64,000 bases of DNA, taken from Styela clava (lineage: Eukaryota). Under the pieces are notes generated by a model. The model ran no database searches, was not told where the DNA came from, and saw only the letters and a list, made by a program, of their open reading frames with translations. This document shows, piece after piece, positions 1 to 64,000 of this stretch. The number at the start of each line of letters is the position of its first letter. Position 1 is the stretch's first letter. Location of the stretch: contig NC_135257.1 in the NCBI RefSeq assembly GCF_964204865.1, positions 14,508,001-14,572,000 on the forward strand, in the 5' to 3' direction. The translations under genes and the position numbers were made by a program.

Positions 1-309
1 TTTGACATAATTAACGCCGCTGAGTTTTTGTGTGAACCCCCGGATCCACTCGCATAATTCCGATAAGTTGGTCAGCTAAAGGAAGTTGTTTGTAGCAATA
101 TTCAATAAGAGCATAGATGTAGCATAACAACATTATGTTCAGGAGGTCAGCTCTACTTCAGTACCACCAATACTCCACTGGCTCAAGGAATCAATATTGG
201 TCTATTTTGAAAATGTTTGGCATTTGATTATTTTGAATTTGCATATGATTTATACAGTTGGGATATTTGGTGGATGTCTAGTATATTGATGAAGAGTTGC
301 CAAGCTTTT

Positions 310-346
310 TCATAATTTAATGACATCAATGGACATTTCCGAGATA
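310..346 (-). CDS. Probable terminal coding exon (PISEMSIDVIKL*)
   Basis: Strong acceptor TTTTTTCATCACTCAG, phase 2 fits, TGA at 312-310; splicing to an exon outside the window cannot be excluded. Confidence 0.6.
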
Positions 347-3300
347 CTGAGTGATGAAAAAATATGAATCAGGCTTAACCGTACATCTGTTTAACAGCAA
401 TGATTACAATATAGGTACTCCCCTAGTGTGTTTACCAGATTAGGTTTAGGCCATAATTTTATTCCAAATTTCCTTATTTTCGTTCTATTTCGAGATCGGG
501 CTGTCTGTGTTAGCCAAGCGAATATACCCCCTGTCTATAGGTTTCAGTCCCTTCACACAACTTGATGTAAAATGGAACAAAATTAGTTCCCTTCATATTG
601 GTACACACACTTCTGGAGCAGCACATTTCATCACTCATTTCTGCACTTTCATAGTACCCCTAAATACTATGTAGTAGCCTACCTGACTTCTTAGTTTTAA
701 TGAATAAGTCGCAAAAAATGTTTGATTTAAAAGACTTACGGCTGTCGTCTCGGCACAGGAAGTGAAGGTTGTTTATTTCTGTTCATATTTTCTTGTTCGT
801 TTTCTTTGGAATGAACCCAGTTTGCGTTGTCTTCGTCGAATCCTGAAAGAAATACATATTTGACATATTTTCTGGTTAATATAAATTGTATATAATATAC
901 AGGGTGAAAATTAAATTCAAAACAGTAATAGAAATGTTTATACCTAACACTTCGGTATTCTAGAATTATGCTATAGCGTTAATATAAAGTATAAATAACG
1001 AATGAATTGGATTTGGGTCAAAAATTTTGATAAAACTACGGTAATTTGAGTTTGTGAAATTCTGCAGTGATTTCCTTGCAAAATTACCAGATGCAGAAGA
1101 TTTTAATCATCTTAATTCTAAATGAATTTTGAACATTTCCAATCACTATCAGATCATATTTCACTAGTTTAGTGTGAGCAATACCATGACCTAATTTAAG
1201 ATAACCCATAAGCCATAACCTGCACCTCAATATTCAAGTGCAGAAATTTCAAAGAAAATGTGATTAATAAAACTATATTTAAAGTAATGGTATTATCAAT
1301 AAATCGTATATTTCATCATATTACTTTGACAGTTATGACCAATACTCGAGCAAGAATAGCATATTAGGCAATTATATACTGCTTAATTAATCAATCACCA
1401 AAATCATACACAAATTTTGGTACTATCGTAATGTATGTACCAGGTTAGGGTCAGACCATAGTTTTATTCTGACTTTCCTTATTTTAGTTCTATTACGAGT
1501 TCGGGGATTGTCTGTGTTAGCCAAGTAAATATACCCCCTGTCATAGGTTTCAGTCCCTTTATACAACTTGATGTAAAGTAGGAAAACAAAATTAGTTACC
1601 TCCATATTGGTATATACACTTCTGGAGCGCCCAAATTTGAATAGACAAGGCATATAATACATGGAAATCATGTAGATATCGTAACACATAGGGTAAAAAA
1701 TGGGATATATGCCAAGCAGCTCTTCCATTTAAAATTATACAGGGTAACCCGAAAAATAAAACCCAGGCCGCTCATAACATATTCTTGAAAGGACATAACT
1801 TCCTGAATTACTGAAACTTTTAGGTACAATCATGCACAAACAGAAGTTCAAGTGCTACATAAATTTTATAAGTCTTCTGTTAGTATTTTCTAAGAAGTTC
1901 TGTTTTTTTGGTCACCCTGTATGATGAGTTTCTACTGCTGTTTTTCGTAAAGTTCAGTTTCAAAAAGGTTTGTAATATTGAAACGTCAATCTAAGAAAGA
2001 AGCTCAATAACAGACAGATAAAGTCAATAAAAATACACTTCTTAATATTAAACCACTAACTAAGTAATCTCAAATAAAGCAAATTTATAACGAAAAATGG
2101 TGTTCTGCTTTCCCAATCAGCATCAATAACTCCACAAAACTCGATGCAAAATACTATATTTTTCAAGTAACCGATGATTAAATAAGCATATCCTTAACTA
2201 AGCTTTATATTATTCATCTTATGATAGTCCTACCTACCATTCCATTCAACACAGACAACAAATATTGGTAGCTCATCCCAAAAACTGTCACCTAATAAAA
2301 ATTTATTAAGGATAGTTTACGGCCATGGAATGAGCGACAGCACAGGAAGTACTATTAATAACTGCTGCTAAACCTCTTCTATAATATGATACTGAGTATT
2401 CATAATAAAAAAGTGACCAAATTAGCTCTTCATTGATACTTTACTAAGGACAAGCTGCCACATATTTGCTTGCGTGAAAGGATTTCTAGGACTTCTCATT
2501 CACTTATGTTAACTGTAAGATGATGCCAATATTTCTTTGATTTATTATTGTGTAATGAGAACCCCATATTAATAAATAAAACTTGAAAATATTAAAGGGA
2601 ATTTTCAATTATTTTTTCTGTTTTTTTTTATATTTACTTGTATTCATAATTTATTGATTCTTCAAAACAAAAAAGTCTAGCACAATTCATTACCCTGATG
2701 AAATACTTTAATGTAATGTTCATTGAAAATTTAAAAACTTATTTCATTAATAAATATGAATGATGGATATTTTTTGTGTTTCAGATATAATCTATTTTAA
2801 TCGATTTAATAACTTTTTTTAATTCAACATGAGACTACTTCGATAACTTATCATTATGATAGAAGCCTTTTAAATGTTTCGTAATGTCACACACACTCAG
2901 AAGTGAAGTGACTTTTCTCTCTGAGAAAAGGAACGGGCGATCACGGATTATATATATTAATGGTGGAGCATTACCCAATAGTAAATGCTGATTGTCACTA
3001 CACTTAAATAGTTTAAGTCCAATATGATCAGAAAGACAGGAGGAGTTATTGGTTAAAAAGTTCTGACATTAGAATTCTCTGCCTAGAGGTAAACTCGTAA
3101 TAAACAGATGTGAGTTCACGGCAAATAAAGTGTTACGGATGAAGCATTTCCTAGAAAGTTCCGAAATTAAAGGAAAGCACTCACTTTTCGAATACCGAAT
3201 ATTATTTATAAACTGGACTAGCCTATAGAACTCCCCATTTTTTAATACTACAAAGATAAAATGGCAGCTAAACAATCTGTTGTTTTACAACTACAAAACC

Positions 3301-6300
3301 AAAATATTATTCAGGTATTTGATTATACACCAGCTGAGTGAACATAAAATTACCTGCACAACAAATACATATACTCGGTACATCTGGTATTTTCAACCAA
3401 TACCAACCATACCAGTTACCACACAGCCATTCAATGACTTAATCAACATTACCTTCTTCCATCTGAGTTACCATGATCTCTGGATTAACAGAGTCAGAGT
3501 TCACCTCCTGTTGGTCAGGTTGAGAAACATTTAAAACCATCATAGCAATTTCATTTGGTTTTTCCAATTTATTAATCCAGTCAGTAATTGTATTATTAGT
3601 AAATTCCAGTTTTTCTTTTTTTAACTATGGTTTCGCTGTTAGTATCAACATAATTATAGAAAAATTTTGACACTCGAAACATTGATACTCCTATAAAGAG
3701 AGTATCAGTATCAGTAAAGCTATAGTAAAAGAATGAACTTAAAACTGAACTGAAAAAGTTATCAACATTATAGGAATGAAATACTAAAAAATAAAGCTAT
3801 ATATCGGCAATATTATACTTTAGCAAGTCTTTAAACTAATGACCCATCTCTACCTTTCCTCACTTTACCACCATAGTTGAAAAACCACAAGTAGCCAAGC
3901 ATAAACTACCAAGATTAAATATTTTAATATTATATGGTATATTAGGGAAAAGTCACAATCTATGTTACATTTAATAAAAAATTTTGTTTTTATTCAGGTT
4001 CAGAAGAATAGAGTTGATATGTCATGATTGGATATGTAATAACAATACCAGACAATACATTTAGACCAGGTTTTACAAACCAGTTCTCAATATTACATCC
4101 CTAGACCTGCCACACAGAAAAAAATATTCAACAAAATAACAAGAAACTCAAAGGAAAATCCTTACCGAATCCCATATTATATTCCCATTCAAGATAAGTA
4201 TTGTGACATCCCGTACAACTCCAAAAACATGACATTTGCATGTTGTGAGCCATAAGCCAAGGACGATAGAAGACCATGAAAACGCATCAGCAGATGACGA
4301 CGACGAAAGTAAAAACACTTTCAGAAACAGCTTTACACAATTAGGTTAGCGATGCAGAGCCAGCAAGACCAAACCAATGTCAGCCAGACGCACTCCAGTC
4401 TACCCACTCGACAAATTTAATGCCTTTGAATGTCACGAGAACCTATTTGTTTTTGGTTATTTCGTCAACTAGGAATTTCGAAACAACTCCCAGTAATATA
4501 TTCATGTTTGATTTCGGACGGCCGCAGGTGAATTTACGTCGTATATTTATGTTTGGCCACACCCGACTCAATTTGCTTTGATGAATCAACACGCAGTTCC
4601 ATTCTCCCGTCATAAATACTTTTGTGCTAAATAATGGAAGATCAGCTACCATACCAATGAAAGGATTAGTGACTGAAATAATTTAAGTGGTATTTTCCAC
4701 TAGTGTGTGCAGTGCTTCATTATGCCTTATGGGCATTTGTACTTAATCACTATTTAGCCAATGCAAAAGCAGGATTTCATGCTTTATCCAAATTCACACA
4801 ACGTTACGGTGGTTAGAGACAGGAGTTTATATTTCCAAATGACGCACAGGTGACGTAATACATCGAGGACGATACCAAAAATAGGGAGTTAGGTCATGTT
4901 TATGGCTCTCTGGCACGAAAAACTATGCCGAACAACATTATCGAAGACATAATTTGCGTGTTAGTAGAGGAAATGCACAGACAAAAGCTTTTACCGTCGT
5001 TGAAATGTGGCTTCAAAATGCATAACACGAAGTGTTCTGGTAACGGCAGACATGAATTTTTTGACAAACCAGGCCTGAATGGACATTGGTGGTTCATTAG
5101 ACCAAGTTATAGTCACCAGCAAAGGAACGATTAAACTGTAGGTCAACATTAAATCGACACCTCATAAAAAAAAATAAAAACGGTCGATTCTGAGATATTC
5201 CCCCATTATACTAATACTATACTAATTTCATCGCAACCTCCTGAAAACATAGAAATTGTGTTGGTGGAAAATCCATTTTCTCGATCTGATTTCTGCTCAC
5301 TTCAAAATTGACATCACTCAGACAGTCGCATTAGAATTTCAATTTTCACATTACAGTATTTTGAAGCAACAAGTCATAAATAAGCTCACACCAAGCTGCA
5401 CTGGACACCCAAACAAAAGAATAAGTATGATGTTATACAACTACTAAATCTTATGTCGTTTTGAATGCATGATGTCGAACCGTGTCCAGGATGTGGCAGT
5501 ACAACAAATCAAGCGGAAGTACTAAAAGGTCCTTTTAAAGTGTATGAACAATGCAGTTACTATTCGAAACTTTGTGAAACAAAAACCACTGAATTTTGTA
5601 TTTACTGAATGCATGTATCCGAAACATCGCGAAACAAAAGCAAAAGAAAGTCGCGTACTGTCGGTATGCGGTAACGACCCTAGGCCCTTACAAGACATAA
5701 AACATCTTTCAACAAACTATATCCATGATATGCTAATGTCACATTTTCAAATACTTAAATTCTTGGATTATGCTGAGATATGTATTTACTTATCTCAAAA
5801 ATACATGAATATAATAGTTACGCGAAATAAAGGAATAACCATCGCATTTTCAAGACGCCAAAAGCAAGCAACAAATCGTGACGAGGGATATAAAAAATGC
5901 CTTCAAAATACGCCAACTATTTCCGGCTTTGGAATGTGGTAAAAAACGCACTGGTATGCTTGGAAGGTCATTCTATCTGTGGTAGATGATTGGTAAATAA
6001 CAATTGCTGACAAGGAATATCGATCAAAATGTCAAAATGTATCTCGGAAACGAAACAAATATGAAATTATATGAAAATAATAGAAAACAAAGCAAAGTTG
6101 CTATATACAAAATTAGTACGAACTACCGTTATTGTGAGGTTCACAATCTAACATCCGTCTTAAATTAGAGATTACGGCGAAATTCCACTGAAATTTGGAG
6201 ATCTTTTTAGAGTACAAATTTGCATTTCTGCTAAATTATCATAAAAAATCTCGTAGGCATATATACATACATGTGACTCATATATAATAGTAAATAATTA

Positions 6301-9300
6301 ATCAGAATTATGAGAACATGAAATTTACAGACGTATGAACTTGAATAAATGTTGAATAGCAACGAACAAAGGTGTCTTCCTCACTGTTTGTCAAAGCATT
6401 AAAATGCGTCCTAAACACTGTAAATCCACCAATCGCGAACAATCGTAAACTTCACCCCATAAAAAGGAATCTGATGACGTCACCGCATACAAAAAAACGA
6501 ATCTCATACACATAGAACCGAACCTACAGGAATTTTTGAAATATATAAAACTAATAGCTTTATGGCGTGATGTAAATTGAAGCGATTGTCAGATTTCATC
6601 ACATGATTTGATGAAGTAGTCTGGCGCATTTGTTTTGGCAAATAATTTGCTTCAAATTGCATTGGAATGTATTTATGCAGTCCCTGATAAATTAACGTTG
6701 ACACGCGAACTACCGACATAAGCCAATATTAAACGGGGATCAAAACCAAAGATCTACGAACACTCAGAGGTTCACTAACTAAGCGATCGTCATATCCCAC
6801 AAAGTGACCTCGACCAACTACTATGGGTTTATATACCAAAAGCAACACTGCTTCAATAATAAACATTTGTCCAAAGTATTATGACATCATAGCCAAAGGC
6901 GAACGTTCGGCTATACAAAGGGCTTAGATGTACACAATAAAAAATCTTGAGTAACATGAAATAGACTTTCCAATTTTTTAGCAAAATTTTGTCGAAGAAC
7001 TGATAACTGGAGGGTGTACTTGGCAAATTCAATGATTAGGAAAACACTATAAGGTATGTATGTTTTTTTAACAGTATAATCCTACATGCCATATTACATG
7101 TCGATGTCAACTCTTGTAAGATAAAAGGCAACAATGATATCACATAGGAAGCAACAAAACCACACGATATGAGATAATCATGAAGAACTCCATAATAAAC
7201 ATGACGATTTACCTATTTTAATTCCTAAAAAAATAGTAACGTCTAAAAATATTAGTTGTTGATATAACAAACTTACTGAAAAATTTTTATTGTAATTGAA
7301 CACTTTAACGCATAGAAGGTTTAGAAAGATTCAGAAGGTTTAGAAAATTATATTATTATTAAAATTCAACATCAGCGATTGTTTGTGTACGAACGATTAT
7401 TAACGTCCTCCTTCGTCCCCTATTCCAAATGCAAGGCTTAAATCAAATTCGAAATAATAACATTCGAATAAATAAAAATCGGAATTTTATATCGATATAA
7501 TATTACTGTTCGCTTATTAAAATCTACATATGGCGCCGTAGGTAAAATTTGAAATAGATCAAGATTCTGCTACTCAAGGAATCGCATCGGAATATTTAAT
7601 GCTTAAAAAACTATGTCAAGTGTCAACCAATCAGTGAATGAACAAAAACAATAGATTTGATAGCATGTGATAATACTTAGAGTCGTTATTCGACGATTAA
7701 ACAAACGTCTTATGATATTGAGTTGTAATATTTAATGCCCATATTAATTGCATAAAAGAATTCAAATAACGAACTAATTTGATATGAGGTCGGAAGGAGG
7801 CGGAAAAAAAAAGTCAATAACAGTATTGATAAATATTTCCTAGTCGGCCCTTATCGATGTCAGGCAATATATTTTGGTATTTCTGAATAAGCATTCCAAC
7901 GAAACTAATTTGATTACGTCAGCAATGCCAAGTTAGAACGAAACCAAATAAAAGATAATCAATTGCTAGACTACAACTACAGCGTTTATTCATGTTATGA
8001 AACTTAATAGCAAGAAATATTGCGATAATATCTTTCCATAAAATTTAATATAACCAGCCAAATCACACAAAAACATGTTATTCGTTATAATGTACCCGCG
8101 ATCAAGATGTGCTTAAAGTGACATCAGTCTCAAATGCACTACCCGCAAATTTACCATGAAAATCTTCATTCCAAAACACGATGAGCAAACCAACAAATAT
8201 TAATAAACGTAGAAATTGAGAAATTTAAATACAAAGGCTCGTGTTGATGGGGAAATTTTGAAAAACAAAAAAAATGATGAACGATTGGATGCAAATTTTT
8301 CAAACAGTTTTCAAAGTATTTCAGCAAGAATTTTTAAAAGTAGATACAAAAAATTCCCGAATAAATTAGAATTATATTGTAACGTTATATTACACCACTC
8401 GAGATTTCGAACATTTCATTTCGATGTCAATTTAAATCCGATAAGTGAATATATTGCAGAGAGCAAAGAAAGAAAGGAAATAACCACTATATTAAAGATA
8501 TAAAAAAGAGAACAAAGATGACGACAACTTCACCAACACAGGTGCATTGAATATATCAAAATAGCGGTGACATAAAAATTGAATCAAATAAGATCTACTC
8601 TCGCGCCAAAAGTGACTATAAGAACCAAAATTAGACACGTCATTTTTAACTACTCAAACTAATACCCAGACAAAAACCTGATACCTATCACTTCTTCTAT
8701 ACCATTTGACATGGAAAACAGACATATTGGCTGACTTTATACGACGCAAAAGCACCGTTTAACTAGGCTAACTTTACGTTGTGCTGTCACCTATGCCAGT
8801 TTTGATATCGATCCGGCAGTCCACATTGTATTACGTCGTTTAATCACGCATTTAATTCCGATCACGTTTCAGAAAAGGAGTCGCCAAATGAAAAGTGTCA
8901 AAAGACGTGACAAGCAGTCTAAACATTTTTTTCAATAGATTAAGAAAGAAAAAACTAAATATAAATCGTTTGTGTTATGAAAAAAAACATTACGATGACT
9001 CGCATTAATTAATACCAAAATAAAAAATGCCTGGCCAAATACCAGTGACAACACGTTGTGCTGTGTACAAATAAACTCCACTATTAACATATAGCCAGTT
9101 TCAGTTCAAAAAAGAAATATCACAATTTTATAGAATGACTGTATTATTGACCTTGATTTAGCAGGGTTGGTACAACTGGGAGTAGGGCATAATATTGAAC
9201 ATTTCCAGGAAATAGGTTGAGTATTTCAAGAGAGTGGTTTTAGAAAGGAGGCGACGATAGGTTGGTTTGCTACTCCCGTTATATGTGTGCCAGGTTGAGG

Positions 9301-12300
9301 TTAGGCCATAATTTTATTCCGATTTCCCGCATTTTAGTTCTATTACGAGTTCTGGAACTGTCTGTGTTGGCCAAGTACTTATACCCCCTGCCCGTAGTAA
9401 TCAGTTCCTTCACACAACTTGATGTGAAGTAGGCGAACAAAATTAGTTACCTCCATATTGGTACACACACTACTTCTGGAGCGCCGTTAGTTCTTTATAG
9501 CAAAAACTGGATATCGTTATTTTTCCGATAGCACCAATTTACCAATCATGACCATCGGCATTTGGAGACGACAAAAATTGTTAATATGATAAATACGTCG
9601 GAAACAGAAACGAAGAACAATAAGGACTAAAAAAAGTGACAGACGTATGCAAAATGCAAGTATCATTGAAAAAATACCATTCGCTAAAAATCATTGAAAA
9701 ACACAATCTACTCACCTCCCCATCTTGTTTTCTCAGGTATCTTTCGCTTTCTCGTACTCAACGATCGTCTCAAGCCGGCAGCGGGTGAGCTGACACGCAA
9801 GCTCGCGACCCGTTCCAGCGCTGGCATTGGACGCATATGTATTGTGCACCAGTGACAAACACAAACGCAAGGACGATTTTCCCTCCCTCGTGGACCTTTT
9901 CCCATTCAACAGGAAATTCCGATATTTAGAAATAACAAGCGTATATATATCCTTGATATTCCCGTAATACAGAAGCAGGAATCAGTGTAATAACTTTGTA
10001 TTCAATATTAATATTGCTTGTTTTACAAAAAAAAAATTGAAAATTGATTAAATTTGTGACGATTAATAAACTACCGGTATCTATCTCATACTATGGGTTT
10101 TTCTACGTTACATTTTCTACGTTTCTTTACCAGAATTTCGGAAGAATATATACAGATTTACTGAGTAGCAGTCCCTAAAAGTAGCATACTTAGAATCTCA
10201 CAGTGCGCTACTATAACCGGGCATAACTTTTCACAAATCAATGAGCGTTATAGATTTGGTGTGATTTTCGTACGGACACAGTATTATTACCATAGAATTA
10301 ATTCAATTCAAATACAAATTTAAATATTTCAGAAGAATAAAAATTCACATGCTTCCTCACACTACGTTCTAGTCTAAGGTTGTTGTTCCAAATTCAACCC
10401 GACAGAAAAGTACTGCTCACAATGCAGTAACTAGGGCAGTCCTAGTGGCAACAGATTTCTATTACCTTCAACTGCAATTAAGCCAAAACTACATATTGGA
10501 AGATGTGTTGGACTAGAGTCAAAGTCATTGACAAATGACAACGTCGCGTGATAAACCGTATAAACACAAGCCAGTTTACTACTTTCAAATATTTCACCTC
10601 CTACCAAAACACTGAGTCCCTTATAATTTTCAGACAAATTTGCGTTCACGAATAGGTTCAGTAAGGCGACTAATAGACTGAGTATTCCCGTATGTTGAGC
10701 CTAATATAGGACAGACGGTTGAGGGACCGGTAGCCACAGAGCTATGCATAATTAATAAATATCGTCAAACTGTGATGGAAAATATATTGCATCTCGAGAA
10801 AAACACAAGCGTCGAAAACAATGACGTAATCTGTCAAATCGATGCTTTTTTGTTCAATTTTCAATTCGCTGTCAAATCGATGATTTTTCGTTAATTTTCA
10901 ATTCGAACAAACAAAAAAAATCGATTCAATATTCCGGGTAATCGCTTGTTTAAAACACTATATCTAGGGGGACAAGGTTTTTGTCCACCTAGACTGTTGG
11001 GCCATGCAAGTGTGACGTGGAAAGTTACATTTTGTGAACAATATTTACAGTGTTACAAAAGCAAGAGGGGAAAACAATCTCAACAAATTCATTGAGCTAT
11101 GTTTTAGCTAAAACATCAACATTTAGTTTCAATTTGGTTGTGGCAGCACCAGGTGGGCCAGATTGATTTACCCTACGAGCCGAATTTGGCCCGCGGGCCA
11201 TAGTTTGCCCGTGCCAGCTTTATAACATGAATGAACAAGCAATCTGATACCTCGAACGCATAAAATATCGTAATTATCTTCAATATGAAATACATTCAAA
11301 TAAATTGGGAAAGTTAATCCTGCGCTATGTGACTACAGGTTCGACAAAAATTGTTGGTTAAAAAACAAGTGGCGCGAACAAATTTTCATTTTAAACCAGA
11401 AACTTATATGATCAGTTATGTCAAATTTGGGCATCAATACTCAAATGTGTTCGTTATATTTTCACACTTTGACACCGTTCGTTTTACATCATACTAAAAT
11501 GAATTAAATTGTAAACAACGATGAACTTATACCGGGTTATCAATTACAAAAAATATTGTCATTAGAAGATGGTCGTGTGAACATCAATTACCCATTTTGT
11601 TTCAATTTAGAACGGACATCACCCATCCATCTATCCAATTACTTATAATATATTTGCATACACATTGTGATGTGTGTTGAAAATATATTTTATTAATTTC
11701 AGTAAATAGACATAAATGAATAAAAAAGGTCGCACGTGTTATAATACCGTTAAAAAGTCAAGAAAAATACCCGAATTCATTTACATTTAAGTATAAAACC
11801 AAATGGCGTTTGGGTATTATTGATTCATGCACAACCAAACATGTACCATTGATGAAGCGTGCCGAGAAGGCGCATTTTATCTATGGCACATGTTTGGCAA
11901 AAGATACTTTTTATTTGGTCTTAAATATACACACTTACGATGAAATACTAATTGATTTGTTGCACATTTTTTACAGTACGGAAAAGAATAATTGAATCAA
12001 TTCCAATGTAATTCTCCTCAGATCGTAAAGACGAAACCCATTAATATTTTATGGTATTTTCACGTTTACGACGTGACAACGACTGTTGAACTTGGCGATG
12101 TGTACTCTTGATGTAAAATCCCCTTTTTTGAATTTGAATTTAAATCGCGTTCTGAGAACTACTGTTTACAGTCTTATATTTTCATAAAGCTCAGGCTAGT
12201 GTGATAAATTACTATGATATACAATCAGAAAATGTTCACACACAACTAATGTCGTAAGATTGTGTACTAATCATAACAGCGTGTTATTCATTATCAGTTG

Positions 12301-15300
12301 TCATTTAGGCTGAAGAAAATCATGTTCAGACGATGAGTAATTAAAAAATTTATTGGTCAAAACGTAATATTACCAAATAAGTAAATTTGTCAATAATAAT
12401 GTGTAGTGCAAGACGCTAAGATGAAGACATGGAGTAATGAGACATGTATTATTGAAGAAAATGTTCGAAGATTTAGAAAATCTCCTTTACACTTTTCCCA
12501 ATATTCGTCATTTGGATAATGAAATTGGTTTATTTTTTGAAGGAGAAAAATTTGGCTAATATACGATTTCGTTCACAATGTTTGAGTTTGAACAGTCGAA
12601 ATAGAAAAATTACTATTCGTTTATCAAAGAGTAAAATACTCGTTTCCGTTAAAGCTAATCCAATAAAACACGTAAAGTATAATAGTTCTTATTCCCATAA
12701 GTTCTCATTATCAATTCCATATGTCATTTCCGCCAGTCGGAAGAATTATTAGACTATATTATCTTGATATTGATCAATTATTCTAATTTCCGCTATTTTC
12801 CCCTAATTCCGGAAAAAACGATTTTAAGTAGCACATAATAATTCCAAACGCTTTCCAACTTTAGGATTTTAAAATGGCCAGGCTGTACAAAATATATTCC
12901 CACCCGCATAATCGATCTGTTTGTGATTTTCATCAAGAATAGTGAATGGATCGCAGCTGAAGCAAATTCGTTATTCCATAAAAAATTCAAATTGAAATTC
13001 CCATTTAAAGACTATTTTAGAGAGATTAAGTCGTGAAACTGTTTTCAAGCTAACGCATACCAGGAACAGATTAATGATGTCCTAATCCTTTTGCAATGTT
13101 TTGAGATTTTCTGCTATGGTTTATAAAGATAGGCCGATACGATTAATTACGTGTTTACAGAAAAGAAGTTTTGTTTGATGTTCACTCAACTTTCCTTTTA
13201 AAATAAGTTTATGTACAACCAAGAAGTCAAGTGCGGCGTCGCCAACGGGTTAGGAAAAGTAGGAATTTTTAAAAGCAGCAGACAACTTGAGGTTGCAGTG
13301 GAATTCTCCATAGGGCAAAAACTATTCGCATAAAAATTTCTACAATTCAACAAAGTTTCTACGTTTTCGAGCAGCTCTAATTTCCTTCCAAACAGAAGCT
13401 CAAAGAATATTACCTAAATTAGACGCTGAAAAGCATTCAAAGCACTCTTAGAATATTCCTAAAATAATAAAAAATTCAAGAAAGAACACTCTTGCTAATT
13501 CTGACATGCTCGACGTACGGCTTGCACTTGACATACTAATATGGTATGCGCAGCTGTAGAATGGCGACGTCGCGTCTTGATTTATTATTTACCCTCTGCT
13601 AGTGCGACGATGTTATGATGGTAATAGATTGCTTACAGCTATTTATCAATAAACAAGCAGTTTATTGGTCACGTGATAATATGACGCAGATTGCATGAAG
13701 GTCAGAAAACAGTAGCAAAACTAAAAACATAATCAGAATGACCTGGTGAACTGCAATCCCCTGTGGCCTATTTTGTTAAGGTGGTCAATTTAATGTTCTA
13801 CAGGGACTTTGTTGAAGCATTTGCATGTAGTTAGTCACCTGAACAGAGCCTACCTGCATATATATGCAAAAGTAACACCACATCAACATTGATTTACATT
13901 TTTAAATGTCAAAATAATATATAGGTTGCAATATCTTAAATGGATGAATTTTGGTGCATAATAACGATATGCCAAATTTTACTCATCTAATTAATAATTT
14001 CACCTCTAAAGTTATAAAAACTTTTGATTAATTTTGAAATCTTGAAAATGACATCTTTTAACACAATACAATCAATAAAACATAATTTCCAGATTCGTTT
14101 AAACTCAATTCGTCGATATTACCATGGCTGTGTTTATAGAATAAAATACGTTACAAAGAGAAGCACTGAAAGTACTGCCCTTCTAGGTAGCAAAAGTATT
14201 ACGTATAGCATTTATAATCAAGATATTGCACTTAACATTGACTTATCTCAACAGTGACTTGCTAATATAACACTTCTAGAATACGCCGATTTGTTACACC
14301 CGTAAAACTTTTCATTTAGATATAGAAATAGCCTATATCAATCATTGCAACTATTTCGTAACTTCAAAATTACGTCATCACTAACAATCATTCTAATTCC
14401 AGAATTGCTATCTTCGAATTTTAAAATCCAATAAAAGCCGCTTTAATTCACAACATATAAGTGTGTCTCTATCAACCATATGCCTCACATTGACATGGTG
14501 CTACTACATAGAGATAATCCGTTATCAAGAGGATTTCGAATACTAATTTCAAATGAGCTGCTTAATACTGGGTGTATATTGATCCCTCGACGAATGCGGT
14601 TTAACTACAAGTACATTTAATAATGAGAGTTTTGTACTCGTCTCGATTCACGCGGACACCATGGAAAACTAATAGTTAAATTTAATGTAATTTCAACGTG
14701 TTTGAATGTGGTAACAAGAAAAATATAACCAATTTAAGCCAGCAATGAGGAAATCTAAATCAGACCCTTCTTCAATTCATTGGATGAAATCTAGAATCGT
14801 GAAAACTATCACATTCACTACGACTGCGAAAGCAAAATGGGATTGAAACATGAAAATAAATGTTACTGTATATTAAAATGCCGCCGGTTACAGAGTTGGT
14901 ATAAGTTTGGCAATCTAAGCGAAATATTTTATTATCAGTACTGATTACAATTCAGCCATATTCACACGAGAACAATACGAAATTTACTTCGTCAGCAAAA
15001 ATAAATTGTAAACGATAAAGTGTAATGAAAGCGTCAATTGGTCGGACAGAAATTTCAAAAAAACGTCAGACATTGAGTTAAAAAAATACTGTATTATAAT
15101 TTTTATGATATAAATAAATCTTACTACAATATGACATTATCATATAACGGACAAATATTTCTGGGTAAACTATATGCAGTCAACACTACTACGAATATAC
15201 AACTGAATTTAAAAAATTTAAATTAAAGTAAGTGTAATGAAAGCGTCAATTGGCCGGACAGAAATTTCAAAAAAACGTCAGACATTGAGTTAAAAAAATA

Positions 15301-18300
15301 CTGTATTATAATTTTTATGATATAAATAAATCTTACTACAATATGACATTATCATATAACGGACTAATATTTCTGGGTAAACTATATGCAGTCAACACTA
15401 CTACGAATATACAACTGAATTTAAAAAATTAAACTTAAAGATATTCGTCTACATTCAACAAGTTCTCATTATGGATATTGATTATGTAAATCAGGTTTTT
15501 GGGGTAAAATTTTCTATTTATTCAGTAAAATCGCGATTTGTCCAGAATTTCAGAATACTTGATATTTCACATATGGATATCCCCTGCTACTAACATATCT
15601 GACTGTCAATATCGCAGAAAGCGAAATTCCATCGCGATGATGACATTCAATTCCGGTGGGGGCGATCGTATTTCTTTCTTATAATCGCAGACGAATGTCA
15701 AATATTTCGGGGAAGTCATCAACACATTTTCCCTGGGTATCCATTTTGTTAAAAAAAATCGTAATTTTGTAAACTAACAATAACAACTATCAAATCAATT
15801 TGTAAAATCACAAATTGTCATATTTTTCGAAAAAACTACTCTAATTTTAGTCGAAATTTTGTGTTCTTTTGAAGACAAACATGACTACTAGTAACTCCAA
15901 CAAGTATACGCCTTCGAAGGCACGCGTCACAGCAAATGTACAAATTAGTGTTTGTTGTTTTTCGTTATGCTCCGTTTAAACCATTTTACAAGTTTTAAGA
16001 TCAACTATTTCTTCTAAGTCAAGCCCAGTTTCGCCGCAGGATCACGGTCTATTAACCTGAATAAAGTTGGCGGTTCTTCAAACACCAAACAGGGTGAAGG
16101 TTATTTCAATGTCAGAAGAGTAAAATTAAGTTCTAAAATGTTAGCAAAAAAGTTGTGATCATAAACTGGACTATCTTGGAAGCAATGACTCTACGATTCG
16201 CTCTATTAATTTGAAATGGATTTGGCAAAATTTGGCTTAAACTGAATTCGAAAATTATGCTTCGATAAAATAAATATTGCTCCCGTTTATCGCAGATTTT
16301 GCAGTTTTCGCAGATAAATTACAATGCGTATATATAATGTAAAATTTGAAAAAAAAAATATTCGACGCTATTCACGTCATTCGCTCATTACAAGGCATAT
16401 TAAGCAGTCAATAATCAGCCACGATATGTGAGGCGCTACTCTTCATTAAAGACCCACATCTCTACTTGGCAGCAAGCTGGTTTAAATTCGCGTTCATTAT
16501 CGTATTTATACAAAATGCAAGTAATTGTGCTGCAAGTTTATAACAGTATACGTTCGAACAAAATGAAAAAAAAAATTCCAAAATGAACAAGGTTGTAAAA
16601 TGTGATAGCAGACAGAATTGTTCCTAAGTTAAAAGTGTCGAATATCAAAGACTCTAAATTGGGCAAACGTAAAACGATACATTTGCTTGCAAAATAGAAG
16701 TTACATTTTGCAATTGCGGTAGTTGGGTTTGAAAATTTACAGTATACAAAAGTATATAATATATAATACTAAATCACCTTAAGTAAGGACCAATGATTTG
16801 TTTTTGATAATTGTCTTTCTCTTGAATCTACAATTGCCATTGTTCTGAATTGAAGGCTGTTTTCTAACCTAACCTAGTTAAGGTACCTCGGCAATACTTA
16901 AATTGAAACTTCGCTATATAGAATTGCATTATATATTACCTGAGAAAAATATTGGAATTCCAATAAAAAATATAGATACAAAAAATAACATTCATTTTGC
17001 TGCATACCTATTGCTAGCTACACAAAACACATTACACAAAATTCAGAGCTTATTCATTTAAAATTCACAAAATTCATTTAATAGGAAAGTTTTTCACTAC
17101 TCATACACAGCACCTTTAAAACCAAAAACCAGTTTTTCACGCTGTACTTGTTTACGTTTCCTGGTAAAAATTTAGTAGATAGAACGCTGTTCCCGCATGT
17201 ATGATGCCACCATAAAAGCAGTTTATTAATATTTTATTCAAAACGGCGCCAAGTATTCACAAATTATCTCTGAAATATCCACACATCCTATAATTAAACG
17301 ACCATATTTTCTATTTTCGGATTGTTAATCGGGATATTATAGGCATACATTGATGTATTATACGTAAAAATTAAGCTGAGAGTTTACTAGAACGTATAAC
17401 AGTTGAATAATACAAGGCCAGTGTAAAGTCCACTTCCCGCGATAAACATAACATAATAAATTTTTAAAATATGCCAATTTTCATTACCCGACCAGCCCGG
17501 GACAAACCGATACTTAGTCGATCAGACGAGATTTTACAATAAATGAATAAATCTTGATATTATATTCGGAAAGTTGTACGTTGTGAGGTCTGAGTTAGCA
17601 GTATCCCGTATCAATCGAGACCAAACCCTGATTGAATGCTGCTATGTCAAAAATCTCCTGGAATTACCCACCGACTATTAAACGACAAGGTAGAGAAATT
17701 AGTATCTCAACGTTGTCCACACTAGAAACTGCCACTTCCATTTTGCCAACACACGTCTACAAATCTCCAGTCTCGTCTTACGTTACCATAGTCGTCCCAA
17801 ATAAAACGAACTGAATATTAAACATATCATCGAAATTGCACAATTCGTGTGGTAAATAATACACAAGCAACTACACTCCCTTCCTCGCTCCCAACGCACA
17901 AATACTCCCTATAAAATTACGCCCATAATTGAAAATTCGAACCTTATCTCAACTCATACTATAAACTAGACCCATACTAAGTTTGATTTATCGATGAATC
18001 ACACTACAAATTGTCGGTATATTGTATTTGAGTAAACCTACAAGATGTCGTCTGCGTGAGGAACGTAACAGTTGGGTGTTATATCGCAAATTCGAACACA
18101 ATTAAACAGCAATCAAGTCGATAAATTACGTTTAAATATCACCAACTGAACACACCGTGTGTCGGCACATTTATCAATAAGGAAGAAGTTCAAACCAAGA
18201 CGAAAGTGATATTCTATTAATGAAATTACATACTGCCGATCGATATTCTGCTAACTTTAATTTGAAGGGTTTCCCAGACTCGCCATCAATCCAGCCAATG

Positions 18301-21300
18301 ACTGCCTCACTCAACTATACACAACTAAAATCTTTCTTCAAGTTCCAGATGAAATTTTATAATCTGACTCATATAAAAATTCTTAATCCAATAGTATCAC
18401 GATTACGGTAAATAAAAACAATCCAAGAGCCAAACTCCAATGCACTGCGATAGCTTAACACTTTTATATCGAAATCAATACCGAAGAACGGCTCGTGCTC
18501 GACTCAATGGAAAAACAATACGCTACCCTGTTATGTGAATATCAAATGTCTTTTTGATATTTCAATAACAGAAATATGTAGAGAATTCGACATTTCAATT
18601 CCAACAAATGTCTTGCACTGTAACGTCTTGGAGACTAATATCGATCAAGTGTGATTAAATTTAAATCCCCATTTGAAGCACAAATTATCTACATCCCATG
18701 CTAGAACATCACTACTTTCAGAAATAACCAATTATCTAAATAAAAATAAATGTAATTTCGGTGGCATTAATAATAACATTATGTAAATTCTTTTATTTCA
18801 AATGTGTGATATACCAAGCGTAAAGCAAATACCATCGGGGTAATAATATTGCGCTGTCGTGATCGTTTCTTGGAAAATCAAATGAACAACTGGCAGACGG
18901 TATATTGAGAATTTTCTAAGAAATAAGAAAGCATGTTGGATGTTGGGTTCATTTTTATTACTGGGTAAAACAGACTTTGTCATGTACAACTGGTGCATTG
19001 CTTTCTTCAATGATCATCATAAGGTTGCATATTATGTGGATTGTCGAAGACCTAACAAATTTAGATTTTCGTACAATGTAGTTTAAAAGTTCAATTATCT
19101 GCCTAGCCCTAATAGAATTGTCGTGTAAGGTTTTCATATACCCCTCCCTTTTTTATGCCGTTTCACAGCAAAGGTGAGGCAAATTTTAATCACTTTTAAG
19201 ATTTTAAGTGAATTTAATACTTGTATATACATTAGAAATTCCTATTTTTCCTCAAGGAAAAGCCCCTCATCACAATTACAAGCTTTACACCTCCTGCAGT
19301 TACATAATGTTCTAAGACAAGAGTATCAAAGTGCTTCGGATTTAATCTGCTTTTACAAAGTCACATCACATGACCATGACACCAAACTCTGTAAAATCCA
19401 CCTGAATTAGTCATTGTAAAATTTAGGGCTAGAGAGCTGGAGTCTGAGCTTGGAAAAACGAGCTGTGATATTTCAGTGGAGCTGGAGGCCAGAACTGAAA
19501 CCAAGCTTACTATACCAGATGGAGCTGGATCGGGAGATGGAGCTGCCAGAAATTTTAGTGGCTCCAGCTCCTCTTAACCATACAATTTTTGGTGCTCCCG
19601 AAGTATGCGCACCGGGATGTCGCTCAACCTGAACCCTAACCTGGTACACGTTTTACTGGTAACCTGTTAATTTCAAGTTGAATTTGTATGTCTAAAACTT
19701 TAAAAATAGATTTCACAGCTTAGGCTTATGTTTCATTGTAGTGTTAATACCAGAAAACATTGATGGTATGGAGCTGAAACCGAAGCTGTTCATGGCTCTA
19801 GGGATGAAAAATAGAGCTCTGGAACTGGAGCCGGAGCGATTGTTATTTCTAACCCACCCCCAGCCCTGGTAAAATCTATTTTTTTTTATTGGTGAAGTGA
19901 AACCCCAATATCCTTTGATTAATAAAAAAAAAATTAAAATATATTCATCTGCATCTAATTTAGAAATTTTCACAAATCCATCCATACTAAGAAGCATTGT
20001 AATTTGTAAAAACTATAAATTTTATAATAAGCAAATCTAATACAGGCAAAATGAAATTGGAAGTGTAGCAAGTTTAATGATAGCGACAAACCAGACAGCT
20101 ATTTTGATTATACTTGAGCAATATACACAAAATAATATAGACTTCCAGATTGAAATGAAAATCTGTGGAGCCCTAAGGTGTTGCAGAACGTTGGTTGAAA
20201 ACCACTGCGTTAAACAAACATGACCATAAAAAGGATTAATGTAATATTCTTACTTTGTGAGCCAGGCGATCTTTTTCTACTTTTGTCAAGCACAGAATAA
20301 ACCGGTTCAGGATTGCTAGAACGAGGTGGTGTTCGGCCCTGTCTGGCTTTTCTTGCGTTCTCAGGAGTGAGTTTTTCACTCTGAATTCTTCGTAAAGAAT
20401 CCTGGAAATCAGTGAAACTTTTACAAGAAGCTATAGCTAGGATACACTATTCAAAATAGATTGACTTAATGACTTTACCATGGTACAGTCTATCCTGTAC
20501 ACGTACAATACATTGTGCCTTATCAGGGACGTAGGACGGATTTTTTAAAAGGGGGGGGTCTGAAATTCATAAATTTATATGTAGAACAGCTGGCGGGTCT
20601 GGCCGGGGCTGAAAAAACCTGGGTTTTCGAGATTGTTAAGGGTGTAAAAAGCGCTTCAACCTATAAGAAATAGCATCTATGATACAGAGAAATGGGTTGC
20701 AAATGGGTTGATGAGGATACCATAAGTAGGGCATTGTTCTAATAATCGAAATATTTTTGACACATAGAATAAAGATTGTATTCCACCCCGGAATTTCATA
20801 GTTGATTACAATATTTTACTCAAACAAATAGTGGTTAGGTTACGAATATAGGTTTCGTATTATCAATGATTATGAACACCCTCTTATTTCTGAAAAGAAC
20901 AGTACGAATTGTCGAACCAAAGATTTTATTTCATTAGTTGAATTTAATTATACCGGTAATCACACTGATTTTTTCAGGGAATCAGAAGTCAAAAAATTAT
21001 TATTATTTTATTTACCAGATTTAATATAAGGAAAATAAGGCATATCAAATTATTATTATATTAAAAGACAAGTGTGAATTACACAATTATTCTTTTCAAA
21101 TAGCATTTATCTATTTTTCTGACCATTTTGACATTAACATTTAGACACAAGTCAAATATTTGACAATCCCATAAGCTTACAAAAATAATAGTGTTGAATT
21201 TTGAGATATTATTTCTAACTGTGTATTGAACAGAAATATGCAAACAAATGTGGATTTTCTAACCTTTTTTCCTAAACATTGAAGAGTTAGAATCACCTAT

Positions 21301-24300
21301 AAATATATTGTTTCTGCAAGTTATATCACTGACTAGTCAAGAAACAAGAATCAATAAGCAAAGAAATAATGCTACTCTAATGCCACCCAGAGGCAGAAAT
21401 TTCATCGAGCTTTTATCATACACATTTATTGAAATTTGCAATGAGAAAACTAAACCTTGGAGTAAGAATATGGCTTTCTATGTATGGCTGGTTTTAGGAT
21501 GGGAGGGAAAGAAGCTTTACTTCTGAGAAGTTAAATTTTCAACTGAAGCGAAAGAAGCTGAAATTGAAATTTTGCGGGAGCTGATGACAATTATTGAAGT
21601 CAGTATTGGAATCGGGTTAAGCCTAAGACAAAAGAAGAAACCCTATTTTCATGTTCAGGTTATTTACACAAGAACATTCACAATTGAAAAAAACGGTATT
21701 TTACCTGCTTTGCTTGATTAGGTTCCCGAGCACTAAGATTTCTTGTTAAATTGGTAGATACCTGTCCTCTATGAACCGGTGAAGCTGCTGTTTTTGTTAT
21801 GGGGGGTGGCGAAGGTGAGTGTCTCTGATGGGGTCTAGGTGACTTGGGCTGAGTGAGTTGTGGTGATTCTGGTCTGAGTGATGAGACCGGAGGTGAAGTT
21901 GCAACTGAGGGTGGTTGATGGGTTAAGGTTCCCTGAGAAAAGGAAAAAATATTTATAAATATGAAATGAATAAGAGGGTAGTGGTAAAAAATATGGCCAT
22001 TGCATTCATGTGACCCCTGCAATATTCACAGGATTTCACCCAAATGTTGAAAAAAATCGTACTAAATGTCATATGAAGGTGTGTCTGCCTATTATAAAAA
22101 AAAACAGCAAAATTTGGGTGAAATATCATGCCCCATAGGAAATAGAAAATTGTAAAAAATAGTCTTCTAGCCACTTTTTCCATCTTCATGTAGTGCATTT
22201 GATATTGATTAGATCATTAGTTATGGAAAAAGGAAGTTAGTTACCATATATCCTCGTATATAAGCAGAGTTTAAAACTCAAAAAAAAGTTACAGTATATA
22301 CTCTTATACTATGATCGCACTAAAAATTCAGTTATAAGCACAAAACTCTGAACGCACTCAAACGAAATGACATTATGCAAACCTAATTCCAACAGCTACA
22401 ACTCGAACCAAGTTCTCACGATAAGAGCGTACGATTTGTAGGGTCGGCTTATATGTGCTGTTTTAGGGTCGTTTTTAGCGGGTGGGCTTATATGCGAAGA
22501 TATACTGTCTATGAAAATGCAATTTTTCGCACAGCAGCAACAACAATCTCAATGAGAAAAAACACAACCAACCATTTTGCAAATCGATCCATAGGTTCCA
22601 ATTTGTGTCCAGTTATAAAAAGTGTGTTAAATGCATATGCTGCGCTTCAGATTAGGGCTGGGAATGGTTAACCGGTAAACTGATTTCAGATGGTTAACGG
22701 TTACGATTTATTTTAACCGTTAACTGACATCTCAGGTACAAATCATCTTTATAATGTACAATTCTTTCAAAAATGATCACGTCATAGCAAATTTATCTCC
22801 TGTGGCGTTTGATTCAGAAGAATATCGCTAACTGTATTGGTGGGGACCTAATAAATGTGAAAATTATTTGAAGTTTCGTGAATAATTTTGAGCGATACAA
22901 GCTAAAACTGTAAATTATTATGTAAAACGTTACGCTGCGGTAAATCGGTTAATTTTACCGGTGAACGGTTGAAGTGTTTTCCCTGAAATTCCCAGCCCTA
23001 CTTCAGATACATATGTTTTTGAGTAAATACAAAAATTAGATCACGAAAGTATACATACTTTTATCTTCCTCAAAAAAGAATGTTTAGCTTTCAACTTTGT
23101 GTCTTTCTTATTCAATAATTCTTCTGCTTCTTCTGATTCTCTTAAGCTCTGAGAAAGAAAAAATCGACATCGAATCAACTTCAAAAAGTTCATTAATTCT
23201 TGGGAAAACCTTGCACATAGAATTTTTTTGACTGGTTGGTGAGTGGTTGGTATACTCACTGTAAATGGATGAAAATTTATCATGCTCAGGACCAGCTTTC
23301 TTTTTTTCTTTTTTTCAAAATTTGAGCTATATGAACTTCCCACATGGCACATTGAATTTAGCTTGGCTTAAACAAGTTTACTTAATTTGGTAAGCTTTTA
23401 TGAGCAAACTCAAATCAAATTTCTATAACTAACTTTTCATTCAGGAAGAACATACCGCATCATAATATATATGTTGGCAATGAAAATTGAAACGAAAATA
23501 AGGCAACTGTACCATTGATAACTCAAACGAAAGTACATAAAACAAATATCCATATTTTCACCTTCTCGTAGGTTTTAAAAAACTGCTCATGTAAATTCAA
23601 AATGTCAGTTTGGTCTTGTAGTTCTTCTTCCAATCCTATGGCAAATTTATCAGCTTGATCCAACTGGTTAGTATTACTGCAATAAAATAATACCAATTTC
23701 ATATTTAATCATATGGGCGTACCATGGCCTATTGCTGATTACCAGTCCACGCCAGGAATGATATTAGTTAGCCAGTTATTTGTTTCTGCAACATGGACTT
23801 GATGGTGGAGGAAGCCCTAATCAACCAGCAGTTACACGAACCACCATACAGTGGTGTAAAGTCCAGCGATCCTTCCGCACATGATTATCTCCCACAAGAT
23901 TCGTACCTGCGAATCCATGCAGAGTAATCAAAGCTGATATGACAAGCTAATTTCGAACTCTTAGCAAGTAATTCATGTTGGCAGATAATTGTTCATATAT
24001 TTGATATTGAATATAAGCAAAAGTTATCTCCAAGAAGTATTACAATGAGATTTTTCAAAGATTTACCATTTGAACTGTGCTTTATCTACTCTACATAGAT
24101 AAGCCGAAAGCATTAACAACTAGGCCATTACAGGCCTTATTTTTTTATTATTGGCAACAGCTAATGAAGATGATTTAATGCCTATTGTTAAGACAACAAA
24201 GACCAGTTCTAGTGAGACATTTGCTCATATGAAAAAAATAGAGATTCAAATAAATAAACTTACTCAACGGAGTCTACAGGTTTGTAGTAAGTATAAGGAT

Positions 24301-27300
24301 CAGTTTCTTCTGAATCAAAACTATTACCACGATCTGAAAAATAAAAACGGTAAATTAGAGGAAACTGAATGCCATTTTTAGGATCAACTTTTTGAAATAT
24401 CAGTGATTATAAATAATCAACATGTTACACAATTTATGAATTAAATTATAAAAATTAATCAGAAAGATTTACATTATAAATGCCGTAATACCTCGGTAGT
24501 CGAACGACTCGACACCCGAACAATTTGATAGTCAACTAAAAAATTTGAGTCAAAAATGCTGTGGCACTCGAACAGAAACTCGGAGCCCAACACCAGAGCA
24601 GAGCATGCAGCTGTGTTAGATGTCGCCACCTGAACCGCACATCTCTACTGCCTCTCGACAATTTAACAAGCATCAGTTCAGGTCAAAATGTTAGCGGGAT
24701 AACAAGTGTTGAGAAATTTTTGTGATTAAGTAAATTTTCTTGATTTATTTTCCTCCTGTATGCCATCAATGCTCAAAGGTAGAGTGAATGATACAAAATA
24801 GTTTATATTTTATGTTTAATATGTTAAATGTTTCTTATGTACATGTTAAAAGGATTGTTGTTTAGGTACACTTATAATTAAGTTTTTGGGTATTTTGGAA
24901 TGCGTAAGAACAGATTAAAATGATTACCATTGTTTCCTTTAACGAAAAAAGCTTTGGTACTCGAACAAATTGGTAGTCGAACACTAATCACGAACGAATT
25001 ATGTTCAACTACCGAGGCATCACTATACAGCATAATATTAATAAATGCTGTCGAAATCTATCTCCATAACAATGAAAATATAAAATGGAAGTGTTTTGAC
25101 TATAACAACCTAGTTTCACTTCCTCTAAAACTGTGATTTGTGAAAGTTAGGTGTTGAGTCAGATCTCTAATGAACCTAGATATCCAACTTCAGTTCTTAG
25201 TTTTTAGGAAAAATTAGATTTCAAAAACATGATCAATAATGATATTCTAGTACAGTGGTTCTCAAACTTTTTGGGCCGCGCCCCATTTTAAAGAAATAAG
25301 CTAACAATAAGCTACAAATAACACATAGTTAAAGCGAGGTACGTTTTATTCAAAAATCACATTGAAAATATGTGAAAGGAAGCACAATCTTCAAACCAGA
25401 CATGGGCAAAGTATGGCCCGCAGGCCAAATCTGACCAGTTGGTTAATCCAATCAGGCCAGCCTGATGCTGCCACAACCAAACTGAAATCAAATTTTGATG
25501 TTTCAGCTAAAATAGCTCAAAGAATCTGTTGAGATTGCGGTCAGATTTAGTTTTGGCACGAGGCTTATTGATTTCCACCTTTGCTTTGTAACACTGTAAA
25601 TATTGTTCATACAATGTAACTTTTTACGTCACACTCACATGGCCCGCCAATCTGAGTGAGCAAAATTTTTGGCCCCTGGTTTAAAAACCTTGCCCACCTC
25701 TGCTCTAAAATATAAAGAAATGTGAATATCCAAAAAGAGGCGGACAAGATCAAATCTAAGGCCCACCGTTTGAGAACTCCACTGTTCTAGTACATTGTTA
25801 ATATTAGATATGTGGAACCAGGATAAATATTCATGTTTCCTTTATGTTCTCATAACTATTTTTATTTAAAAATTCGAGCTTCAGCCTAGATCACAATTCA
25901 GGAACGCCTTAGTGACAGATCACACAATATGTGGCAAATCGCAAAAACAGCTGAACATTTGAGTCAAATGTCTTTCTTTATAAAAATCACAGAAGCCAAA
26001 TTATATTTTTTTTTACGAAATGCCTGTCACAAGTTTTACAAGGAAGAAGTAGACAAATTTCAATGGCCTATTTATCTTCATCTTAAAGCTAAAAACAATA
26101 ATTATTCTAAGACTTAGCAAGTAGACTGGCTTCTGGAAAGACAACCCACTCAATGTTACACTCAATGATAAGAAAAATCAATATATCGTCAAAACTAAAG
26201 AGATCTGTCTGCTGTAAATCAGAATGCATTCCTTTGCACCTTACCTATGGATTTCCTATAAACAGCTGATTTTATTTTATATTAAACTCCCTTTTTTCCC
26301 TTGTCATATCGATTTAACCCTCCAAGCAAAATGATTATAGAATCCTCAATAACTATGTCATTTTTCCGATGTATCTGAAAACTTCACAGAACTTAATTAA
26401 TATGAAATACTACTGAAAAAACGGAAATCTAAACTGATATCTGTGATAATTTAGCATTACTAATGCTGTGCACATACGTAGAGATCTAAAATCTATCTAC
26501 AAATAAAAACATATGCTGCTATAGCTAAACAACACGGCCATCTAAATATCCATCTTTAGATTGCTTGGTTAACGATTAGCTTTGGACAAATAACCCAGGG
26601 CGTTTAAATAGTAATATTAAATAATGTAGACACACAAATTCGATTCGAAAAATATGCCGGCATGAATGCGAGGTGGATGGACAAATACAACCAACCAAAA
26701 TTATTGATGGTATTGACCACAGGCACACAATATAGGATATCATATCTTGAGAGCACAGCATAGTGTGTCCACAAATTTGGAAATTTTTGAAACTTGTTCT
26801 ATGTTGTCAGCTAAAATCCTATGCAAATTCTTGTAAGAATTTTTCTAATTGATATTATTAATATATGACATATATAAATAAAAACAGATCTTCTCAACTT
26901 TAGGCGCTAAATGAGGATTTTATCAATAAGCTTAAACTTGAAATAATGAAGGATTTAATTCCAAAGCCAAATTAGTCTGAATTGGTTCGAATTAGTTTAA
27001 TAAAAAGTTCCTGCCTTATAGCATATGAAAGTTAAAATACTTTCGAGTGTATCTGTCTCTTCAGGCATATAATATATAAAGCATTAGTATATTGCTAAGA
27101 GATGACTGATACCTGGAGTATGGCTGATATGTGCTGGAGAACTATCAGAACGAAGTTTCATGCAATCATTTGGCAGATAGTAGGGATCATCAATTTGCTG
27201 AAAATATAAAACAATGTAAAAATATAAGGTAATGGCATTCCATGATACATTAATAAAATCATTCTGTGGCTATGAATCTGCAGAGAAGTTGCTAATTATG

Positions 27301-30300
27301 GAAAATTACTCCTTGTTCATATTTCCCCAGTCTGTGATTCACATGTAACTTTTGTAAATGTTTCTCATGACCATATCCAAAGTCTTTAATGACATATTTA
27401 GAAAGTAAATCAAGTGGTCCCACAATTCCGGTAACTCATCAACCACAGGGACAAAAAGAGATGAAAAAAATGGGAACATGTCACAACACTGACACAATAC
27501 ATTATGCCAATTTCATTGAATACCAGAAATCTGTTTCAGTATTTCGTGATTGTTGAAGTCTCAACAATTATTTAGACATCAATATGCAATATGTAAATGA
27601 GTCACATAAATTTTATCTCATAGTGTTTCTCTGGAGAATGAAATCATCTGAAGTATCGGAACACAGAAAAATACCAAGTATGACTTCATCGACAGTTTCA
27701 ATATATATCTAATTCAGTATATTGTTATGCTCAATTATCGAGCTAGCATTTTAATGACTCATGTTCAGGAACATAGGGGTTAATATAATAAGACTAATGT
27801 AATGTAATAGTAACTAGTAGTAACAAGTAATAGTATGGCAATCAAAGATGAAGATACTTTGAAAAAAAATTCAAATTCAAAAGTAACATTTGTCATACGA
27901 CATAATTCGAGTTTGACACTTTCCAAGAATCATATAAAGAACAGGGTAACAAATTGGACAAGCTAGATCAGCATTGTCCACTTTCAAACGATTATCTCTA
28001 CAAACATGAGAGACTGCATTATAAGACAATCACTGGACAAATTGCAGGAGTCATGTAAATGAAAATCTGATACTAAAAAAATTAATTTTGTTTACTAAAG
28101 CATGTTTTTTCACACAGCCCAATAAAATGGGATATGAAAAAGTATTTGAACAGCAAACATTACCTCAGTACTATAGACCTTACAAGAACAACAATAAACT
28201 TTGAAAACTTTCATCAGCAGCACCTCTGTCTATATCACACAAATCGTGTGCAAAATGATGTAAGCAAAAAAAAAACATTTTGCAACTGTAGTGATGTCCA
28301 ATATGATTTATTAAGTCATTTGTTGCATTGCATTTCGAAAACAATATTGGCCTCGGGCATTCTCATTTTATTAACTTTTCTGTCAAGTGTCAAAATGGAT
28401 ACCAAGATTGATATAGTATGGTTTGCACTATGCAACTTCCACCATGTAATGTTTGCAATATTTTGAGAGAGAGGAATATATTTGGAATACTGAAATATAG
28501 ATTTCAGTAACATTTTTTATGTGCAGTTTTGATTCGTCACAAAAACAACCAACTCAGAATTTTATTGGTAAAAGATATATAAATGCAGGGCATCATGAAA
28601 GTATTTTTAAATTTTAAAATGTTCAAGAGTATTGCAATTAAGATATTGCTCTTATTAGACATTCAAAATCCCATCAAATTTCTTAACAAAATTTTTGCGA
28701 AATTTCGCAAAAAGTGAATTGAAATTAATTATATATTATAGTACAAATATCGCATGTACTCAATCACAACAGGAATAAATTAAAAAATAAAAAAAATGTG
28801 TACATAAGGAAAGTCTGTATATTGTCTAACCAGTCTTGGAATGCTTGGCTATGTCTACATTTCTTGATCAATACTTGACGCAATAGGCAGAGATGTCTGC
28901 ATTTATAATAAAAATGTAACCTTCAGATGAACTTTAGTAGCTTTCAATAACCAGTACTAACTGTAAGAAATATATTAAACATATAACTGGTCTTACATCG
29001 ACGCTAGGTGAAAATGCAGGACTATGAAATCCAGTTGAAGAGGAGCTACTCGGAGTCCTTGGTTTATTTACTGTGGCATATATATAACTTTCCTCTTCTA
29101 TAGATGGATGTTCACCACCGTCTTTTCTAGGTGGATTGCGAGGACTTGGCTGTTGTAGATCACCTGTAATATGTTCATTACAAATATTTAGTGGAAAATA
29201 TAGATTATATTTTAAACAAAAATTAGTGTATAAAAAAGTCACTTTCTGACTGGAACTGACATTTAGTAAATTATGGTACGGACTACCACGCCATAAAGCC
29301 CTATGAATGTCCTAAGTCAATGGTTCTCAAACTTTCAAGATACGTGGGCCCCATTTCAAAGACTTGTGATGTGATATTCAAAAATACCCAATTTTGCTTT
29401 TAATGTGTCTCAACCAGTTTCAAAATATTTTCAATTGAACTAAGACACATTTCTATCGGATTAATGGGATATGAAAATCCCTGAGCACAACCAATAATAC
29501 ATATTAGCCGACCTTGAAATATAGAAGAATAAAAATATAGGGAGAACAACACTTACGACTTGCTCCAAAATGAGGACGAGCTGAATTGATTCTCTTGATA
29601 TTACTTTCCGCTGGAAATCTTCTCTGTGCAACAGGTGACCTCGGACTAAATATAACAAATAATTACCAATTTTTAACAGTCGTTCAATAATGTACAAGAT
29701 ACCCAATTACCCATCAGGTATATTCATGTTGAAGATAAAAAAAAGCATAAGTGATGTTAGCAAAACAATGTAATTTCTCAGCGATTCGAACCAGTTGTGC
29801 TATATTTACTCAAAATGTAAAATATATAACTCTCAATCCTAACTAAATGATTAATAAAACAATAATTAACATAAATTCTCAAAATCAAGTCAATCAAAGA
29901 CTAAAACACTTTTCTAGTCATTCTCAAACTTATTATAATCACTACCAATCTCAAATTAGTTACATTGTAATTACATAAGCACATCACACCAAACGTTCAA
30001 ACAAAAACAATTTATAAATCATAATGTTATTTAAGTAATTAATTCACAGTGCAGAATATTAGATTTTACAAGACTGAAAACAATTAGTCACCAAATTAGT
30101 CATGAAATTAAAAATAATAAAATGTATATAGAATTCTTGTGCTGTTAATTGTCAGGAAATGCAAATCAGTTGTCAAATATCAAAACATAAGACCATAAAG
30201 AAGCAATTTATTTTACTAATCCAAAGATTTTTGGACAAATTTTTATTTTGGACAAATTTTTATTTTCTCAGACTCTCAGTAAAGACCGTTTCTGCTATTG

Positions 30301-33300
30301 TGCAATTTTTTGGCATACTATAACAAACAAGAAAAACGCTTAACAGCAATACATCATTAGTTGTGTTGTTAAGTTTAGTATAATATATGATAGAGCTAAT
30401 TTTGCCCCAAAAAAATGTGGTCTCCATTCAGTGAATATTTAAAAAAAAATTATTTTTCCTAAATGACACTTTCCATATTGAAACCATATTTTGAATTTTG
30501 CTTTTATTCCATATACATACCCTTTTTCAAAAGCTGTGCGAGACCTGTTTACAAGGCCTTGGTAACCGTCTTCATAATCAGGTTGATTTATACTAATCTG
30601 CTCTTTTTCCAACAACTCAACTAAAGAAAACGAGGAACTTTGGGGCCTTTTTTGACTCCTTTTCAGAGTATCTTCGTAATCTTTACGTTTTTGTGCCACA
30701 AGACCTTTATGAAGTTTCTCTGAGTCAACTGTATCTTGAGTGGGGCTTTTTAGTTGAGGCTGAGGTGAGGGGGAACGTTGAGAGTTACTTTTATTACGCT
30801 TCCTCACAAAACCAAAAAATGATGGGGAAGATCGGCCTGATGAGTTATTTGATGATGCTTTTTTACTTATTGCTGGGATATGATGAAGACCGACATCTTG
30901 AAGGGGGTCACTGGTGCGAAAAGGGTGAAGGGGATCAAAGCTGATTCCGATGTGAGTTTTATTTCTTGGTGATCGTGGTCGACCAAATTTCTTCTTTTCA
31001 GACTGTTCGTGTGACTGCTTGCTCAAAACTTTTTCACGTATACTGTTATATTAGTCAAACATGTTAGTAATTGTGATTTGTCAGTGAGAGACGAACAATC
31101 AAAATTCAATAATATACATGCGTGAACTAACATTAAAGTTGGCAAATATGAGAAATATAATAGCCAAGATATCACCAAATATCCCCTTTTTCATTTAAGT
31201 TTAATACATTTTTTAAATAAATATTAGGGCCCGACCGATACTGCCTTTTTGAACCGATACCGATACTGCTAGTTTTCCAAAACTAGGCCGATAAGCCGAT
31301 AACGATACCGATGTTTCTTCACATATATTTGTGGCAGCATTTCTGTTCTGAAATACTTCTCAGTCTTTAGGGCGTAGCGAGGTTCAATGGTTTCTATTAG
31401 CCTGCGGAATCCATCATCTTGCACTATTGCAAATGGCCTGTTGTCAGTGGCTATCATCCCCATTATTATTTTATCAAGTGATTTCGTTCTTGCGTCATTT
31501 CCATGCCATTTATTAAATTTATCCATTATGTGTTCCCATGAAGGTTGCCGATTAGACTGGGAAGCTTCAGCTGGCCTTTTTCGCGTTAACTGCGTCTGCG
31601 AAATCTCATCATACTTGCTCTTGTGTTTCGATCTGAGATGACTCCACAAATTACTGGTGTTTTTCTTTTTGGAATCGGCGGAACCTTGACTTAACAATGA
31701 TGAGCATATTTTACAAAGTACACCATCACTGTGGCATACAAAGTATTCCCATACTTTGCTCTTACCGCTAGAACCAGCCATCTATAACATACCAATACAA
31801 GAAGTTAAATAATACCTTCAACGACTAAAGCGCAAAGGAAATCAAGCGCCGTGTAAACTACGCGAAAATTCTCTATCTAGCGTATATTATTTGACACAAA
31901 TAAGCCGTTCACGTGTTCTATTGCTTCGATTTGTAAGCCACCACGCTGCAAACTTGCTTGCAAAGTGTGAAATCCTGTGTCGCAATCGTCCGTGAAACCG
32001 CTTTTGATAAGAGAGAAATAGAAATAGTGAAGAAAAAGAGTTTCACGCAGAACCGCTCTCGAATTAAACAAGCGATAAAACTGCTTTCCCGGCAACCTTC
32101 AACAACTAAAGCGCAAGGGAAATCAAGCGTCGTGTAAACTACGCGAAAATTCTCTATTTAATCTAGCGTATATTATTTGACACAAATAAGCCGTTCACGT
32201 GTTCTATCGCTTCGATTTGTAAGCCACCACGCTGCAAACTTGCTTGCAAAGTGTGAAATCCCGTGTCGCAATCGTCCGTGAAACCGCTTTTGATAAGAGA
32301 GAAATAGAAATAGTGAAGAAAAAGAGTTTCACGCAGAACCGCTCTCGAATTAAACAAGCGATAAAACTGCTTTCCCGGCGCAATTTTGACACTTTGGCAG
32401 TCACGTGATTAGCCGATAACTATCGGTAAAATTAGCCGATACCGATAGTTCAAAATTTGTGAAAAACAAGGCCGATATATCGGCCGGCCGATATATCGGT
32501 CGGGCCCTAATAAATATATCAGTATATTGAAGAATTTCAGATGTAAATTTTGATGTTATATACTATTCCGATTAAAGATAAGATGATTACTGAAATTCAA
32601 TATAAATGTTGATAACATATAATTTAAACTGACAAAACATATGGACTAAATCACTAATATCCCCTCTATATAAATATCAATTTGATACCAATTTGATGGG
32701 AATTACGAGGAGGTATTCTTGAAATATTTCCATCGAAGTAATTTTCTACACAGATGCCAACTTTAATTTTTGATGTTAAATAGATTCATGCATAATCATG
32801 TATTGGAAATTTTTCATCACCCAAATATAAATAAAGGTGATAATGTGTAAATCACTATCACCAACACTTTCCAAATAATTTCACTCGAAGGTAAAAAAAA
32901 TTATATAATAAAAAACTACATACGCATGAGAAGACGCAGGTGATGATTCTCTCCTTTTTAAACCAGGTCCAGAAAAACTACCATCATTTGAAAATGGATG
33001 AAGATAACCTGTGTAAAAACATATCATGCATTATAGCCCAGCCAATATCATAGATACTTTATTTCATTGCAGAAAAAATTTTAAAATATCAATGTTAGTT
33101 TGGACCTATATTTAATAACATAAAAACAAATTTACTGCCCTATTTGACAACTTGATTATTTTGATTTCAATTAGTCAACTCACTGTATTCCAATAGTAAA
33201 ATCATTATTATTTTATAACATTGTACCATAGAAGGGGCTTCATTTCTAGTAGACTTTCAATAGTGCTAATAAAACAATATATTTGATAAATCATATGCAA

Positions 33301-36300
33301 AAAAATGTTTTTTTAAAGAGCTAAGCACTTTGGGCATATTGTGTACTTGAAAATATATTCCCATTCTCCAAAAATATAAAATTATTTGAAAGCCTTAGAA
33401 AGATTAAAACCTATTAAATGATGAGGTATAAATCGATTGTTATCAAAATCCTGAACATTAAAAATTGACAGAAAATTCCATGAAGAAAAAACTTGTTTTC
33501 AGGCAAAACTTTGTAGTGTAAAAAATGTAATGAAAAAATCCATTACATTCAATCAAAAACAAAGAATTGAGTGTATTTTTAATCTTAAAGTCAGTGATGA
33601 TAGCACTTCATAATTAACAGCCCTCTTTATTCAAAAATTTTTTCACCTTCCTCCGTAATAACGTAAAACTACATCAATAAAATAGTATCTATCGGCTATC
33701 TGTAAAATTTAATTATCTTACCACTAGCTGCTGGAGGGTCAAGAGGTTCCTCCTCCAAATTAGGAGGGAGTTCCTGGGTTTCGAGATTTACTATCTTCAG
33801 TCGAGGAGCTTTATTATCTGAAAAAATGGAATAGGAAATTAGGCAAAATTATTAGTACTGAAATTTAGAAACATTTCATCTGTAATATGGAAATCCCAGT
33901 TTTTTCACCAGTAAAGAAACAACAATACTGCAATTGAAACATGGGCAGGGGCATGTCAACTCTTCTGCTGCCCGGGGCGAGGTTCTGATAATGATGGCCC
34001 TTTTACTTAACTGCAAAAATAATATGGGGGCTAAACAAATTATGGATGTTATATGTGAGAATAAGTAAATTAAAGGTTGAGTAAGAGTGAAATGTTTAAA
34101 TTATTTTTGTTTAAATCATCAAACAGAGTAACGAACTCACCCCTATAATTTGCTGCCTGAAGTGGCTGCCCCTACTGTGCCCTATAGACACATTCCTAAA
34201 CATGGGCATGGTGGGCAGTGGCTCAGTAGGTAGTATTTGACCAACTATGATGACATTGTGGGCTACACACCTTGGGTTCAAATGTCATTACTTACTATTG
34301 TACTACCTCACCAATGGCAGCATAATTGAGTAAACAAAAAGATTCAACTATCTGACTATAGTACAGTAGTAGCTCCTTATCTATCAGTGCCTGCTTGTAC
34401 AGATGATTATTAAATAAGCAAAAATAGGCTATGTCACGTAAAGAATTATCTCACCTTTATTAGTGTCGTTTCTTATCAAAGCAAACCAATCATTGAGTAC
34501 AGACAAAGGTATTCGAAAAGATTCTGTTAATTACAAAATGGATGTTTGAATTACATTTGATGCAATAGTTGTATATCAAAGTATCAGTCTGTCAGTGTAT
34601 ATCTACTGATCCAAGTTACTGCAGTACTGGTAGGTAGGTACTGCTGTACTGGTACATCTGTATACCGCAGTATGTTTTTTTTGGGCTGTTGGGTGGGGGG
34701 GGGGCTGGGGGTCAATTTTCAATTTGAAAAAAGTCCTACATTAGTCAAGTATGGTAGTCATGCAACTGCAAACTGATGGGCAATTATTTATTGTTTTATC
34801 AGCATGGACGGAATACTGGAATATCAATCAGTTATCATATTTCTGTATTTAGACTAAATAGATTTTTTTTCATTTATGGATTCATCCTCTAATTATTATT
34901 TTTAAAGGTTTATAGATCCAAGGATGGGTAAATTTTGCTAAGTTAACACGAGAATTCGCTGAGCATCATAGTTACCGTACCGGTACCGTACAGAATTCCG
35001 AATTCAAATCTCTACCGCAAATTCATGCTACCGGTACCGGTATGACTTTATGGACGGTCATGCTTACAAGTAGAGAGAGAGAGAAAGTCAACACTATTAA
35101 TAAACATAGTAACCTTCAATAACGGAAATTTTTGTAACTTAGTCTATCTATAAACACCGCAAACCCACTCAATCCACCGCAAACCCACTCAATCTATCAT
35201 AGCGGTGACATACCAGCATACGGTATTAAAACACTAGCGTAGAATACGGGTATGCAAACTACCGCACACAGGAAATCGCGAATGGTAGACTATCTGCAAC
35301 ATTCTGTGTAGTATGTGTCCCAAAAACCAATCCTAGCTAGTTATGCCAATTTATATCCATAAATAAACAAGGCAAATGCACTTAGGCAGGGCTGCGTAAC
35401 CTTTGACCCCTATTCAAGTTTCGAATATTCACGGAGTCGTAAAAATATTTGGCAAGTTGCGGACTGTTATGGATTTGGATCCAGGTAGTGAATTTTTCAG
35501 GTTGAAATCCTTCTTTGTAAGTTATTTCAATTTAATAGATTTATTTTTGTTTCGACTAGATATTTTTTGTCTCAGATAAACTAGTACATAATACAATCCT
35601 TTCGATGATTTCAATAATTTCAAAGACGTTTATTTACTCGTTGAAGAATTCGACACGCAGATGTTAACGACGAATGAAACCATCTCATATCTGGATCTTC
35701 ACTCGCTGATAATCCCTCCTAATTAGGCATCTGTATACGCCAGCAGTCGCGTGCGCGTGCTTTCATGTTAGAGCCACGAGGCCATTCTATCAATGCCTAG
35801 TTCAAAATGTTTTTTAAATATATTACCCCCCAAAAGTATAGCTAAAAATGATGATATTTCTGAATTATCTCGTACATTTCAATTCATCGACCAATTACAG
35901 AACTTAATGTTTGACAGTTCGTCATATTGTAGCCTATCTGTTGCATTTTACCAATTTGGGAGGACAATTGCGCGATGGAGCCGGCAGTTGAGCCAATAGC
36001 TATTACCTTTACTGTTATCCAAATTGCGACAACATATATTTTTTTCTCTCAGAGCCCCAATGAATACTCTCACGAGTCACATGGTTCTCGCGCTGTTTGC
36101 CCACTGTTGTCTGAGACAACGCTTCAAAATTTTTCAACAGCTATATATGTACTAAATTAAGCGTGTCATAATTTAGCGAGGTATGTTTTTTTAACAATTG
36201 TAAATGTATAAGAATAGTAATTGTCGTCAATACACTCACCTCCGGATATGAAAGCTGTTGAATAGCGATCCTTGTCTTTATCTAGTTTCATCTTTCCTAG

Positions 36301-36672
36301 GTTTTGATCAAAATTTGGGGAAGATGATACAGACTTCAAACTCGGTTTCAGTGGAGGACCGATAAATGCTGTGACATCGGTAACGGCCCTGGGCCTCACA
36401 ACCGTGTCTTGGCCATCTCCGTGGAAGCCGTGTGGAGCATACGACGATAGCGTATTTTCTCTTTCACCATCTGTATCTCCGGGTGTAGGACTGTTCCCGA
36501 TATAACTAGTTGGTCTTCTGTTTTTCTGATTATTTTGGCTTGAACCACTATATACCACAGACGAAGGACGGTCATCCCCATTATCACCTCGATTATCTGG
36601 ACGGGATCCTCTCAGTTTAACGGTGTCATTATTATCCTTCTTTTTGCGCTGCTGCGCCCCGAATTTGAGCAT
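310..36672 (-). CDS. Spliced gene (14 coding exons, ~755 aa) encoding an apparently disordered Ser/Pro/Arg-rich protein with multiple tyrosine motifs; family not assignable
   Basis: Exons 36672-36240, 33817-33722, 33008-32924, 31042-30521, 29645-29557, 29163-28997, 27197-27113, 24333-24264, 23676-23562, 23148-23059, 21932-21705, 20401-20254, 842-740, 346-310 all have GT-AG boundaries and join in frame without stops (2268 nt including stop). The last exon is the least certain. Confidence 0.8.
414..621. mobile_element. MITE-like repeat family A, copy 1
   Basis: Aligns with 1419-1631 and 9269-9485; imperfect terminal IR (ACTCCC..GTGTGT.TACCA / TGGTACACACACTTCTGGAGC). Confidence 0.85.
740..842 (-). 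CDS. Minus-strand gene exon 13 (FDEDNANWVHSKENEQENMNRNKQPSLPVPRRQ), phase 1-2
   Basis: TTTCTTTCAG acceptor, GTAAGT donor, 103 nt. Confidence 0.85.
1419..1631. mobile_element. MITE-like repeat family A, copy 2
   Basis: Shared core CTGTGTTAGCCAAG..ATATACCCCCTG..CAACTTGATGTAAA..AAAATTAGTTACCTCCATATTGGTA; GGTTAGGG motif near the left end. Confidence 0.85.
1740..1919. mobile_element. Tc1/mariner-type MITE
   Basis: TA|CAGGGTAACC...GGTCACCCTG|TA; related partial copy at about 56700-56845 (CACAAACAGAAGTTCAAGTG, TTTTTTGGTCACCC). Confidence 0.8.
4166..4277 (-). CDS. Candidate alternative first coding exon C (MVFYRPWLMAHNMQMSCFWSCTGCHNTYLEWEYNMGF), ends phase 1
   Basis: Several in-frame ATGs (4277, 4241, 4235 among them), donor TCG|GTAAG, phase matches exon 740-842; GC-richer sequence upstream (about 4280-4560). 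Confidence 0.5.
9269..9485. mobile_element. MITE-like repeat family A, copy 3
   Basis: Same core and ends as copies 1 and 2. Confidence 0.85.
9716..9836 (-). CDS. Candidate alternative first coding exon B (MRPMPALERVASLRVSSPAAGLRRSLSTRKRKIPEKTRWG), ends phase 1
   Basis: GC-rich island in an AT-rich intron, ATG 9836, strong donor GAG|GTGAGT; phase matches acceptor of exon 740-842. Confidence 0.65.
10831..10906. repeat. About 38-bp tandem duplication
   Basis: CTGTCAAATCGATG.TTTT..GTT.AATTTTCAATTCG twice. Confidence 0.85.
10960..11216 (-). mobile_element. hAT-type MITE, inverted relative of 25397-25702
   Basis: Reverse complement of the same internal sequence; GGCCCGCGGGCC..TTGCCC end. Confidence 0.8.
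15018..15440. repeat. Tandem duplication, 212-bp period, 2 copies
   Basis: AAGTGTAATGAAAGCGTCAATTGG... starts at both 15018 and 15230, with few mismatches. Confidence 0.95.
19423..19868. mobile_element. MITE with GGAGCTGGAGC subterminal repeats, carrying a nested ~70-bp family A derivative (about 19591-19662)
   Basis: TAGGGCT...CAGCCCTG ends, many GGAGCT/GGAGCC motifs; insert resembles both ends of family A in reverse. Confidence 0.65.
20254..20401 (-). CDS. Minus-strand gene exon 12 (DSLRRIQSEK...NPEPVYSVLDKSRKRSPGSQ), phase 0-1
   Basis: TTTCCAG acceptor, GTAAG donor, 148 nt. Confidence 0.85.
21705..21932 (-). CDS. Minus-strand gene exon 11 (GTLTHQPPSVATSPP...REPNQAKQ), phase 0-0
   Basis: TTTTCCTTTTCTCAG acceptor, CAG|GTAAA donor, 228 nt; core of ORF 21678-22022. 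Confidence 0.85.
22244..22507. mobile_element. Tc1/pogo-type MITE
   Basis: Imperfect TIR CCATATATCCTCGTATATAAG / CTTATATGCGAAGATATACTG, preceded by TA. Confidence 0.6.
22653..23000. mobile_element. hAT-type MITE, 348 bp
   Basis: TIR TAGGGCTGGGAAT / ATTCCCAGCCCTA, exact 8-bp TSD CTTCAGAT, subterminal GGTTAAC/ACCGGT motifs. Confidence 0.92.
23059..23148 (-). CDS. Minus-strand gene exon 10 (SLRESEEAEELLNKKDTKLKAKHSFLRKIK), phase 0-0
   Basis: TTTCTTTCTCAG acceptor, GTATGT donor, 90 nt. Confidence 0.85.
23562..23676 (-). CDS. Minus-strand gene exon 9 (DNTNQLDQADKFAIGLEEELQDQTDILNLHEQFFKTYEK), phase 2-0
   Basis: TTTATTGCAG acceptor, AAG|GTGAA donor, 115 nt. Confidence 0.85.
23705..23965 (-). mobile_element. 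Degenerate copy of the tRNA-derived SINE at 46350-46642
   Basis: Shares ACTTGATGG.GGA.GAAGCC..AA....ACCAG..GTTAC..GAACCA..AGTCCAGC..AGATTCG..CTGCGAA. Confidence 0.75.
24264..24333 (-). CDS. Minus-strand gene exon 8 (DRGNSFDSEETDPYTYYKPVDSV), phase 1-2
   Basis: TTTTTCAG acceptor, GTAAGT donor, 70 nt. Confidence 0.85.
24483..25025. mobile_element. pogo/Tigger-like MITE
   Basis: TIR GTAATACCTCGGTAGTCGAAC / GTTCAACTACCGAGGCATCAC, subterminal CTCGAACA repeats. Confidence 0.75.
25253..25784. mobile_element. hAT MITE (outer) with a nested hAT MITE at 25397-25702
   Basis: CAGTGGTTCTCAAAC...GTTTGAGAACTCCACTG, exact TSD TTCTAGTA; inner element CAGACATGGGCAA...TTGCCCACCTCTG. Confidence 0.9.
27113..27197 (-). 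CDS. Minus-strand gene exon 7 (QIDDPYYLPNDCMKLRSDSSPAHISHTP), phase 0-1
   Basis: TTTTCAG acceptor, CAG|GTATC donor, 85 nt. Confidence 0.8.
28997..29163 (-). CDS. Minus-strand gene exon 6 (RDLQQPSPR...SYIYATVNKPRTP...SPSVD), phase 1-0
   Basis: TTACAG acceptor, GTAAG donor, 167 nt; core of ORF 28934-29242. Confidence 0.85.
29557..29645 (-). CDS. Minus-strand gene exon 5 (PRSPVAQRRFPAESNIKRINSARPHFGAS), phase 2-1
   Basis: TATATTTAG acceptor, GTAAGT donor, 89 nt. Confidence 0.85.
30521..31042 (-). CDS. Minus-strand gene exon 4 (IREKVLSKQSHEQ...RSRTAFEK), phase 2-2
   Basis: CAG acceptor, GG|GTATGT donor, 522 nt; matches the frame of ORF 30439-31026. Confidence 0.85.
31269..31781 (-). pseudogene. 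Truncated hAT transposase ORF: BED zinc finger plus adjacent DNA-binding region, no DDE catalytic domain
   Basis: SKVWEYF..CKIC..NTSNLWSHLRSKH (BED finger) and IATDNRPFAIVQDDGFRRLIETIEPRY; runs into the subterminal repeats after ...MLPQIY. Confidence 0.9.
31814..32379. repeat. Tandem duplication of about 281-285 bp inside the hAT element
   Basis: Copies at about 31814-32094 and 32095-32379 are nearly identical and give the twin ORFs 31877-32095 and 32163-32357. Confidence 0.95.
32924..33008 (-). CDS. Minus-strand gene exon 3 (GYLHPFSNDGSFSGPGLKRRESSPASSH), phase 1-2
   Basis: TTTTACACAG acceptor, GTATGT donor, 85 nt, in frame. Confidence 0.8.
33722..33817 (-). CDS. Minus-strand gene exon 2 (DNKAPRLKIVNLETQELPPNLEEEPLDPPAAS), phase 1-1
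   Basis: TTTTTTCAG acceptor, GTAAG donor, 96 nt, open in the required frame. Confidence 0.85.
33947..34197. mobile_element. Non-autonomous DNA element with 9-10-bp flanking direct repeat
   Basis: AAACATGGGC at 33937-33946 and 34198-34207; imperfect IR AGGGGCATGTC / GACACATTCCT. Confidence 0.65.
34213..34330 (+). mobile_element. Degenerate tRNA-like (Pol III) SINE head
   Basis: A-box TGGCTCAGTAGG and B-box-like GGTTCAAAT; no cloverleaf evident. Confidence 0.4.
35387..36109. mobile_element. Probable degenerate hAT-type non-autonomous element
   Basis: CAGGGCTGCGTAAC left end, GGTTCTCGCGCTGTTTGCCCACTG right end; no TSD found. Confidence 0.4.
36240..36672 (-). CDS. Minus-strand gene, first coding exon (MLKFGAQQRKKK...STAFISG), ends phase 1
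   Basis: ATG at 36672, donor G|GTGAGT at 36239; upstream acceptor TTACTTACAG ending at 36753; overlaps ORF 36166-36678. Confidence 0.85.
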
Positions 36673-39600
36673 GCCCAAGTCTCAATATTTTCTAAACTCC
36701 GTATTGTAGTTAGGAAAGTAGCTTTTTAATATATACAGAAACATAACATACCCTGTAAGTAAAATGTTTTAACAGCTATAATAATTTTAGGTCTACTAGG
36801 AGCCTGATTGCATTTCAGTCTTTTCTTGTGAGATTACACAGTAATGCATATGTACATATATGTCTATATATTGCAAATACCACAATCGTTCTTCATTAGA
36901 ATATTCTCTAAATCAATCTGTGATTCTGAATTCATCAAGGCAATAATTCCGGTAAAGTTTGAAGAGTCATTTTGTAATTGGTAGTAATATTTACCAATAA
37001 TGCAAAGATTCTAAAAGGGCATACTAATTGGTAGGCTCACTCCACACAACTTATGTATATACCTGACTCTGCTTACTGCGTACCACTACACCAATGAAGG
37101 CAGTGATACGGCCATGAGTCACAGCATCGCAATATCTCGTTATTTTACGGTTTTCACATGTTTTAGCATCTCAACTATTTTCATTATAATCTGGGGTGAA
37201 AGCCGTTGTGGCATGACAATGATTCCCTGCGCATAACCTTTTTCAACAACACGAGTGCAACATATGTATTTGGGTTAAAAAAAATCTATGAATCTGTTGC
37301 TGTACATACTAAGTATGGAAAAACTATTCCTGATAAAAAGAGTATAATACATCTGATAGAAAAAGAAAAAAAAATCTTAATATATTTACACAGATTTTTA
37401 AATCTTCACTAATGTATGAAACACTGAACTAATCGATAAATCACAATTATTGCTTTGCAGACGCAGTCAACGTCACCAGATATGGGAAAACACCGGATAA
37501 AAGACACAATAAAAAAACAATGGCAAGAAGTTGAGGCGATAAGGAAAAATAGTAGAAAAATAATAAAGTCATATTCAGCAGCAAGAATCTTTACAATGAT
37601 TAGCACAAGTTAACAATTGGGAGCATAATCTAGTGTGACAAACACAATTCTTAGCAAATGTAGTCATTTAGGGGTATCTATTTTTTTGCGTATATTTTCC
37701 AATGGTATATATCACAACATATATCCCAAAATTTATAAACAAACTAATAAGTGGAATTGTTGAACAAAGCTTAAAACCAACTTTTAGCACTACAAATCAT
37801 TCAAGTAACATTCCACGGTCGTTTTTCCGCGAAATCTTAATATCGATTCGACCTCATAATGGCACTGACATCGTATACCATCGAGTGATCTTTTTAATTT
37901 TATGTACAAGTAAATATTATTAGAGATTTTAAACCCCTGTATTGAAGTAACATTATACCTGAAAATTAATATGTGATATTGGACAAATGAAAATGGACTG
38001 TTAGTCTGGCACTAAAGAAATCTTTTACGCCGCATCCTTTACCTGCACCGTATACCTTGTGTTATGAAAGAAATAGTAACGAACAATAAATAATATTTTC
38101 TTTTCATATTAAGTATTGCGTTCATCCATTTATATTTTATGGGATTTACAAATAACTGAATATTTGTTACCAGGCTATAGTTGGGTGCCTACAGGTAGCC
38201 TATATACATGAGTATGTCTCTAAACTGGAAATGGAAAATTAGAAATAAGACTCGCCACAGCAGAAATAGATATATATTTCAAATTGTACGGGTACTGTTG
38301 GAATATATATCTCCCTGTGTTGGTGGCATAAGATAAGGAAACTGTGAAATATAAATTAGTACTAGCGGTAACAAGGCATGATATACCCTTGCCAGCATGG
38401 TAATAAACGGTCCAGGGTGTTGAAACTAACAAACTATAACCAAACTATAACAGAATGTTCCACACTAATAAAAATAAATGATTTTATGAGGTCATGCTAC
38501 ACGAAGCTAATAACTCTAACTGAATGACCTCCGTTATACCATACTCCACCTCTATATTGTGCAACTTCCGCGTGTTTAAATTATCTGACTAAGTTTTGTG
38601 AATACATCTATATTATTACACTAAGTAATTTGTCCCTGAATTAAGTTAAATCTCACAGTATGTCATGGCTAATTTCATACCGGAGAGACACAGTCTACTG
38701 CTCTATCCAGTATAATAGTAAGTACATTGTATACAATATGTAACGCCATTGCAAAACTATCTATTGATCAATTACGCAGCAATTTTGTCGGCGGAAGCCG
38801 GTGACGCAAAACCATGTTTGAAACTCGCATGCGACTATATCTATAGCTGGAATGGAATCCTGCGGCTCAGGAGATTGGAGATGAAATTGTTTTATTTACT
38901 CATTTAAAATGGCAGTTAACTTCTCGTGATATCAACTGTATATAAAACGAAAAATATTTTGCGCCAATGCTTGTTACTCTAGTTTAGAATATGTTAGTGT
39001 GAAAACTATAAAGCCTACATCAACTTTTCAACTTCTTCGTTGTCATAATGACGGAAAAGCGTTCATATCAAAACGAATCGGGGTTGAAAACGATTGAATG
39101 ATAATCTTAATTTTGGCGCGTTTAACTTCACAGGGGAATCATCACGACGCATTAGTACACTTTTATAATTGGCTTTAGCAAGACAGCTAGAATTCAATGT
39201 AATATGAGCAACATTCAACCGAGACTTATAGTCAGAACGGAAGCTGGACAGTTCAACGCACTGACGCTCTGTCACCATTGATTTGCTATGACATGACTCA
39301 GATTGCAGTCTGGAGATTTTATTCAGCACAGTATGCGTTTACGTGGTTTAATTGCATTAGATAATTTTCATATATATATATAACAATTATGTTCCTTAGC
39401 GGTATGGCCGGCTTACCTCTGTCGTTGAATAAATCAGTGAATTTGAATATCTGCCATGTGACAACATGCTAGAAATACCCATATAGAAATTATGAAATAA
39501 TCATTTTGGGGAAAGGTAATAAGTATATATATGCGTGCCTGAGAACAAATGTACTTGGATTAAAGCCGCGTGTTCATCGCAGCGTATGCTGAATATTATT

Positions 39601-40646
39601 CCGGAAGTACGGATTCAAATTTGATGACATCACACTAGGTAACCTCAAGTGATGTCATTGCATTCTCATGAATTTGTGTAATATCTTGGAATATTCCGAG
39701 AAGAGATACCCCCAACAGCGTGGATTAGACAATGAAAGCAGTTATTCACATGACCAACCACCATAGCCCAACCACCACAATATTTTGTTAATTTTTACCG
39801 TTCATTGATGTATTTATTCTTCACTGCTGTTGACTATATTAGGATATATCAAACAAACAAGTTTGGAAATGAGCCCTTAGAAACTGTTGTTTGGCTTGGT
39901 TAAGTATAAGCCTCGAAGGTAACATCTCAGTGCTTCAAAACAAATTTGTGAACTACAGAAGATGTTCTTTGGGAGATTCCAGTTTGTAACCATCGTAACG
40001 TATGTACTCGTGTTTTATCACTCCAAGTCCAATGCCTTCAATCGGCAGCCGATTTTATCAATTTGCTACTACATCAAAACTGTTTAAACTAGCTATGAAC
40101 AATGATGATGGAGTACAGCTGTAGGATGTCATTAGAAAAATCATTGTTACAATTTTCGCCGGCTAACTAACCCTGAATATTAGTAAACTACAAATGAACT
40201 CGATCTATACAGGATGAAATCCTATCATTAGGAAGTCTATCCATTTCACAATGTGCATGAAATTTGAATGTTACGCTCTTGTGTGATTGTTTGTTTTCTT
40301 TGGAGCACCAACACTTCAGAAATACATACGTAAAGTATTTTCGTAAAGTAAATGAATGAAATAATAGTGGAACACATGGACTCGATTAATACTAATGGCA
40401 TTGCAACTCTTATTCGAAGATCTGAGTAGTATAATACACGCACATCGGCTTCAATTTTGAATTTCGATAGGAATCGAATAGATAACTCGGCGACAATGTT
40501 CGAACTACATACAATGGAGAACAAGAATATCACATTATTTGTCCTATGATATGTTTAAATCATTTCTCACTCGAATATAAAAATATCTGTGCTCTCATTT
40601 TAACTTCTATTAACTGAAAACAATGCCTCAACTTCAATACACTTAC

Positions 40647-41100
40647 AATGTCCTATTTACAAATCTTATACAACTTCTCTTAAAAAATAAAATACAAACT
40701 CTCGCATGTAACTGAATCACCTAAATGTAATTCAAATGCATCTGACCAAGCGTTCTCTTTTTTCACTCGGTTATGCGGCGTGAATATCGTTCTCCATAAA
40801 GTGTGGTATTGCGGAGTAGCTCGCTCTCTGACGCATAAACGGAAATTGCTTTATCCTAATAGCTGTGATGAAAAGAAACCAGCCATTACGTTAACACGGT
40901 ATAGGCAATGAGTGCATGTATGTGCCAGCATCCTCGCGAAAGTGCGCGTCTCCATTAACATTGCAGACCGGTGTGATAATTTGTTTGAGACTCGCCGCGC
41001 GATGGCGCTCGATACTGTATATTGTGGATATTGAACATGTCCGCAGTGGATGTAGATAAAAAATAACAATAATTTTGGCTTCGCCGAGATTGAATGTCTT
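40647..41100 (-). promoter_or_regulatory. Possible promoter / 5' non-coding exon of the minus-strand gene
   Basis: CpG-rich patch at about 40740-41100; minus-strand donors GTAAGT at 40646 and AG|GTAAGC at 39416 could join the acceptor at 36753. Confidence 0.3.
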
Positions 41101-42514
41101 TTTAGGAAACTGTCAAACGTTTTTAAACCTACTTCGTGTCTTGCTCGCTAGTCGATTTTATTTATATAAATGTACAAATAAGAACAAAGTTCAATAACTT
41201 TTTTTTAAAAATTTTGATATTAAATAAGAAATCAATATTGGCACTGAAAAAGGAAAAACACAAACGTTGAACAAATGAAAAATTTCTGGTATTTAAAATT
41301 TAATAACTGTGTGTGCATATCAAGTGCATATGAGTAATTGGTATTGTTTAGCATCGTTTATTGCGTTTGTATTTGATTATTACTGCAATACTGTTTTATC
41401 TTATAAAACCTGATAAAAAAAATGTACAATAAACATCTGCGAGATGAAAACCATTCTTTAATCGGAAAATAGACAACAAGACTGTTTTTTTTTGTTACTT
41501 TTTTCTTTAAGCATTTTATTAAACTGTGTGTAACAGAGATGTTTTACTGAACAAAATATTTTTATTAGGCTTTCATTTACATAGCTCCTTGTAAATCAGT
41601 CGGATTTCATAGCTTTTACTATACATGCTGTAAATAAAGTACATTTTGGTTGTACTAATTTAGCTGTTATAGATATCTATTTCAGTACTTAGGTGACAGC
41701 GAGCTTTTGGCGAACGACGGGTCAATTTGGAATTGTCATAAAAATTAAAGTTTTGCTTGCCATAAACTTTCCCTTCGCATTGATTGGAAAGCGAGGGATA
41801 TTTATTTTTCGTCAACCAGAAAAAAGAAGCAACAATAAAAAGATATACATACAACAATACAATAACGCAAAGTTTTTCGGTATAGACTAGGAGGAGCGAT
41901 ACGACCATACGGTCATCAGAGTCAACTCCCGTCATATTCACTGGGACACATAAAGTTAAACAACCAAGATCTCCATATGTTTACAAACTAAGGTGTGACG
42001 ACCCTTATTTCTATCTTTTAAATGCCATTATTTGATCATACTGTTGGATTTTGTATACCAACGTTCGGGGCACTGATGGCGCTGTAACACTGTCAATCTT
42101 TTTTTGTTGTTATCCAGTTAAGATAGCTCTTACCAGTTGTAACAATGCAGCCGTGATTGATAGTCAGTCAAATCTGACCCATCCGTAAATCTATCAGTCG
42201 AAACCATAACTCTGATTTCGCACACGACCCTAAGATATCTCAAACTAGCATAACACCAAAATTGGCCAGTTCCAGTCGCCATTTGTAATAATTCCGAGCT
42301 GAAGCCTAACATATACTTTGTATCGATGGATATGGTTACCAAAATCGTGTTGATTGGAATATAACAATAACGTTATCAGACATCACTACAAATAATTTTG
42401 ATAACTTTCTCTCTCGGAATTTCGAATCGAGTCGATTAGAATCAACGCCAATTCCAATTGATCCGAAGCAATTTCAGAAAAAAAAAAACGGCTCGATTTT
42501 ATTAAACAAATAAT

Positions 42515-42933
42515 AACCAGAGAGCTACGCACAAATATATGGACACGTTAGACCAGAGCGAATCAGTCCTTACCGGTACCTTTGACGCTACCGGTACCCT
42601 CAAAAAAGTTCTGAATTTCCAGTAGCAAGAATTTTGCAGAATCAAAACGTACAGCCAGTCATGACACTGACTAAAATCCGTGTTCCCATTGATAAAAAAT
42701 AATACAGCAAAATTTTAGACGAAATATCAAATTTCATAGAATTCACGCAAAATTTTGAAATAAATAAAAGTAATAGCCTTCTAGCGAAAAAATTAATCTT
42801 TAACCACTGAAAATTTCAAAGCAATTGGTCCAGTATTCGAAGAGAAAAGCGACTTTTTAAAAACGTGTCAAAGAACAACAACAACAACAACATAATATTG
42901 AAACGATCGTTATGGCCACTAAACGTGTCCAAT
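42515..42933. mobile_element. Non-autonomous element with subterminal inverted repeats and a (CAA)n microsatellite (Helentron/HINE-like layout)
   Basis: TGGACACGTTAG (about 42540) vs CTAAACGTGTCCA (about 42919), ACA/CAA repeat at about 42874-42892, AT-rich flanks and no TSD. Confidence 0.5.
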
Positions 42934-44611
42934 AATACAAATACCACGGAGCGATTGCACGACACAGTGACGTTGTCTCAACATCGACCACATCCGTATT
43001 TCGTTCATTGTTCTTGAGTTTACAGCATATTTCCCTAAGTCTTAACGATCATGGCGTTGTTATTTTTACATATGGGTCACAGTTTTAAAGTAACCAATGG
43101 TTTCACCTAATTTTGTACGACTGCTTGAAGAAGTTACAAATTTTTGGCAACCATGATTTCGAGACGTCGCACCAAAACTGGGTTGATTTTTTTAATTTCC
43201 ACGACATTATCGTTGAACTATTGCCTATTGGTATAATAAATACTTTAAATTTATACTTGAAAAAAAGACCGATGGAATCATACATGTGAACACTGCGGAC
43301 AACAAAATTGCTGACATTCAGATTCTCGAGACGCTTAATTAAAACAATAAGTATTATTTTATCGCACTGACGGTTGTTGGAGCGCGTCAATTAGCAGGGG
43401 TTCATCAATTAGAGCCAGTTGCTTATTTGATCATTTGAATGTTGACGCAGTTTCGTTGTATTCGTAAAATAGTATAGTGGTCACATTGCTAGCACTTAGG
43501 CCTAGGGTTAGGTAATTTGTTGCCAATATTCACGAACATATGCTTTGCGGAAATGTGCTACAATTGTATGGAATGTAAGACTTATCTCATGTTATTCAGT
43601 GCAGTATGTCGGAAGTGCGTCATTGAGAAATAATACTTCATGTTCGAAAGTTCTCGGCCTCAGGGCTTTAGTGATTTATAAACAGTAACGTTCAACTGTT
43701 TGCGGGTACTTAACCAAGAGAATACGATTAGACTTTTACAATAGCAATATTCAGCGGCGTATGATATCTTGTTCTGCTGCCAAGTGTCAGGAATTTAGAC
43801 ATTAGTGTCACGTTCGCAGTCATAATATATTGATCTGTGGTTACGTTTATACAATGTAATATCGTTGTCTGTAATAGTCTGATCAAACGTATGCGGCTCT
43901 CGCGCCGAGTTTATAAAACGCAATATGCCCTTGCGCCTGGTTGACATAAGGCTGATCAAAACGCTGGTGGTTAAAATAGATCTGCTGTTGTAAATTGTTT
44001 TAGACAGAGTTTAGCGTATATTGCGCCAATAGCTGCTAATTGCTGAGAAATGACGTTCGTATGCGACTTTAGTTCGAATTTATCTGTTGTGCTTCGCGGA
44101 AGTTGTTTTTTCTTTGCATTCATTGCAATATGCCAGTTCGAAGTCACGTCATGTTTTTAATATTAATTGGTCGCGATCAAAATGAAACGACAGCACTAAA
44201 GAAGTTATTTATAAATGGGAACATATGCAGCAAACAGTCGAATAACAGTTATGGGTGTGTTGTTGTTGTTTTCACCAATATATAATAACATCTAATTCTA
44301 CTTGGTGAAACTCGAGTAATTTAAAGTACAGGAACGCGTGTTTATAATTGTAAAATTTAACATTTGATATAATATTAGACAGAGAGTCCAAACAGTTTCA
44401 GGGTAATTAGTTATTCCATGTCCTTTATTAGTCGATAAAGTAAAATAATTTTCGTGTAGAAAATATCGTGATGGACTTCGTTTTATATTAGAGTTGCTCG
44501 TTGTTAATTGTTCACGACAATTTTTTGGTCTAGTGATTAGATGTGATAAACTATTTTCTGTTCATTATAGATTTTTTTTCCTATGTTTTAGGTACTTTTA
44601 AATAAATCAGA

Positions 44612-44789
44612 ATGGACGAAGTGGAAATAAAGAATAAATTACATGAAGAAATCAAAGAAACATTTAGGACGTTTCCTAGTCGTATTTTAGGAATTGAAGC
44701 AGAACAATATTTCAACAGAAATTTCAGTTATTTTTTTGTGACTACCACGTCGTTGTTTATTTTTTCGATTTTACTTTTGGCTTTTATAG
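44612..44789 (+). CDS. Candidate exon of a small single-pass membrane protein (MDEVEIKNKLHEEIKETF...FFVTTTSLFIFSILLLAFI)
   Basis: Acceptor TTTTAG at 44591, ATG in AGAATGG context, charged N-terminus then hydrophobic run, strong donor AG|GTAAGT at 44790. Confidence 0.45.
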
Positions 44790-44987
44790 GTAAGTTAATA
44801 TGCATTTTTATTATTCTTGGAAGCCATTCATCTATTTTCAGAGGGACAGATTCAAGCGCACTGTTTTAACCATAATGCACAACCTTGCTAAAATGTTGTT
44901 TCCCTTTTCGATATTCTATAGCAAGCTTTGAAACAACTGTTTGAGAATAAAAAATGCATTATCTAATTCAATGGACATACTTTACAT

Positions 44988-46162
44988 CAGGCCTGCGCAA
45001 CTTAAATGAACGAAATGCGGCCCGCGGGTCTTGCAATGTACAGGCTTGCTTGGCAGTATTGTTTTGTTGATATTCGATCCATTATTTTCATATATATACA
45101 GGTATGTGTTACCCGTGCTGCTTCCCAGAGAAAAACAGAAAAAAATCAGGACATATGAACGAGGTTAGTCGGTTTTATGTTGATCACTCTTCGCTCTAAT
45201 TACATGCTTTTACCTTGGTTTAACGTCGAACATTTGTATTGGAAGCTGATTCAGTCGATTGGGCCAAGCAATAAATATTGCTATTTTGCAGTCACGCGAA
45301 AAAGTGATGAAATATTATGACTTACATAGTCTTTCCTATAGCAGGGGTGAGCAACCCTTGTTACAGGAGGGCCAGATACAAATAACGTGGTGAAACAGCG
45401 AGCCGCATTTTTTTAACGGATTTCTAGTAGTTCAGGTACAAAAAATATTCAAATCTTTCCACAACGACGTCAAACGAATTCAGTGTGTAATTTGCACCTG
45501 GCTTTTTTTCCCGACAACATTTTTTTAGAATTGATTTAATGGAAGTGTCAGCAATTCGAAGTCCATTTTTCAAATGTTCGTCCGCCGAAACCAATCGATA
45601 AGGATATTTCATGATGTCCATTTTAGAAAAAAATTGTTCACGCAAATATCTTGAGCCAAAAAGTGCCATATTTGAAGCCATGACTTTTTTCAAAGGCAGA
45701 AAGTTGTCTTGGTTGATTGATATGTTTCCGGTACAAATCGCCAAGATTCATTTCCAAATACTCTGCTGTAAAATCTGTCTTATTCTAAACTGGACAAAAT
45801 CGACTAATATGCTGGAAGCAAAACTCATTTAGCTGCTGTATCTCTTAATAGTATAATTCTTCAAACTGCTTTCTAATTGCCTAACCTTCAATTGCCCGTT
45901 CTCCCCAATTTATTAGCGTCAGCTATGCACTTTTTTCAAATTGCTCACTGCTCACCAAGTGACAGCTTTGTGAATCGTGTTGTTCGCTTCGCTGTTAGGA
46001 CATTGTGACGTCACAGGCCCAGATAATAAATTGGACTCAGGTATAACCTTTGCAGCGCAGGGGGATTGGAATTGCTCGCGGGAACCAAATTAAAACTAAA
46101 TCAAAAACTCGTTTTGCGGGTCGCACACCATTCAAAATTGGCATTTCTCCGCGGGCTGCGCA
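44988..46162. mobile_element. Cluster of hAT (Charlie/SPIN group) remnants including a transposase C-terminal relic
   Basis: TIR-like ends CAGGCCTGCGCAAC (44988) and CAGGGGTGAGCAACC (45342); minus ORF 45424-45744 LFGSRYLREQFFSKM...DEHL..LRIA resembles the hATC region of SPIN/GTF2IRD2-type transposases. Confidence 0.75.
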
Positions 46163-46349
46163 ATACGTGTTTTAAACCCTACTCGAGGTTTTGCCTGTTT
46201 TCCCGATTTCCCATTATTCTGTGTGTTTGTTTTATGTGTTCATTATTTGTTATGTGTATGTTTTTTTGGGGAAATCAAAATAAAGATTATTATATTATTA
46301 TTTATTTCCGTGTAGGCGCATTCGCAGGTTGCACAGGTTGCCTTATTGG

Positions 46350-46642
46350 ATAGGATTTACATATTTATCCCGTGGGAGAAAAAAGCCGATAGAACAGCTT
46401 AATCATATGACGAACCACGGCCTCTCCTCCAGTTTGTTAGCCAGGTATCCGTTTACAGATGCATGAACTTGATGGCGGAAGAAGCCGCAACCGACCAGAG
46501 GTTACGTGAACCACATCACGGCGGCGAGGAGTCCAGCATTTCTCTCGCACGAGATTCGAATCTGCGAAACCAAGCAAGGTAATCAGAGGTTCGATGGCGA
46601 GCGTATTCCTATTTCCTAACGCTTAGCACGATGCGCCACACC
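46350..46642 (-). mobile_element. tRNA-derived SINE
   Basis: Minus strand GGTGTGGCGCATCGTGCTAAGCG (A-box) ... GATTCGAATCT (B-box-like); second copy at about 23705-23965. Confidence 0.75.
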
Positions 46643-46699
46643 TGAGTTATATGAATTTTAGAGAATGGTGAATTCGTTCACTTTGTTATTAGTTATATT

Positions 46700-46873
46700 G
46701 GTGGGATTCGGCCGGTTCGCACAGGTTCTATAGAACCGTCTCACTGAATTTTATGATATCAGCGAACCAGTTAGTATTACTGAGAAAAAACATGACTTTC
46801 TGTAACAGAACCAGCGGCAAAATATGACTTTTGTGATGGAACCGGCTAACAAAAAATTTGAATCTCACCACTG
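46700..46873. mobile_element. MITE with GAACCGG-type subterminal repeats
   Basis: GGTGGGATTC ... GAATCTCACCACTG; flanks GTTATATT / GTTATAAT (7/8 match, TSD-like). Confidence 0.75.
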
Positions 46874-49420
46874 GTTATAATCCGTCTTTTGTGCGGTTTG
46901 TCCCAAGAAAGGTCGCGAACACAACGTGTAAAATCACTTTAGCAACGTTAGCGACAATGGTCAAGTTCTGAACTACATGTGTATATCAATCAGGTGGTGA
47001 TCACTGATACATATAGCGTTTTTTGTTCCAACTGTTCGTAATTTTCAACCTCGTGAAGCATTGTTATGTTTTTTAAGACGTTTGGTGGCGATAGCGAACT
47101 GGAGCCTACTGAAAACGGACGAAGAAGATGATAAAGAACAACTGTAGTTGATTGGTAGCACAATGTTACTCTGAGATTCTGAGTTTCGGATATGCTAACG
47201 AAGAACTAAAAGGCCCTCCATGTGGTTATTTCTGCGATATATTTGGGAACGAATACTCGCGTAGAATTAGATTTGTTTATATGACGAATTATATTATATA
47301 TTTATAGTGATAATTGTTTACTATTTTTTCCAAGCTCAAAAGCACGAATTTAATATATTTTAAATATGCCTACGTTATCCGTATTGGAGTTGTCAATAGA
47401 CATTTCATTTAAAGCCGGCTGAGTACCTTTAAGTCAAAGACAACCATGTTGAACAATAAATATTGCTCCAAGCTTAAAGAAGTGATTTAGAAAACAAAAA
47501 CAATGATAATAAATTATTTCGATACTTAATCTCTGACGACCTACATTAAGTCTACTGTAAAAAAAACAAAAATCAAAAACATTGAGGATTGATCATTTCA
47601 ATAAGTGTCTAGTCATCTCTGAACTGATTCATCTGTTTCTGATCGTATTATTTTTCAAGAGAACACCACGTCAGCATTTTCAATAGGCCATTGGAAAGCA
47701 TATTAATTCAATTCGTTTATTACTCCAGACCGCTGTGGTCCATATAAAAACAACACAACAAATAAACATAAGCAAAACGAAAATAACACAATAAATACAT
47801 AAAATAACTGGTATGACAATCAGATTCACAGTAGTAAGTCTCAAAAAAGAGTTATAATATAGCAATTTAAGAGGGCAAAAGTGAGGTATAGAATCTAAGG
47901 TAGCCCGTAACAAACAGTATCGACGGGGATTGTGTGACTTGTTACTAGATTTTAGTTGAACCTAGTTTAGCCTATACATCAGCCTAAAATCTTTAAAGCA
48001 GTGTTACATACAATCTTACTCCCGAGCCTATGGTTGAGTAAAACGTTCGCCAACAGATTTACAACAGCATTGCCCACACTCCACGTACATTCAAACAAGA
48101 AATGTACATTGTTGTATAAATATAATGTATACAATTTTGGTATCCGATTGCAAATTTCTAGAATCCGTAACCGCAGAAACTGGAACCAAGACCAGGAAAA
48201 TGAGTATCAAAATAACACACAAAATGATACATTCTTAATATAACACATATATGAATATTTGGGCCAACTTATTAAATCTGCAGTATTTTATGTTACAACC
48301 ACTATTACTATCCATTACGGCATAAGTTATGCGTTTGATGGATATGGAATACTGTATATAGGCCTATAGGTAAATTAAAATTTAAAATACATCTTATTTT
48401 ATTTTATTGGGTTTCTTAATATTGTTATAATGTGTGAACTGACATATTAAAAGAAAAGTCACTGATCATTACAATCTTCCGGGATAAATTGTCGTATACA
48501 ATATGCCATATTATCGAATTAGTGGTTTAAATCCAGGGCTACCCTACTCTTAGCTCACAAAGTATTTTCACCAAGCGCGATTATAACTTTATGGATGGCC
48601 GTAAATAGTATTGAATTATTCATAAACTAAAACTGTTGACGTGCCTTTTGGGACTTTCTTGTGCCATTTGAGAAGATCGATATATTTTCGTATCGTAAGT
48701 TCGCGGTGTGCTTCTCGCCAGCCACTCTAAAATATTCATGAAGACACTACAGACGGACGGATGTTCGATCCAATTTATTTTTCATTTTAACGTGATAGGC
48801 CGCAGACTGGTGCGATTAAAAGAAATTTAGTTAAGAAAACTTAAGGATCAGAGCGCAGTGATCTTCAATGTAATACTTGTAGGCTATATAAGACTTTTTG
48901 AGTCAGGGCAGCGTTTGTGGTTATTAAAAAATAATCGAAAACCATCGACAGAAGTTATGAAGCGTAAATGGAATCATCGACCAGCATATAAACTTTATTT
49001 CTTGTGTTAGAATCGAAGTTATTTAGTATGTAACATAAACAGTAAAACAAAAGCGGTTTAGGAATCATGGGGATCGGTGGTTGGGGTGTTAATTATGCGT
49101 TATGAACGCAGTTGTCAACTTTGAGGGAGCTGACTCTGATGACCGCATGGTCGTATCGCTTCCTCCAGTCTATATAAAAAAAAAAACGTTGTGGGAATTA
49201 TGTATGAAGGGTTGCTGAAATCATCATGATTGCAATGATTGATAGGTAGTATATATAATATTCTGTAATTTTCACCGCTCTGGAAATACACACAGTTCAA
49301 GGAAAATACATGAATCGAATGAAGAAAACTATTCCAAAATGAAAAGATTACAAAAAATAGTTATCGAGTAACGACACCCGTGAAGCCACTGGCTGTTACG
49401 ACTTCCTCAATGTTCTAAGG

Positions 49421-50412
49421 CAGGGGTGGGCAACTTCTCTAGTCGGCGGGCCAGATGTGGGAAAATTAAGTCCTCGGCGGGCCGGATTATTACAAAAAAT
49501 ACTTCGGTATCCAATCTTTGTTAAATGCTCGACAGTCTCTGTCAATTTTACGTTTCTTGGGATATTTAATGGTTAATAAAACCTAATATTAATATAAAAT
49601 CTAATTCCTAAAATCTATTTATATTGAGAATATAAATATAACTGATAACAGTAGTGGGGAATGTTTACAACGCTCTCTGCTTTGACCTTATATTGTTTGT
49701 TTACCAAGTGCGCTAAGGCAATGGACCTTTCTCCGAGCATCGACTTCCTTGTTTACTTCGTGACATTCGCCAATCAGCAAGATGCAAAAAGTGACGTAAC
49801 AATGCTCCCTTTTCGCATCTGCTCAGACAGATTTTCAGGCGTGGTCGTAAACATTACCTCGTTTTCATGTTTTTGAACTCTATTCGTTAGTTTTCAGTTG
49901 TGTTTCGGAAATTTAAATAGAAATTAGATAAGTCAATGATTACTCTGTCTTAAGAGTTTTTGATTTAATTGCAGAAATAAAAAAATTAGTGTAGAAATAA
50001 CTGTGATAGACTAGGCCAAAATTCTTTACCGGTATTTTTAAAAAACATATTGTTGTATGCGATAAATAATAATGATAGTTTCAAACACATACCCCATTTT
50101 ACAAGCGCCAACTCGCGAAACCACTTTTAAAAGGAGCCCCGACAATTTTGCACAATGGTAAAGACTTTTCACAATGGTAATGATCTTTCGGGGGTCAAAG
50201 GTCGGAAGAGAGAGGTCAATTGTTTGTTCATTAAGACAATTGTTTGTTTCCCCAGCTCGCACTGACAGTGTGGTGAGAGTAGAGTGATCGGCAACTTTCA
50301 GGAATGATGCGTCGTACCACATTACAGAGTGAGGTTGGATACAGTCGGCGGGCCGGTCAAAATCTCGTCGCGGGCCGGACCCGGCCCGCGGGCCGTATGT
50401 TGCCCACCCCTG
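49421..50412. mobile_element. hAT-type non-autonomous element, 992 bp, apparently young
   Basis: Perfect 14-bp TIR CAGGGGTGGGCAAC / GTTGCCCACCCCTG, exact 8-bp TSD TTCTAAGG, GCGGGCC subterminal motifs. Confidence 0.95.
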
Positions 50413-50849
50413 TTCTAAGGCCATGCATACAAAACAATTAATTTGTTATGTAATGATGATTGACCAAGCATTTCTATTTTCAAGAATAAGTGTGGATTTC
50501 CAATTATTATATTCTAAATTCTAAAATGAAAAGGATACTGAATGTAATTGTGAAATGGGGAAAACGGTTACTGTATTTACATAGTAGGTAGCAAAGATGT
50601 TGGAGCATTTGGAACTTACAGACTGATCCTCTTAAACAATAAATATCACTATAAATCCTATCCTATGAATAGAAGGAGATTTAAAATTTGCAGCTGTTAT
50701 CAGTTAATTACTGTGTTTTAACCCATGTATTCTTACAACTGGAGAACTTTGTGTTAATAAATTCCGTGTAATTAAATTCGACTGAAAGCAATTCCAATCA
50801 TCATTAACTCGTTTGAAACAGTGATAAGTAATTTACTCCCCAAGTTAGC

Positions 50850-51094
50850 CAGATTCGCTATGCCCTGCTGGTTACGCAAAAGTTGAAGAAATTCTTTGGG
50901 AAATCCCCGTACTGCCGCGGGGCTTGTTTGCCGATTTGCCCATGTTGTTTGTTGCTGTTCTGGTCGTGGTATGTTTTCACCTCTGTACTGTACACGCAAT
51001 ACGAATGTAAAAGAACAGTTGTAGGACTAATATCTTATTAAGATATATTAGAGTTAGCATGGTTGAAGAGTTTCGACGCCACTGCTTCGCTGAG
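50850..51094 (+). promoter_or_regulatory. Probable KIF1 promoter / non-coding first exon
   Basis: CpG/GC-richer patch ending in a strong donor GAG|GTAAGC at 51095, 1.7 kb upstream of the ATG. Confidence 0.4.
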
Positions 51095-52833
51095 GTAAGC
51101 TGACACGTAACACCAGAATGCGGTAACATTATCTTGCAATAGCAGAATAAAGTACGGCAAAATAAGAATTAATATTTAGATCGCTTTCATCTGTCCATAG
51201 TGAAGATCATATCAAGTTTGATGAACAAGTCAGATTTTATAGTACCTTAGTCTAGTTATTACAGTATAAGACTATTTACAGTGTATTTTACTGTATTTTG
51301 CTGGACAGACTGAAAGACAATTGATACGACTATGTAAGCCTTAAATCTTCAGTTTGGTAACATGTGTGTGCCTAATGTAATCTTCTAGCCAATTCTTTGT
51401 TCTAGATGAAGGAATATAATATTGCTGATATGGTACTAAATCAAAAAGAAATCATTCATCAATATGCATATTTTGTAAGGAAAGAATAGAACTGGACTTA
51501 TTTTTATCTTTATTACCGGTAAATGCTTTTCTTATTTCCTTGAATAATCAATTTTATAAGCATTACATAATTGAACTTTTCAATTCTTGAGCGATATGAT
51601 GTTACTTTGTGTGACTATTTAAATCTTGTCCCTGGTGGAATCTCTCTCATAATTTTGTTAAATATATTTCCTTTTGTACCTAAATAGTGACGATCTATAT
51701 CTATGATATTTGTTGCCTACCTGTGACTTTGCTATGGGTACAAAAAGTATAATAATGGAATAGCTTTGATAATGTATATGTTCATATGTAACTAATATTT
51801 ATATGGGATTCAAGAATACATTTTGTAGTTGAGGTAGATTTTTACTGCTTTTAAATCAACAGTTTCTGTTCAATTTCCTGTGTCACTTAGATTTTTTCAA
51901 TTTAGTGTATGTTTACTAATACTGAAATATTACTGAGATTATGCATTTCACATTGAGTATTTTTGATTTCGCTTTTTGCAAATTCTAAAAAAAACTAAGA
52001 GTAACTCCGTGGCACAATTTGAGCTATACAAAAATATGAAAAATATAAAAGTAACATCCTTCTCAGAGATGCTTCAATCTTCAACTACTCAAAATGTTGA
52101 AGGGATATGGTCAGTAGTTGAAGCGAAAGATGATTCCGTCCCAACAATATTAATTATTAACAATTTAGCAAAGTTTTTCTGTTGGTGACATTGGCTTGCT
52201 TTTTGATTGTTTATATTGACCCAAGACGAGGTCAAAAGAAGGCAGTCTTAACTAATAGAGATTGATTTAAAACTAAGGCTGCTATCAAGTATTAATTATT
52301 TGAGGACTTGAAGTATTTATTAAGGTAATGAGAACAGTAAAACTACATATTGTTAATACACATGATATATGATATTTTTCGGAAATTTTTTTTTTTTTCT
52401 GCACTGTGGTTATTCTAAATTCATCTTTACAACTTAATTTAATTCAGTATTATTATTACATACAGACATTTTGAAGAAAATCAATTTTGGAGTTCTTTCA
52501 TTTGATAGAATCTGTGAATAATTTTTTACTATATTTTCTCCAAATCTCCAACATCAATTTTTTTTGCTTTACAAATTTTAGGGAAAATGTGTAGCCTTTT
52601 TAACAATAGGCCACTGCATTAACATTAGTCTCATATTTTAGTTAAACTTACTTACTTTCTTCATTCTTAATATCTTCTCAGAATTAAAATAATAAAATTA
52701 GTTAGGAATGATCATTCCAAAATTTTCTGTTAATTTGGTAATTAAATCATAAACACAATATCTCAATGCACAAATGTAGTCAGAAATTTCAACAAATTCA
52801 CATTTGAACATTGGACTGAAGTAAATCAACAGA

Positions 52834-52933
52834 ATGTCTTCTGTGAAGGTTGCAGTACGTGTCCGACCTTTCAACAGTCGAGAGAAAAGTAGAAATGCAA
52901 AATGTATTATTGAGATGAATGAAGCAACAACAA
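52834..52933 (+). CDS. unc-104/KIF1A: KIF1 coding exon 1
   Basis: [18 protein letters not shown]...; A|GTGAGT donor. Confidence 0.95.
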
Positions 52934-55900
52934 GTGAGTATTATTTACTAAGTGAATATTTTTCACACAAAAAAAGAAGTTTATATAGGCTATTATTAAA
53001 TGTTAGGCATTGGGGCCTAGGTGCGTCATCACAAAATCAATAATTTTTCAAAAAGTTCCTCAAAAATATTTAAATGAACAATAAAAGGTATTTATTTTTT
53101 AATCCATATCTCCTAGTTCGGGGTTATAATAGTTTGTTTCATTAGATAGGACAATGTAAAGAGAGAAGTATTTTAACCGCTTTGATGGTTTGGCTCGGAA
53201 TATCAGACCCATTGTTTCATCTCATTTGCTTTCATATACTGGTATTTATATATTGCCAAATATTGAAATTAATATTGAACATTGAATTACAATTAAAGTT
53301 TGGGAAACCATTAGAAGCTTCAAATGTTTGTTTCTATGTTAAAAAGTTGGAACTAGATTCATCCAAATTTGCACACATTCAATTCAAATCTATGTACCAG
53401 GTTCGCATTTCATTTTGTCAAATCAAAGGTGTGATATATTTTCATATTTCCATTACGTCAATGCCATTACAAAATTTTTTTTTCCAATAATATCGTTTAA
53501 TTATATCTGATCAGAATTTTCTATCATGTATGAACTGTAAATGAAAATTGTTTTATTGACAGTTTGATATTATGGCCCATGATCGAACTTGTTTGATTAA
53601 GAAATAGTATTCTGAAATGGATAAGCAACTGGTTGTGTATTGCTTCGTCATTCATGCATTTGGGAATTGTGTTGCAGTGGCAAGCATTATTAATTGACTA
53701 AGAATATATACTGTCGTTTTCCGCCTCCCATGAGAATTGCATGATATATGCTTCGATTTCCTCGCCATATGTATCAGCTTTCTCCATTTGATCATTGTTC
53801 ATAATTAAAGCCTGTGGTTTATGGAAGGTTCTAGATGACAGAATTCCCATGTCTACCATTTAAGCAATAGTCAATATTTATTTATGATTATTTTTTCTTG
53901 ATCAATAAGTTTCTTCCTTGTATTCTATTTTATTAATTTTACTAATTATTACCCTTTTTCAATTACATGATACTTCTGTGAATTAGGTTGAATAATTTAA
54001 ATTTCCAATATAGGCTACATGCACTGATTTTTAACATTGTATCGTGAAGTAACAATTTTTATAAAATATATTAATATTATTTGATTTATATTCAATTTCA
54101 GTTATAAGAAATCCAAGGCAGCCGGGAGACAATCCAAAAAGTTTCAATTATGATCATTCATATTGGTCATTCGGTGAGGTGGGTATCCAGTATTCTCTTT
54201 AATTCTTTTAATTCTTAAGAGCATGAATCATTCCTCTTGAACACAACTATCTCTAACAAGCATGAACTATATATAAATCGAGCCAACTGATGCAGTTTAT
54301 CATATACCCATATATGAATACATATTCCACCACAGTATGACGTCATTCAATTTTTCGGAGCTGTGTGGCAAGAAAAATGGATTGCCATGAAAAATTCATG
54401 GTCTTGCACTGAGGAAAAAAGGTTTTACGTCTAAGTTCTAGAAATATGATATCTGAAAACTGTCAGATATTCTATTTACAATTGTATGTATCCTTATAAC
54501 TAGGAACTGTGAGTAATAACATGGCATAAATTATGCTGCAACACAGTAATTCTACTAACTTTTTTGTTTATTGCGCACCTGATTTTTCTTCCAAAATTCA
54601 AGACGAAATCTTCAGTATCAGTAAAATAAAATTACCGTTTTCACTACTTTTGTCAAAAAAGTCAACAGTTAACACAGTAAATAACACAGAAAAAAAATCA
54701 ATTTTCAACCTGCTGTGGGCATTCTCATTCAGTGTGGTTGAGAATGCTGCTGTAATAATATACTATAACATCATTACCAGTTCTTTCTAAAAAGCCAAAA
54801 TCGATGATTGTGAAGTTTTGAGATAATTTAATGAAGTATCAATGCTGAGCGTAACTCCTTATAATTTTTTGATCATTGAAGAATACAAAAAACTAAAGCC
54901 AAATTTGCTTTTATTATATCACCATGGAAGCATTTTGATACTGTTTAAAATTTGTATCTTATTTTTGTTTTATAGTAATGTGATAATTATGAAATGCATC
55001 TGGTAGATGTATTGTTTGAAGATATATTTATTAAATAATAAAGTTTTTAGGCCATTTTGACATATATCATGATTTTACTGTACATGATAAAGCTTTTACA
55101 ATGTAAAACAAATTTCTAATGATATTGATAGAAGTTTAAAATGTCCTTTTTTCTAAACAATACTTTATTGTCTTCTAAAGTTCTAATTAATGCCTCAATA
55201 AAAGAGAAAAATATCTTATAACAAAAATGATTTTATTAATCTTAGTTAAATTTGTTTTTGACCTGATGCCAATTTAAACATTTTGACCTGATCTATAAAA
55301 AGATATTCTGAATTAAAGTTTATGATATCCAGATATGAGAATTGACAGGGCTGATATCTTGATTACCTTCAACACTGCTATGAATAATTTATTACATGGT
55401 GTTTCAGACTTATATATAGATTTGAGAACACTTTCAAGTTGAAATTCTCAAGATGATTCCACAACAATTTTCTTTTATATCTTCAATATAATCCGAATCC
55501 AGATGATATTTATTTTTATATACTACCATATATATATAACACTATTTATATACTTTTTGTTCTGAGCAAGGCTCTGCACACTTGCATATGCAGACATGAG
55601 TAGGTAGTGAGATACTCTAGTTTGGGAAGACCAAAATTTTTTATTCTCAACTCTGCCTACTACTAATTTAGTACACTCGGAGTGAGGTGATGGTCATGGG
55701 ATCTGAATCCGATTAAGTCCAGCCAGTGGTTCTCAAACGGTGGGGCGCGCCCCACAAAGGGGATGTAGACAATTTTTTGAGGAGCCTCAGAAACTAATTA
55801 AAAATAAAAATATTTGTTAGATTTGATCTTGCCCACCTTATTTTGAATATTTACATTTCAAAACTTTTTATTTTTTTTTTCATTATTTACGTTCCTGCCA

Positions 55901-58900
55901 CATATTTTCTGTATGTTTTTTGACTAAAACATACTTTGTCTTACTATATGTTATCTGTAGCTTATTATTATTGGCTACTTATTTTTGAGGTGGGCGCGAC
56001 ACGCGAGACTTGACAAATTCTTAAAAGTGGGCGCGGCTTCGAGAAGCACTGCACTAGGCCATCGCACCCACAATATTTTACGGGCGTTTACCTCGTGCCC
56101 AACCATCTCACCTTTTACATAAAGAGTTGACTAAGCTTTGGCAAACTGAAAAATTATAATTCTTGGAAAACTATAGTATATTGTTACACATAAGGTGCTG
56201 CATGTTTAAAGCCTTGTTGGCAGGAAAATAACGAACTTGTAATAAAAATGTCAATATGCTATTCTGTAACCATCATCGTTAGTCATCATCTTCATTGTTA
56301 TAAAGATTATTGCTATCATTCTTATTTTAATACAATAAATCATTAAACTATACTTTTATGAATGTTTACTTAAAGCAAGGTAGGTCACAGTCAGGTATGT
56401 TTGCCCGTTTTGATTAATTCAATAAGAATTATCAGGACAAAGAAGAGGTCACAGTGGGCACTTTATTGAGCTTTCATTATTGATTATCATTATCTCATGA
56501 TAAACTCATTTTTATTAAATACCAACTTACCAAATTTTTATTTGTATTTTTACTCACTTCACTACTCACTTCAACCCATAGCTAGAAGCGTCATTGACAA
56601 ATATGATAAATGTTCTACTAGCTCTTGGTAATCCATTAGCCAATTTTATTTCGAATAAGTGTATGACAGAGCTAATTTATGTTCCAAATGACATATTTTA
56701 GACAGAACATAATTTTTTTGTAAAGCATCCCAGATTACTGCAACTTTTCAGTACAATATTTCACAAACAGAAGTTCAAGTGTTTAATAAATTTTCTTCAT
56801 TTTTGTAGAAGTAAGGAATATTTGGGTTCTTTTTTTTGGTCACCCAAAATTTGTTGAAATAGTTCATGCTTTATCATTCGCTGGATTTATGTACCAATAT
56901 CCGTTATTTCAATTAAATGTCTATTTCAAAATTTGTGTTTTTAGCAATCAGAAGAAAATTTTTCATCCCAACAAAAAGTTTACGATGATTTGGGGAGAGA
57001 GATGTTGCAACATGCATTTAACGGATACAATGTATGTATATTTGCATATGGACAAACAGGAGCTGGAAAATCATATACAATGATGGGAAAACAAGATGGC
57101 GGAGATCAAGCTGGAATTATTCCTCAGGTAATATTCCATAACTTGGAATGGAAAACACAGTTTTTCATTAGTTGTACTTCCTACAAGTTAGATCAGTCTG
57201 TTGAACCTTGAACCAGTAAGCAATAAATTATATAGGCTAGATCGCACCTAAACTTTTCTAGTATTCACAAAAGATTGTGTCAGTGTTGTTCTGAGCCTAT
57301 TTTGGAGCCAAGAACAAAGCACTATGTATAAATAGATTGAATGTACGGTACTTTTGAAACACTTTCTTAACAAAAATGTATACAATTTTGTATTACATTT
57401 ATGCAAACATGTTTATATTATGTACATTATCTGCTTCTTTCATAACACTTTTACGAAATATATAGAGTTATATCCTGATTTAGAGTACCGGTATTGGTTT
57501 GTAAATAAAACTGGTCAATTTTAGAATAATTTATTTTTTCATCCATTCATTATCGGCTTTCTAGGTAAATAACTGTCTGAGATTAATTTGAAAATATTTT
57601 TAACTGATTAAAATTGATAAGAATAATCTGTTTAGGAGATTGTACCTACCTTGCTTTTTAATCTATATTTGACAAGTACATCTTTTTATATTGCTACTTG
57701 TGTGTTCGGCATAAGATTAAATTGAAGGATTGTCACGGTATACACAAATTAGATTAGGGTTCAACTTTGTCAAAACTCAATCCTATTAAATTCATCAGAG
57801 ACGCTAAAGAAACAATGATATGCGTAAACTTTACATTTATTCAAATACAGTAAATTTAAAGGAAAAAAAAGTTTAGTACATATTTACAGATAAGTATTAA
57901 GATTAACAATGAATTTTCATGAAACAACACCAAATTTATTTTTAATTTATTTTAAGTGTTTAAATTTTGTTGTTGGCACGATGGATGTCCTAGTGCCGTG
58001 CTCTTTAAAATTTTTCATCCTTCCTTCCTCATCAATAACACTGTAAATACTGAATTCAATATTAAACATCTCAGATTCGAATCCCAAGTTTCAAAAGCTT
58101 CACAACACAAATCAATTTAAATATCCTTAGAAGCAAAAAAGTAGTTGATAATAAGACAACCTTGAATCCTAATCCCATAAATCAGAATTTATTTCATTAT
58201 TTTTACAGTTATGTGAAGAATTATTCTGCAGAGTTTCTGGTCATGAAGAACAAAGTCTTAAATTTTCTGTTGAAGTCAGTTACATGGAAATTTATTGTGA
58301 AAGAGTTCGTGATCTACTTAACCCTAAAAATAACAAGAATTTGAGAGTACGAGAACACCCCCTCCTGGGGCCGTACGTTGAAGACTTATCGAAACTTGCT
58401 GTGCAATCTTTTTCTGATATCAGCAACCTGATGGATGAAGGAAACAAAGCAAGGTATGGAAAGTTGTTGGGGCTTGTGTGTAGTAACAAACTAAAAATTT
58501 TAAACGATTGCGCTGTGTATTATGGATGTATCTGTCTCCAGGGGAAAAGAAATTTTGATTCTGTTCCAGCTCTGAATTTTGATAAAATAAACTTCGACGT
58601 ATGCTCTCCTGCTTAGTTAACTTAGTTCTTTTCAAATTTGTTAGAAATTTTGTCTTAGAATATTATAATTAAAAGTCTCTGACTTTGAAAAATATTATAT
58701 TATACTTCGAAAATATTGACTCTGCTAAGTTTGAAAATATGGCTCCACCTATCACTTCAGTATCAATAAACTCCAGACTTCGACTCGTACTTTAGCTATA
58801 CAGTCTTTGCCGTTATTAGATTATTGTTTAAATTGTTTTAAAGTCATTGATGCAGGTGTACTTATAGTTGAATTTTTTTTTATTCTAGTAAGGATTAAAT

Positions 58901-61900
58901 GTATAACCACCATAGATTTAAATGTATAACCACCATAGTTTAAAACAGTAATTTGGATTTTGTCATGGGTATGTTGAATTATGAATCAAACCAGGAATCT
59001 GACTGAAATATACGAAAGACACATTCATAAAGATGACAAAAATTCACTGCTTTCTTGTAGATGGCCTTTTCAAAAAATTATTGTTTTCTTTTTTGTAGGA
59101 CTGTTGCAGCTACCAACATGAATGCTACAAGCAGTAGATCTCATGGAGTTTTCAATATTATTTTTACTCAGAAGAAAACAGATTCTTTAACCAGTTTGGA
59201 AACTGAAAAAGTAGGTGAATTATCGAATTTGTAACGATTTTTTTTTAAAAAGGATCTAATAACAGAAAAATAAACCATCAGTATATTTTTCTGATTAAAA
59301 TAAATTTTTTATTATTAGGTGACAATAAGGAAAAGGACAAATGTTGAAATTAAAAAAAAAGTTATTCGAAAATATCACAAAAAATAAATGCTTTTATTAA
59401 AAATAGGAGTTTCAAAATCAAAAAAATATATGTTATCTTTATTTTCCAAGAAGATATTTTCCAAGTTATACTTATTTGGTTTAAAACCATTGATAATTTA
59501 TCTATACTCAAGATTTTCACAACAGTATGGCATATAGTTATAAGTACAAAATCAACTTATTATGATTCTTTTTTCTCAGGTTAGTAAAATCAGTCTTGTT
59601 GATCTTGCTGGAAGTGAACGAGCAGAATCAACTGGTGCGAAAGGCAAAAGATTGAAAGAAGGAGCAAATATTAATAAATCTTTGACTACTCTTGGCAAAG
59701 TTATATCAGCATTAGCTGAACAAGTAAGATATGGAACTTTTTGCTGCATTTTTGGAAATAAAAATTCATTTATTTCGATTACGGTTGATATCATTCTTAT
59801 TTTGCTCTAAAAAAGAAAAAATATTTAACAATTTTTTTATTTCTACTTCCAAGTTTTTTATCATCCCAAAATTTTATAATTGCAAGAAATAAACTTCGAA
59901 ATTATTGAACGACCATTTTGAAAAATATGACAGCAATGAAACCAAGGTCTTGCACATTAGCTTATCAAATTATGCCCGATCTACCTTATTAGGTGAGTTG
60001 CAATGATTGATATAGGTCAGTCTTCTTATCCAAATAGGTCTGTTTTCTCATGTTACTCCTTTTAAAAAAGTTTATTAATCATTTTCTCAACCAAACTATT
60101 TTTTGCCATGCTTACAAAGGATATTGGAGTAATATGTGTAAGTATATTTCAAAGTTATTTTTTTCGCTCATAATCAATCAATATATAAACAATAAACCAA
60201 GACAAGGCATATCAATAAATAATATAATTTTATTAAAACACTAGAATAATTTTTATTACAATCAATGTAAAACATTGCAGTATGTATCTATATCAAATTT
60301 CAAGATTACGTGTTTAATAGATCAATATTTTGAAATTCTAGATTTAGCTAATGCAATTTATTTTGATTTCAGATATTGTAAATTGTCTATTCTTAGCATG
60401 CCACATTTTATTTTCATTAAATATTTAAAATGAATGTGATTTAGCTCTAAATTTGTCAATTTGTTCATCTTATTCAAATAAAGTTTAAACATAATTGTTC
60501 AAATTGATTTCCCAAATTTATGAAAATACGGAAGTTTCCTTTTCAGATAATTTTTTTTTAATTCCTATTGCTTTGATCACCAAAAACAGACTATATTTGG
60601 TGCGTTATTTTAAATGTTACACCTTGTTTTTTTCTGTGCTTGTCTGAAGTGCAATTTAATTAAATTGAGAATGAAGTTGTCTTTTAATAAAATACTGGCA
60701 TTTATTTAAAAGACAAGAGTGCTCTCCTGGGATTAACAACCCGTGTCCAAAATTCACCTCTCTTAATTGATAGCATGAGGTTCACATTTTTCATGGTTAC
60801 AAGTAACACTTTTAGCAATTGTGTTTCAATGTTAAATTAAGTGCTTATTGCCAGGCATGAGACGTTCTAGATAGGAAAATCTGAATTATAGGAACGTGTT
60901 CATGCGAACATATCGTAATGGGATAAATCATTCATAATAAATGTTTTTTTGGGGCTTTAAATAATTCCAGTTCTTCTGTTACTGTACAAGCAAGTGATGA
61001 CAATGTATCGTTATATCTTTAAATGATCCATAGCTGGGGATATGATAATGACATCGTCTTGTGTCACCTATGATAGCTTAACACGAATGCGTGGTAAACA
61101 ATCAACTCAATTTATTTTTTGTGCACGCCAATAGTTTTTGAAATACATTTTGGCAGTCGACACCTTATTTAAATTTCCACCTACTTTGTACAGGGAAAAA
61201 GTAAGAAAAAAAGAGGAGAATATGTTCCATATCGGGATTCAGTGTTAACATGGTTGTTAAAAGAAAATCTTGGTGGAAATTCCAAAACTGCAATGATTGC
61301 TGCTGTCAGCCCTGCTGATATTAACTATGATGAATCTTTGAGCACTTTGAGGTGAATGTTTTTGTATTATGAATTAGTTATTGCATGTTCTTTTCGAATA
61401 GCTATGCATTACAAAGATTCTATTCTAACATGTAGTCTACATTTTGCAACAAAATCATTCTGTAAGGGTGAATTTGCCAAAACTATAATATCTAATATCC
61501 AATTCTACAGAAAATTCAATTTCTTGAAAAATTATTTTAGCATTTATTTTGCAATTCTATTGCACTGAACTTATTTGGCAGTACTTCATTTTTTTGAACC
61601 TGCACTCAGTCTCGTCATTTTAATTAACCCAGAGCTGTTTTTCAAGTGGATCGAATGTAAATTTTACCCAAATATGCTGTTCTGATATCAGATTATCATA
61701 TCAATTTTATCTTTCTTTCGATCCAAGGTATGCGGACAGAGCAAAACAAATCAAATGTAATGCAGTCGTGAATGAAGATCCGAATGCCAAATTAATCAGA
61801 GAATTAAAGGCAGAGATTGAACAATTGAAACAAGTATTACGAGCAGAAGGATTGTCAGATATAATGACATCTCGCAGTATGCAACAACTCAGCAGTATTA

Positions 61901-63967
61901 ATAAAAAATTATCTGATAAAGGTAAATATCGTAAATTTTGCAAGTTTGATGAAAAATCCAACCATAAAGCCATAGCAAGGCATTAACGACATTTGGTTTG
62001 TGACAACCATTTGCAAATTTTTGCAAACAAGATTAAAATATTTACATGTATATATAATTATATATACGTTCTAGAATAGTGCTTTTCAACCTTTTCAGTA
62101 GAGCGGAACCCCAATAGAGGCCCGAGTAATCTCTATGCCATTAATGTAGGTATATTCGATTATATGATTAATTTTGTTATCATAGAATATGCCAATCAAA
62201 TATAATGTGAAACGAAAATTTGCGGCAGAACACCAGAATGTCCTTCACAGAACACCAGAGAAACACACTTATTATATGATAATGTTAAACCAGTGTATTC
62301 CATTATATTTGAACAATATATATATAATAACATAGACTACCAACTAATGATCCTTTATTATTTATTTTTTGAAGGTGAAATGACAGATTATGCAATGGAT
62401 GAAGTGAGAATTTATGGTAAAGAGAAAGATGCTTTTGAGCAATTGAAGGTACAACTTGAAATTATTCACGTTGGTTAGCCTACTGATCATAGACATTTTT
62501 ACACATAGAATATTTTTACTTTTATAGGAATCTGAAAAAATTATTGCTGAATTAAATGAAACTTGGGAAGAGAAACTGAAGAAAACTGAATTTATCAGAC
62601 AGCAGAGGTACGTGTGTATATTGAATATAGTGGAAACAAAAAGAAAATCTTCGTTATTTCTTGCAATTTTTGCACATTTCTTTTGACCAAAAATATCTTG
62701 AGTTAGTTTGAATTTTTGCCATGAAAAGTGTGAAAATTATCATTTATTGGAAAATGTTGTTGTGTCTTTTAAAGATAATTTGGTATGTGTAAACAATTGT
62801 TTTGCATAAGGTCCTATGCACTGATTTAGTAACAAAGATAACTTACTTTCGACCTAGCCACTGGCTACCACGTAAGTGAGATATGAGAGCAGTGGTTTTC
62901 AACTGGGGTTCTGCGGAACCTCATGGTCGTGTCAATACAGTCCTGGGGTTCCGCAAGTCCACAATCAAATTCGAGAGTCTAAATGTTTATATGTATTGTT
63001 TAAATATAATCAAATAGATACTTGCCACTTTTATCAAACTTGCTACACTTTTGAAGATTATGGTGTTCTGCAAGCATTAGGCTTGCTTTTTCTGACAATT
63101 AAACTGGGTTCCTCGAACTTCTTGAATGTTTCATTGGGTTTTCGCTCCACTGAAACACTTGAAAACCACTGTAATAAAGTGCAAAGATTGCTAAATAATT
63201 GGTTTAAACTAGGATCTAAAAGTTGAATGGAAAGAATAGTAAAGTATTGAATATTCGATATTTTCATATCTACAAACAGACACACACAGTTTACTTTTGA
63301 GTGTTGTAATAAATTTGTTCTATAATATAATATTATATTTTACCAGAGAGCATGCACTTATGGAACTTGGTGTCTCATTGCATCAAGATGGAGGAACTCT
63401 TGGCGTTTTCTCACCAAAGAGAACTCCTCATTTAGTGAATTTGAATGAAGATGCACTTATGTCTGAATGTCTTCTGTATTATATTAAAGAAGGAATAACT
63501 AGGTTTGTGCAGATTAATCATCTTTGTAAAACTATTGGATTTGGTAATAGATTTGGTATAGGGATGGTTATATGGTCCCTATTTTATTATTGGTCCTTAT
63601 TTTTCGATCTAGATTCAATATTGCGATTAGATTTTACTATATTATGTAAATTTTAATGAGGAAAAACATCATTGCAAACTTCTCAGATATTGACACATAA
63701 ACTGTCCCACGGAATCTGAAAAATCTGAAAATAAAAGTCTAGACAACTGTGTGTCCAGGTTTATTTCAGATATCAGAGGTTGTCGTTGTATTGATTGGAT
63801 ATATTGATTTATTTTCACACTCATTTAACCATGAAGGTTGATTTCTTTATTATGTTCCAGGGTTGGTTTATCATCTGCTAAAGTGCCTCAAGATATTGTA
63901 TTAAGTGGAGAATTTATTGAAGATGAGCATTGTATCTTCCAAAATCAAATATCTGAGGAAGGACGTG
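52834..63967 (+). CDS. unc-104/KIF1A: Kinesin-3 motor protein (unc-104/KIF1A/KIF1B-like), 5' 12 coding exons; continues beyond the window
   Basis: [16 protein letters not shown] start, P-loop GQTGAGKS, switch I SSRSH, switch II DLAGSER, K-loop KSKKKR before [23 protein letters not shown], neck [14 protein letters not shown]1 [38 protein letters not shown] and FHA start; all exons join in frame. Confidence 0.96.
54102..54178 (+). CDS. unc-104/KIF1A: KIF1 coding exon 2
   Basis: [26 protein letters not shown]; 77 nt, phase 1-0. Confidence 0.92.
55724..56051. mobile_element. hAT MITE, inverted and uninterrupted relative of the outer element at 25253-25784
   Basis: CAGTGGTTCTCAAACGGTGGG...GAGAAGCACTG; internal GATTTGATCTTG and TGTAGCTTATT shared in reverse. 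Confidence 0.8.
56945..57127 (+). CDS. unc-104/KIF1A: KIF1 coding exon 3 (P-loop)
   Basis: ...[22 protein letters not shown]...GIIPQ. Confidence 0.95.
58209..58453 (+). CDS. unc-104/KIF1A: KIF1 coding exon 4
   Basis: LCEELF...[19 protein letters not shown]...[18 protein letters not shown]...GNKAR. Confidence 0.95.
59099..59210 (+). CDS. unc-104/KIF1A: KIF1 coding exon 5 (switch I)
   Basis: [24 protein letters not shown]...TEK. Confidence 0.95.
59580..59723 (+). CDS. unc-104/KIF1A: KIF1 coding exon 6 (switch II)
   Basis: [48 protein letters not shown]. Confidence 0.96.
61194..61351 (+). CDS. unc-104/KIF1A: KIF1 coding exon 7 (K-loop, end of motor)
   Basis: [53 protein letters not shown]. 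Confidence 0.95.
61728..61921 (+). CDS. unc-104/KIF1A: KIF1 coding exon 8 (neck linker/neck coil)
   Basis: [34 protein letters not shown]...; donor after 61921, possible alternative donor after 61876. Confidence 0.9.
62077..62268. mobile_element. Degenerate hAT MITE related to 62890-63171
   Basis: TAGTGCTTTTCAACCTTTTCAGTAGAGCGGAACCCC matches the reverse complement of the right end of 62890-63171. Confidence 0.65.
62375..62448 (+). CDS. unc-104/KIF1A: KIF1 coding exon 9
   Basis: [24 protein letters not shown], phase 1-0; AG/GT boundaries. Confidence 0.85.
62528..62607 (+). CDS. unc-104/KIF1A: KIF1 coding exon 10 (CC1)
   Basis: [27 protein letters not shown]. Confidence 0.95.
62890..63171. 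mobile_element. hAT MITE
   Basis: Perfect 13-bp TIR CAGTGGTTTTCAA / TTGAAAACCACTG; flanks TATGAGAG / TAATAAAG match only partly. Confidence 0.85.
63347..63502 (+). CDS. unc-104/KIF1A: KIF1 coding exon 11
   Basis: [52 protein letters not shown]. Confidence 0.95.
63861..63967 (+). CDS. unc-104/KIF1A: KIF1 coding exon 12 (FHA domain)
   Basis: [26 protein letters not shown]...; G|GTAAG donor. Confidence 0.93.
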
Positions 63968-64000
63968 GTAAGAGCTACAAGTTAATCTTGTTTATTTGGA

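What the first reader, a model, noticed from the sequence alone, without database searches (positions are those of the whole stretch)
310..20401. One C-terminal module, three N-termini: a 19-kb intron hides two phase-matched first exons that would make 83-86-aa micro-isoforms
Seen: exon 740-842 accepts phase 1. Three upstream segments end in phase 1 at strong donors: exon 12 of the long form (20254), 9716-9836 and 4166-4277. The latter two begin with ATG in GC-richer islands. Spliced to 842-740 and 346-310 they give 86-aa and 83-aa proteins sharing the tail ...NWVHSK...PVPRRQPISEMSIDVIKL*. Inference: alternative promoters attach one short tail to a ~710-aa disordered phospho-Tyr scaffold, a polybasic leader (RRSLSTRKRK) or a Cys-rich leader. 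This could let the cell relocalise or compete for the tail's partner. Best candidate for something undescribed in this window, but it rests on splice-signal reading alone.
Basis: partly seen in the sequence, partly recalled or inferred. Interest (0 to 1): 0.7.

Follow-up and report, generated by a model that had tools for sequence, protein, structure and literature searches.

The report
Sea-squirt FAK with many alternative starts
This is the sea squirt's focal adhesion kinase gene, not a source of tiny proteins: the shared exon continues into the kinase gene's FERM exons beyond the window, and the gene likely uses several alternative starts, including a conserved giant exon that would replace the kinase's inhibitory FERM domain with an 800-residue, likely unstructured leader.

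Summary
The splice signals are as described, but the micro-isoform idea is wrong. Exon 842-740 splices to FAK (PTK2) FERM exons just beyond the window, not to 346-310: the RefSeq Styela clava FAK models map there, and transcript-like contigs run 511-1154 nt past 740 in 4 of 4 runs. The three starts are probably real. Contig geometry matches the long form (X9, exact 992 nt), exon 4277-4166 (3 of 4 runs) and exon 9836-9716 (2 of 4). They would give about 1,100-aa short-leader FAKs beside the annotated ~1,790-aa form. Ciona and Clavelina models join long and short leaders at the same exon. Outside the window, an unannotated 800-codon exon reads straight into the Tyr397-like exon. It is kept as one ORF in four other unnamed lineages and would give a FERM-less, de-repressed FAK; its expression is only hinted at. 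Junction letters were not seen directly. This scan noted FAK front exons before on other DNA. Verdict: new variant of a known kind.

The parts
36240..36672 (-). FAK long form, coding exon 1 (ATG at 36672)
   Evidence: exact spliced mapping of RefSeq model P0002
34455..34523 (-). long form coding exon 2
33722..33808 (-). long form coding exon 3 (RefSeq X1, X3, X4 carry 3 extra residues at about this junction)
32924..33008 (-). long form coding exon 4
30521..31042 (-). long form coding exon 5, cassette (skipped in RefSeq X4)
   Evidence: X9 contig starts at the next exon
29557..29645 (-). long form coding exon 6
   Evidence: inferred first base of X9 contig
28997..29163 (-). long form coding exon 7 (conserved Tyr motif)
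27113..27197 (-). long form coding exon 8 (conserved DPY motif)
24264..24333 (-). long form coding exon 9 (conserved DPY..PVDS motif)
23562..23676 (-). long form coding exon 10 (start of the conserved predicted helix)
23059..23148 (-). long form coding exon 11
21705..21932 (-). long form coding exon 12
20254..20401 (-). long form coding exon 13, phase-1 donor to 842
   Evidence: X9 contig has exactly 992 nt before 842
9716..10006 (-). alternative first exon A (basic leader; in-frame ATGs at 9905, 9836, 9827; phase-1 donor; 5' end not fixed)
   Evidence: contigs end at 9715 with 28 further letters in X1 and X3, as simulated; ATGs; single copy in the genome
4166..4407 (-). alternative first exon B (Cys-rich leader from 4277, out-of-frame uORF from 4287; phase-1 donor; 5' end not fixed)
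   Evidence: contigs end at 4165 with 28, 29 and 28 further letters in X1, X2, X3, as simulated
740..842 (-). shared pre-FERM exon (FxEDxxNW motif and proline-rich motif), phase 1 in, phase 2 out
   Evidence: motif present in 5 of 120 FAK hits, none of them a named non-tunicate protein
310..346 (-). proposed last exon of the micro-isoforms: not part of the FAK models; intronic
9737..10024 (+). possible antisense spliced exon overlapping first exon A (unexplained)
   Evidence: X9 contig stops at 9735 with 58 further letters; + strand acceptor scores 10.5, within the gene's own range 1.8-13.1

Best explanation
The minus-strand gene is the ascidian focal adhesion kinase (FAK/PTK2), and exon 842-740 is its shared pre-FERM exon, which likely receives three alternative 5' ends that would give a ~1,790-aa form with a 729-aa likely disordered, tyrosine-motif leader and two ~1,100-aa short-leader forms. 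Shown: gene identity, domain content, exon map, and contigs running past 740. Inferred from contig geometry: the three joints at 842. Inferred mechanism: promoter choice sets what sits in front of the auto-inhibitory FERM domain. The long leader would add phosphotyrosine docking sites and a helical segment. Leader A would add a basic and cysteine patch for membrane or nuclear targeting. Exon B may act mainly as a uORF-controlled 5' leader. Further downstream, one conserved giant exon (and possibly a second) would start the protein after the FERM domain, just before the Tyr397-like site, giving a kinase-FAT protein predicted to lack FERM autoinhibition.
For: Identity: a window exon is 100% identical to RefSeq 'focal adhesion kinase 1-like' X1-X4 of Styela clava. 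The model maps exon by exon with GT-AG joints, 20254 to 842 and 740 to the exon 129 bases before the window. Pfam FERM_N/M/C, kinase and FAT all pass their cut-offs; best PDB match is FAK 2j0j, E 3e-231. Contigs (4 runs, 3 studies): exon 842-740 lies in 1183-1606-nt contigs in 4 of 4 runs. A k=31 simulation of the exon map reproduces lengths 1257 (X1) and 1256 (X2), position 993-1095 (X9), and 29/30-letter overlaps for exons A and B. Extra depth on the 842 bin in X1-X3 (+8.0, +6.4, +8.3) fits overhangs lying on that exon. Conservation: Ciona and Clavelina models carry both long leaders and short basic leaders joined at the same exon. Pre-FERM length is 607-773 aa in 3 ascidian hits against at most 226 in 114 other FAK hits. 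Giant exon: 4 of 5 hits among 1.84 billion representatives are single ORFs of 502-970 aa ending at the same DDYAEI exon. In L009 it is followed by FAK kinase exons closest to tunicate FAKs, with the acceptor kept inside the ORF. No phase-1 acceptor lies at its 5' end in this genome.
Against: Junction letters were never displayed: the joint table listed 15 of 95 rows, and those listed join copies of a repeat. The runs are only guessed to be RNA, are contigs, and give no strand. Path combinations and 5' ends in the simulation were chosen after seeing the data. Lengths 1257/1256 would arise from any second path entering that acceptor, including unspliced intron. X9 holds exon A at depth 212 but not joined to 842 (no excess depth); X2's exon A contig has only 7 further letters. 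X3's 1183-nt end and X9's 3' end are not explained by my models. Leaders A and B have no sequence match to the Ciona and Clavelina short leaders (best E 2.9), and none of the 8 RefSeq-cluster proteins has them. The Ciona and Clavelina short-leader models are fragmentary predictions. The 437-aa second internal ORF has no homologue. No protein-level evidence for any form.
Confidence: 0.82

Rival explanations
1. One reading: exon 842-740 ends the gene at 346-310, giving 83-86-aa micro-proteins.
For: The 346 acceptor is plausible (score 6.5 within the gene's range 1.8-13.1) and the frame closes at a stop.
Against: In 4 of 4 runs the contig holding 842-740 goes on for 511-1154 letters that lie off the stretch, and two end exactly where the FAK exon map predicts. 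RefSeq, Ciona and Clavelina models all continue into FERM.
Confidence: 0.03
2. Exons A and B are real first exons but act as 5' UTRs (translation starts inside or after exon 842), so the 'polybasic' and 'Cys-rich' leaders are not made or not selected.
For: Exon B opens with an out-of-frame uORF and has five in-frame ATGs. The leaders match nothing in Pfam, in 176 session proteins or in the other ascidians' leaders. Vertebrate FAK varies mostly in non-coding 5' exons (PMC1570463, passages).
Against: Both donors are in phase with FAK and open from an ATG; only 3 such frames occur in 19 kb of intron and 2 are the transcribed ones. In exon A the first three ATGs are all in frame. Other ascidian models have coding leaders at this position.
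Confidence: 0.3
3. The giant ORF before the Tyr397-like exon is an internal extension (alternative 3' splice site) that inserts ~800 aa between FERM and kinase, not a first exon.
For: It is contiguous with a constitutive exon; long inserts occur in FAKs elsewhere (many hymenopteran hits have 500-800 aa between kinase and FAT).
Against: The upstream donor is phase 1, but the acceptor at the ORF's 5' end is phase 0; the nearest phase-1 acceptors score 1.3-3.8 and lie 40-95 codons inside. No listed FAK has a FERM-kinase linker above 132 aa.
Confidence: 0.12

Closest known systems
FAK/PTK2 (RefSeq Styela clava FAK1-like X1-X4, XP_077971066-069; vertebrate FAK, PDB 2j0j)
   Same: Same gene as the RefSeq models; FERM, Tyr397-like site, kinase, FAT and the autoinhibition contact residues align with vertebrate FAK.
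   Different: Ascidian long forms have 546-773 aa before FERM against about 30 in lamprey and hagfish. RefSeq-cluster proteins lack the two short leaders and both internal starts.
Ciona XP_078486433/434 and Clavelina CAK8691163 short-leader FAK models
   Same: Short Ser/Arg-rich leader joined at the same pre-FERM exon as the long form.
   Different: No sequence likeness to leaders A or B; they carry a Tyr motif that A and B lack; they are partial predictions.
Human FERM-less FAK transcript BC028733 (PMC1570463, section 11 read in full)
   Same: Starts in the intron directly adjoining exon 15, the exon that lies between the boxes flanking Tyr-397 (deduced from passages), and would give FERM-less FAK with an added leader.
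   Different: Human leader is about 20 residues from a non-canonical ATG and the authors call such variants low-level and poorly conserved; the tunicate leader is 740-970 aa and conserved as an ORF.
FRNK / PRNK (internal-promoter products; PMC1570463 passages)
   Same: Internal promoter in a FAK intron gives an N-terminally shortened product.
   Different: FRNK lacks the kinase and is dominant-negative; all forms here keep the kinase and FAT.

Membership tests
FAK/PYK2 kinases | Three-lobed FAK-type FERM domain | tested here: met
   PF18038, PF00373, PF21477 above cut-off at residues 785-1093; exons mapped just beyond the window
FAK/PYK2 kinases | Tyr397-type autophosphorylation motif in the FERM-kinase linker | tested here: met
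   DDYAEI, Tyr1143, aligned to 2j0j
FAK/PYK2 kinases | Tyrosine kinase domain with catalytic Lys, HRD, DFG and activation-loop YY | tested here: met
   PF07714 E 7e-90; Lys1196, HRD 1288, DFG 1308, Tyr1320/1321
FAK/PYK2 kinases | C-terminal FAT domain | tested here: met
   PF03623 at 1619-1750 of the RefSeq model; I mapped the model to DNA only up to about residue 1450
FAK/PYK2 kinases | FERM-kinase autoinhibition contact (Y180, M183, F596) and F2 basic patch | tested here: met
   Residues named in PMC6162372 (passages); alignment to 2j0j gives Phe916, Leu919, Phe1340 and a basic patch with one Thr-to-Glu change. Sequence only.
FAK/PYK2 kinases | Kinase activity and focal-adhesion localisation | not testable with these tools
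   needs expression and assay
Micro-protein isoform (under 100 aa) | Stop codon reached through exon 346-310 | tested here: not met
   contigs and models continue into FERM exons
Alternative-promoter isoforms | First exon transcribed and spliced to the shared exon | tested here: met
   By contig geometry, not junction letters: exon B 3 of 4 runs, exon A 2 of 4 runs
Alternative-promoter isoforms | Independent transcription start (cap or trans-splice site) | not testable with these tools
   contigs cannot show starts
FRNK-type non-kinase | Kinase domain absent | tested here: not met
   all proposed starts lie upstream of the kinase exons
FERM-less FAK (BC028733-like) | Start contiguous with the Tyr397 exon, in frame | tested here: met
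   ORF reads through the acceptor in this genome and in L009
FERM-less FAK (BC028733-like) | Expressed as a spliced mRNA | tested here: inconclusive
   X1 and X2 contigs end 30 and 29 nt into that exon, showing a second entry path of unknown identity; no reads were laid on the ORF

The most novel reading that the evidence does not exclude
Tunicate FAK is a five-start gene. Besides three FERM-containing forms, it makes FERM-less kinases in which a conserved ~800-aa disordered leader (and a 437-aa Tyr/Pro-rich one) replaces the auto-inhibitory FERM domain right before the Tyr397-like site, giving a de-repressed FAK with its own docking scaffold. The entry point is the same as that of a minor human FERM-less transcript, so it may be an old chordate feature.
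Probability: 0.5. Interest if true: 0.65.

Novelty: new variant of a known kind. Interest (0 to 1): 0.42.

Why it matters
FAK is treated as a fixed FERM-kinase-FAT protein whose control rests on FERM autoinhibition (PMC6162372, passages). In the closest invertebrate relatives of vertebrates it appears to carry a lineage-specific ~700-aa leader, swap that for short leaders, and possibly drop FERM for another conserved ~800-aa leader. If expressed, these are natural versions of engineered FERM-deletion FAK, testable in ascidian embryos, and they are missing from the protein collection searched. The micro-protein claim itself has no value.

Tried and rejected
Micro-isoforms via 346-310: rejected; no contig depth at 1-347 in 4 of 4 runs (absence of cover alone proves nothing, the contig continuation is the evidence). 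No listed run is on record as RNA; 4 of 13 listed runs were laid, on 1-10400 only. Stretch 10400-36672 and the internal ORFs have no read evidence, so the 20254 joint rests on X9 geometry and RefSeq. X9 shows no cover of exon B. Rfam: 0 matches in 1-21000. Pfam: nothing for leaders A, B or the two internal ORFs. Ciona/Clavelina short leaders against the region: no match better than E 2.9. 437-aa ORF: no homologue among 1273 candidates of 439-2000 aa (weak evidence), none in L009, single copy in the genome; no Atlas result. Folds with 5-sequence alignments: Clavelina long leader mean pLDDT 42 with one confident helix at about 531-570; giant ORF mean pLDDT 38. Shallow alignments also give low pLDDT, so this fits disorder but does not prove it; no fold search was run. 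P0169 (E 1e-5, repetitive) was dropped from the 5 giant-ORF hits as spurious. For the pre-FERM count, 6 of 120 hits were set apart as tunicate or tunicate-like (one, C. savignyi, is a partial model with 7 aa). A second genomic copy of exon A as the cause of the X9 oddity: not found. Lietha 2007 was not held and is known only through the review. Literature searches listed no paper on tunicate FAK isoforms; only open-access text is covered, and supplements of PMC1570463 were not opened.
Full report
1. Observation. Exon 842-740 is 103 nt; the donors at 20254, 9716 and 4166 are phase 1; joined to 346-310 the two short forms translate to 86 and 83 aa. Scored with a matrix from the gene's own 32 donors, 9716 is the strongest (12.1), 20254 is average (7.9) and 4166 is just below the gene's range (5.3 against 5.7-12.1). 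Exon A is GC-rich (57%), exon B only mildly so (39% against 33%).

2. What the gene is. The window lies at G000:C9:14508001-14572000. Six stretches before its start hold minus-strand exons for a FERM domain and a tyrosine kinase. An upstream window exon is 100% identical to RefSeq 'focal adhesion kinase 1-like' of Styela clava; its cluster has 8 members, isoforms X1-X4 twice over, 1622-1796 aa, all starting with the long leader. Pfam finds the three FERM lobes, kinase and FAT; the best solved structure is FAK FERM-kinase 2j0j, E 3e-231. The 'shared tail' is therefore the whole of FAK. The short forms would be 1101, 1104 or 1127 aa.

3. Transcript evidence. Thirteen runs were listed, none on record as RNA, nine guessed RNA; four of these, from three studies, were laid on 1-10400. 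They are contigs, without strand. Outside repeats they cover mainly 740-842, about 4165-4400 and about 9715-10020. Exon 842-740 sits in contigs of 1257, 1256, 1183 and 1606 nt; in X1-X3 the contig begins exactly at 842, in X9 it has 992 nt before it. From the exon map, the distance from exon 29645 (the exon after the cassette skipped in X4) to 842 is 2188-1196 = 992. Contigs on exon B stop at 4165 with 28, 29 and 28 more letters (X1, X2, X3); contigs on exon A stop at 9715 with 28 more (X1, X3) or 7 (X2). A k=31 simulation of a three-way merge reproduces these numbers, including the one-base shift caused by A and B both ending in G, and the 842 bin has extra depth in X1-X3 but not X9. Limits: the junction letters were not displayed; simulation paths were chosen after seeing the data; X3's 3' end and X9's 3' end are unexplained. 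In X9, exon A is deep (212) but stops at 9735 and does not feed 842; a good + strand acceptor sits there, so an antisense spliced RNA is my guess.

4. Conservation of the layout. Ciona and Clavelina FAK models are 1563-1739 aa with 546-722 aa before FERM. Their leaders align with this one (28% over 646 aa to Clavelina, E 4e-22), keeping several tyrosine motifs, an LPP.LEEEP segment and a helix. Of 120 FAK hits, 114 non-tunicate-like ones have at most 226 aa before FERM, median 66. The FxEDxxNW exon motif occurs in 5 of the 120: three ascidians and two unnamed metatranscriptome-type proteins. Ciona XP_078486433/434 and Clavelina CAK8691163 join short basic leaders at the same residue, so long-or-short choice at this exon appears in three ascidian orders (order assignment recalled). 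The short leaders themselves are not alike.

5. Beyond the finding: internal starts. The 15-kb intron after the last FERM-side exon holds open frames of 485 and 828 codons; by base composition such lengths have chance of about 1e-16 and 6e-28 per site. The 828-codon frame reads through the acceptor of the DDYAEI exon; the other ends at a phase-1 donor that fits the same acceptor. A search of 1.84 billion representatives gave 5 hits; 4 are unnamed single ORFs of 502-970 aa, 27-53% identical in the alignment, all ending at that exon; the fifth is a spurious repeat. Metagenome contig L009 shows the ORF followed by FAK kinase exons whose 14 best matches are tunicate FAKs, with a pyrimidine tract and CAG acceptor kept inside the ORF. 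In this genome no phase-1 acceptor lies at the ORF's 5' end, which favours a first exon over an insert. Contigs X1 and X2 end 30 and 29 nt into the DDYAEI exon, so a second path enters there, but its identity is not shown. The predicted products are about 1,455 and 1,092 aa, lacking FERM.

6. How it likely works. Shown: domains, exon map, conserved autoinhibition residues. From established FAK biology (PMC6162372, passages): FERM F2 binds the kinase C-lobe, and deleting FERM raises activity. Inferred: promoter choice tunes FAK. The long leader (51% S/P/R/K/D/E, 17 Tyr) would supply phosphotyrosine docking sites. Leader A, basic and with a cysteine cluster if 9905 is used, would bias membrane or nuclear targeting. 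Exon B, with its upstream out-of-frame ATG, would mainly limit translation. The internal starts would give kinase-FAT proteins free of FERM restraint with their own disordered scaffolds. None of this is tested.

7. Against what is known. Vertebrate FAK has several 5' leader exons, one with an in-frame ATG adding 25 aa, a FERM-less human transcript starting next to exon 15 with about 20 extra residues, and FRNK (PMC1570463; passages, section 11 in full). Ciona appears there once, in a tree. Eight searches listed no paper on tunicate FAK isoforms. Two earlier scan notes on other genomes describe vertebrate FAK front exons, one with cysteines; I did not test them.

8. Verdict. Observation partly confirmed; interpretation partly supported. 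The micro-isoforms are an artefact of the window edge. What remains is a known gene with two unannotated first exons and, more interesting, a conserved unannotated giant exon that would make a FERM-less FAK. New variant of a known kind, interest 0.42.

Noticed in passing
L004:6255-8732 minus (C9:14487032-14484555): 828-codon open frame reading into the Tyr397-like exon; conserved as one ORF in four unnamed lineages; candidate first exon of a FERM-less FAK.
   Followed up: yes
L003:3346-4657 minus (C9:14492857-14491546): 437-aa Tyr/Pro-rich frame from ATG to a phase-1 donor that fits the same acceptor; no homologue found.
   Followed up: partly
window 9737-10024, + strand: In run X9 a deep contig stops at a strong + strand acceptor inside first exon A with 58 unplaced letters: possible antisense spliced RNA over the FAK internal promoter; no long frame.
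   Followed up: partly
window 408-619, 1413-1631, 9266-9487: A ~215-nt dispersed repeat with very high summed contig depth in all four runs; no Rfam match.
   Followed up: partly
window 16057-16134, minus: An older RefSeq model (XP_039271181) runs the long leader into this intronic piece, which has a stop here, and then into LDLa repeats not found in the region: likely a mis-built model.
   Followed up: partly
window about 52835-63653, + strand: Kinesin motor exons, divergent from FAK; kinesin-3/KIF1-like by recalled motifs, no search run.
   Followed up: no
window 31272-31781 minus and 31814-32379: A 170-codon frame that looks like a BED-finger transposase start (recalled) beside a ~280-nt tandem duplication, inside a FAK intron.
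   Followed up: no
window 15018-15440: Tandem duplication of a 211-nt unit in the 19-kb intron.
   Followed up: no
P0040-P0129: Many hymenopteran FAK models carry a 500-800-aa insert between kinase and FAT: a separate case of large optional segments in invertebrate FAK.
   Followed up: no
P0014, P0015: Two unnamed proteins share the last exons of the ascidian long leader, suggesting the leader extends to other tunicate groups.
   Followed up: partly
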